Source: Thalia democratica (Eukaryota). From it: a stretch of 64,000 nt of DNA. This document shows positions 1 through 64,000 of this stretch, in pieces. The notes under the pieces were generated by a model that saw only the letters and a list, made by a program, of their open reading frames with translations, did not search any database and was not told where the DNA came from. The first letter of the stretch is position 1. Every line of letters starts with the position of its first letter. Both the position numbers and the translations under genes were made by a program. Location of the stretch: the NCBI GenBank assembly GCA_965202585.1, contig OZ241829.1, forward strand, positions 8,680,001-8,744,000. The letters run 5' to 3'.

Positions 1-2779
1 CTTCCAAATGCAAATAAATGCGCGTTTCTGGTAACTTTGTTTGTAATTTCGTTAATATAAAAACAAACTATCAGGTAAAATTACCCTGTATACTAAACTT
101 TGTGTGCAAATGAAAGCTTTATAACAGTAGTGGTCGTTACCAGTTGCTAATTTAATAATTTTTTGTATAAAATTTTCCTACTAACGTTTTTAACATGAAA
201 AATGCTTCTGGTTATACCAAAGTTTGTATTGAAAATAAGGACTGGAAGAATAAGAACTTCAATAAGATTGGAATGCTTTTTTACCTATTTTTTTGTAAAT
301 TTAGACAAACTAAGTATAGTTTAAAAAAACGTGTCTTAAACAACTAATTAGCCTTGATTTTTTTACTCCATCGTGAAATTTTATTTAAAGTAGAAAAAAA
401 AAACAGAACAAATCTTAAATTGTACTTATCACACTATTGAAATTTGTGTTTTTATAAATGTATCAGTAAACAAAACTTTTCGACTGGAATGTTTGCGGAT
501 AGATTACTGAAACACAAAGTTTGAAAATTAACATTAAAATGTAAAAATGTAGATGAACATTAGACAACGTTTTAACACTTTATAATAATAATATTTATAA
601 GTAAATCAACAGTGTTGGTTTTAACATCAAAACTGTCACATTAGAACTATATAATAAAAATGTCTTTAAAGTTTAAAAGTACACAACTTTAATAGAAAGT
701 TATAAACTTATATTTTACTTAAATTCAAGCAGAATTAATCAAAAACTTAAAACAATTTTGTTACCTCAGTCTACTAATTAAATTCCTAGGTTTTATTTTA
801 AAACAATTATTAAAAAACACTCATTACTTTGTTTTAGTTATTAGTTAACTATTTTTTAAATTTTTTGTAGTTGATACAAGTTCTTAATAAACAATTATTT
901 AAAACAAAAAATAATTTAATGGTTTTTAAATAACTATATTTCATGTGACTTCACAGAACCACCCTAAAACTCATCCAGAAATTTTCTGAAACTGTAATCT
1001 GAAGCTTTATCGCCGAATAAAAGCAATATTAAATTTCTCAAAGTTATAATACTCTGACTTCAAAGGCCGAAACACTTTGAAGATGTGAAGAGATGTGTGT
1101 GTACTTTAAAGGCGGCGATGTATGTTCGCAAAATTGCAAAAAGATGTACTTGTGGTGTAATCTTTCCGCTGCTTTTTATCGTTGACACGAGACCAGAATG
1201 TAGGGACAAGATAACCACCACAAATGATCAAAGAAATAATATTAGATAAAATAAAAGCTGCCACAAATATATCGGCACGTGCACATTTTTGATAAAAATA
1301 GATAAGTATTTATTTATTTAAAGATCTTTTTTTGAAGCACATATCTAAGTCAAATATTATGTTTGTTAAACTAAAGGTCCGAGTTATTTGTTTTTCTCAC
1401 TTGCTTTTGTAAAGTAATTAGCTTTTAATGTTTAAAGTTAACAGTTTTTTTTAAATTGTATTCATAAATAAAATTCAAATTGAAATAGCTGAACTCTGTT
1501 TTACTACAAATTGTTTTAAGCAGATAGTTGTTTTAAAAGTCATACTTACCTATTTTACAATTCTAGCACCTATTGTCATTGTACAAAAGTAAGCCCACTT
1601 AAGTACATATGTAGTGTCATCTTTTTTGTAACTTAAACAAAAAAACTATCACTCAAACAAATTGACTTAACATCAAAGTTTTTTTTTCGCGAAAAGTATC
1701 ATCATGTTACATAAATTCAAAATCTTCTATTAGAAATAATAAAAGACTTTTCAACTAAAATAAAAGTTTAATGCAAAACAACTTAAGAATTAACTCTTTT
1801 TTCAGAGAGAACAGACTTAATGTTATCTTTTTGTAAATATAAAAAAACATTTTACTTAAAAATTTTTATTTACAGTGTTTTCTACAAACCTTTCATCGTA
1901 TTGATTAAATTTAAAATAAGTTAAACAGAACACACTGATTGACTGTCAATTAAACGAAGAACTTAGCGCGAAACCACTTATGTAATAAATCTTCATTCGA
2001 GTGTCATCAATTTACATGTTAGTCGGACAAATTGCACATAATTGCCCGGATCAGTCTGTCAGGTGTAAACACGTTTGAAAGCAAAAATTCCCAGATTATT
2101 ATTTTTGAGTGGAGCTAAAATTAATTGAATAATGAAACTTTTTACTGCTTTTACACTGCTGTTCAAAAGTATGACATGAGTTTGTAGTCATTTAAATTAT
2201 CTATTGATACTTGAAGGTTTCAAAACATTAAAATGAACCTAAATTTTTAAGTGTTCTCATGTTTAAAACAATATTTTGTGTTTAAAACTTCTTAAAAGCA
2301 TTATTAAGAAGAGCTATAAATATTTTTTGATTATTAACCCTACAATTTAATAACAAGTTTGCTTTTTATTTACAACAATTTTTTTAAATTTAACTAAATT
2401 TAAAAGTTGTTTAGTGTTGTAATGTTTTCAATGCTACTCGTATCTTTTTATGTTACATAATAAAGTTTGGGCTTATAGATTAATTTATTATTTTTTCAAT
2501 GCTTTACATTTAAACTTATTGCTAAAGAAATTTTTGTAAATGATTATTTTACTATTTTTTTTAGTTTGTAAAATAATGTAATTTTTTTTATAACTTTTAT
2601 AAAAAAAAAAGTCGTAAATAAAAATGAAAACTATCATTAATAGTGTAGTTGTTTTCTACTTAAAATATAGTAAATAAGTTTTAAATTACTTTCTAAATGT
2701 TATTTCAGCAAATACTTTTTTAAAAACTAATCAACTAATAAATTTTCTAAGGTTTTGCTACCGTACAACAACTCATTAC

Positions 2780-5700
2780 ACACCCAATCCTGCAGCAGAA
2801 AGACAAGCTAAAAATTAGTATATTGCTATAAAAACAGACTCGCAATATTCACCAGCGGATTTGCTTATCACTGACGAGATGTGTGTTGAATCTTTCATTT
2901 TCTCCTCACAAATTCCTCTCTGTCCTCGAAAAAAGCCTCGCGCCAGCCTTCGAGGCGCCATTTTTGCCGGGTCAAACGTTCACACTGTGACGTCACTGTG
3001 AGCGCGCGAAGAAGTATGACGTCACAAAAGAATTTGAGCCGCGTTAGATGATGGCGTGATTTTTTTTTTGGTAGTTGTAAATTTTTTAGTGTTTTTTTGT
3101 GCTAAAATGAAAATAACTAACTTAAATAATTAAAATATAATTTAAAAATTTAACAAATAAACCATTTCTACAATAAAACATCATTTCCGTGTCTTTTTTG
3201 TATTATAAAAGAGTGAAGTGTTATTAGACTATGTCTTAATTATAACCGTTTGGATCTTTTCCTCTGAATTACTAGTTTAAGTAAGTACAAGATGATTTTT
3301 AAAATATTTTTTTTTTGTTTTTAATCAATATTTGGTGAAAACCAACTTTATTCTTGTATAAGTATTGTTTATGTAATACTTTTACTATTACAAAAGCATT
3401 TTTAAAACTAACTATCGTAATTTTTATACAACTTTGGTAATTTTGTCAACATTTTAAAGATTAAAATTTTTTTAAGTGTTTTAAACTATTATTTCAGAAT
3501 TTATAAAACGTATAAATGTTAGTAGAGTTTTAAAGTTTAATAATAATCTTTAGTTTAATGAAATCATAAAAAAGTAAACATAAGTTGAAGACTGTTTTAA
3601 AAACTATAATTTGTTCTTATTGACAGCAAACAATGTTTTGTGTTTTTTAAGTTTAAAAAACACAAAAACTATATTGATATTTCGTGAGAAAACTTAATTA
3701 AATTCATGTAATTAGAACATACGCAATATATTTAAACTTTAGTTTACTATAGAGATAATTAAAAATTAAGTCCTATACAAAAGCTAAAATTACACTTAAA
3801 ATTCATTAGCTGTTTTATATTGTTAATCGTACAAAGAGATTGTAACAGTGCAAATTGAAAAAGAAAGCAATTAATCAATGCAAATTTACATCTTGTTAAA
3901 TTTAAATTTGTAACAATTACATTTTAGAGGCAATAAAATTAATAGTGTTGACAAAACAAATCGCGCGTCAGTGAACTTTGTTTTAACTTGTACATTTGAT
4001 TAATGTGGTGTAAAAATTCCACAGACGAAAAAGTTTGTTCAGACAACTTTAGACAACAAGTTTTCAAACCAAATAATTGTAGTCGGTTTAATTTCGTTGC
4101 ACTGAGAGTAAACTATTTTCAAAATATTTTAAGTAGAAAGACGTAAAAACTGTAAAAGTTTAAAACTATTTTGGTAATGCTTAATTAATTTTTTTTGACT
4201 TGAAAGTACGCATTATATGGTTAATATCCTTTTATTACAAAAATTGCTAAAAACCAAAAAAAAAAAACACAAATAAAACTTCAGACATTTTTTTTCAATC
4301 TAAACACTCGCAATCAAGTCGATCTGTATCGTTTCAAATCCAATCAAGAAAGCAAACAAACAGCCCCCTCTACCCCCTCCACTACACTCTAATTCGCAGC
4401 GCAACTTCGCTAAGCCTTCAGGAGTCGTACAGGCGCTACATTCGAAGCTCTGTTGGCAGCCAATCAAACGGCCAATCAAAGCGAGGAGTCCAACGTGTGA
4501 CAATTAACAGTCGGGGAGGCGCCATTGAGATTAGAAGCGGTTTTACACCATCGCCGTCCAAGTGAAGTGTCGTAATTAGCCGGAATTAGCAGATGTATCA
4601 AATTGGATTAGCTGGCACTTAATTTGTTGGATGGAGCTGTGCAAATTGGCTGCGAATTATGTGTCATTGTTTACGTTGGGTTTTAATTAACTTAACTGCC
4701 TTTTTTATGCATCAGTTTACCAGTGCGGGTTGGTTGTAATTTATTGATTTCACTTAAATTTTAAGCAAGACTAACACTATTATTAGTTTTTACCTTATAA
4801 TAAAGCACTGTGGACACAGAATTTGAGTAAACTAAAACATAAAGCTGTATAACATATTTATAATAACTTACTAATAAAGTTGACTACTTTTCTTCTATTT
4901 TGCTTAAATTTTGAGTAAGCCTTCCAATTTAGTTAGTTTTTTTTCTATGAAAAATCAAACTATATATAAATTTCAAGGCTTCTGAGAAAATAAGTTATAC
5001 AAGCAGTCGTTATTCTAAGCACGAAGCCAAAACATCAATTTATACCCGGAACAACTCTAAATGTTTTCACACAACCAAACAAGTTTAGTGATAAAACCAC
5101 GTTAGCTTGCACATAAACTGATACACGAAAAAACGTAAAAAAAGTCTAAAAAAACCTTGTCGCATGTCAATCACGCCTCACCCGGGTATCACGAATTCAC
5201 ATGAACGGCCAACCACAACAAACTCGCTATCTTTAGCACATAAAAGCAGTGAAGCCGTCGGCGTAATCAAACCTTTAGTCGGGTCCCAACACAGCCGAGA
5301 TTTCGGCGCAGATAACGCGCGACCTTTCGCCAACTGAACAAGCAGCCTTTCCAACTCGTAACACGAACCGTCACCGCCGCTACGCCAATTAGCAGGCGAC
5401 GCTGAAAGTTTACAAAAATAATTTTGCTGCTTCTTTTCGACCCCTATTCTTGACCCTTGCGCCGGTTTCTCGCTTCACCGATAACCCCGGTTGACTGCCG
5501 CGGCGTCCCGATGGCCTGTCGGTCGGGCATCAACTTCCATAGTTGCGCACTCGCGCCGCGTGATTGGATTACCGGCGGGATTTGCTGACCCCTGCTTCCT
5601 ATCTCTTCCCTTATGATATCTTCTTCTCCTGATCTGTCTGCCGTCTCTTTCCTGTGTCTTGTATTATTAATTTTTTGAAGCAAAGTTTTTTTTTATAATT

Positions 5701-8700
5701 TTGTTTCAGAACTTTGCTACTGCTACTGCGTTTGTCGGACACGGAGTCTAACTTGAAGTAAAAGTTTTTCATGTTTCTTAAGTTCTCATCTATCTTCAAC
5801 AATTTTTCCAGCTGTTGTTCTACTAAAGCCTGTTATGTTAGCCAAAAATTATCGCTGTCGGCATTTAAAAACAAGTCTTACAAAGTTGAATGTACAGAAG
5901 CTCACGTACACAAAGGACGAAATCGCCAGTTTAAACCCGCAACTCCCCTGTAGCTTCAAAAATAAAACTTTCAAAACGTTTCGTGCGGAGTGTGGTGATG
6001 CTTTACATACAGACCCGCGCAATAATCAATAGAAAGCTGTGAAACAATGAACTTAACGACAGACGCCAATCCGCGTGATGAGCAGATCACCTGTGTTTGA
6101 AGCACACCTGTTGAGCCCATTCATTCGAGATTGAACGGTTTCTAACGTTCAAATGAAATTAAAACAACAAGTTTCTTGCGAACCGACATTGTGAGCAGCT
6201 TGAATTTTTCTCAGCTCCACAGTCCGTTGGTGTTGTGATAAATGGCAATAAAACAAATAAAAAATTAGAAAAATTTAATTTTTTTGCGTTGTGTATTATA
6301 GAATTAAGTTGATGTGGCTTAAAACTTTCATGGGAATTAAGTTTTTAATTTTTAATCCTTTTTAAAGCAAATGCGTGTGTTTTATGAGAGCCAAAATAGA
6401 TGTTTAGGCTATTTTAAAACAGCTGTATTTTAATGTGAAAAATGACATGTGCTAATTAGAATAACACAAAATGTAAACCACTCAAGTTTATTGGTGCTTA
6501 CCTAAAAATAAATTTATATTTTTTTTTTTAAATAAAGTTTTCTAAGTGATTTTATTTTCTTTAAAAGTTAAGTTTACCTGAGCTTAACAACTTTAATATC
6601 CATGTTTTTTTTTAAATATTATATAGTTTCAAAAAAATAGTAACAACCTTTTTATTAGCTCTTTGTACCACAAAATTAGTTTTTTAGGTACCATCGCTTA
6701 CTTTGTTAAACAACTGTATATTCTAAATTATCTAAAAAACATGAAACTCCGTATATTTAAAATAAAAACTTTTTCGAAACGTTTAAAGATAACTTAAATA
6801 ATAGTTATTGCTTTATTTCATTGTGATAGAAAATTAATGTTTAAAGGAGTTAAATTGGTACAAAATGTAAAATCTTTACAAGAAAACAGTTTTAAATATA
6901 AAAGTTATCAGGCAAGTACAGCTTGTTATAACCAGTTTTACGGCTTGAAAGCAAACTTGATGTTTTCTACAAATCAAGCCTTTGTTTAACTATTAAAATG
7001 ATGTAAAAAGCAGCACGCGTGGATTAACAATATAAAAACAACAGCCAAAGCAATAGCAAGACACATGAAAAACAAATGTTTTTACAGAACTCTTTTGTCG
7101 GAAGGCAATTAATTGCACACATTTCCGACCTTAAACTGCATCACAATGCAAAGTTTTAAAAATGGGCACCTGTTAAACACGTGAAACAAAACGCCACAGC
7201 CGAAAAGGGCCACAAAAGGGCCATAAAATAACAAAGGGCGCGGCGCTTTTTGTACGCGGCATTAGATGCTGATTGCGATGCCATTATCATCGTAATCGCG
7301 CTGAGATGGCCGTCTATAAAGCTCTTATATTTATCACATGAGCAACAGGTGCTCGCCTGACAGCTAGAAACGCTTTATAGTGGTTTTGAGAGGCAAAAGG
7401 GTAAAGAAAACAAGCACTTGATGTTGAGGACAGATCAGTGATATTTTTATTTAAGTTTTATATGTTCTTATTTAAAATTTACTGGGCGGAAACAGGCTAA
7501 TTTGCCAGTTATAATGACGCTTTTTATACGTTCGCTTGATCCGACAAAAAACCGTTTAATGCTGCAAAGTCGTTTCCGTTTCGCAAGTAATCTAGAAAAA
7601 AGCGAAAACTCAAGTAAATAGTCGATCTTGACGGGCTTCAGTCTTTTTGCTGAGTTTTGGCCGTCCTTCTAATAACAAGTCGTCTTATTGGTTTGTTAAA
7701 CGGCCGAGTTACCGTCCATCAATCAGGATTATGGTTTCTGAAAAGTCAGAGATGTAAACTAAAATGAAAACATGAATTTTTAGATTTTTAGTTGAAGCTT
7801 TTACTTTTGCTCTACATAAAGGTAAACGAATGACAAACAGTACATTTATGATGCTATTAATAATATCTTTTTTGCTATAGCTTGAGCTATGTGTCTGTTG
7901 CTTGCTTAAATTTAAATTATTATTAATTACTAACTAGTTAACAAACACTTTAAAAGTCTATATATGATAGTGAACTACAAGTGTACACTTAAATTTTTAG
8001 AAAAAAATTGTTTTGTGGCTTATATGATATAAATAGATAGCCTTAAACACTCTAATAGCTGTCTGGTTTTCAAGGCTTTTGTTTTAAATATGTTTTGTAC
8101 AAATTTAGCTATTACTAATGCTAAAACAGGCTGATGCTTCAGAGCTTTGTAGGAAATCTGGTATCCTATTTCAGACACGTGATTGACGTTCTAAATGTTC
8201 AAAGTTCAAATTCACCGTCGGCGAAATTACCCACGGAAAAGGCGACCGCGGACTTCCGAATCGGCGTAATGGCACCTTGTAAGCGCTAATTTGCACCATT
8301 GTGCGCCAACTGGGTCATAAATCATAATGCGCACGGTAAGGTGACGAAAAATACAGGCGAAAACTTGGACGCGCGCCAGGTTGAAATGCGTTAAAAAACA
8401 TTTTGAGCCGGTTGGCTTTGCATATACTTTTTAAAGACTGCAACCTGTTGTTATGTATCAAATTGGTTTGTGTGTATGAGTTTTGCGTGGTTGGGAAAGT
8501 TTGGTTGGATTTCATAAGTAGCGTGATTCATGTGTTGTTGAGTGGTCTGGCATGTCATTTTAAGTTTAGATGCTTATGTCATTATGTTCAGCAAAGCTTG
8601 TGAATGTATTTGTTACAGCTATGTTGCTTAGTTGCACTCAGTAAAATTATAAGGTACTTTTTTTTATGTTTGCAGAAATAAAACTAGATTTTCTAAGAAA

Positions 8701-11700
8701 AGTTATCAGTTTTTAATGTTTTTAAAAGTAGTTTTGTCGTATTTGTAAGCCTTGAAAAATGTTGAAGCTAATAAGTAAGTTATGTTTTAAACCTACTTAA
8801 AGTATAATACTGTTTATAGTGCTATACTAAAGTGTTTAAAACCGACTTTCTTTTACCACAAACTCATGTTTCGGTTATCAAAAATTTTCAACTGTTTCTT
8901 AAAGTAGCCGAAACATTTTTTTGGTCGAACTTTGTAAAATGAGTACGTTTGATTGGTCTTCCGTCAAAAAATTTGTTAATTTGTGTTGTGCCTAAACATG
9001 GTTACATGACAGGTTCAAGAAAGTTACGTCTTTAAATGTAAAAAAAATATTTTACTTCTTCGGTATAATAAACTTGTTTACAAGCATACATAAATAAAAA
9101 CCAGCCACAGCCAAAATGACAGTTCACTTCTTAAACTTCTTGTAGTTAAGTAAATCATGAAGAGTATAAGCGTTGTTTTTTTTTTGTAAGAAATTTAAAA
9201 GCTATTTTTATATAAACCATTATTTCCAGTGTTACATTGTCTTTAGAAAATTTCATAGTAATTTGATAGTATATACAATATAAATGCAAAAACAGTTTAT
9301 TAAAGTAAGGTTATAAACATTTTTGGTATGTTTAAATAAAGAATAGTTATAACTTTAATTTTCACAAACTTTTTTTTAAATAAATAATTTAATTTATTTA
9401 CAACAATTGTGTTGTTAACTTCAATAAAAAAAAAATAGTCTGAAACTCATGTTTTTATTGTAGTAGTCCTTTTTTTACTATATCTATTATTATTTGTTCA
9501 AATTTTTAGAGTTTTGAAATGAGCTTTTAACTTTTGTTTGATGATTTTCAAAGACTCAACTGTTTTTGGAAACTTTTAAACGGTTTAGTTGATGTAAAAT
9601 TTTGAGGATTAGGAGAAATAAAAGCAAAATTGTAGTTAATTTTGTATGTTGTTTTTAGTTTTATTTGAAAACAATTAGCTTCTTTCGATAACCAAATACA
9701 CGTTCTCAACAAACGAAAGCGCCTTTTAATTGGCTGTTTACAGCTAGCACGATTACAGGCCAATTATTCCAATTTCGCCCACCAAACACCGAAATCTTTC
9801 AAGGACCAGGGCCGATTTTCACATGTCAGTTTGCATTTGGGGCGACAACGCTCATTTCAACATTAAACGCTGAATTTATAAAAGTCGAGCGAATTACGAG
9901 ATTACAAGCGATAAGAGCGCAACGCTGAGGCAATTACCGAGTCGGCTGGAATTTTTATTGGTTTTTTATTGGCGATGCGAGATAAGTTTGAATGAAACTC
10001 CTTCGAATGCGTTTCTGTGTGTGCATTAATTCTAAACAAGTGAAAAATTACGGGCTCGAATTACAAAGTTCACACAAACATGTTGTACGATGTTTTAAAT
10101 AGAAAAAATGAGCAGTTTTTGTGCTTAAATTTTTAAGTATGTACAGCTTCAAAACTGCGTGAAAAGTAGCTTTTGTTCTTAGATATATGGTCAAGTACTA
10201 GCATTAAATGTAAACTAAACACAGCTTTTTAATTAACCAACCATTTATAAAAAAAAGTATTGTTAATAAATTTAGCTAATACTTGTATTTAACTAAAAAT
10301 TATCTGAACATCTTATCGAATCAAATGCTTCTATAACTTAATTATCCCAGACGCGAGAAATGTTTTTCAGTAAAATAATATTTTTTTCTAAAGTAAGCTT
10401 TCAAACAACCTTGAAAATTTTTTATGCAAAACTAAAACGTTTTAGAATTTTTTGCATAAGTTATTTTTAGCTTGAATTTTATTGATAAAACTTTGAACAG
10501 TATGTTTGCAAACACACACAGGTGTAACATTGTCAACTTAACTTCAAGCAATTAAAGGATTACAAAAATTTTCACAACATTTAGCGAGTTCAAAACAATA
10601 AACACATCTCATAAGAAATTCTATCACGAGTAGATGAAAAAATTTTGCAAGGTTTTTTATTTGCCAGTAAATATGGGGTCTGTTTAGAGTGTTAACTCAG
10701 GGCTTAGGAAGTTGTCTTTTTAAACAAAGTTCCACCAATTAACGTGACAAACCCTAGGTATAAGGTTAGGTAGTTTTATTTGTGTGCATTTTTATTTTAC
10801 CAGACAAAACTTATTGGCAGTAATTTTACCTACTATATAGCAATACGGTACTGAATTTAACTTTTTTTTATTTTAATTTGTAAACTTCACCTAGCAAAAC
10901 AAAAAAAAATCTAACTGAAATCTTAGGTAATCAGTCAGTGATTAAACGTTATTGAATTAGACAAAAAGTATTTATTAGCAAATACCATAACGCATATAAA
11001 TAAATTTTGTATCTTACGATAGTTTTTGGATGGTTGAAAACTTAATACAACTTCAACAGAAGGGTGCAACTTTTGATAATAAATAATTCAAAGTAATCTT
11101 TTAGTACTTGTTTAGTTGATCGATGATAAACTTTATTTTTACTTTATTAAAATTTTAAATGAAACTAAATAACATTTTGCATGAAAATTCGAACAATTTT
11201 AATTTGATTCAAAAATACTAGGTATCTAGTATACACTACAATTACAAACATTAGAATTTTTAATTTCAATGAAGTGCAAAACATGTAAATAATTTGTTAA
11301 AAGCACAATTTTGTGTTAATACAGGTTCAATGTATCAAAAACATCATGATTTTTTCACAACTAAACCCATGTTTGTTTGTCTAAAACCATATTTTTCAAA
11401 TGTGGTGCTACACTTCAACGTGCTTTAACTTTCTACTGCACAAACACACAGTTGATTGCAAAGTTTAGTTTCAAACATGAACAAAAAACAAAAATTTTCT
11501 CACCGATTATGCCCACATCGCATGCGAAGCCACACAGAGCTGTAAGTGAGCAAATATTAACAAGCAGGGGTCGTAAATTTTACTGCCGCGTATAAACAAC
11601 AAAGGTGATTAAAACAAGGCTGTTAATTGCTCGCATTGCGCGATTCGCTCGTAAAACCCACCAAGGGGCCAACGAACGTTTGGGGTGGACGACCTTTTCG

Positions 11701-14700
11701 TACGGTTGTTTGCGTTTCGCCCCCTTGAACGTGTGATGTTTGTGTTTTTGTTTGGAATTTTTGTTTTAATTATAGATTTTTAACGACCTCGTTCGGCGTT
11801 GATGATCTCTTTCGTTATTTAACGTGCCATTTTGATGTTTTATTGTTTGCGCTACACACACTGGTGTTTATTTGTTAGCTCGTCAAAATAGTGTTTCGGT
11901 GATAAATCCTGGCGTTTTCTCGTTTGGTTAACCTTTAAAATGCACGAAAATTCCCGAAAAACGGTTTATCACTAGCTGTTTTCACGGTTTTATTAATTTT
12001 TGTTCTTTGTTTGTTTGCTTCGCTTACATAAATAACCTTTTGTTTTAAAAAGTGTTTTAAAAATTATCAACTTTAGAAACAAAACACGTTTTACTATCGG
12101 CGATAAACTGTAATTTTACTGCTGTTATTTACAACTTTTTGCAAGGTTAGTTAATATTTGATTACAAGATTCATCAAAATGTAACCATTATTTTGTACCT
12201 TTTATCAATATATATTTTTGATTATCTTTTGCACGCCTGTTGATAGGCAATACTCGCTTTTCTATTAGCTTTTCGATTTTCTGTGCATCGAAATTTTCGC
12301 TATAAATATACGCACGCTCTAGCATGACTCGAAACAGTGAAATTTTTGTTTATCTCCCCCCATATTTATTTTTGTGTATATTTAGCCTCAATATTGCGGT
12401 GGTTTACGCGCGCGACACACAATCGGGGAAATTTTGCACGATTTCGACACAAAAACCCCCGCGATTTTTGTATATATCTCGATTGAATAAGCAACAACGG
12501 GCAAAACAAAACGTTTTGTCGCAGATGTGGGAAACCACCTCGTATTTTATTTTATTTTTTGTTTAAATTTATAACATTTCGTATTAACGTCACTCGGGTC
12601 CGCAAACGAGGCGCTCTTGGTGCCTTCGGGGCGCGCTGCACCGAATCCGCCTGTCAATAAGCAATCAGCGATCAATGAAAGCGCTTTGTTAAAAGATTAA
12701 AAACGCGATTGTTTCGTTGCAAACTTTCTCAGGAAGTCTTATTGCCGTTCAATTAGCGAAAAGTACGCGCTGCTTGAGCAGAAAACGTGTTTAAGCTTTA
12801 GTATTGCTCAAAGTTTGATTGAAAAGTTTGGTTGAAAATGTAGCCTAGTTATATTGGGGGCTGTTGTGTAAGTGAAGTTACCTAATTTTATTGCGAACTA
12901 AACTTTGTGCAATGACGAACTTTGTTATACAAAATGTAATAAATATTTTAAAACTAAATCTATATATATTATTTATTGTAATTTTTTTTATACAAACTAA
13001 ATTATTTTAGATTTATAGCTTATTAAATTTGAATGAAAAGATAGTTAAAGTGCTTAACTAAATACTTTGAAATTGCTTGTACGTGTTTTAGATAACAGTA
13101 AAAGTACTGAGTTATTTAAAAACAGGTTAGTTAAAGTATTTAAGAAAATGTTTAAGCTACATATTTTTATCCTTGAAAAACACCATTTTGTTTTCCAATC
13201 CGACACGCTTCTCAAGTTACGAATTTCAGTGGGAAAAACGGTGAGCTGATTGACCTGCTAATTGCTAATCACCCTCGTCCGATCGACCAATGATCGTTGG
13301 CGCCACTGCAAGGTGAGAAACCAAGTGAGCAGCGAAAACAAAAAGCAAGCAGCCGAGTATTTGCACAATGGGTCGCTTTGTGGGAATTTTCAAGCCTCTG
13401 CGCTCGAAAAAGTGGCCCCTTTCTAATTAAAACTGTCTGCAGATAACAAGCGGAGAGTGGAGGCAAAAGTGCACGGCGGTGAAACAAAAGGGGGCCGAAA
13501 AAGTTGCGGGTAATAAAATCAGGAGACGCTTATTTGCACCAGGAGATAAGAAATTTTGAGAACTTCGTTGATTTATTGCGTAGCGGCCGGATCTGAGGAT
13601 TGTTCGCGAATATTTTCTCGCTAATTGGCGATGTGGGCATACACGTTAGTGCAAGCAATCAGTACTTTCTAAGCGTTGCGGTCAGAGTGGACAAACATTG
13701 GGGACGCTTGATAGGGTCGGGCACAGTTCAGTGTCTACCAATACATTGAGCGACTCAAGCTAAGTCTGTTCTACGTGCTAATGTAAGTGAAAAGCTCTAT
13801 AAGTTTGCTTTTAATGCTAGTTGCAGAGTCTTATAACTGTTTAAATTACATTATTTGTTCTATTTTAAGTTAAACGTTGTGGTCTTGCATGTATCTCAAA
13901 CTTTTTAAAGTAGAAAATAATTGAAAGAATTTTTAGAAGTTACTTTATAAAATATTCTACCTTCTGAATACATAAAATAAATTGTATAATATAAAATAAC
14001 TTAAAAGTTATTTATATTTGAATACACGTACTTAAAGTTAAAAAACATTTTTTATGTTTTATTATTATATACTTTTAATCAATACAACTTTTGGTTAGCT
14101 AGATTTAAGTTTCTTTTCATTTAAGATTAAATATTTATACTTTTATTATATCTATACATATTTATAAATTACTATAGTCATAATTTATTAAACCCGTATT
14201 TTATTTGATTTGTTGCATTAAAAAAATAATTTCTTACAGCAAAATAAAAGTCGCTCTATGATAAAAATTATGCAGAAAAAAGCTAATGCTGTAACTTTAC
14301 AGTTTTAAAAGTTTTGACCACAAAAACAACAAACCCATGTAACCATAGCATTCAGTTCATAATAAATGCTATAACCAGACACCACAGAGACAGCATTTCG
14401 GAGTTTGAGCAAACAATCAAATAAAAACAATGTCACATTGATGAAACTGTACCGAAGTATCATCTATCATAAATAATTTTGCTGTTTGTTTGTGTTAAGT
14501 TTTGTTTGCAGATCTATCTAATTCAGCTTAACAGAATAAACACCAAACTTTCGCATGCGACATAAAGTTTCAAGTAGCCGTATAGAAAGTCCCTTTACAG
14601 CTTACAGACAATTAATCACCCAGCCAGTTTACACAAACGACTTGTTTTTTTAATAAGCGCCAGTTGAAATGTTCAATATATCTCGTACACACGATAAATC

Positions 14701-17700
14701 ACCACTCGAAATCGCTGTTAAAAAGACGAAAATCTTCCAATTGTCACGTTGAGCACATACAACAGCCTGAGACGCGGAGCCGAGAAAAATTAAGTTCGGT
14801 GTTCAATTAACACGGAATGTTTAACGACACAGTGTCGTATATTACCACTCGAAAAACCTGATCTGAGTGCCTTTTCTGTTGGTAGAAAAACCAATCAATC
14901 TGCCATCAGATGCCAAGGCACGAAAGTAAATTTAACAAATTTCAAATTAATTACGCAGACATTTTTATAGTTTAATTAAAATGTATTTTTATCGGTTGGT
15001 CGGCGTTAACAGTCGATGGATCATTGTTTTACTGTAAACTTTGGCATATTGATTAATGAGGACATTTTTAAGCTAGCTTGTGCCTTTAAGTTAACTTGAC
15101 TAACCTAGTTTAAATTAATTTAAAACTAATTTTTTTGTAGAAGCTTTTTTGAAAAGTTCTTTAATTTTAAGAAATGTGTTCATGTTTAGTTTTTAGTTTT
15201 ATTAAAGTTTAAAATATGAATATAAGAATTGTTTACTACTGAATTATAAAACACTATTTAAAATAAAGAACTTTGAATACAGAACTAGCTTAGTTTTAGA
15301 AACATTAACAAACTCCTAATTATAAGATTAAGTTCAAAAAAACTCAAATAAATTTTTATTAAACGTTTTTAATCAGTTAATATTGTAAAATTTAAACATT
15401 GTAAAAAAAAAACTGTGTGAACACTAGTAGATATTCACAGAAAAATTTAACACGAACGAAAATTACAGCACTAAAACAGTTTATTTATTTTTAGTAAACA
15501 CCATTTTTCGATCATAATATTTTAACCATCAAATATTAATTGCCTTTGAAACCCCCACGCATCGATGTAGTCATGAAAAGACCGTTTTCGTTTGTGTCAA
15601 CACAAATCAAAGCTAATTACTCTTAAAAACATCATTCATGTTCTCAGTGTGGGTCCTCAAATCTGCGCCCACCCTGCGTTTCCATTGAGACCAGGACCCC
15701 AATTAATCAAGGTTTAAAGCGGCTTGTAATCGCTTGTTGCCGGTATTTACGTGATTAAAAGCGCGGCGCTGTCGACATGTGCTCGAGTCGTGATCCGCGC
15801 ATAATTGCCAATTAATCACAATGTGTTTTGCGCGCGATGCGCCGTGACATTTTTGCGGGTTACTAATGGCACGCATGTTTGGTATGGCACCGTTCCGCCG
15901 TAACGTCCTTACACAACTTTTGAAAGCGGACCGTTTTGTAGTTTCTGTTGCCCCAACGTCGAAAATAGACTCGCTTTGAGTTAATTGCTGAAGTTTGGCG
16001 GCTACGTGATACTGCTTTTTATAGAAGGGTTAGAAATTGTGGGTATGAGAATTCGGTTTCCACTCTAATTGCTGTTGCTGGTGTACCAATTAACAGCAGT
16101 TTTAAGTGAAAATATTCTAGCTTGCACGTTTGTATATTTATATAACCATCCGGCCGACTTTTCTAGTTAGAACTAGCCATAAGTAAACACTAATTATTAT
16201 AACTTGTTTAAGAATTCATCAAAACTAACTTAAAGTTTACTAAAAGAACTTTGAGCGTTTGTTTTTCTAACGTCCACAAATAGTTGTTGCTAACGTGAAA
16301 TCTAATAACAGTTTTTATTGAAAACATTTTAGCTTGCACGTTTATATAAATATTTAACTATTTAATCGACATTTCTAGTTAGAACTATTCATATATAAAC
16401 ATTAATGCACTTAACTAAAAATTTTAGCTTAACTAAGCCTTTTAAGTGATGGCTGGACAAGTTTTAAGAAATAGATTAATAACTATATAATCAAGACAAG
16501 AAAAATTTAGTTTGATGATTTCTAATTTTTGTATGTTTAGAGCTTCAGTACAAAACATAGTAGATCGTAAGATAGTAAAAAATTGTGATATAAAACGCTT
16601 TTATACCTGATAAAACTATTAGGTTTAAAGTTAAAAGGAATATGCGATTACTAAAAAATAAGCAAGGTACCTAAATATTTTTTCTATGAATAGATAAAAA
16701 ATGGGCACTTGTGTATATTCGAAAATAAAGAAATACCGGTACAGTAAGACAACATGTTTAAGCTTTTTAACAACATTAGTACTTATTATTTATCTCTAAA
16801 AAGTTAAAGAATATCAACAAAAAACACTTATAGTATTTGTTTAAGTACACCTAGTATATTTAACCTCAAACTTATATTAGGTTTGTGGTTTTTCTGTAAA
16901 GCTTTTTGAAATTCATAACAGTATCTAGCTTTATAAAATCATTGATCGATTGTATTTAGTGTATTAAAAAGTAAAACTAAGAGTTTTTTGTTTTTACAAG
17001 TATGAACAAAATTACTACCTTTTTTAAATTTTAAAGCAAAAGGATTTACAGCCAACCAAGCCACTAAAACATTTAGTTCAAATCACCACCACCAAACTTT
17101 CACATCATAAAACCGCATGTATTAATCTTTTATCGCGCGTGAGTCATTCGCGCGCGTCAAAATCACTGCATTATGACGTCACAGCAGTAGCTAAAAAGTG
17201 TGACAAGTCAGAACGGCGCCTTCGCAATCCAGTAGCCTTCAGTTCACCTCGACTTTTCGATATTTTCTTTTATCAATATGTTGTTGCGATGAAAGTCACT
17301 TTTTAATGCATCCTCTAATCTGTTCAGTTTAATGTGAAAATGTTTTAATTTTTTTTACTAAAGGTATTGAGATTCGAAATGTTTTGAATAAAATGAAAGT
17401 AAAAGTTCGTTAAACACTAGAATTCTTTGTGTCTGTAATTTTTAAAAATGATTTGAAAATTTAGTACACTAAATTAAGTTTTGAGTATTTTTTAGTGAAA
17501 TCAGAACAACTTATTCCAAAGCGCAACTAAAAAACTTTTAACCATGTAAACAAACTTGTGTTGAGTTCTAATCGAAGTTAACAAAACTAATTACTTGCTA
17601 AAACTTTTTCAGGTTTAATATGTACAAACATAGCTTTTGTGTAAATAACAAAAACACTTTTTAAATTATTTAGTATACTTTTAAATTGTTATATTAGTAG

Positions 17701-20700
17701 CTCAGCTAAAGACATGACGTAGCCAGCCTTATCTCCGCAAAAACAGAAACAAGCAGTTAACAATTGTAAAGCCAGAGTGCTCCATCTTAATCAACTTTCG
17801 TTGATAATTAACAGCCGATTTAACGCCCATTTGCAACAACCGAACACTCTGATAAACTCCCAGATAACGAAGTGATTGAAAGGCTCCCACTCGCTCGGCT
17901 TAATTAAGCCGCTAACCTGGCGAACGGCGGTTCAATTGAAAGTTGCTGCTAATTCGTCAGACGAAATTAAACGCTCAGCTAATCCCCGGTGGCGCCCGAA
18001 TTTTAATTGATTCAATTTCGGCAAATCAAAGCGCAAAATTGTGACGTCACAATGAGATCGGGCGGCGATTAATCGGTGTCGCTTAATCCGACGTAACCCG
18101 GTTGTAATGATCAACAGTGTGACGTCACAGCAGCGGTCTCATTATGACGTCACTGTAGCGCGGAATTCGGCACTTTTTTTCGAGCAGCTTTCACTCGCGC
18201 TTTTCGTTTCAGCAGAAATTTTCAATTTTACGGTCACTTTTTAACGTCTGCTTTTGGCATCACCTCTACTTCAATGATAACGAGTTTGGCATCTTTTTGC
18301 TTCTACGTGCTTACAATTTGTCGCACGGTAGCTTGAAAAGACCAACTCGTAATGGCCGGGTTGTTAGCTCGTGTCAAGTGGCAATTTCAACATTTCGCTC
18401 GTCTTTCGTTGAAAAGTGGCTGTCACACGAGCAATTTGCAGCAGTAAACAACTCGAATTTTTCTGGTTTAAAGCCCAGATAACACGATAAACACTCAATA
18501 AAATGTAGAAGCGCCGAAATTGCTCGAAATTATTATTATCTCGACACAGTGGTTGGAAAATGAGATAACAAATTTCGAGTATATGTTAGTGGACAAGCCA
18601 GGCTGAATGTCGCATGGTAATTTTTATTTATACTTGGTGTCGTCAACAAAATTCAAAAATGACGTCTAGCTAAGTTTTTCTGTCCTAAAAGTTTTGGTTA
18701 TGCAAGATACGTTATGCAAGTATAGAAAGTAGCGTAATGTATTTTTCAGAGCCTATTTTCAATCAAAACTGTGAAACAAATATGGACGGGGTCCTGTCAA
18801 CGTTTGGGGCTTCGAGGCACGCTTATCAACAAATTGGCTAATTAAGGCGAAGACGCGCGACCTTTCAGATTTTTCAATTTCGCTACAATTTTTTCTTATT
18901 CTTTGTGTAATCCGGCGCGGCTTTGTCAAACTTCACATTTCCCGTGTCACGGCCCTTCCTGTTAGCGCGCACAAAAAAAAATAACTTTGATGGCATTACC
19001 AGCGGATTACGCTAATCACCCGCCCACTCGCGTGCCCCTTGCAACGTCCCTGGTACGTTGATTGACGGCGACGCCAGAAGCGGTCAAAAGCCACATTCGT
19101 CTGGACGCATGTGTCGGGCGCGCGCGCCAACTCGTCGAATCGTTGTCGGGATTAAGTTTTGCTGCTGTCGATTGTTTGCGCGAGTTGCTTTGTTGTGCGC
19201 GCAGTGATCTGGTGGCATTTGCTCGAATTAATTAGCCTGCGATTGTTCGAGCCGAATGGGCAATGAGTTTGTTAGTAAAAGTTTTTGAAACTGTTTTTTG
19301 AGTTGAAACATTAGTTGGGCGCATTGATGCCTTTTAGTTCATTACAAATGAGGTGTAAAAAACAGCTAAATTTATATTTTCTGTTACAAGTTAAATGAAG
19401 TCGTAGTTGATTCCAGTGTTTGCTTGGTTGAGACAACAAAACTGTGTTGAGGCAAGTTTCAAGTTTAAATAGATGTCCGACGTAGATTTATTTACTGTGG
19501 GATTTATGAAGTAGCTAGGTAAAGTTTGTATTAATTGTGCTTTTAAAATATTCATTAAATAGATTTGGGTGACAGTGTATGATGCAGCTTTATTTAACTT
19601 GAAAGATATATTTTAAAAAAAAATTTTAAAAAAACAAGCTTCTTAGTTTAGGTAGTGGTTTAAATATTTGAAAACCTATAAATTAGTAGATACTTTTGAA
19701 AAATAAATTGGTAAAGAAATAATGAACTGTTACAAACAAATTCTTGCCTGACTGGAACTTGTAACTTTTTTTTGACAAAATCTCAAATGGTAACATTGTT
19801 AATTTAATTATTTAAATGTTAATTTATTTTTATACTTTTCGATAAACGTAATATGCTTTTTTCTTCTTAGTAAAAACAATTTCACACTTCTTAGTACCTT
19901 AAAAAGTTTATTATAGCAGTTTATTATAGAACAAAGTAGTAAATGAATTAATAATTTAAATGTATTTAGGTAGTTTATTACTTTTTGATATGCTTTTTAA
20001 GTGAAGAATTTGTTACTTAAGTTTATGTTAACACTTTTAAATTTATTAATAAGTTACTAAGAGTTTAAAATTACTAGCTTCGAACAACTAAAAAAATATT
20101 AAGGCAATTAGGAGCCTAGTTAGTACTTCTAATTACATTAAAACAGACAATTTTTTTTCTTACAATCATATTTTTGTTTGAATGCTTTAATTGTTTTCAG
20201 TTATTTTCAGCGTGTTTTTATTTGTAATCTAATGCGTTTACAGCGCTTGAGACATAAGAGTAGAAAAATAAAAATTACAGCCGGTTCGTTAATCAGACAT
20301 AAAAAGTTGTATCTCCGCAAAATCAAAGCTCATAAAACCCCGCTAATTCTCCAGGTAGTACTTTGACGAATTTCGATCACAAAACTGTCGCTGTTAACAT
20401 CCAAAAAAGTCGACTTCAAACACAAATATTGTAATTTTTTCATACATGTGCAATGAGACTTGTTTACGAGACGATAGTCACACGAAATTACCCAGGCAGG
20501 AGATTAGAGGTAGTGGTACAAATAGATAACTTTCATGTACGAATTCATGAAATTTATCAGGCCACAGTGAGACCGTACAACCGAAGTATTGTGTGTGCAG
20601 GATTGTGCAATGCGGGCATTTGTTTAAATTATAAAATATATATTTGTATATAGTTTGTATTAGTGCGGTTGAAGTTTAGCAGTTTTTGAAATTTGACAAA

Positions 20701-21140
20701 CAAACCCTAGTTTTTGCTGAAAAAAAACTGTTAACTTTTACGTTTAGCAGTTAATAATTTTTAATAATTATTTAAATAATATTACGAAATTAAATTGATT
20801 AACTTAAAATTGTTTGAATTATGTTTTTCAAACCTTCTTAGTCCCGTTCCCACAAAACGATTTAGCATTAATCACAAGTTTTCTATTTCGCAATCAGCTA
20901 CGAAAACTTCAGCGCTACTTTTATGCTCTCTAGCGCCGTTTGCGGCGAGACACGAGCGTCGAAAGTGATGCGAAGGAAAAAAGTTATTTCGACGTAAAAG
21001 ATTAAGCGAGGGGTTTTAAAAGGTTCGGTTTACCGCAGTAGCAGTGGCGATCGCAACTGAAAATCGCATGGAGTGTTGTTGAGACGTCCATTGCGAATGT
21101 GACGATTTGAATTAGTTCGTGAGACTTGTTGAGCAAATTT
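2780..21140. promoter_or_regulatory. Upstream cis-regulatory landscape of Tbx2/3: series of GC-richer, CpG-retaining non-coding islands
   Basis: Islands of about 200-900 bp (e.g. ~2.8-3.06, 4.3-4.7, 5.1-5.6, 7.1-7.7, 8.15-8.45, 9.7-10.05, 11.5-12.0, 12.3-12.8, 13.2-13.75, 14.5-14.95, 15.55-16.0, 17.7-18.6, 18.8-19.3, 20.85-21.1 kb) separated by AT-rich spacers. No credible protein product. Rich in TAATT/GGATTA, TGACGTCA and CAGGTG motifs. Confidence 0.6.
16092..16406. repeat. Imperfect direct repeat of about 103 bp (16092-16194 and 16304-16406)
   Basis: Shared tagcttgcacgttt and tttctagttagaacta blocks at the same spacing. Confidence 0.75.
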
Positions 21141-21689
21141 GTGAATGTTTTAGTGTGTTCAGAACTTTTTTTTCCAATTTTTTTATTGAATTTTAGGATT
21201 TTTTGTAAATGGTACTTTTTAAAGTAAAATCTAACATAAGTATAAAGTATTAAGAATATATAAAAAAAAAAATTTGATAAACAATTCTATAATTGCAGAA
21301 ACATTAGAATTTACAATAATAGAAACAATGGTCAAAATAACTATTAGTTTGATGGAACTTGCGTAAATGTACATTATAATGTTTTAAAGCCAAGTTTAAA
21401 GTCTCAAAATTTAAAAAAAAAGTGCAATGGTTTTTAGTAAATAGACTACAATAAAAGAATAATCTATACATCAGTCGAGTAGTATAAAAACTATTTTTAG
21501 ATAGTGTGGTAAATACTATAAGTATATTGTTATGATTAACACTAAAACAAATAACAAATAATGTTAGTAAGCCAGCAAATTATTTCGTTAACGACTATCA
21601 AGCTTAATGATATAAATTAAAATAAATATTAAAAATATTCACATGAGAATTTATTCATATACAATCTTAACTTTTAACAACTTCAATAC

Positions 21690-21699
21690 TTTTCTACAG
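21690..21699 (+). promoter_or_regulatory. Splice acceptor 26 nt upstream of the Tbx2/3 ATG (cis 5' exon or trans-splice site)
   Basis: cttcaatacttttctacag|TTTATATAAAG...CAAATG: pyrimidine tract plus CAG. Confidence 0.55.
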
Positions 21700-21725
21700 T
21701 TTATATAAAGCTAAAAACGAATCAA

Positions 21726-22093
21726 ATGAACGGAATGATCCAAGACCCGCTGAAGATGAAGCCCACATTCCCACCCCAAGCCCCCACGACAGGCTACCCC
21801 CCGAACCTCATCGGGCCCCACGGAAACTGGTCGCCTGGCAACCACCTCCCCGATAAATTCCCCCCGACCTTCTACCCCTCTCCCCTCCACCCACTGCAAC
21901 TCCCATACTTCCCCCCTTTCAACATGATGAAGAACCCGATGATGACGTCATTCTACCACGGGGACAAGATGACGTCACCTTGTCATGACGACGACGGGAA
22001 GCCGGACGACCCGAAGGTGGAGCTGGAAAACAGCGACCTCTGGCGGAAGTTCCACGACATCGGCACCGAGATGGTTATCACCAAGACGGGCAG
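21726..22093 (+). CDS. Tbx2/3: Tbx2/3 coding exon 1 (Pro-rich N-terminus plus start of T-box)
   Basis: ORF 21726+; ends GGC AG|GTTAGC (phase 2), the conserved TGR|R T-box intron position. Confidence 0.92.
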
Positions 22094-25000
22094 GTTAGCG
22101 TGGCAACTGTTTTTTTTTATTTTTTAATTTTTAATAAAGGTAATTATGAAAATTTAAATTTAATTGGAACTTAAACAAATTTACTTTGGCTAACACGTAA
22201 AAAAAAACTATAATGTAAAATATTGTTTTTTACAGTTATTTTAATAGATCCTTCAAAAAAGCAAAATTGTAAAAGCTAACCTAACAAAAAATTGTGTAAT
22301 ACAGAACAGTTATTCGATGATTTTATTTAATAAGAATAACTTTGTTTAATTAAAAATTAACACCAGAACAACGGTTTTGGATTTTCAGGTTTTACGAGGT
22401 CGTATAATTAGGTGTTAGATCACTTATACAGCATCATAGTTTTAAAGTAGAATGGAATATTGTTAAACTAAATCTATTAGATACGTATGTTTTTAAATAA
22501 AAACAGATAAGTTAAAAAATATCGACATTGATCAGCTCACAGTAATTTTTATGTACAATTTGCTTACGCACTTATCTCAATTACTTTTTCACACTTACGC
22601 CATTTTGTCGAGCAAACTTTGACAACTTTTCATTAAACTTCATTGATAAGACTAGATACATAATAAAATTCAATAAAAAAAAAATATATAAATTAATTGA
22701 GCACAGATTTCTTTTAAGTCATCTGTGTTTAGAAGTAAGAAAATTAAAAATGTTATTCTATGGATTTATAAAATAAAACTTTACGTTATAAAACAAAAAT
22801 AGTCTTATGTAATATACACGTATACAATTTATTTTATGTCTTATTATATTTCAATAAAATCCTTAAAATAAAAAGAAATAAAATAGAAAACAATTAATCG
22901 TTTCTTTTATAAACTGTTTAAATTTCCATTATAGCTGACATATTGGGCTAATTGATTAGCCAGTCCTTTTTCAACAGGTAATAAAAGATTAAAGTATTTG
23001 ATTTTCGAGCTGTTAAGATTGCATACAAGAAACCACAAAACGAGTTTCTTTATTCTAAATGAGTTAAATAAAAGAAAATTAAAACTAGTACAAAGTGCAA
23101 AATTATAAAAGTTTGTCAGTCATTTTTAACTTATCGTTTTAAGTTATATTTTTACAAAATTTTAATTTTTAGAATAAAAGAATAGTCATTTATATATAAA
23201 TGTATGTCGTAATATCAAGTAAAATAAACATTTTTGTAATGTTTTAAACAAGATAGCTTTAGGTTAATCTGTATTAGCTTTACACATTAATTTTAGGTAA
23301 AATTGTATACATTAGTTTTACCAAAACTAGGATTGCTGCGGTTTAAGACGGGGTTTGGCTTTACACTATGTTATTACGTATATCCTGATAACTAACTTTT
23401 TTTTTTTTTTAATTTTTAAATATAAATGATTAAAACAAATAATTTGTAATTTTTTCCATTACTTCAATTAATCACATGCAAGTTTTTCCGATACGCTTTA
23501 ATTTTGTTTCCCAACTTCAATATACTGTATGCTAATCAAATGCCATTTGCCTTGTTACAGACGTGTATTACTCTAACTATTCATAACTTTACTAACATTT
23601 ACATAATTAGTGATCCAGACTTTAGTTTATTTTTAAGTCAAATATGAGTTAATACAAACTTTTAGTAAATTAAAGCTAAAAAATCACCTATGATATAGTT
23701 TACAATGTTCAACTATTTTTTTTAAATATGAAGTTTGTTTATTTATTTTGAAGATACATCGGTATTATAATATAATATTAGTTTAAGAAAATGAAAAGTA
23801 AAACTATATAAATAAAATAGTCAAGAACACTACCTTAAATATTACTCTTAATGTTTTAACTAAAGTATTTTTTTCAAGTATTGTGCAACTATATAAGACT
23901 AACAGGTAGCAAGAAGCATTGTTGGCTGGTAAATAACTTGCATCTGAAAAACAAACAGTCGTTTTAATTAAACTTTATTCTAAATATAAGCGCAACGTGA
24001 GAAACTGTTAAAAATCGGCGAGTTTTTAATTACTAAATTATTAACTTGTACTGTACGCGCGTGTTATGGAGATTAGCAAATAATTAACCACGAAGCAAAA
24101 ATTTTTGTGTATTTCGTTAGTTAAGCTGTTTATAGAGGAAGAGGGGCAGTTTAATTAATTGTAATCAGGTATAACCTTTTGAAACATTACGTAGTTCTTT
24201 TTAACTCATAATAACTTCAGTAATTGAGTATTAAACAAAAAAGCTTAAGTTTTGCAAAAAAGTATGAAAATTATTGCATAGTTTTAATTCAGGTTCATAA
24301 AATATTTAAATTTTGAATTAAAATGCGACCGTGACCGGAAAGTCTGAAAATTCCGCTCCAACACATAATTAATATCCTATAAGAAGGCTGTAATCCTTAA
24401 TTATCGCTAATAGAGCATTAAAAACGCTTCGTTTGATACTTTTGTTGCTGAATTAAGATAATGCGCCGTTATTTTAATTTGCGATTAACAGGATACTTCT
24501 GTCTGTGAACGATTATTCTTTAAGTTTCTTTTTTTTGGATACAAAATTGCAAAAAAAAAATTGCTTAATTGCAACTTCTTTTGCTGCATTCAACAGGAAA
24601 ATATTAATGTCTATCAAACTTGTCTCACTGCATACGAAAGTCCAGGCTTATGTCTGTAAGATTTCACTGATGTTTTTGTTGTCTATAAAATTGTTACACT
24701 TTAAGTGATTATTTTGAAGAAAGAGTGGTAACTTTAGTTCCAGATTAGCAGTTAAATAGTTCTGTGTAGGAATCAATTAAAATTTAGGTAAATCTATTTG
24801 AATAAAAAACTGTGTGAGTAATAATATCAATCAAATATGCAAAAATAATGCTATAATTACAACTTGTGCTGCTGTAATCAACATTGCATGTTGAAATTTT
24901 AGTTTAAGAATAATTTTTTTTTCTTTGAATGAAACGATTGCACTGTAGGATATTTTTAAGTTAAATCTGCTTATAGTTAAAATATTAATAAAATATTCAA

Positions 25001-28000
25001 AATTACATTACTAATTGCACTTTCAGCTACTGCATTCACCATTGCTGCACACTCTTGAAAACTTTCAGCACAATACCCACTTCAAACCTCACTGTTTATT
25101 TTCCCCCCTATACTACTTTGCTACTTTTCCCGATGAATCACCCGGTTTGGAGCGTTTATCGCAGATAAGCCGCTTGATTCGCCAAAGATAATCTGGTGAT
25201 TTTAATTTGCGATTAATCAGAAAGTATTTCTCCGTCTGCCAAAAATTTTAGACGAATTTTCGGGCTCGTAATTAATTGTAAAAATTGTGTTATATGGGTT
25301 TTAAAAAATATGAGAAATATAAATTTTAAATAGACTTTTTTTTAATGTTATAACGGCTTAAAATAGAAAATTTATGTGTTTATTTTTTTTTCTTTTTAGT
25401 TATTACGTCACAATATTAGTAATAAAAAGTTTGAGTTATTTTGTACAACATTAGATTGATTTCAAGTTCACAAAAGCAAATTTGAACTATTAAGTAGTAA
25501 ACCTATTCCACTAAATCCAAAAGCAGCACATCAGATTAGCGAAAAGTAGTAATCGATTTTCTGACTTTCATAAAGAATGCAGTTTAAACAAGTCGTTTCT
25601 TACTTTCGTAATTACACGCTCTTAAACCGTAGCAAGTTCACTCTGGACTTTAAAACTTTTTTTCTTTTGCGGTGAAAACAAACAAAAATTCCAAGCAAAA
25701 CCGTCGACATGAAAATTGTTTGTGCTTTGAAAACACTCAGTAGAAAATAAATCGAACTCAGAAACGAAAAAATTGATAAAAATATTCAAGTAAATTTTTA
25801 AGAGCGATATCAAGCATTCTTGCTTGGCAACGCGACATATGCGTAACTTGTCGCCATAACAACGGCGAAAAACACGAGACGAGCTTCCAAGGGACATCAT
25901 GAGACAACAGGTCACTTCAACAGTGTAGAAGCCGCATCATGTTTTTATATGAAAAATGTCGCTCGTTTAATTCTTGTCACAGCGTCTCTGTGATTTTTCG
26001 TAACAGCGTCAACGTTAATAGCTGTGCTGGTAGCCTTCACTTTTAAATCTCGTCATTCATCACTGAATAAAAACAAAACTTAAATGTTTTACTGTGATAA
26101 GGTTAATGGACTTCTAACCTAACAACTAAAATTAGAAAAAATTTAACCCCTCAACAATTAAGACATGATAAGCTGCCAATATACAGACTGGCCATCACAA
26201 GATACAAGACCTTTCGAACATTGAACTTTTCGTCCACCCTGTTACGTTGGCATCGCACCAACACACTGCAGGAATGTTGCCACAACACATGCTTGTAATG
26301 AGGGCATACTGATATGGTAATTGTAATTAGTTCCGTTATATACATCCCTATCAAGTAACAACACATCCCTATCAAGTAATTAGCTGGATTGTCCAACAGC
26401 AACTGTTGATCACCGTTGAAAATCGCAATACATACTTAATATATTAAAAAAGGTTACATATTTTTTTGAGCGTAAAATTTTGAACATGCAAAGTTTATAC
26501 TTTAAAGCCTAGTCAGTGTTATTTTTGTGAAAAGTTGTTGTGTGCAAAAATAAACTTTGTGGTATATTTTTGAAAATGGACATAAGCTTTTGATTTTGAT
26601 ACCAAACTTGTTAGAAAAAAAATATCGATATGTGCATCTATATATTTTTTATTCTTCACGGAAATTTAAGCTTAAAATTTGAAGCAGGTTTTTGTGCCAG
26701 TATGTGGACACTATGTCGAAATTTTATAGTTCTTGAGGTACATTATACAAAAAAAGTTTAGTTTTTTAGTTTTGGTGTAAATAATAATGGTTTATATGGA
26801 AGTAAGTGAACATATGTTTGGAACTTTAAATTAAACGCTGTTTTTAGATTGACGCTTTTGGAGATATTGAACTTCAAGCGTTAAATTAATTCTAAAAAAT
26901 CATACAAACAGTTTTTTTTTTGTTAAAGTTAGAACGAACAACTGTTACTAAAATTACTTATCAAAATATTCAACTTTGTACTTTTTACAGGAGAATGTTT
27001 CCTTCGATGAAAGTAAAAGTAAGTGGATTGAACAAGAAAGCAAAATACATTATGCTGATGGACACAGTGTCTTCGGATGCTTGCAGGTATATATACATTT
27101 TTAATAGTAGAAGTATAAATAGTTGTATTGAAAGTTAAATTTATTTATGTATTTATTTATATTTTAAACTTGCTATCAAATTATAAAACAAACTTAAATC
27201 TTTTGAATGAACAATATCATTTTTGAAAGGTAAAACGTATTATGTGTTATATTTTATTCCAAAAAACAACAATTAACAAAAAAATGATTTAACTCATTAT
27301 CAAAAGTCAATAATTTACCCACAAACGGGCCATTCAAAATTAATTAAAGCTTCTTTATTAAAAAATTTTACATGAAATTTATCAGATTTCACTAACTTAA
27401 AATATTTTCTCACCAACAGGTACAAATTTCACAATAGTAGGTGGATGGTTGCGGGTAAAGCCGATCCTGAGTTACCCCGTAGAACCTACATACACCCTGA
27501 CAGCCCTGCCACAGGTGAGCAGTGGATGAACAGACCCGGTATATCATTCCACAAACTGAAATTGACCAACAACATTTCGGATGGAAACGGACACGTAAGT
27601 TTATACACTTATGTATTAAAAATAACAATAGTTTATTAAATAAAAATTACTTATAAAAAATAAGATTTTAAGTTATAGTTATATTAGAATGAAACGTTCT
27701 CTTCTACCTACATGTTTAATATGAAGTAAAAATGAAAGACTACAAGTATGTGTAACTTTTAAATAGAGAAAGTATAAGAAAGACTACATAGACTGAGATA
27801 TAACATGTAGAGTAATATATTTAAACTACAAATATTTAAAATATGTTTAGTTAGGTTAATTTAAGTTTAAAAAACAAATTTTCTATATTTTTATTGTATG
27901 TTTACTTATAAGAGATTATTGTAATCAAAAGAGCGCACTATTTTTAAAAGAATATTCAAATGAAGTATTTTTACATGAACAATGTGTTTTACTACACGCC

Positions 28001-31000
28001 GTTAAGTAAATATTCAGTTTAAAAAGAAACTAATTTATATAAAATGAAATATATTTACAACTTAAATATTACGAATGTTTATCAATAACTTGTGAGAAAC
28101 CTAAACATATAAAAACTAGTAAAACTCTCCTAATATTCAGCGAGTAAACTTGCTTTTTGCCTGAAAACTGCACTTCTCGCTTCAAAGTCAGCAGCTTGCT
28201 GTGAAGTGGGCTGATAATGTTTGTTTGTGACGTCACAGTTAACACTTTCCCCCGTCGTAACGAGGGTCGATGACTTAAAAGTAGCAGCAGCTCGCTTTGA
28301 AGTCTCGCTGCGAATTTATTGTGCAGTTTGTCTACTGCAAATATGTGCGACTTGGTTTTTGAAAAACTGTTTTTAATTGCTTGATTGCTGTTTTCACACC
28401 ATGCCGCCATTTTGATAGCTCGTATTTTTGTAAAGCAGCATATATAAAATGTTTATTTGGAAAGCTTTATTTAATAAAATCCATTTGCTTCTAAAACAAA
28501 AGAAAGTTTGAAAAAATTTTGACAGCTTTGAACTTGTAAACTTTTTCTCAAAGTCCAGCTAAAAACTTAATCTAAGAAAAGGAAAAGCAATTTGAGACGC
28601 AAACGACTACTGTTCGGTGCAAATTATCACCGAGAAAACGACAATCTTTTCGGTGTTGCAACAAAACGCTTCCTCAATTACCTGTTGTCAGAACTGGCGT
28701 TCAAAGGGCGAGTTGTGTGAGAAAGCTGGCAACCTTGTTTACTGCAAACACCGATTAAAAGCAGTTTGAGGTTTCGAAAACACTTCTCTGTGTCAGGAGC
28801 GACCTTTGCAACTTTTTATTTTTAAATATTTTGCATGTGAACGCCTCTCCACTGGCTTGGCAATTACGCGTCGCTGATTTTTGATTTACGAGGTTCTCTC
28901 CGGGCAGCGAAATGGCTCATTACGCTCCGGAGTTTGTTTTGGAGCTGCTCGTTTGAAGTGGCGTGTTTACACAAGGTGTTGTGGCAGACACTAAACATAT
29001 ACATGCGTGACAGTGTAAATTAAATTACAAGCAAACACTGCCGGGTAGTAGTATGTATATGAAGGCCTGAATGTTTTTTTAGTATAAAAAATTACGTCAT
29101 TACGTACATAAATGTGTATTTGTGTATTTATAGCAATACAATTAGAAAAACATTAAATTAAGTGTGTTTGTCGTTTATGAATTATCTTAAAAAATTTGTT
29201 TTAAAGTTGCGAGTATTTATGATAAGCAGCTATTTCTATAAAAAATTAATTTCATAAGCCTTAATCATTGAAGTTGAAATTCAATTATATTGTTACTCTA
29301 TATAAACTCTAGTTTTTTAGTAAACATTTGAAAAATAGTACATTTAAAAGTTTGACTTAAACTTCCGATAAAAAACTTATAGCTATATATGTGTATATAT
29401 ATATATATATATTTATGTATTTATATACGTTAATATTTTTTATTACAGACAATCCTTAACTCAATGCACAAGTACCAGCCACGCTTCCTCATAGTGAGGT
29501 GCAGTGACGTCATCAAAATGTCATTACAGTCACAAATGAGGACTTACGTGTTCAAAGAAATGCAGTTCATCGCAGTAACCGCCTACCAGAACGAAAATGT
29601 GGGTTAAGTAATGTTAAGTATAACTATAATACGTTCCATAACTTTACACATAGCAGTTTAGTGATTTTAATTGTTTTAAGTTTGATACTTTGCACCCGAC
29701 TTAATTGTGTGTAAACTGATTTCTACCTGAAAATATAATAGCATCTAAAATAAAAAGTTCAAGAAAGTTTACTCAATGTTTGTTATCAAATAAAATAGAC
29801 AAAAACCCATTAACTGCAATACAATTTAAAAGTTTCAAACTTCAAAGCTTTATTCTTGCATAAGTTTATGGTTAAAAAAGGCTACAACGCATATGCTTGA
29901 AACATAAAAACACTAAAAAGCAAAAACTTTTGTTATCAAGCTTCTTACTTACAACACTAAGCATCATATTTTACGGTTTAAGGCAATAAGACTCGTACTT
30001 TCAGCGCTAAAATTGCTAGAAACACGCAGTACTTAAAAATTCCGCACACAAAAAATAACAACAAATCGATGTAAGAAAAATAAGCAGCACAAAAAAGCCT
30101 CGTTAAAAGCTCGTAGAGACGCAAATCGCTTAAAGCGTGAAAATCAAAGCTCCACACACACAAGCAGATAAATTAAATGTAGCTAAATGTCTCTTATTCA
30201 GACGTGCAAAGCTTCGTATTCGGTCACGCTTGTTTCGCACAATGAGCTGCCGTTGTTGTTGAATATCGAATATCGAGAATATCGAAATATGTAACCGGAT
30301 CCGTCAATATACTTTGTTTGCGGGATATTCTTGCGGCCTTGTCTTGGGAGCTTGTCGATAATTCAAATGGGATTTGTCAAAGTGTCGACGCATAAAACAT
30401 GAAAATATCAAGCTTTGGCTGTTTCTGCTATTGTTACTCTTTATACAACTCTTTCTTTTAATATTTTTTAATTACGTTCTTTGCTTTAAATACTTTAATT
30501 AAAATATTTTTTGTAATAAGATTTTATGTTTCATATTAGTATATTTTAAAACAAGTATTAACTTCTGCCGATTCTTTATAACTTATTTTAAGTTGTAATA
30601 TATTGCACTAAACTATTCTTCCTCAAAACTTGAAAATTTGAAATTTTATACGCCCAAATTTTAAAAAGTGTTTTTCTGATAAACAATAAAAACTAGAAAT
30701 ATGCAACTAGCACAATTTCAAAATAACAGATTACAAAGTTGAAGATCGACTACAACCCGTTTGCAAAAGGATTCCGTGACTCTGGAAGTGCAAAAAGAGA
30801 TAAAAGGTATTCTTTTACTTACTTTTAATGTGTAACATGTGGAACTTTACTAAATTAAAAAATAATAATTTAAAGTTTAAGATAAAATTTGTTCTTATTT
30901 AAATTTTTTCAGACAACTTTTCAACGCAACAAGTTCTCCACCAAGAAAAGAGATATCCACCGAGCAAGCAGATTTCCAAGCCAAGATGACGCGAAGCAAT

Positions 31001-32130
31001 CAGTATGACAGAGGTGAGTTCTTATCTGTAAATCACTAACCGCATGCTGATGTAAACCAGTGTTTATTATCTTTATTGTACAAAGTTTTTCAAGCAGTAT
31101 TCAGAGGCGAACAAAGTATTTTTTCTCAGGTTTAAACAAAGCAAAGAATGTCTATATACTTTGCAGTTTTTAAATATAAGTACATATTTTCTGACGGTAG
31201 GTATAATAACAGAATTTTTCAACGGTTACAGGCTATATGATAAAAGGATGCTTGTTAGTTTAAGCATTTGGGGTTAGAAGCTGGTAGTTTAAATTTTGGG
31301 TTAGGGTAAGAGGTTTTAGTAAAGTAGGTATATTTTCCCTTCAAGTTTGAAACCCATCAGTGTTTTATCTTGTATTTGTTTTATCTTAGCAGGCGACGCA
31401 AGTTTCAAAAGAAGGAGACTGGACGCGGAAGCCACCGACCACCAGAGAAGAAGAACCACTGATCATGAGTACCGCAGGATCGGGTCCTCCTCAAGCAGCA
31501 GAGGCTCCTCAAAAATTCCCACCCCAACGACTGGATCCCTTCGCAACGCCTCCTGGTCATCTGAAAACAAAAGCCCCTTCAACCTCCCAACTCCATCCCC
31601 TTCCCACTTCAACTTCAATCCACTTTGCGGGATTCCCCCCATGATGATGTGGCAGAACTCGCCCCTGTTTCGGGGAATCACCTCCAACCCGATGTTCCAG
31701 CAGAAGAACGGTTTCTCCTTACCTCCATCTGGTGCTTTCCCTTTTCCGCAAAAGTCTCCTGTTGACCAGGGCTCGGTGTTTCAGCAGTACCAACACTTGC
31801 TGGCGCTGATGAGCGCGGCGGCGGCCAGCAACCTCAACCCGCAGCAGTACGGTTTCCATAGAAACGGCGCCCTCCAGTGCCCAACCCACCCGGCGGAGAA
31901 ACCCGACTCTGCTCACAGCGCCGACTCCCCTGCCGTTTCACCCTCGGTGCTTTCCCCCGAAAGCGGCGTTTCTTCGGACAAGAAACAGGAAGGTCACGCT
32001 TCGAGGTTCCAGCCGTACGTTCAAGAGCAGGTGAAACTCATTGAACCGAAACGGGAGGTGGAGGAAATTGTGTCATCGTCGCAAAAGTGTCCTCAGGAGG
32101 TGAGCGTGAAGCTGGAAGCCGGTTACTCGA
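21726..32130 (+). CDS. Tbx2/3: T-box transcription factor Tbx2/3 (omb class), spliced; 3' terminal exon uncertain
   Basis: Hand-spliced GT-AG exons in compatible phases: 21726-22093, 26991-27086, 27420-27594, 29449-29598, 30730-30806, 30913-31013, 31390/31393-32099 (or -32130). The joined T-box reads [30 protein letters not shown]|[32 protein letters not shown]|[58 protein letters not shown]|[50 protein letters not shown]|[54 protein letters not shown] and KLTNNISD are typical of Tbx2/3. The C-terminal RFQPY resembles the R(Y/F)SPY motif of vertebrate TBX2/3. Confidence 0.95.
26991..27086 (+). CDS. Tbx2/3: Tbx2/3 exon 2
   Basis: ctttttacag|G AGA ATG TTT CCT ... TGC AG|gtatat; RMFP...DACR. 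Confidence 0.93.
27420..27594 (+). CDS. Tbx2/3: Tbx2/3 exon 3
   Basis: caacag|G TAC AAA TTT CAC ... GGA CAC|gtaagt; YKFHNSRW...NGH. Confidence 0.95.
29449..29598 (+). CDS. Tbx2/3: Tbx2/3 exon 4
   Basis: ttacag|ACA ATC CTT AAC TCA ATG CAC ... GAA AAT|gtgggt; [12 protein letters not shown]...AVTAYQNEN. Confidence 0.95.
30730..30806 (+). CDS. Tbx2/3: Tbx2/3 exon 5 (T-box C-terminal helices)
   Basis: taacag|ATT ACA AAG TTG ... AAA AG|gtattc; [17 protein letters not shown]. Confidence 0.95.
30913..31013 (+). CDS. Tbx2/3: Tbx2/3 exon 6
   Basis: ttttttcag|A CAA CTT TTC AAC ... AGA G|gtgagt; phase 2 to phase 1, in frame with exons 5 and 7. Confidence 0.85.
31390..32130 (+). CDS. Tbx2/3: Tbx2/3 exon 7 (Ser/Pro-rich C-terminal region, putative repression domain)
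   Basis: Core of ORF 31347-32177, GC-rich codons, NLS-like FKRRRLD, RFQPY. Tandem acceptor TAG/CAG at 31387-31392. Candidate donors GAG|GTGAGC (32099) and TCG A|GTATGT (32130). Confidence 0.85.
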
Positions 32131-32394
32131 GTATGTTTGAACTTTCTGATTTTTTGCTAAATTGTGTAATTATTTAAAGTTTATTTTTAATGTTTCTTGA
32201 AAATTATCTGTAAATTTTAGAATACTTATTTTTGAGTTTTTACTATTCACAACTTTTATAGTTAAAAGGATTAGTAACACTAGTTTATATAAAACAGTCA
32301 ATAGTTATCCAAATACATTTTTTTGTTTTCTAAACCTCAAAGAAAAACTTTGATTGGTAATGATCAATTTAAATATTTAGTTTTCTTTCAAAAG

Positions 32395-32721
32395 GTTACA
32401 AAAACAAAGAATGACTACAGTCCTTTTGCAAAAGGATATTGGGGGCTAGGGAACGCTAAAAAACAAATAGGTAAATTTATAAATTGATATAGTTTCTAAA
32501 TACAACATTTTTCAATTAAGTAAAAATATTGATAAACTTAACACATTCGTGCCACAATAATAAACATGTATTAAAAAAACTTTTTCAGGAAATATTTAAA
32601 TACCACAAGCTCACAATCTCAAAAAATACAGAACTATCAGCAAAAGGAATTCAGCGAGATACCAAGAAAAACTCATTACGAGGTTGTTTTATCTGCTAAT
32701 CAAAATAAAATTCCTCTGTGA
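32395..32721 (+). other. Diverged duplicate of Tbx2/3 exons 5 and 6 (alternative or pseudo-exons 32395-32470 and 32589-32721)
   Basis: 32395-32470 reads VTKTKNDYSPFAKGYWGLGNAKKQI versus exon 5 [25 protein letters not shown], flanked by ttttctttcaaaag and G|gtaaat. From 32590 the frame reads KYLNTTSSQSQKIQNYQQKEFSEIPRKTHYE versus exon 6 [32 protein letters not shown], after a tttttcag acceptor. Confidence 0.8.
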
Positions 32722-32876
32722 CAAAATTAATTAGTTTATCTCAATTTTTTTTATGTAAAACCCGAAACACTTGACTTTTTTTGAAAAACAAGTCAAACTG
32801 TGTTGTATTTTCTGCATTAAGTGTATATAAAATTATAGTGACGTATTGTATTCAAGCAAGTGTATAATATTTTCAG

Positions 32877-32993
32877 ATTGAAGCTGATTCAATGCTGACC
32901 CTGAAGAATTTCACCCTTAAAAGAGAGTTTAATAAACAAAAAACTGATTTCACAATTAGCGGCTGGACATTGTCATGCTTTGTTAAACATTAA
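32877..32993 (+). other. Candidate terminal exon of Tbx2/3
   Basis: Good acceptor atattttcag|ATTGAAGC. Gives IEADSMLTLKNF...VKH* in phase 0, or N* after the 32130 donor. AATAAA at 32931. Not verifiable without transcripts. Confidence 0.4.
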
Positions 32994-35900
32994 AGTACAT
33001 AAATTTGTACATTTGTATCTATTTATACAAGATTTTTTAGTATATTTACTTTATTGTTTTGCATTTTTTCACACTGTATAAAAGCCTTGCTTGTAAGTCG
33101 CAAACAGTATATTGGTGTTTTTCAATTTAAAATGTCATGGTGACATTCAAATATAAGAATACACCAACTGAAACAAATGTTATTCAATCATCAATTCATA
33201 ATATGTAATTATAAACAAAATTTCAAAAGCAGGAAAAAAATTTGCTTTGTACACTATTCTATTTCCTAGTAACTAACTTTTTATAATTTGTAGTGTGATG
33301 TGTATTTTCTAATCTTTAAATTTATTTTAAAGGTTAGAGTTTTTAGAAATATACTCTTTATTTATGTTTAAAATTATATATCACATATTAATTGCTTTGG
33401 TTTAAATGCAAAATTACTGCCTATAAACATGTTTAAAGAAAGTATTTAAAACTTTATCAAGCTAAAACTTAATGTGTACATTTTTGTGTTTTTTTCGGAT
33501 CTTTTTTTAAAATAAAACATAGTGTATTATAATATGTTATCTATTAACGTGTTTTGATGTAAATGTTAATCCTGTTTAGTTATCTTTCTTACTAACTAAA
33601 TTTAACTGTATCATAATTAGGTCGAAAATACTTAGCGTGTTACAGTTAGATCGTATAGTTAACATTACATTTTTTATCAAATTTCAAAAACAAACATTAC
33701 AAACAAGTTTTTTTTTTATGAAACAAATATTTATTTGCATCTTAAAAATGGAAATAAATTTTAAACTTTAAGTAAGTTAAGATTTAAAAGAGCCTGTTAT
33801 AAAAAATAATAAAACATGTTCATCAAACATATACTTTTTTAAGTATTTGCAATTTATTACCAGTTTTACCTTTTTAGCTTTTGTAATAAAGTATATTTTC
33901 AGATTCTTTACAGGTTTTATTAAACATCAGAATTAATTTAAAGATCATGTAAGCAAAAATATTTGCTGTAAGCAAAATAGTTGGTGTGTTCTATCACAAA
34001 CAAGTTTTTTTTTTACTAGCAACAAGAATAACTTAATGAATATTTTTATATATAAAATACACCAATGGCAAAAATATTTTTGCTTGTTTGTCTGTTTTTT
34101 TATTGAAGTTACAGCAACATCGTTTATTTCTTAATGTTTTACTTCAACTACAGTTATAAAACCTCACTTAAAATCAAATTCACAATCAATTTAGACTTTA
34201 ATAAAAGTATATTTATGTTTTAAGTCAATTGTTTACAACAAAGTAAGCTAGCCTTTGTTTATAAGAGTAAAGTAAGTAGTAACTTTAAGAATACAAAACG
34301 AATTATTTACAATATTTAGGTTAATTATCATGAATAGTATTAAAGTTTTTTAAATTGTAAATGATAAATAGATTAAAAATTAAGTTCAGTAGTAATTTAT
34401 GATAAAGTATTATAATTTAAGTTCCACCTAAAGTCTAATTTTATTGACTGTATAATAGAAATGTTATATAAGTTTGATGTCAAAATATATATTTGTTATG
34501 CTTTTTTTACTAAAAATTTTGTCCGATGATTACAAGAAGTTTTAAAACTAAATTAGTGGGTCAAACCTCTAGTATGCTTTAAAGGTCTTAATTAAATTTC
34601 AAAAGTACAAAATTAAATTTAATTTATAAACAAAAATATACTAATTGAAATATTTAATAAAATTATAAACTCATTATCTAAACTTTCTAATCGTTTTCAT
34701 TATGAATTTAAGATACAAATTTTTTAAACAAAAAAACTTTTTATAGTACAATTAGACAAATTATTATGGTTATACGCATAAAGTTAAACGATTTACTTTC
34801 AAACTCATTGGTGAGAATTTACTCGTAAACAATATTTTGAAAAAATTTTAGGTTTTGGTAGTTATCTAACAATATCAACTATCTATAAAAAATGTTGTAA
34901 TGAAAAATTCTTAAACTGAATCTAATATATTATCGTGATAGAAAGTTTTTTTGTTATGACCTGAAATAAAAATAAACAAAATTAATAATAAATCATAAAA
35001 CGTAAGTTATAACATTGGTAGGTGACTAAATTTGTTGAGCATACAAATATAATATTACTACTTTTAATTAATATTCAAAGAACTCATAACAACGTTTGTG
35101 AAATCAAAGTGAGGACAAGTTTTACGAACAGCAAAATGACACATCATGACATTCAACCAATTTCTACAACGATTTTCACAAGCTACATAATTACAACTTA
35201 GCTGCGTGTAACTTGGGAAAGTCAGACATTTTAACATGATAGTCTTGTATCACTGAATTGAGACGCTAATATTCAAAGTTCGACGCTGAACGTTTTCGAT
35301 GATTGATCTCGACAAAACGAAAAGTGATTATCTCCGTTGAAAGACGAAAAGTAGCCAAATTTCTAGTAGTAGCGAAAGAAGTCGTAGATTACCGATGAGC
35401 TATTTACAGCTTAATGTGCTGAGAACTACAATAAATCAAACTTGACTGAGATGTTAATACTTTGGCAGATTTTACTCGGCTTTTTGTGCTGTGGTCAAGA
35501 ATTACTTGTTTTATTTTAAACTACAATAATTTTTGCTTTGTGTTAAGTATTTTAAAATTACTATTGAAGAAGTTATAGTAATAAAAGTATTAATGAAAAC
35601 TTTTTATTTATAAACTTAACAGAGTTAATATATTTTATTATTATTATATAAATATTTTTTGGGCTTTGCTTTTTCATGACACTAAATGGACTATAGTAGT
35701 ATTCTAAGGAGATTGTTTAAAAAGTAAATCAAGTAATAATGTTTATACTCAAGCAACTTGTGATAAAATTTGAAATTATTGCAAATTTATTGTCAATGTG
35801 ATGGATCCAGGCATTAAATCCTAGGTCACTTAGATTGAAAGACAAATAACGAAGAGACGAAAAATAAAAAATAACAAAAAAGGTTCATGTTTTTGAAATA

Positions 35901-36081
35901 AAAGTAAAAGCATAGTTTAGTTTAATTTAAAATAGACTTTCAAAATGAATCTTAAAATGATTTTTGAAAGTTATTTTAAGACAAGCATCTGTCTTCATCT
36001 TAAATTGTCGAAGTTTAAAGAAAACTTAATTCTTATTACATTTCCCTACTTGAAGCTATTATATTAAATAAAGGATCATTT

Positions 36082-36139
36082 GAAGTAAATGTGCAATGCT
36101 TCTTCGGACTGAAGTAAATCTGCAGTGTTTCTTCAGACT
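36082..36139. repeat. 29-bp tandem duplication
   Basis: gaagtaaatgtgcaatgcttcttcggact / gaagtaaatctgcagtgtttcttcagact (25 of 29 identical). Confidence 0.8.
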
Positions 36140-39100
36140 AGCAGTAGACTTTTGGCGCCATTCATGTCAATCAAAACACTTTTCACAAATCTCATTCGGA
36201 AGCAAGTTGGTAGATAACAACACATTACATTAACTAACAAACTGTTTGTAGATAACACTAAACTAAAAAAATGCAAATAATAAACACCAAGGTTTTATGC
36301 TATAGTTTTGAGACTAATTTAAGTAAAAAACTCTTGTATTGAATTTATAAAAATATTTTCATACTTTTTACTTAAGTTTTAAGCAGTGTTAGCTACCTGA
36401 TGTATTTCAAAGGGATTATTTAAAGATTCTTTTATAAAGATTGATTATGTAAGTTCATTTTGTTCAACTTTGTTCTATATGCCTGAAATTCTTTAATTGC
36501 TGCTTTTAGAAAATTAACTAAGTTCAATCTAAAATTGTGCTTTTCTTGAATTTATGTGTTTATAATATTGTATTCTTATTTGGTTTTAGTCTGTATTATG
36601 TGCATTACAATAAATTCGAGTTTTTTATAAGGAATTTAGTTGTATTCTAAAAAGTAGGTCTTTTTTTTATAAATGTCCACCTAATTTCTTAAATGAAAAA
36701 TTCTGTTAATTAACATTTCAAACTTATTATATACTTTTACTTGTGATTTAGTTTAAAAGAATACAAGTATTAAAGCATTAAACAAACAGGCTTTAACCTT
36801 GCTGCTATACTAATGTGTTATCAATCAATTTTAACTGTTTTAGTTAGTGGTTAAGTGTTACGTTCCAAGTTATAATAACAAGTCTAAAAACTAGATGTTT
36901 TCAAACGATTTGTGTTATACTGATGTTAAAATATAAATTAACATTTTAAAAACATGTGTTTTGTATATTAAAACTTAAATAAACTAAATGAACACTTTTT
37001 TAATGTTTCACATTAATTAATAGTTAAAAAAAAATTGTTTCAAACGTTTTGTTAAGTTATAACCTATTAGTATTAGTTTTATTTACTAAACTGAAATTTT
37101 TATATAGTAAATAGTTTAATTCCATTTAAAAAAATTGTTTATATTAGATTGTGGTAAGCTATTTTTCAAGGGTCTTTAATTAAAAATAAGTTTCAAGCTA
37201 AATGTAAGCACCATTGTACTGTTTTTAAGTGTTATGTAAATACTTTTGTTTAAACTTTTTAAGATTTAAAACTTAATTAAGCTGTAATATTGATGCAGTC
37301 TATTGTACAAACTTAACATTAATTTACAAACTTTTTGTTTCTATTTATCGAAAACAATTTTTTATTACAGTTGATTGTCGTTTGGTAATAATTGCACTAG
37401 TACTTCTAACACAAAGAGATAAAAATAACTTCAGATTAGTTGTGTTTAAAAATGTGTAAAAAGCCCATTTTCAAGCACCTTGTATTTGAAAAGGCACGAA
37501 AAACTTGAAATAGTTGAACTTGACACTTTATGACGTCACATATAGCTGTTGTGGTGTCAATTGTTGTTGAGTGCCAATTGTGTCGCGTGGCTAACACTCG
37601 ACAGTCAAGTTGTCAACGAATAAGTTGTGAAAATGATGGCTTAACTCGACAGCATTGCCACTAAAAATGTTGATTATGAAGTATTGTTTATATTTTAAGA
37701 TAAAAGTCTATAGACATGCATAAATGGTTCAATATGCTAAAATGTTTTATATATAAATAATATTTTATTACGTTAATTTGTAACATAATCAGTTTTCTCT
37801 TTTTTTTTTCATTTCATATAATCAGTTTTATCTTTATTGCTTTAAGCGAACCTCATTCTTTTTTTAAAACCTGGTTATTTTTTGAGAAAATATGAAATTT
37901 TGTGAAAATGATGATGTGTTAATTGTTTAACCCTTAAACATAAAATTAAAAGTTTATTTATTAAAAAATCGTTTAGAAAACATAATATTAACCTTATAAC
38001 AAAATTATATTCTTTTAAATATTTTTTAGGGTAGATGAGTTAACAATTTAAAAAAAAAAACAAAAAAAAGTTTTATTCAAAAAGTTTTTTAAATTTATGA
38101 TGAAAAAAATCACCAATAAAAAATTTCAAATGTACTAAAGTTGCTAAAGTTGATTTATATTTTTAAGACATTAGAAACATTACAGCTGAATAAGTAACAT
38201 TGAGTGTTCATGACTCTTATACGGTATCAATTTAAACATTAAAGTTTTTACTGAAAAACTAAGATACATGTGTGCACTTACCATCTTAATCCGCACAAAA
38301 AGTAAACATGCAAAATTAATACGTTACACGCGACAAACACACCACTTTGATGTTAAATTTTAATTTTTAAATACTTGAAAAACTACAGCTTAATATGTTA
38401 CACTAAATGATCATGACTCTTACAAGATATTAATTCAAATACTAAATTATTTACTAAAAAAAATAATTAAAAAAAAAAAGAAACCACTTTGAAAATGCGA
38501 AATTTCTTGCAAGCTAAAATGTTTGGTGAAGTTGCAACAAGATTGTGCTGCCAAACAATACCTTCTAATTGCGTGTTATTACATATTTGCTTGTAGTTTT
38601 AATTTTGTTGTATTTCTGCGTACTTCGAACTTGGTGTAAAAACACGAAAACTTGAAAAAATCAAAAAGTTTCACACGATGTAGTAAATGTTTGAGTTGAG
38701 CAGAAAACAAGTTATTTTGTTATAGAAATTAGTTAGCTTTTAGATTTTTTGAAACTTCTAACTTTTATTTTAGTTATTCCTTAAAATATAAATACGTTTT
38801 TATATTCAAAGATAATTTATTTATTTTATAATTTTAATTGATCCCTTTTGAATTCTCTTTAGTAAATTAAAGTACAAAAATGATTGTTTCTAATATTTTT
38901 CCTTGACACTACTTTTAAAGGATTTTAAAACTAATGTAAGTGAAACAAATAAAACCTTTTTATTCATACTGAACTGTGTGAATTGGGCTCGCTCCCAATA
39001 ATAAGCCTGAGCTACAAAAGGGTATCGACTCCAAACAAATATTTAAACTGATTATTTAAAATTAGACACTGTTAAGTAAACGAGTGTAAACCTCATAGCT

Positions 39101-40597
39101 TCCTGCTTTTAAATGTATTGACAAACTAATGCATTTAAGTTTACAGTTTACATTGATGGTTTATGAAAATGTACAGGTTTGTAAATATTGTTAACAACAT
39201 TGTTATTTAGAACAACAAAATGTTGTTTTGTTTAAAAAACTACTCTAATTATTTTTATTTTGTTTTGGTATCTTATATTGCAGATATATAAAAATAAACA
39301 GTTAATTTACGTGATTATCAAAAAAAAAAAAGTTTTGGTTAACAAGTTCTACTTTTAGTATAGCTGTTGTTTTACTTTTAGAAACAGCAAAAAAATATCA
39401 TTTAACATTATAAGTAAAAATTAATGAATTTTATAAACTAAAAATTAACTGTTGTTTGTTTTTATTTAGAAACTAACGGTCAAAAAAAAATCATATATTT
39501 TATAAATATCCTCCTTTCCCCTGTTGTTTTGTTGCACCCACTTACAAAACCACCCGCTTGAGTTCAGCGAATTCACAAAAAGCAAAAAAAAATCTGATTA
39601 AGCTGCTTTCTATTACAATATGATTAAGCTGGGTGCAATTTTGCTTCTACTTTGTATAGGCGTTACTTGCTTCATAAATAGGAAAGGGCTTTATAATATA
39701 TTGTGTCATTATATATTTATATTTCTTTCTTATAATTTCGAAACAACTTTTTAATTTTTTTGAAATTCGTGTAATTAGTCTAAAATAGCTTTTTGATGAA
39801 AATGAAGTATATATGATTACTTATGTTTACGTTTTTTATTGTAAACATTTTTACACTGTTTAAAACTAGTTTTTTGTTTAATAATTCTAAAGAATAACCT
39901 TATTGCTTTTCTGTTTTAGGTTTTAAACTTCTTGTAACTTATCTTTAAAGTATATCGAGTGAAATTGAATATTTAAAAAATTTTCTCATCAAACCAAAAG
40001 ATTCACACACTTGCAGTTGTAAAACTTTGTACCCACAATTTTCGACCCATTAAACACGTCATTTACCCGTCAAACAGTGCAACATTCCCGTTGTCAACAG
40101 GCGTCTCAGTGACTACCGTTGCTAAGTGCATCGTGATCACTCAATCGTTAAAAGGGACATCCCCTAGCAAGAAACTTAATATTGTTTGTTTTTGTTGCTA
40201 ATCATAATCCCACCTAAAGTCTGAAGGATTTTAACAAAATAGAAAAATAGAATTTAATATTTTGTGCGAACTTATTGTGTTTAAATTATTTTTTACTCCA
40301 AATCACGCCTGTTTTTTCATTACCAGACATCAACAGTTTTGTTAAAATTATAAGATAAATCTTTTTATCAATGGCTTCTATTGCTTCTATAATGCTGTAT
40401 TGTTCGAGTTTTAAAGCTTTTATATAAATCAGTTTCTTTAATAGAATTTAGTAGCGCAGAACAAAACGATCAACTTAACAAGAATCTATAATCAATTTAA
40501 TTATATGTAATTATCTATTTATTTAAAGTGTATATTAATCAGAAAAATATCTTTAATTTTAAAACTGACGTTTATAGAAAACATTATTCCACTTATA

Positions 40598-41128
40598 CAT
40601 ATGGAGAGCTGAATACTTGATGTTTTAGTATATTATTTTAATTCAATTCCAAAGTACATTTTAACAAATTTACTGACTAATAATTAAAAAAAAAATTTAT
40701 TAATGTATGTTTTAAAAGTAAACCATACAATCTGTTTTTTTTTAAATTTGATTCAAAATATATAACAAAGCATTTTATTTCTACCAATTCCTAGTACTTA
40801 TAGTCCTAAATAATATTAAAAAAGCTAAATAAAATAAAACAAAACAAAATTATTTTAGTAACAAAATTTAGTGCATATGAAAAGCTGAGTACTAGATGTT
40901 TTAGTATACCATTTTAATTCAATTCCAAAGTACGTTTAAACAAATTTACTGACTAATAATTTTGAAAAACTTTATTAAAGTATGTTTTAAAAGTACACAA
41001 TACAGTCTATTTGTTTTTGAAACTTGTGTGAAAATATATAACAAGGTATTTTATTTCTACCAATTCCTAGTACTTATAGTCCTAAATAATATTAAAAAAA
41101 AACTAAATAAACAAAACAAAGTTATTTT
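40598..41128. repeat. Local tandem duplication, two copies, period about 276 bp
   Basis: 40598-~40858 versus 40874-~41128 share long identical runs such as ttttatttctaccaattcctagtacttatagtcctaaataatattaaaaaa. Confidence 0.9.
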
Positions 41129-44100
41129 AAATATTGAGCTAGCTTCTACCATAAAAACATTCAAAAAAGAACAATTATAGACAATACTGTCATGTGTACA
41201 TAATACTTTTACAATAAGCAAATAGTCGAATAAAGCGTTATAGAAAAATGAGCTTTATCAAATTAAGTCGAAATTATAGTCCTTAAATTGATAGTTTTTT
41301 AGTGTAATATATTAAAAATTTTTTAACTTTAAGGGAACATCTATAGAGATAACAAGTATAGTTGTATATAATTATTCTGAATTTCACTACACTTCAAAAA
41401 CTGTAGCCTTGCTTATTGTAAAATAAATACTGAGTACAATGCTTGAAGAATTAAAGTACACACCATAGGTTTAAAAAGACATTAAGTTAGAAGACTCAAA
41501 AACTGTAATAATGTTATTTTAATGACTTAATAGTTTCTAGCGTACTAATATAAGTTATAAACAAGATTATATATAAAAAAATAGTTAAACCTTTATTTAG
41601 TAAAAATATTTTAAATTTACAATTTATGATTTCTGAAAAAACTGTGAGTAAATGTAAGCACATGACTTTTTTTTGGTAATTTATTGTTGACATGCAAATA
41701 AATTTAAATAAAAATGATACATATTAGTATCATTAAAAATATTTTAAAATTTAAACACTTTGTTGTTACAGTCATTTAATACTGCAGATATTAACTAACT
41801 TTTTAAATTCTAAGTTGTACATTCAAAACAATCATGGGATAATTCGATCAGCAAAATAATTATATCTCAAAAAAAATTAGTACAAAGCCGTTCAATTTTC
41901 AGTACAAACCTACAAAAAACAAATCCTACAAAGTTTAACTAAGTTGGCTCAAAGTGTCATCGTAATTATCGGTAACTGAAGATTACAAAAAAACTGCTGA
42001 AAAGCTGTAATTTTGTTTCTGACGTCACTCTGGTCGTTGCTTTGTGACGTCGTTTAATAAGATATCCGATTTCACGGGTTAGCGCCAAATTTACCAGCAG
42101 TGAATATTGTGCGTAATTTTTTACCTTGTATATTTCTAATTGAGAACTTTGTGACAAGGTCGTTTGCATGAAGTCATAATGAATTGATGAGGAGAAATGT
42201 AAAAAATTGATTAAGAAGGCGAACTTGTTTAAAAGCTTACTCACCGAGCGGTACTGAATATTTAATGGTAATTTGCAAATAATTTGTTTATTTTTTAAGC
42301 TCGTTTTATCTTGTTTTTAATCGACATAATGGTTGTGTCATTTTTAACAATAAATTTACTACTTGCTTCGTGTTTTTTTTTAACAATTTGTAACGAGTGA
42401 GTTAGTTTGAAAATATTATGTCCTTTAAAAACCTTATTTCTTGTAGTAATATGAAAAAATATGTAATTTTGTTTTTTAGATTATGCCGTATAATAAATGT
42501 GTTTTATTTTAAGAAAAATTTAACTTTAAATTAATTTAGGGAAAAACTAAAAAAAAAACTGTTTGCCTAAACAGTTGTATATATAACAATTAATTTTGAC
42601 CTGTCTACAATTTAATAAAAATTGAGACCTTTAATAAATAAGATGGTATATAATTACCTGATTGTCTAATAGAACTTGTATAAAAAAATTTTTTTTTTAG
42701 ATCTACTTAAACAAAAACATAAATAAAACTTTACATATATTCGTATGACATTTAACAGAGAGTCTAGTAAGTCTACCAAAAACAATTAAATAATAAACTA
42801 TGGTTATTTTTTGAATTTAAACAAGTTTTAAAAAAATTTTATCAATCAGAACACTACTATCAGTTTTAAAAAACTTTGATACTTAAATGTTGATTTATAT
42901 ATTTTAAATAGTTTTATACTACTTTTTTAAAGTATCAAATCCTACTATATAGACAAGTAGCTTCTTAAAAAATAACCTTTGATATTCTCTTAAACATAAG
43001 ATAAAGGAAGAATTTTTAGTTTACTATATTTAAATTTAAAACAAAAAGTATTTTAAGGAGTTGAGTAAAGGTACTAAAGTTGTAAGTTATTAATTGTATT
43101 TTAGTTTAAAATTGAGCAAAAAAAATTCAGTCTGGAAACAAAACTTAAAATGTTGTACAAGCTGAAAAATTATTCATATTTTACTAAAAATACTTTTCAA
43201 AAGTTTTAAACAAATATTTAGTTAAAATTCGCTGTTTATATAAGTTTCACTTTAAATCGATATATACTGTTTTTTATTTACTATTTATTAAAAAAAATAT
43301 TAGTTGTCTTTTGTTGTCTACTCCAACATTTAAGAAACTTCTTTTAACTTGAATTTTATTTCTCTACTGTCAATCAATGGTAAAAATTAGTAGCATACAA
43401 TGTTTATCTAAACGACGGTTGTGCTTAAAAAAATATTAATAAATTTTATTATGAATCTAATGATTTCTAATATATTTTATTTAAAGCTAAACAATAATAG
43501 TTCATATTTATACTAACGAAAGATATGAAAAAATATCTTAAAAATGTGATGTTTGAGAATATTCTAAAATTCTAATTTTTACAGCTCACTATTTTGTTCT
43601 TTAATTCTAAATAAATTAAAAAAAACTAAAAAGTTTTTACACATATTTTAGAATTTAGTGTTACATTCCTAAACTACTTAAAAAACTGTATGCTTCTCGT
43701 TAATGTAGTGCTAGCAAAAGAAACTGCTAAGCTGATTAAGTATGTGTTTAGTGTACTTAAAAAACTCTTAAATATTGTTTTATTTAAAAAATAAGTTAGA
43801 CTGGACGCTACCACGGAAACGAAGTTTCCACAATATGACGTCACATTTTAGTTACGTCATCACAGTTCAGATGTAATACTTATTGTAATATGGACTTGTC
43901 CAGTTAGATATTTTCCGAAGCAAGCCTTTCTAATCTGGTCGAGCAAATAAATGTTGCTGATAAACTTTTGAATGTCGTCCCCTTGTTTATAATTTGAAAG
44001 TTTAACTTTATTTCTTAAGTAATAAAAGCTAATAAGAAAATTTTTATGCAATACATTGAACTTGGTATTGATTGAAATGTTTAAAAATACTAGTAGATAA

Positions 44101-44553
44101 AATAGTAAAAAAGTTTAAGTAACTTTTTATAATATTATTTTTCAGTATTATAAATTAATAGTTTAAAAATTAACACTAACTTACTTGTAAAATAAAAAAC
44201 TTAAAGGCTCACTAGGTCACGGATAAGTAGATACAATCTATAACAAGTACTTTATACGTTAAAAGTAGATTAAGCTTATAAAATGTAAACTCATCATAAT
44301 ATATAAGTATAAAAGTATTTACACAAGGATCTTGGTAGAAGTCATATAACAAAAAGTAACTTGTTTAAATTCACACTGTTTATTTCTTTTTTTTACAATG
44401 ATAACCGTTTTTTTTAGTGCTATAAAACAAAATTTATACAGTAACACAATTTAAAAGAGTATTTTTAGTCTTTAAAACTGTTTTAAAATTGTTTTAAAAT
44501 CAATTAAGAAGTTTACTTAAAAAAAAATAAGCATTAACAAAAATCCGTTTTAG

Positions 44554-46933
44554 AATACTAGCAGTGCTCGCAACTTCGACCCGAGAGTCATTTTGGAGTG
44601 CTGCGATAGAATACAAAAAGAATTTAAAGCCTGGGAAAGTCAAAACCAATAGTTAGTGTGTTTGTTAAAAATACTTGAAGTATCCAAATATTTAATTAGT
44701 AAACTACAATTTATATGTCAGTTAATTACATCACATACTTAGAAGATTATAAAAAATACAAAACTCATTCGTTTTTGAAATTTTTGTATAAATTTACTTT
44801 TTATTTTCATACAAAAAATGGTTATTAGTTTTTTTTTAAATACTTAAAAAAGACTTATTTAATTTCATTATAAACTGTACACTTTATCAGAATTTTTATT
44901 TCCAGTTTCAGAACTGAGCACGAGAAAGCCTCAATGGAAAGAAACGAAGCCCAAAAGCTTTGTAACATGGTAATTTATATATTTTTATATATTACCATAT
45001 CTGTGTTTTTGAATACATGCAGTTTTATCATAAGTACTATAGTTAAATACTGATTGTAACATAATTCAACCTTATTTGATATTTCCGGTATAAAATTATT
45101 ATTAGTTTTGTTCTAAACTATTTCTAAATAGTGTTGTTTACTCTTAGGCTCACCAACAAGCTAGTAGTCTTTGCGACGAGGTTACAAAAAAAGTAAGTTT
45201 TTTTTTGTCTTAGGAAAATTATTAAACTTTTAGATTTAGATTGAAAGTAAGTTTTTATAAGGCAAGTTTTCAACTATTTTATGGTTTATTAAGTCACTTT
45301 AGTTAAATATTCTTTTTGTAAGTACTGTATTTATTTTGAAAGTTTTTTAAAATAATAATTCCAAAGGCTGAATTAGCAAACGTATGTAGTTGAACTTGAA
45401 AAAATTTTCCTTGGATTTTAAGAGTCAATAACATTTTAATTTTCTGATTTTATCTTAAACATTTAATTATAATTTTTTTTAGTCTAAACAACCCCAAAGT
45501 TTAAAAAAAATATTTTATTTAAAAAAAATGCTATAATGTTTGTTTATTATGTATATTTTTTAACAGGGTCAAACATTAGAGTCATTATATGCACTAATAC
45601 AATCAATTTCACCTCATCTACCAGACGATGTTAGTTATATGCAATGATTGAAAACATAAAAAAAAATAAATTGATTTTATAAGATATATCCTACGTATAT
45701 AAAAAATATTCTTTAGTTCTTGTTATAAGTGTAAAAAGTACTGTTTTATAGCATTTTTTAAATATAATTTAATTTTAGCTATTTTTTACAAGATATTGGA
45801 TAATTTCTGTAATGTTTAGGATTTTAACTATAATTTTTTTGTAAATTTATTAGGTTTAAATGATTTAAATGAATTTAGTTGTTTAACTTCCAATAATACT
45901 GTAATTAAATTATTTTAATTATGATAATGCAAAAAAAAAACACATAATAAAAAATAAATCAGTAGTGTTAATTAAAAATAAATAAGTTTGATTAACGAAT
46001 AAATAGTTTAAAATATATCAAAAATTACTGTTTTATACGTTTCTAGTATGTGTACGGCTCATCAAGTTTAGACAATTCAGATTCTTTAGAAATGCTTTAA
46101 GTACCACAGCTCATAAAGTTTCGAATATTTAAAAGAAAATATGTACACAGAATTACTAAAATACCTTTAATCCCTTATTTTTGCAAATTTTATAAGATAT
46201 GGCTGAATTAAGTTTTACATTTTAGTAATTTTCTGTTGTTTTCAAAGTTCTTTTCAAGTTAATACAATTTTTGTACGATCATAATTTTAAAAGTTAGATC
46301 TAAAAACATATTTTTATTATCATCAAATACATATTACCTTTTAAACATTAACTTAAGAATTTGAGTTGTCGATTTCAAATTATCTTGTAACCATGTGTTA
46401 TTTATTTAACTTTCAAGACTTAATCTTAACCAAAATTAATTCAAAAGTTTTAATAATCAATAAGTAAAATCTTAGACTATATATTATCGCTTTAATACAA
46501 AAGTTATTAGAAATGCAGCTTTATACAAGTATCATAATTAAATAAAGTAAAAAATCAAGTCGAATAATTAAATAAATAAGCTTGTTTTTCAGTTGACGTG
46601 AACATTTTTTAACAGAACTAAAAACATGTAACTAGTTTTTTTATTTTCACAAACACTAACTATCAATTCTTATTTTAGGAGTAAAAATGTATTTTCTAAC
46701 TAAAGTATTTGGAATAAAGCAGACTCAGTTTACTTCTTAAAATTTTAAAGATATTTTAAAGTTTATTTAAAAAAAATAAAAATAAATAAAATAACAAACG
46801 TATGTCGTGGAAGTTGTAGAAAGTTTTTGTTTTAGTTTTACGTAATTTTTTGATTTTTACAAAATTACCAATAATAACTCAACAGCAAAAGCAGAGAGCA
46901 AGCGATGCATTGGAACAAGCTAGACAGTTTGTT
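44554..46933 (+). CDS. Five micro-exons encoding the diverged Groucho/TLE N-terminal Q domain
   Basis: Exons of 98 (phase 0-2), 64 (2-0), 45 (0-0), 63 (0-0) and 48 nt (0-0), each with a pyrimidine-rich AG acceptor and a GTTAGT/GTAATT/GTAAGT donor. The 64/45/63-nt series matches vertebrate TLE exons 3-5 as recalled. Confidence 0.82.
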
Positions 46934-49900
46934 GTTAGTCATTCACTTTGTTGATTAAATTACAAAAAATTAACAATTGAAATAGTTTTAATAAAATTAA
47001 AATTAAATAAATCTTAATGAATGAAATTGCAAATTGTTTAGATATTTTTAAGAATTTTAAGTTAATAAAAGTTTGTTAAACAGTTTGTTTACTTTATAAA
47101 AAAGATTATTTCCTGACACTTTTAGGGTCAACTAACCGGTTTTAACCCCCAATATCAAGGAGTTCCAACACCAGCGGCAGTTTTTACAGTCCAGCAACAG
47201 TACTTCCATTCACTCATGGCACATAACTTTCAAATGAACTTGGCAAATAACCCACAAGTTAGCTTGGCACAAAACCAACAAATGAACATGGGTCAAAACT
47301 CACAAATGAACATGTCACAAAACCCACAAATGAACATGGGTCAAAACCCACAAATGAACATGTCACAAAACCCACAAATGAACATGGGTCAAAACCCACA
47401 AATGAACATGGCACAAAACCCACAAATGAACATGGGTCAAAACCCACAAGTTAGCTTGGCACAAAACCCACAAATGAACATGGGTCAAAACCCACAAACT
47501 AACATGGCACAAAACCCACAAATGAACATGGGTCAAAAACAACAAACTAACATGGGTCAAAACCCACAAATGAACATGGCACAAAACCCACAAATGAACA
47601 TGGGTCAAAACCCACAAGTTAGCTTGGCACAAAACCCACAAATGAACATGGGTCAAAACCCACAAACTAACATGGCACAAAACCCACAAATGAACATGGG
47701 TCAAAAACAACAAACTAACATGGGTCAAAACCCACAAATGAACATGGCACAAAACACACAAATAAATCGGGCACAAAATGCGTATACACAAAACGTGAAC
47801 CATGATCATCACTTTACACTAAATCACCCATATGTAGACCAGCAATTCGCAAGTCAACCAGGTCAGTTGTCTTCTGTAGTAAATAGACAATTAATTTGTA
47901 TTTACTTTTTTACTTTGTACTATATTGAAGATTTAAGTATTGTTTGTTACTTAGGTCTAAAAACTTGTTTTATTATCAACTTAAACCAGATTTAAAGATC
48001 TCATTTTACAATATGATGTTTTTATTCAAAATCTTTTCAACCGTTATTTTTTATTTAGTCACATATAAACGAAATCATTAAAAGATCTTAAGTCATATTT
48101 ATTCTACTTTATTTAGTAGATTTATTTCATGTAAGATTCATTTCATGTAAGTAACATTAAACGTTTATGAAGAAATTTAAAAAAAATAATTTGCAATTTG
48201 TTTTGGTTTGTACGGTTTTTGAAAACTTTTTATAGTTTTTTTGCAAAGCTTCAAACTTGAACAAAAATCATGGTATTAGTTTTTATATCTAGAAAGTTGC
48301 TTTAATTAAAAATATATATGTTATTTACCTTTTAATTTAAGTAGCTGTATTGTTCTAATAATTGAAAAAACAGGTCCAAGTAGATCATTGGCTGAAACTG
48401 TGAGAAAACCTGAAAACAAGCGGGTTAGTAAACAAACTTGTAACTTTGTTTATTTTGTTATTAATTCTAATAGTTAAAAATAAAAACTTAACTTTTAATT
48501 CAATCACAAACTTTATTTCAAACGAAACTGTGTAGAACTTGCACAAAATTAAGATTTTTTTTACCTAGTTACATAAAAGTAGTTTTTATTAAAAAATTAT
48601 TTACTTAAACGTATTATTAACAGCAGTTTGAAGTTTTATAAAAAATTATTACTTAACTACAAAAGATATGATTTTCACAGAAAAGAGCAAACGAAGTAAA
48701 TACCAAAGAAGCCGGACCACAGCAAGCAACAAATAGCAAAAGTTATAGCAGTGCGCGTTTAAGCAGAAACATCAATACTGCACATTCAAGCAATGGCAGA
48801 CAAAATGTATATCCTAATAGTTATGATAACTCTGTACGTTCTAGTTACAATCAGAATGCTGAAAACTTCAGTAACGACAACCTAACTGCACTCACTAGTA
48901 CTGATTGGTATCCGACATACAGTAATGTACACAGTGTAACTGGAAATGAAGTAAACCATACCATGCATGATGTGGAAAATTCAATGAAAAGAAAAATCGA
49001 TGAAAGACAAGTTTGTAATTTGTCATAGTGGTTTATAAGAAAAAAAAACTTGTTGACATAAAAAAAATATATAAACAGTCTTTAATAATTCTATAACAAA
49101 ATGTAAACATAAAGTCACAATATTATATATATATATTTTTCAATTACATTGTGCGATATTCAAAACAAACTTTTAAGTTTAATAAATCAATTATCTTCGA
49201 CTACAAGTTCTAATTTATTTACTGTCAACAAATAAATTTCAAATCTACAAAGTTCGAATGATTGTAAAATAAGTATTTGGATTATACATATATACTGTTT
49301 CATTGATTTTTTTATATTATACCTGTTTGACAGTTTAAGGCTACAAAACAACAGTATGGTATTGAAGACTGTAGTGAAAATAAAAATGTTGTAAAGAATT
49401 ACACTTCTGATTCTGTCTCTAACAGCGGAAAGTCAAACAAGTATATATTTTATTTCTTTAAACTGCTTAAGTAGAACTAAAAAAATTAAGCCTTGTTTTG
49501 AATAAAGTTTTTGCAAGTTTTGCTTTTACTTAAAATTTTAATAATAATCCTTTAGCACTAAGTAGTTTTAAAATTAATTAATATTACTAATCAGACGTTT
49601 TAAATGTTATTATTTACTTAATCAACTTACAAATCTGTTAAAATAAAGTAAATAATATAAGGATATTATTTAATTGTGTATTTTAATATTTCATTTTTTA
49701 ACTTATTTTTGGTCAAATAAACAACAAAAAACGAACAGTAAAAACAGCAGTGTTCAAAGACAAAACGAAAAGCCAAAACAAACCGTTGGTCGAAAAGATG
49801 AGATTTCTTCAAAAATAGGTTAGCATTTTATTATAGTTTATCTAAACATTAGAAACATTTTAATGTACTTACTAATTTAAAAAAGTCCTACATAATAAAA

Positions 49901-50355
49901 TTACATTTATAGAGGATAAAATTATTTTGTTTAATTCTATAAAGTGTAATAAGAGTTTTTAAAGCGACACTATAAAAAAGAAATAAGTTAATTCTTGTTG
50001 TTACACTGGTTTTAGCAAACAAGACTGTTAAATGGTTTATGATATACATCTCTTTTTATTAACAGGTTTAAGAAACCTTATTTTGAAGAAACAAAGACTC
50101 AACAAAAGTCAGCAAGAGAATCAGGAAGGAAAATTCAGCGCTATGACGTCACTAGTAACAAAACCACCTATTGAGTCAAAACTGCCGCATCCTCCTGTTT
50201 TGACGTCACATACCCACAAGCTACAAGAAATGACTGCAGAAATCGACCAACCAATGGTTATGACGTCACAACAGAGGAGCAACGATGACGCACGTCCTGA
50301 TTCAATGCAGCCGGAGCAGTACGTTGACAATGATTCAGATCGAGAAGAACATTAA
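44554..50355 (+). CDS. Groucho/TLE Q-domain protein lacking WD40 (AES/TLE5-like architecture) with Q/N/M octapeptide repeats; first coding exon not located ('gene A')
   Basis: Eleven GT-AG exons splice into one 1911-nt open frame: 44554-44651, 44906-44969, 45148-45192, 45567-45629, 46886-46933, 47126-47861, 48374-48423, 48681-49010, 49334-49440, 49739-49818, 50066-50355 (TAA). N-terminus: ...VILECCDRIQKEFKAWESQNQY|FRTEHEKASMERNEAQKLCNM|AHQQASSLCDEVTKK|GQTLESLYALIQSISPHLPDD|QKQRASDALEQARQFV. This aligns without gaps to the Groucho/TLE Q domain as I recall it (...ERIKEEFNFLQAQYHS|IKLECEKLSNEKTEMQRHYVM|YYEMSYGLNVEMHKQ|TEIAKRLNTLINQLLPFLQAD|HQQQVLQAVERAKQV). Confidence 0.85.
47243..47770 (+). repeat. 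Coding 24-bp minisatellite, about 22 copies, [A/G/S]QNPQMNM, with a 168-bp higher-order repeat
   Basis: Unit approx. GGT CAA AAC CCA CAA ATG AAC ATG. Seven-unit blocks 47387-47554 and 47555-47722 encode identical peptides. Lies inside the 736-nt exon of gene A (ORF 47216). Confidence 0.97.
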
Positions 50356-51765
50356 GATAACAATAACTAAATTACCGTGAGTAAATTCAGAAATTTTTAA
50401 ATTAACTTGTTTAGTTTAACATCTGATTATTAAACTAAAAAAATAAAGTTTAGAAATAATAGTTTTAGTAAAGTTTGTTGTGTCCTTTTGAAAATAAGTT
50501 AAATTTTTAGTTTTCTAAATTTGTTTTTCTTATAAAGTCTGTTGTAGATAGAGTTTTATTAAACATTTCTAGGGGCAACAAATGGATGGATGTCTAGTAT
50601 CTATCCTTTATCACCAACAAACTTTTTAGATTATGAGAGAATCCTGAACAACATTCACAGCCCAAAAGCGTCTTATGATTCTCTTTACTATTTTTTGATC
50701 CATTTTTTGATTACTATTACTTCTTTTTGTTTATAATTTATAAGTAAACACAAACGGAACTTTAAATTAAAGAAGAAACTACTAGTTTTTTTTTCTATTT
50801 GTAAACACATAGTAGGGCATTTAAAAAATAAATTAGTTTATCAATGATGATTAAAGGGTCTTTTTAAACTTTAGGTTCGAGTCTTTAAATATATTTTTGA
50901 ATTTAAATTTTTTTTAATCGTTGTTAATAAACTATAGTTTAGTGGGTATAAATAGTTTCTTATTGTGTTGTGATTTTTAAATACAAAACAAAATTATAAC
51001 AAGTACAAAATCCTTAAAAGCTCAATTGTGTTTAGTTTGTTAAAAGAATAATATATTTTATCATTATCAAGAATTTGGTTGATTGCTCGACTATACAAGT
51101 TCGGAAAGTTTAACTTTTTTTATAACTTTTAATGGTTCACAACTTAAAAAGTAATTTATAATTTTATTTTAAATAAGAAACGCGTATTAAGGTCAAATTT
51201 TTAACTAGTTCTAAATAGGCGTTTTTACTTTTTTCAAAAGAATAATGTTTTTTGAGTTGTGGCCTTTGAAACATTTTTTATTTGAATTGTCGAAACCTGA
51301 ACAGTCTGAATTTAAACTAATATGTAACTAATTTGGCTTTACTTATTTGCGCCAGTTTTTTTTTTGTGTTTAATTCGGTTGTATGTAAAAATTTAATTCA
51401 TCAAAAATTTCAACACAAGTTTTACATCAAATATTATTTATCAAAAAATAAGTATAGAAAATAGTTTTTATAAGTTTTAATTTTAATTGGAGAATAGAAT
51501 ATCGAACCTAAAACATTATGATTCTTAAAAATATTTTTATTCAACTAAACCAATTATCAATATAAGCTAAGAAGAGAGTTTAGGCAATCTAAGTAATTTA
51601 TAATACAAATACTGTACGAACGAAAAAAAGGAAAATACGAAATATACTTTTACAAGAAGCTTAACTATAATTAAAAAAAAAAAGATTTAACTAAAGTCTT
51701 TTGTTTGTTCTCAATTTCTTATTCGGTTTCTTTTCTTGCTACTCACTTTCATGTAGCCTCTAGTA

Positions 51766-54700
51766 CAGGGGTCGGCAGGCAGTTGGTGGTCGCGGGCCAA
51801 ATTTCAAGTTTACAAAGTCTTCGCGGGCCGCAGTTTTAGTTTTAGTGACATTTGAATAATCTTTTTGTTTTAGTTTTAGTCACACTAGAGAAAATGACTT
51901 TTTAAAGTCATTTTAAATGACTTTTAGCTATACATTGAATGACTATTTAAATTAAATAAAATTAAATTTGAATAAAATTTACATTGACTAATATACTTAT
52001 GTCTTAATAAACTATGTACGTTCATGAGAACTTAATAAGTTAATTTTAATACTTTGTAATTTTACATACAATTTAACTCTCTATAAAAACAAAACTTGAA
52101 AGACAATTTATTAGTTACTTTTATATATTTGTTATATTATCAACCCCTTTTTTCATATATTTCTAAGAATATTAACTTCAAAAAAAAAGTTTTTGCGTGT
52201 TAAATAGTTTACATTCAATAAAATATTTAGTAATTAGATAATTTAATAAAATTAATACCTGTTTGTATTATAGAAAGCTAGAACAAATTCTTTAACATAA
52301 TTAATTTTCGAATACTTAAATAAAATATCTTATTAGTAACTAGTTTTTTACATGGTTGTCACTTAAAAAGCAAAAATGTCTGAGTAGTATCAAACCAGCC
52401 TAAGTTCATTAAAAGTTTAAAAAGCTAGTAAATCGTTGTATATCAAGCTTAAGTACCTAGTAAGAATATCATCATCATTAAAAAGTACATAAAGTGTAAA
52501 AAAACAAGAAAAAACTACAATTAGTAAATTACACTACAGTCATAAAAACTTCTGGGAATTCTAAGATTTCTTTAAAGTGTTTGAAATAAAAATGTTTCAC
52601 ACACATCTGAGTATTCAAGCTTTTAAAATAGCCTGTTTGTGTAGCAACCCAGTTAAAACAAAGATCACAACATAAAGAAATAACGAAACTTATTAACAGT
52701 AAACAAATTACATGCCAAAAAAATATAAGTCAGCTGGAATGGACAATTAACTTCCTTAAACGTTTTTAAAAAACAAAACTTTATTGAATTATAGCGAAGA
52801 GAAAAACTAATTTTTTATTAAGCATTACAGCAATTCTTTATCTGCAAATAGAATAAAGCATTTAAAAATATTAGTTGTAAAATAAAAGACGAGCAACAAA
52901 AATAAAAATAAAACGTTAGTTAGGAGTTATTGCGAGAAACGATAGAAAAACAAATCACCAAAGTCAGTTCCAACAAAGCACATGAATATCTTCAGTAACT
53001 ACAGAATTATCAGAAAAAAGTTGTTAAGGCAAGTTATAAAGTAGCAAAATCTATTGTTAAAAATGAGATAACGTTTATAATTGAAAACTTTTTTAAAGAA
53101 TTTTTGTTGGCAGTAATGAAAAACTTTTGTTTATTTCTTCAATGACAAAAAAAAGTCCTAACTAGGAAATGCATTAAGGTTAAATGCATTAAAGTCGCAT
53201 AAATCAAATTATGACTTTAATCAATATGTTAAAATGAGAGCACTGATAAAAAAACTATTGCTCATCTGAGAATTTTTATTAGAGATGTTTTTTTAACTTT
53301 GACACTTTAGTATAATTTCTTGGTTTAGTTCAAACACGAAGCACAACAATCGGTAAAATTTTACAAGTAAAGGTGCAATGCACCAAAAGTTTTTAGAAGT
53401 ACAATTCCTTCTTTTATTTTTAGAATAAAGTTTAATTAAAGTTTAAAAAGTGTTTTATAAAGTATATCAATATTAAAAAACACTGTTAAGCTACTTTATT
53501 ATATTTTTTGTTAAAGAATGTTTATTTGCTAATTTTTTTGTGTCAAATCGTAATTTCACTACTTTACATGAAAAATTGTTTGAAACTCCAGGCTTTTTCA
53601 AAAATTCTCAAATTCAAGTCTTTTTCTAAAATTTTAAGCATAAATTTTCAAGTTTAAAGTTTTTTCGAGATTCATGTTTTTTGGTAACACTGATTGTTAA
53701 CACTTAAATGTACACAATAATATAAATAATATTCTGAATTATATCAGCTGCAAGTCTTAAAGTTTAACATACATTATAACTGAAACTAACACTTTGGGTT
53801 GAGCAAAACTTACATCAAAAAAGCCAGCCTGAGTTAACAAAAACATTCCTGATATTTTTGTATACAAAAAACAATTCTAGCCAAAAACTTATAAAATGAC
53901 TTAGTTGGCCTGAGATTTGAAGTCTTCAAATAGTGATAGTCTGAGTGTGTGTCAATGTTTATAAACCACCCCTAGTCTAGTTTATATTAAATAGGTAGCT
54001 CCAAAAAACAGCAAATGTGTGTATTGATATGCAAAGCATAAAAGTTAACTTAGTTTGAAAAAATAAATGTTTGAAAAATGAAAATGTATACCTAACAAAA
54101 ACTATATTAGTTTATGTCATATATACTGTTTTAAATATGTCTGTACAAAATTAGATATTACATGTAGAAAAAACAAACTTAGAAAATTATGTATAAACTA
54201 AACTTAAACTAACTTAAGTATTTTATAAATAGTGGTTTAAAATATGAGCATCTTTTTAAGTTGGAGTGCATATAAATTAATTTAAGTGCAAAGAAAACTT
54301 CTAAAAAATTAAAATGTGTCAAAACAAAACTTAAATAAACCTTTTTTTTTATTACTTTGTTATTTCAAATGTTTTTACACTAAAACATTACATTTACAAA
54401 TAAAAAATACATAAAAGAAATTTAGGTATAAAAAATATTGAAAAGAATATCTAAGCTATAAAGAAATGACACTTTAGTTAATTACTGTGCATTACTTTTG
54501 TACAAAATGGAAAACATTTGCATTTAGTTTATTTAATAAATAGGTATAACATAACTAACTTATAAAATTCAAGCACTCTTTAAACCCTTTTTTCAGATAA
54601 CTACTTGCTGTTGTAAGAAGAAGTTATTATAAAACTCAAAAAAATGTCCTGTTAGAATGCTAATCTGTCTTATTCACATGTTTAAACTAAAGTAGTAACT

Positions 54701-54927
54701 TCTTCTAATTATTTTTAAATGTTATACAGAGACTTAAAACCAAACTAATCAAATTAAATCGAATTACCGAAAAAAATTTTACTTGAAATATATTTTTGAT
54801 CAGCGGGCCACTTTTACATGCTCGCGGGCAACAAAATTTTCTTTCGCGGGTCGCATTCCATTCAAAAAAATAACGTGCTCGCGGGCCGCAGATTTACCCT
54901 TCGCGGGCCGCAGTTTGCCGACCCCTG
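51766..54927 (+). mobile_element. Decayed hAT-superfamily (Charlie-like) DNA transposon, non-autonomous
   Basis: TIRs CAGGGGTCGGCA at 51766 and TGCCGACCCCTG ending at 54927. Perfect 8-bp TSD CTCTAGTA (51758-51765 and 54928-54935). Subterminal TCGCGGGCC repeats at both ends. Internal fragment 53023-53130 reads VKASYKVAKSIVKNEITFIIENFFKEFLLAVMKNFC, resembling the ASYKVA..IAK..KPF..GE.IKE motif of Charlie/GTF2IRD2-type transposases; the surrounding frames are broken. Confidence 0.93.
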
Positions 54928-55507
54928 CTCTAGTATAAAGATAAAAACATTTGGCCCGCAGTTTAAATCTGGCCCGAATCCAGAAGTTTCTGGCCCGTAA
55001 AACATTTCTATTTTAATGACATTTGTGTACAACGAATAAAATTGATCATATATGCAAATAAGCTCTGTATTTTCTTTTTAACTATTTAGTTTACCACTTT
55101 ATTACAGTCATGTTTTTAAAGATTTTTTTTTCTAAACTACCTTATGAAAAAAAAAAATATCTTTTTCTAGCTGACGAGTATATAATTTCTAAGACGGTAA
55201 AAAGAAAATTTAAGATTCGTGTGAAGAGTACTAGTTGTAACAAAAATTATAATTTCTGTATAAAACATATCTTACATACTTAATTACAAGTATAGTGTAT
55301 ACTGTATAGAAAACTACAACACTTTAGAAAGTTCATATTTTAAAAAATATATTTTATACTCAAAGGCTGCACTAAAGAACATAAACAAACTAAATTAAAG
55401 TTTGTAAACTTAAAACTTATGCAAGAAAATGAAATTGTTCTAGAAATTTCTAAAAGGTAAAAACTATTTAAAAGCATTATAAAAGTCAATGTTAATGCAT
55501 TTGTTCA

Positions 55508-55812
55508 CGTTAGTGTTGTTGAAATTCTTCTCACAACACAAGCAGCTTGCTGGAAGTTACCGGCGGACTTTCTATTGTAGCCCTTATAAATATTAAAGAT
55601 TTTTTTCATTCTTATTACACACTAAAAAGAAAATGAAACGCTTTTATAAAACCAATTTATAATTTTTTTAAATTCAAAGTTATAATATTGTAACTGTTAA
55701 AACTACAAAACTTTTTTTTTGCATTTAAAATATTAACAAAACATACAAAATCCAATTTAAAACTGTAAAAGATTACTAACATCAAGTTGTTGGCGTCTTA
55801 ATGATCTTCTCG
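55508..55812 (-). pseudogene. Remnant third copy of the 3' end (stop region and 3' UTR) of the Groucho-derived gene family
   Basis: Near-identical direct repeat of 57753-58046, including CGA GAA GAT CAT TAA (versus CGA GAA GAA CAT TAA) on the minus strand. Similarity ends just upstream of the stop. Confidence 0.85.
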
Positions 55813-57235
55813 TCTTAATCTATTTTGCTGTTGAAAGCTGATTTCTTTTAGAAAGTAATGCCATCAACTATTGTTAATAAAAGTGTTTAAAGAATTATAA
55901 GGTTTTTTGCGCAGTTTGATATTTAAATATTTAATTCTTACCAATTAAACCTAAAATTTATACGGTGAACATATACTTATAAGATTCAAAAAATTTTATG
56001 TGTTTTTTTTTTGTTACAACCAAAACATGAGCATGTATAAAAAATAGAAATTTTTATTGTTATTACTTAAGTATACTTGAACTTCATAAACCTTTTTTCA
56101 ACGAAAAAACGAATTTTATGTTATTTGAAAATCAATAATGAAAACTATAAAGAAAATTTAAAACTGTACTTTAAACCAATAAAGATTAGACTGGTTTTGT
56201 AAAAATTCTTTTTGAGTTTAACAAAGAATAGATCATTATTTTGTCCATTTAATTCAAAATATATGGTACAAATTGATAAAAGTTTTTGAATATTTATAAA
56301 CAAATTTTATAAAACGGAAAACAAGTATAATTTATTCACTTTTTATTTACCAAGTTTCAAATAATTCAAGTAGCTAAAAGCAAAACTAAACTGACAATTT
56401 TAAAGATAAATCTATTTAATTTTTTATAACTAAATATTATTTGATTAAAAAAGGGTTCAAGTACTTTTTTCTATTAGACTATTATTTTAAAACTATATTT
56501 AAAAAAAAAGAGTTCTACTTGAAAATAACAATTTTAGAAAAGGTACAAATAATACTTTTATAACCTAAGTTTTTTTAATCTTAATTAATTAATTCAAGTC
56601 GGTGAGAATTGCAGTTTAAAGTAATAAATTAATTTAGAATGTTTTTTCTTATAAAACCTTTTAAAACTACTAAAATGCAAACAATCTTAAACCAATATCA
56701 AAACTATAAATAGCATATTTTTTAAACTTAGCTTTATGCACGAAAAACCTTCATGATAACCATGTCGTAACACTTAATTAATTTTTAAACTAAAAACTTA
56801 TGTAAATCATTTTGATACGCTTTAGATTTACTAAAGGGAATATGGAATGTTACATTTCGTATACGAAACGGTCGCCTTAATCTTTTTGCAGATTGTATTT
56901 AGCTCTAATTTAACTTGTCGAGCGCTACCGTCCAGAACTTTTTCTAAAACTATAAATATATATATATATATATATACATACATAACATTTTTTGTTTAAA
57001 TTATAAATCTATTACATTTAATCAAAACAGCAACCTAACCGCTAAAATGAAATAAAAAATAATTTAACTAGTTTATTACTAGAACAATATTTTTTTCTAA
57101 AAAACGAACTTAATATTAAGACTTCATTTCAGTTAAACAACAACTATTAACATGGACGATATAAGTTTTTTTACTCGCTACTACTTGTAAAAGGTACTAC
57201 TACTTACCCTAGATTATACTTTTTAGTCAACTAGT

Positions 57236-57404
57236 TCAATACAAGTCAGAAACATTACTACGCATCATGCACTTGTTGAGGTCTTCAAACCAAGTATTTG
57301 TACAAGTTTTGCAAAAATAATGGCTGACATGAGAGTCCAGACGGACCATTTTAATACTAAATATTAATGTTTTTAATGCAAACCACATATTTCTTTCCTA
57401 CCAT
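57236..57404 (-). pseudogene. Degenerate RING-finger pseudogene fragment, paralogue of 63198-63662
   Basis: The minus strand reads VGKKYVVCIKNINI(frameshift/TAG)...MVRLDSHVSHYFCKTCTNTWFEDLNKCMMR versus intact VGEQCVVCLDDLKIGTRMVRLDCHVTHCLCKTCTDAWFKDHSKCPLC. Three Zn ligands are lost (C>Y, C>S, C>R). Confidence 0.85.
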
Positions 57405-58031
57405 ATTGTAATAGAATATACATTATTTAACTATAACTCAGTTTAAGTAAAAATAAAAAGAGCTTGTTCCAAATAAAATTTTTTTCATATAATAATTTTG
57501 TTTCAAACTACTAACTATGTAATTAAACTAATTTATTTATAATAATTAGGAAGTATATTTTGCTATTATGTTATTTTAGCTTTAATAATTCAATTTTTTT
57601 TATTCAAACTACACACATTTAATAAAACTAACAATTTTTTTTAATATTCATAAACAAGTTTTCTAATTTTTCAAAATTGTTTATCAAGCAAAGTTAGCAA
57701 AACATAATAAAAAATGTTATACTTTAATCTGAAAAAGAAGTAAAGTCAGGCTCGTTAGTCTTGTTAAAATTCGTCTCACAACACAAGCAGCTTGCTGGAA
57801 GTTACCGGTGGACTTTCTATTGTGGCCCTTAAAAATATTAAAGAGATTTTATTACCAAACTAAAAAGAAAATGAAACGCTTTTATAAAACCAATTTATAA
57901 TTTTTATAAATTCAAAGTTATAATATTGTAACTGTTAAAACTACAAAACTTTTTTTTTTGCATTTAAAATATTAACAAAACATACAAAATGCAATTTAAA
58001 ACTAGATTACTAACATCAAGTTGTTGGCGTC

Positions 58032-61000
58032 TTAATGTTCTTCTCGTTCCGAATCATTTTCAACGTGTTGCTCGGGCTGAGTTGATTCATCGCTGCTCCT
58101 CTGCTGTGACGCCATGCTGCCCTGTTGCAGTTGTGACGTCATAACCATCGGTTGGGGGATCTTTGCAGTCATTTCTTGTATCTTGTGGACATGTGACGTC
58201 GAATTGGAAGGAAGCGGCAGTTTTGATGTCGTAGCTTGTGACGTCATAGCGCTGAGTTCTCCTACCAGATTCTTAGTTTGTCGAACTCTAGCTTGTTTGT
58301 CAAAATTGGCTCTTTTCAAGGTTTCCTTTTTCCGACCTGATTATAAAAATCGATCATAAAACATTTCAGAATCTTATTTAATCTAACAAAAATAACAAAA
58401 AATCAAATTACGTGCTTTTAAACAATTGCCTAAAAACATTTAATAAACTCTATAGAGTAAAGTTTTAATTTTAAGTACGTAGCTTTTTATGATACAGAAC
58501 TTTTTTAAATTGGTAGTTACACTTTTTAACTTCAGTGTACTTACAAACTGAGTTTACTTATTTTAATTATTTTATATAGCAGTTTTTAAAATTTACAAAA
58601 ACTTTATTAAGTACTAACCCTTATTTGAAAAAAGTTTAGTTTTTTGACCATCGGATTGTTCTTGATTTTCATTTAGTTGCTGTACACTGCTGTTTGTAGT
58701 AGTCGTTTTTTTGCTTAAGTAAAGAACTCAATAAAATAAATTTATAAATTCTAACTGACTTTAACCCAATTTTTAGTTGATCAAGTTAATAATAACATCT
58801 CAAACTGTCTGGGTAATAATATATTACATTTTTTAACTAACTAGTACTAAAGAGTTTTAATTATTATCTTTAGTAACAGCAAAGTGTGCAAAAAATATTA
58901 TAGTACAACGCTTAAACTTTTTTCAATATTTAATGCAAATTAGTTTTGAAACCTGTTTGAATTTTCACTGCTAGAAGCAGCATTAAACCCGAAGCTCTCC
59001 TTAACAACTATTTCGTTTTCACTGCAGTTTTCAATACTATGTTGTTGCACGGTAGCTTGAAACTGTCATTAAGCATATAAAATAAACAAATACAACAAAA
59101 CAACTTATTTGTATAACATACACATGTTTTGTACATTTAAAAATTTGTATGTACTAAAAACTAATTTAACTTCGTACATTAAGATAAAACTTGAATTAAT
59201 AACTTAAAAAGAGTATAAAACGTCAATTTCTTATACTTCTAATTACTGAATTTATTCTTTAAGAATATATTTTTACAAACGAAGTATCGGTAAACAATTC
59301 TTATTCAAATAGAATTCTAAATGAATAAGAATTATTTAAGTACTGACGATGTCTTTGACCAAATCTTAGTTTGTAAAATAAATTCTTGAAAGAATAAATT
59401 TATTTTTTTTCTCCAGTAGTTGAGATCTCTTTATTTGTTTTCTTAAAACTAAAACATATAATAGTTCTTATTACATTAAAGTTTAAAAAAATCAATATTA
59501 TTTCTTATTTTCAGTTGACTTTTAAATTTTTTGGTGGTACAAATAACCTTGTTTTTAAATTCTAGGACAAGTTTAACATGACTAGTTTAGGCCATCTAAA
59601 AAAGAATCATTACTTGCAACTCGCAAAGTGAAAAAAAATATTTAGAGTGAACATTCAAATCTATATACTAAATATAATCAAGACAGTTAGTTTGAATATT
59701 TGGAAGCTATTACTTATTTAACATTTAGATTTTTTTCAAAAAGATTATTCAATGTAAAACGAAAAAATAAAGACTTCAAATTGTGATTGGATATTAAACG
59801 TATTTTTATGGCATTGTGTAGAGTTAATTAGAAAAAATTATCTTAACTAGTATAAATTTTAGTGCTTAAAATTAATTAAATTACCAACTTGGTTTTCATT
59901 CATTTTTAGCTTCTTTGAATTTTCCACATCATGCATGGTATGATCGATCCCAGTTCCAGTCACATTTTCATGTTGTGTCGGATATCTGCTAGTACTATAG
60001 TTTGCAGTGAGGTTGTCGTTACTGACGTTTTCAGCATTCTGGTTGTAACTAGAATGTACTAAGTTACTGTTACTACTAGCATGAGCAGTGCTGGTATTTG
60101 TGCTGAAATGCGCACTCTTAACATTTCGATTTGTTGCTTGCTCTGGTCGAGGTGCTTTAGACTTTACTTCATTCAATAGTGCACTATTCTGTAAAAATTA
60201 TCCACTTTTCAGGTAGTTTGAATAATGGTTTAGAATCAGGTAGTTTGTAAGTACACTGAATAACGTCAAGCTTTGATAACAACCTAATTAGATTTACCCT
60301 GTTGGAATTAAAAAAAACAATAATAAATTTTTGAAAAAACAACGCTTCCATATGTCAAACTTCTACATTGTTTATTTAAATTAGTTTTAAACCAACTTTA
60401 AAACTAAATCTAAATCAAAACTTCATTTTTTTCAATTTGAAATATTATAATTAAAAATATAATAAACTCACTTATAATCTGATAGACTAACCCGCTTGAT
60501 TTTAGATTTTCTTGGGGCTTTAGCGAATAAACTGCTCGGACCTGTTAATTGAATAGTAAGATAATGCAGACAAAAATTAAAAACAAAAAACACTTAAAAT
60601 ATATTGTTTAAGGCTAACAACGTTCTATATTTACAAATTGTTACTGTAAAGTCTTATTTTTAAGTTTTAAACTTTGTACAAAAACTTAAAAAAGTTTTTT
60701 AAAAACCGTGGAAGCAAACTATTAAAAAAAAATTGAGTTTTGTTTTATTCAAATTTTTGTTGACCTGAACTTATGACTTAGTTTTCATAAAATAATAAAT
60801 AAAAAGTTAGAAAAAAAGTGCTAAAAATAAAAAATACATATATTCATTAAAAATAATAGATAAAAATATCATTAAGCCTTTTAAAAAAATTAAAAACCTG
60901 TATGCTTTTCACTAGTTCTTTAAAGCTAGTATAGGTTAATAATAAAGCAAGTTTTGAGACAATACGAAATTTTTTAATAAAGTTAAAACTACCTAAAATA

Positions 61001-61197
61001 ATACAAAGTATAGTTATCTATAAATTATACAAAACAGTTGACCTGATTGATTTGTGACTTGCTGATCTACGTACGGGTAATTTGGTGGAATGTGTTGACC
61101 ATGATTTGGATCTTGTGCATACGCATTTGTTTTTGATGTCGAGGGTCGATTATTTGTACTTGGTTGAAGATGAAATATGTTACTTTGGAGATATATA
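58032..61197 (-). CDS. Inverted paralogue of the 3' half of gene A ('gene B'); 5' end unresolved
   Basis: Exons on -: about 61197-61043, 60541-60492, 60188-59889, 59062-58953, 58713-58619, 58336-58032. Phases (1,0,0,2,1) are the same as in gene A and the peptides are homologous: NAYAQDPNHGQHIPPNYPYVDQQ vs NAYTQNVNHDHHFTLNHPYVDQQ; SSYNQNAEN.SNDNLTA; HTMHDVENS; MVMTSQ; V.NDS.REEH*. Includes ORF-track entries 59859-60176 and 58032-58319. Confidence 0.8.
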
Positions 61198-63197
61198 CTT
61201 TACTAAATAGGGCTGATCTATGATTTTTTAGCAGAACTGTCTAAATTCCAATTATAAAAATGTCAAATACTTTATCGTTTTTTGTTTATTTCAATTTTAA
61301 ATTTACTAGAAAGTGTATGTTTTTAAATGGTAGATTGTTTTTCTAATGATAAGATCATAGCCACAACGGTGACTATGTTTTAAATGATTTGCTTATGTAA
61401 CCAATAAAAGTTAAATTTACCTAATTTTCTTATTATAAGCTAACAAGCATAGTAGAAAATTAAAATTTTGTTGAACACTTTTTGATACTCATAACAATTT
61501 AAGTTATTAACAAATACTGTACGTTAGTTAAGATAAAATTATGTTCTCTGATAGTTAATGTTTTTTTTTATGTTTATATTAAATGCCAGTTATTTTAAAG
61601 TTATTTTCAAAATGTTACAAAAAAAAACCGAATTTTCAGTCCATCCGCCTTGTACTGCAGCTACGTCTGAACAAAAATTAAATTAACTCATATCTTAATT
61701 TAAAAACAAAATTTTACTTTACCTAAATTCAAGAAAGTATGAGCATTTATAGTAAACGTAATAACGTTTTAACTCATTAAGAAAGCACGTTTTATAACCT
61801 ACTTAAGTAAGCAAGTATCTTTAAGCAGGGTTGCTGAAGTTCCAAAAACAAAATTTCTGAATACTTAATAAATTTTTGTTTGATTCAAGCAAAAACTTGA
61901 TTTGACTATATAAATGACGATTTTGTAGCAACTATGCTGCTATACGGAAAAAAATTAATTTGAATTTAAAATTAGAGTTAACAGTAAAACCATTTAGTAT
62001 AAAGCTATAATGAATTAATCAATACCTAAAGTGTTAAGTACTTTGTTACTAAAGAACCTATTAATTTTTTGAATTAATTAATTAATTCAAAGAACCTAAT
62101 TAATTTGAAATGGTTTTGATTCATGATCACGATGTAAAATAAAATGAATAAAATTCAACTAAGGTCATAATGTTAGATCATAATAACTATAACTGAGTGA
62201 AATTGATGTTCTTTTTAAAACTTTATAGGCTAGGTGTCAGATCGGCAGTTTCCAGCATGTAGGCTATGATCCAACAATTAAATATATTTTCACTTAAATA
62301 TAATTACGTCACGAATGGAAAACAAAACGAGTAGAAAAATCACAGGACTTAAATAGATATTGGGTATTCAAGTACAAACTGAAATTTTATTCATGATTGT
62401 TTAGATTAGAACAATGCTTATGTACAGGTTCCTACCAAAAGAACCAGTGTTTTAGTAAAATAGCACAGTTAAAGTATTTTGAGTAAAAAAGAATTTGATA
62501 GTTTTTAATAAAACAAATTCTAAAATTTAGTGATCTTCTATTTTTGTAATAGCATTAGTCTATTAACTAAAACATTATCAGTACTATTATAGTTGAAAGT
62601 AAAAACTTTAATTATTATTTTGGTAGTTTAAAATTAAATTTTTGTCAGTAAAATTTTTTACAAGTTCTTGTAACTCTAATGATTATTGCATAATTTAAGT
62701 TTCCAATTGTTAAAGATCGCTTGAAATTATTGATCTATTGGACCTATAATCCTATTTATTAAGTGAATCGTAATGAAAAAGAGTTCTTAAAAATATAAAT
62801 TAGGTAGATCACTAGTTTTTTAGATTATTGTAAAAATGGATGAGCTTGGAAGTTCTTTACATATAAATATACGAATTGCTACATACCGCAAGGTTTTTAA
62901 ACTATGTTTATATTTTCAAACAAAAAAAAGTTTAAAACATTTAATAAGAAAAGTAGTTAACTGTACCTTTGTGTAAATAAAAGTATTCATCGTGCTACAT
63001 GTCAAATTTTTTTGTATGTTAAAATAAGTAAGTTATTCATATGTAATAATAAAGTTAATGTTTCATATACTTTATATCTTTTATATTAACTATAACATTT
63101 TACTTAACAAAACAAAACGTATTCACAATTCACAGTTTATTAATTGTTGCAAGAAAAGCACTGTCACCAATATTCTATATTACTGTTAAACCGGTTT

Positions 63198-63662
63198 CTA
63201 GTTGAAAACATGATTGCATAAAGGACATTTGCTGTGATCTTTAAACCAAGCGTCTGTACATGTTTTGCACAAACAATGGGTGACATGACAGTCCAGACGA
63301 ACCATTCTCGTGCCAATTTTCAGGTCATCAAGGCAAACCACGCATTGCTCGCCCACCAACGATTCGTCTGCAGCGAAGTGTTCAAATCTACCAATTCTTT
63401 CGGGTGTCAGTCCACTAACAGGTTGTTGCGTTCTCCTTCTCTGCTGCGCATTGCGTCGTACATGTTCTATATCTTGTTGCGTTCTCTCTTGCTCCATCTG
63501 CCGCCTAATACGTTGTAAATGTTGTATATTGCGTTGCCTTTCCTCTCTCACCTGCGTGAATCGTCGTAGAAGTGCATCAGCTCGTTCGAGTAGATCTACG
63601 TGTTCATCAACTTGCTGCTGATCAGCATCTTCGTCGACATGATCAGGATTGAGTTGGTCCAT
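63198..63662 (-). CDS. Intronless RING-finger protein (putative E3 ubiquitin ligase), 154 aa
   Basis: C-terminal C-x2-C-x14-C-x3-H-x2-C-x2-C-x3-W-x6-C-P-x-C motif (CVVC...CHVTHCLCKTC..AWF...KCPLC), preceded by an acidic N-terminus and a Q/R/E-rich coiled-coil-like segment. ATG to TAG is uninterrupted. Confidence 0.92.
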   Translation of the reverse strand: MDQLNPDHVDEDADQQQVDEHVDLLERADALLRRFTQVREERQRNIQHLQRIRRQMEQERTQQDIEHVRRNAQQRRRTQQPVSGLTPERIGRFEHFAADESLVGEQCVVCLDDLKIGTRMVRLDCHVTHCLCKTCTDAWFKDHSKCPLCNHVFN

Positions 63663-64000
63663 TTTATTTTACTCTTAGATTAATAAGATACTTTTTATTT
63701 TTAACCTAATAAAAGTTTTTACTTCAGACGTAAATTTTATATAATATAATATTCTTTTGATAATTTACCCTAAATTTTAATGTATCAATATAACAACTCA
63801 AGTATATTTAACAAATTGATACAAAATAAATAAAGATCAAGCAAATTCAATTTTATATTCAAAAAAAAAATTATATGTACAAATTAAACATTAAACACTG
63901 AATATATAATAAATATGTCTTAGATTTAAATAAAAATGTCACACTCAAATACCTTATTTTAAATATTAGTGGTATTTGTAATTTTAAAAGATAAAACCAT

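Follow-up and report, generated by a model that had tools for sequence, protein, structure and literature searches.

The locus on the + strand at 44554-50355 of the window (the whole stretch of 64,000 nucleotides that was analysed) probably codes for a lineage-specific protein of the Groucho/TLE family in which only the N-terminal Q (TLE_N) coiled-coil oligomerisation domain is kept, fused to a Q/N array and to a tail. This locus, named here locus A, is a well-supported gene prediction, and the role of its product as a regulator is putative. The novelty lies in the variant of architecture; the class of WD40-less short Grouchos is already known (AES, C. elegans LSY-22).

Gene model and Q domain of locus A

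The gene model was rebuilt from the window. It comprises 11 exons with a total of 1911 nt, i.e., 636 codons, and ends with REEH*. All the internal exon boundaries are of the ag/gt type, and the phases of exons 1 to 11 are, in order, 0, 2, 0, 0, 0, 0, 1, 0, 0, 2 and 1. The earlier note had described five micro-exons spliced in frame with six further exons, leading to at least 636 aa and the same REEH* end; the rebuilt model reproduces this, with AG/GT throughout. The G+C content of the window is 28.5%, a value at which one stop in about 12 codons is expected by chance, vs. 636 open codons in locus A. The exons are as follows (all on the + strand).

Exon 1, 44554-44651 (+): Q domain; 98 nt, phase 0 in and 2 out; carries the DRIQKEF block; Pfam alignment from residue 13.
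Exon 2, 44906-44969 (+): Q-domain micro-exon; 64 nt, phase 2-0; synonymous polymorphism at 44921.
Exon 3, 45148-45192 (+): Q-domain micro-exon; 45 nt, phase 0-0; A7 run at its end.
Exon 4, 45567-45629 (+): Q-domain micro-exon; 63 nt, phase 0-0; synonymous polymorphism at 45594.
Exon 5, 46886-46933 (+): Q-domain micro-exon; 48 nt, donor gttagt; ALEQARQ block; the TLE_N match ends here.
Exon 6, 47126-47861 (+): large exon; 736 nt; a linker of 34 residues, then about 23 octapeptide units, then a unique segment common with paralogue B.
Exon 7, 48374-48423 (+): tail; 50 nt; basic cluster KRKR formed jointly with exon 8.
Exon 8, 48681-49010 (+): tail; 330 nt; S/N-rich; KRKIDE at its end; kept in paralogue B and in the metagenome contig L001.
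Exon 9, 49334-49440 (+): tail; 107 nt.
Exon 10, 49739-49818 (+): tail; 80 nt.
Exon 11, 50066-50355 (+): last exon; 290 nt; TAA at 50353-50355; conserved REEH* stop; three in-frame TGACGTCA palindromes.

In locus A, exons 2-4 measure 64, 45 and 63 nt, with phases 2-0, 0-0 and 0-0, as had been claimed; the earlier note gives these same values for exons 3-5 of vertebrate TLE genes.

The spliced first 106 residues match Pfam TLE_N (PF03920) with E=2.9e-11 and 44.2 bits; the gathering score of this model is 32 bits, and the spliced N-terminus thus passes the profile check which had been proposed for it. Residues 13-104 are aligned on profile positions 5-96 of 118, i.e., 92 residues on 92 positions, through all five micro-exons. 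There is no net gap on the profile. Nevertheless, a score of 44 bits is low for the family. The profile match supports the view that the Q domain encoded by the micro-exons is genuinely of Groucho/TLE type, although strongly diverged. Exon 1 used alone as a query was uninformative, both against PDB and against the Atlas. Between 39000 and 64000, neither Rfam nor tRNA scanning gave any match.

The model is 5'-incomplete: the exon at 44554 opens at an acceptor located right after an in-frame TAG, and it has no ATG. The search for an upstream ATG exon gave no convincing result, the best candidate first exon scoring poorly:

Candidate promoter and first exon (weak), 42020-42267 (+): TGACGTCA at 42020, TGACGT half-site at 42045, G+C-richer patch.

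Its ATG/gtaatt, at 42265-42267, would allow a phase-0 joining, and several short upstream ORFs lie ahead. This region can be proposed only weakly as the promoter and first exon of locus A.

Octapeptide array and tail

The octapeptides of exon 6 have the consensus QNPQMNMG. At the DNA level the array extends over 47215-47778 (period 24, 23.5 copies) and contains a higher-order duplication of 168 nt, 98% identical. The corresponding protein segment (about 190 residues, about 23 units) contains 48% Q+N, 0% D+E and 2% K+R. On the basis of this composition, it may be regarded as prion-like, i.e., as a long uncharged Q/N-rich segment of low complexity. AlphaFold2, run on a single sequence, gives a mean pLDDT of 45 for the repeat region of exon 6, with weak periodic strands only (pLDDT ~60). 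A match of the repeat with Pfam Gp5_trimer_C (32 bits vs. a cut-off of 30.9) was read as an artefact of the eight-residue periodicity. The word-index search gave a single low-complexity bacterial match for the repeat ORF and none for exon 8.

The tail (about 300 residues) is of low complexity; its basic clusters (KRKR, KRK) are NLS-like, and its C-terminal exon is conserved. The KRK-type cluster may resemble the nuclear localisation signal of the CcN region. The tail exons contain no domain recognisable by Pfam and have no credible relative in the Atlas search.

Paralogue B, homologues and alternative readings

A paralogue of locus A, in convergent orientation, is present further downstream:

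Paralogue B, 58032-61199 (-): six exons, 61199-61043, 60541-60492, 60188-59889, 59062-58953, 58713-58619 and 58336-58032.

It has 338 open codons, the same phases as locus A and the same REEH* end. No Q exon was found in paralogue B by tblastn with the locus A model (E up to 10), nor was an ATG found, and the repeat is absent too. The DNA similarity between the two loci starts at 47776/61128, i.e., at the 3' edge of the repeat, and runs onward. The comparison of the two tails gives a dN/dS of 0.53 for a dS of 0.55, and every length difference is a multiple of 3; the tail is under moderate purifying selection. In paralogue B the tail has remained open although Q exons and repeat are missing, so that it can exist by itself. 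This also bears on the history of locus A, previously presented as a truncated Groucho having swapped its WD40 for a repeat and a tail: the Q domain without WD40 is retained, whereas the swap is one history among others, and for the same reason it is equally possible that 5' exons of a Groucho gene were fused to a tail gene which existed before.

The - strand also carries a RING-H2 gene, between 50356 and 64000. Partial duplicates are found nearby: a 306-nt copy of the 3' flank of paralogue B (55508-55813) and a RING-H2 pseudo-fragment (57263-57376). The contig L003 was considered as evidence of synteny for the 5' end of paralogue B and was rejected, as it matches the RING gene only.

The exhaustive profile search with the last exon (1.84 billion representatives) gave two single-exon marine-metagenome ORFs only, and no full-length protein, either annotated or derived from transcripts. 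L001, a Tara Oceans contig, has the tail exons 8-11 in the same order as locus A. Two scans of metagenome contigs, one with the last exon and one with exon 8, gave nothing. Four homologues can be compared at the C-terminal end: locus A, paralogue B, and the metagenome homologues L001 and L002. In all four, the coding sequence of each (M/L)TS motif in the last exon is the palindrome TGACGTCA, the in-frame copies of locus A being located at 50144, 50201 and 50261. A role of this cluster as the promoter of the downstream RING gene was ruled out, the RING contig L003 having no such sites.

Transcripts of locus A were sought in four sequencing runs (X1-X4), and only DNA runs were seen. X1 and X2 are DNA, since they cover the introns of locus A; X3 is the DNA of a relative which is ~10% diverged, in exons and introns alike; X4 contains nothing from the locus. 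The X3 contig has one A fewer in the A7 run that ends micro-exon 3 (deletion at 45186), which would put the Q domain of this relative or haplotype out of frame. Among the exonic variants listed (n=24), 11 are synonymous and 13 nonsynonymous, and the share of synonymous ones is above the neutral expectation. Among these same variants, Q exons 2 and 4 each have a synonymous one, and micro-exon 5 has two nonsynonymous ones, one of them at the E of ALEQARQ.

It could be argued that the five Q micro-exons are left over from the 5' part of a duplicated Groucho and are in decay, the functional gene being an independent one made of the repeat and the tail, from the ATG at 47216 or downstream, and the model of 636 codons being an in-silico chimera. 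Paralogue B, with a tail only and a similarity limited to the part from 47776/61128 onward, is consistent with such a remnant, as are the 1-nt deletion in exon 3 in X3, the missing upstream ATG exon and the in-frame ATG that exon 6 has of its own. This reading is nevertheless rather unlikely. At a divergence of 44 bits, neutral decay in DNA of 28.5% G+C should have wrecked frames and splice sites, yet all five micro-exons are open, with exact lengths and phases, canonical AG/GT and no net gap to the profile. Moreover, they are in the correct order and on the correct strand; the end of exon 5 and the start of exon 6, separated by 192 nt, are both in phase 0; and the frame of exon 6 is open from precisely its acceptor, 30 codons ahead of its first ATG (47216).

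The whole of locus A might also be a gene copy that is not expressed or has died recently, in a region where local duplications have occurred repeatedly. Such an origin would fit with the surrounding partial duplicates (paralogue B, the 55508-55813 copy and the 57263-57376 fragment), with the runs matching the locus being DNA only, and with the similar divergence of exons and introns to X3 (~10%). It is very improbable for a pair of loci with 636 (A) and 338 (B) open codons, a dN/dS of 0.53 at a dS of 0.55, indels in multiples of 3 and an exon structure kept with L001.

WD40 or other domains were sought in the open segments of the + strand from 50356 to 64000, and none was found. The earlier note had likewise reported no WD40-like exons in the rest of the window; the downstream open segments match nothing, and the convergent paralogue B and the RING-H2 gene occupy the space. 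The skipping of the 50353 stop, which that note had named as a possible refutation, is not borne out either, the stop and the C-terminus being kept in paralogue B and in two metagenome homologues. The comparison of homologues thus supports the reading of the C-terminus as a conserved stop and not a skipped one. A full-length Groucho, with WD40 exons located beyond the window or reached by skipping this stop, is close to refuted: no evidence in its favour was found, the stop position and the C-terminal peptide are the same in the four homologues, and the downstream DNA, filled by a convergent gene, has no WD40 match. The predicted product of locus A thus has the two features of short Grouchos, i.e., a Q domain and no WD40, and lacks the C-terminal WD40 propeller of full-length Groucho/TLE.

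Relation to known short Grouchos and proposed role

Full-length Groucho/TLE proteins have the architecture Q-GP-CcN-SP-WD40. Locus A shares with them the TLE_N domain and differs from them in that (i) it lacks WD40 and ends in an exon which is conserved but unrelated; (ii) no GP/SP similarity is detectable, Pfam having no GP, CcN or SP models.

Short Grouchos without WD40 form a known class, with functions of the Q domain (10.1101/2022.01.10.475695; PMC2997355). AES has ~197 aa (Q + GP), and its reported origin is a tandem duplication of TLE2 (PMC2997355). Locus A resembles AES/TLE5/Grg5 by its Groucho Q domain without WD40, and the joining of Q-domain oligomers would be expected for it from the class (PMC2997355). 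By contrast, the model of locus A is longer (636 aa or more) and combines a Q/N octapeptide array with an orphan tail; no GP domain is recognisable in it, and the divergence of its Q domain is far greater (44 bits). It is unlikely that locus A is orthologous to vertebrate AES; it may rather be classed, by analogy, as working like AES.

LSY-22 of C. elegans is an established independent invertebrate short Groucho (10.1101/2022.01.10.475695). It indicates that vertebrates are not the only source of such proteins, and that these can be true co-repressors with Groucho and TCF (10.1101/2022.01.10.475695; PMC10691804). Compared by description, LSY-22 and locus A are both invertebrate Q-domain proteins without WD repeats, and they differ by lineage and by C-terminal part. 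The convergence with AES suggested previously remains plausible, AES being reported to derive from the TLE2 duplication (PMC2997355), but it is less surprising than presented, LSY-22 being already established (10.1101/2022.01.10.475695).

By analogy with AES/TLE5 and LSY-22, the product of locus A would take part in Q-domain oligomers, either with further copies of itself or with full-length Groucho, and it may also bind TCF. It would be unable to dock WRPW/eh1 repressors. Predicted Q oligomers devoid of this docking would make it either a titrating antagonist or a WD40-independent co-repressor subunit. Some additional self-association may come from the Q/N array. A bolder proposal, which appears doubtful at present, is that of an independently evolved short Groucho whose tetramerisation (Q) domain is coupled to a rapidly expanding prion-like Q/N octapeptide array. 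Such a protein would recruit full-length Groucho or TCF to assemblies or condensates that are inactive, and its conserved last exon would serve at the same time as a group of CRE-type DNA sites (TGACGTCA) fixed at synonymous positions.

If expressed, locus A would add a third independent origin of WD40-less Grouchos to those of AES in vertebrates and LSY-22 in nematodes, with a different architecture in which a Q domain is followed by a Q/N repeat and an orphan tail. It would thus support the truncation of Groucho to its oligomerisation domain as a recurrent way to tune Groucho/TCF repression, and would make it possible to examine, in a natural case, whether the working of such a modulator is altered by a prion-like array.

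Gene model and Q domain of locus A

Locus A, a predicted Groucho/TLE-like gene, is probably a real, lineage-specific, WD40-less member of the Groucho family. Rebuilt from the window, it has 11 exons (+ strand, 44554-50355), each flanked by ag and gt, and introns of 178-1256 nt. The exon lengths are, in order on the + strand:
98, 64, 45, 63 and 48 nt, Q-domain micro-exons (exons 1-5)
736 nt, repeat exon (exon 6)
50, 330, 107, 80 and 290 nt, tail (exons 7-11)

The spliced sequence is 1911 nt in one frame, i.e., 636 codons, with REEH as C-terminus and TAA as stop (50353-50355). The G+C content of the window is 28.5%, thus a stop is expected about every 12 codons in a random frame. The exon coordinates, lengths and phases of the earlier note were all found correct, and its in-frame product of at least 636 aa ending in REEH was reproduced by splicing the 11 exons.

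The first 106 residues match Pfam PF03920 (TLE_N) with 44.2 bits (E=2.9e-11; curated cut-off, 32 bits), in agreement with the earlier assignment of this peptide to the Groucho/TLE Q domain; the next-best families have E of at least 0.03. Residues 13-104 align to TLE_N positions 5-96, i.e., 92 residues on 92 positions, thus the five micro-exons all contribute in register with no net gap. Judged from this profile match, the predicted N-terminus is a Groucho Q domain, and a highly diverged one since the score is low for the family.

The exon at 44554 opens at a splice acceptor right after an in-frame TAG and contains no ATG while the TLE_N match begins within it: there must thus be an exon further upstream. 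No convincing start-codon exon turned up when 40.5-44.5 kb was scanned. The most plausible candidate would be ATG/gtaatt (42265-42267), about 220 nt downstream of two elements of a G+C-richer patch, a palindrome TGACGTCA (42020) and a TGACGT half-site (42045).

Four sequencing runs were compared with locus A. X1 and X2 contain 88% of the sampled words, in exons and introns alike, and their contigs match the introns exactly; they appear to be DNA of the individual sequenced. The DNA of X3 comes from a relative at about 10% divergence; many heterozygous variants are common to it and X1/X2. X4 has no locus A sequence. No splice joint was seen; the runs with locus A being all DNA, none is observable in them. 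In intron 2 (178 nt), 165 nt (44979-45143) are skipped or replaced in one X1/X2 haplotype and in X3; the contigs of these runs give a joint of 44978 to 45144. If this segment is truly deleted, exons 2 and 3 would not be normally spliceable on that haplotype.

The 24 exonic variants that were listed comprise 11 synonymous and 13 nonsynonymous changes, a synonymous share above the neutral expectation; those of Q exons 2 and 4 are both synonymous and exon 5 has two nonsynonymous ones. From the A7 run closing micro-exon 3, one A is missing in the X3 contig; in that relative or haplotype the Q domain would be thrown out of frame, which counts against function. The main alternative, with the Q exons as relics and the gene made up of the repeat-plus-tail part alone, is considered less likely: the five micro-exons are open, correctly phased and with correct splice sites, at a divergence where neutral decay would not have left them intact.

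Repeat, tail and absence of WD40

Exon 6 encodes a 34-residue linker followed by about 23 octapeptide units (consensus QNPQMNMG; 48% Q+N, essentially no charge). The DNA array (47215-47778; period 24 nt, 23.5 copies) contains a 168-nt higher-order duplication, whose 98% identity indicates a recent expansion. AlphaFold2 of exon 6 alone gives a mean pLDDT of 45 and weak strands with an eight-residue period. Pfam also matches the array to T4 Gp5_trimer_C, which is best taken for an artefact of the periodicity. The S/N-rich tail has basic clusters (KRKR and KRK); no look-alikes of its exons were found in the Atlas search.

As stated earlier, no WD40-like exons follow the stop in the window. The tail exons have no Pfam match of any kind, WD40 included; the open segments of at least 40 codons in 50356-58034 appear non-coding, and nine + strand open segments of this interval gave nothing relevant against Pfam. 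The downstream DNA is taken up by two genes of the opposite strand, B and a RING-H2 gene:
61199-58032, - strand, paralogue B, convergent to A (six exons, 338 open codons, A's phases, canonical splice sites)
63198-63662, - strand, RING-H2 (zf-RING_2) gene, intronless, 154 aa, upstream of B
57263-57376, - strand, degenerate fragment of the same RING-H2 gene, downstream of B

Moreover, the stop position is common to four homologues, preceded by REEH in A and B, RQEH in L002 and RNEN in L001 (the last two being marine metagenome contigs). Locus A, as predicted from these data, is thus without a WD40 domain.

An exhaustive search with a last-exon profile gave only two proteins, both single-exon ORFs of marine metagenome assemblies. 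L001 (Tara Oceans contig, 4.4 kb) has tail exons 8-11 in A's order (42-53% identity) and L002 is 71% identical to A's last exon; both contigs end short of the Q-domain region. Scans of metagenome contigs (last exon, exon 8) and word-index searches (repeat ORF, exon 8) gave no more relatives, and the collections searched hold no full-length protein, annotated or transcript-derived.

The DNA similarity of A and B, introns included, is restricted to 47776-50368 vs. 61128-58019: it begins at the array's 3' edge and ends shortly past the stop. Q exons and repeat are both absent from B, whose first open stretch lacks an in-frame ATG. The two tails have a dN/dS of 0.53 (dS 0.55) and every length difference is a multiple of three; coding constraint on the tail is thus moderate, and the tail can occur in the absence of a Q domain. 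Two histories are possible: B may be a copy of an A-like gene that lost its 5' part, or A may have arisen when Groucho 5' exons became fused to a tail gene already present.

Between A and B, 306 nt (55508-55813) duplicate 57753-58047 in direct orientation with 91% identity, i.e., B's 3' flank, last five codons and stop, which again points to recurrent segmental duplication within this interval. Two G+C-rich islands between the paralogues (0.55-0.57; 51700-51860 and 54780-55020) contain short direct repeats of CGCGGGCCGCAG type; Rfam, tRNA and Pfam searches gave no match for them. The RING-H2 family is multicopy in marine metagenome contigs (34 matches, identity up to 79%), one of which, L003, has two copies in inverted orientation. 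The start of B's exon 9 shares 16 identical nucleotides, TTTCAAGCTACCGTGC (59047-59062 vs. 18323-18338, both - strand), with a non-coding block upstream of Tbx2/3 that is rich in G+C and CpG; chance or a micro-conversion could account for this match.

A palindrome within coding sequence

The CRE-type palindrome TGACGTCA, usually extended as (G/A)TGACGTCAC, has 18 sites in the window vs. 0.43 expected from base composition (about 40-fold excess). Many of them lie in G+C-rich patches and are paired at a distance of 25-29 nt. It is probably a dominant promoter-type motif in this genome.

Positions of TGACGTCA
A last exon: 50144, 50201, 50261
B last exon: 58134, 58239 (7/8 site near 58194)
L001: 2163-2322, six sites
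L002: 141, 198, 258
Window, outside the last exons of A and B: 2988, 3017, 17174, 18042, 18120, 18145, 21943, 21970, 28228, 29505, 37531, 42020, 43836

The last exons of the four homologues (A, B, L001 and L002) contain 14 (M/L)TS motifs, and each one is encoded as (A/T)TG ACG TCA. Elsewhere in these coding sequences the rare codon ACG is used for 4 of 60 Thr residues and TCA for 28 of 108 Ser residues. This usage is kept although dS between copies is at least 0.55. The sites at 21943 and 21970, in the first Tbx2/3 coding exon, both encode MTS. Thus TGACGTCA appears conserved at the nucleotide level within coding sequence, which suggests a constraint (exonic cis-regulatory or RNA element) besides coding.

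Locus A as a probable short Groucho

Short Grouchos are a recognised subfamily with an independent invertebrate example already known, thus A is no new category. By analogy with them, the Q domain of a functional A would allow entry into Groucho oligomers and perhaps association with TCF, and the product would be devoid of the WD40 surface for binding of WRPW/eh1 repressors. Short Grouchos have been described as titrating full-length Groucho (AES; PMC2997355) or as real co-repressor subunits (LSY-22; 10.1101/2022.01.10.475695; PMC10691804); A may act, if in either way, by titration as in the AES model or as a co-repressor subunit as in the LSY-22 model.
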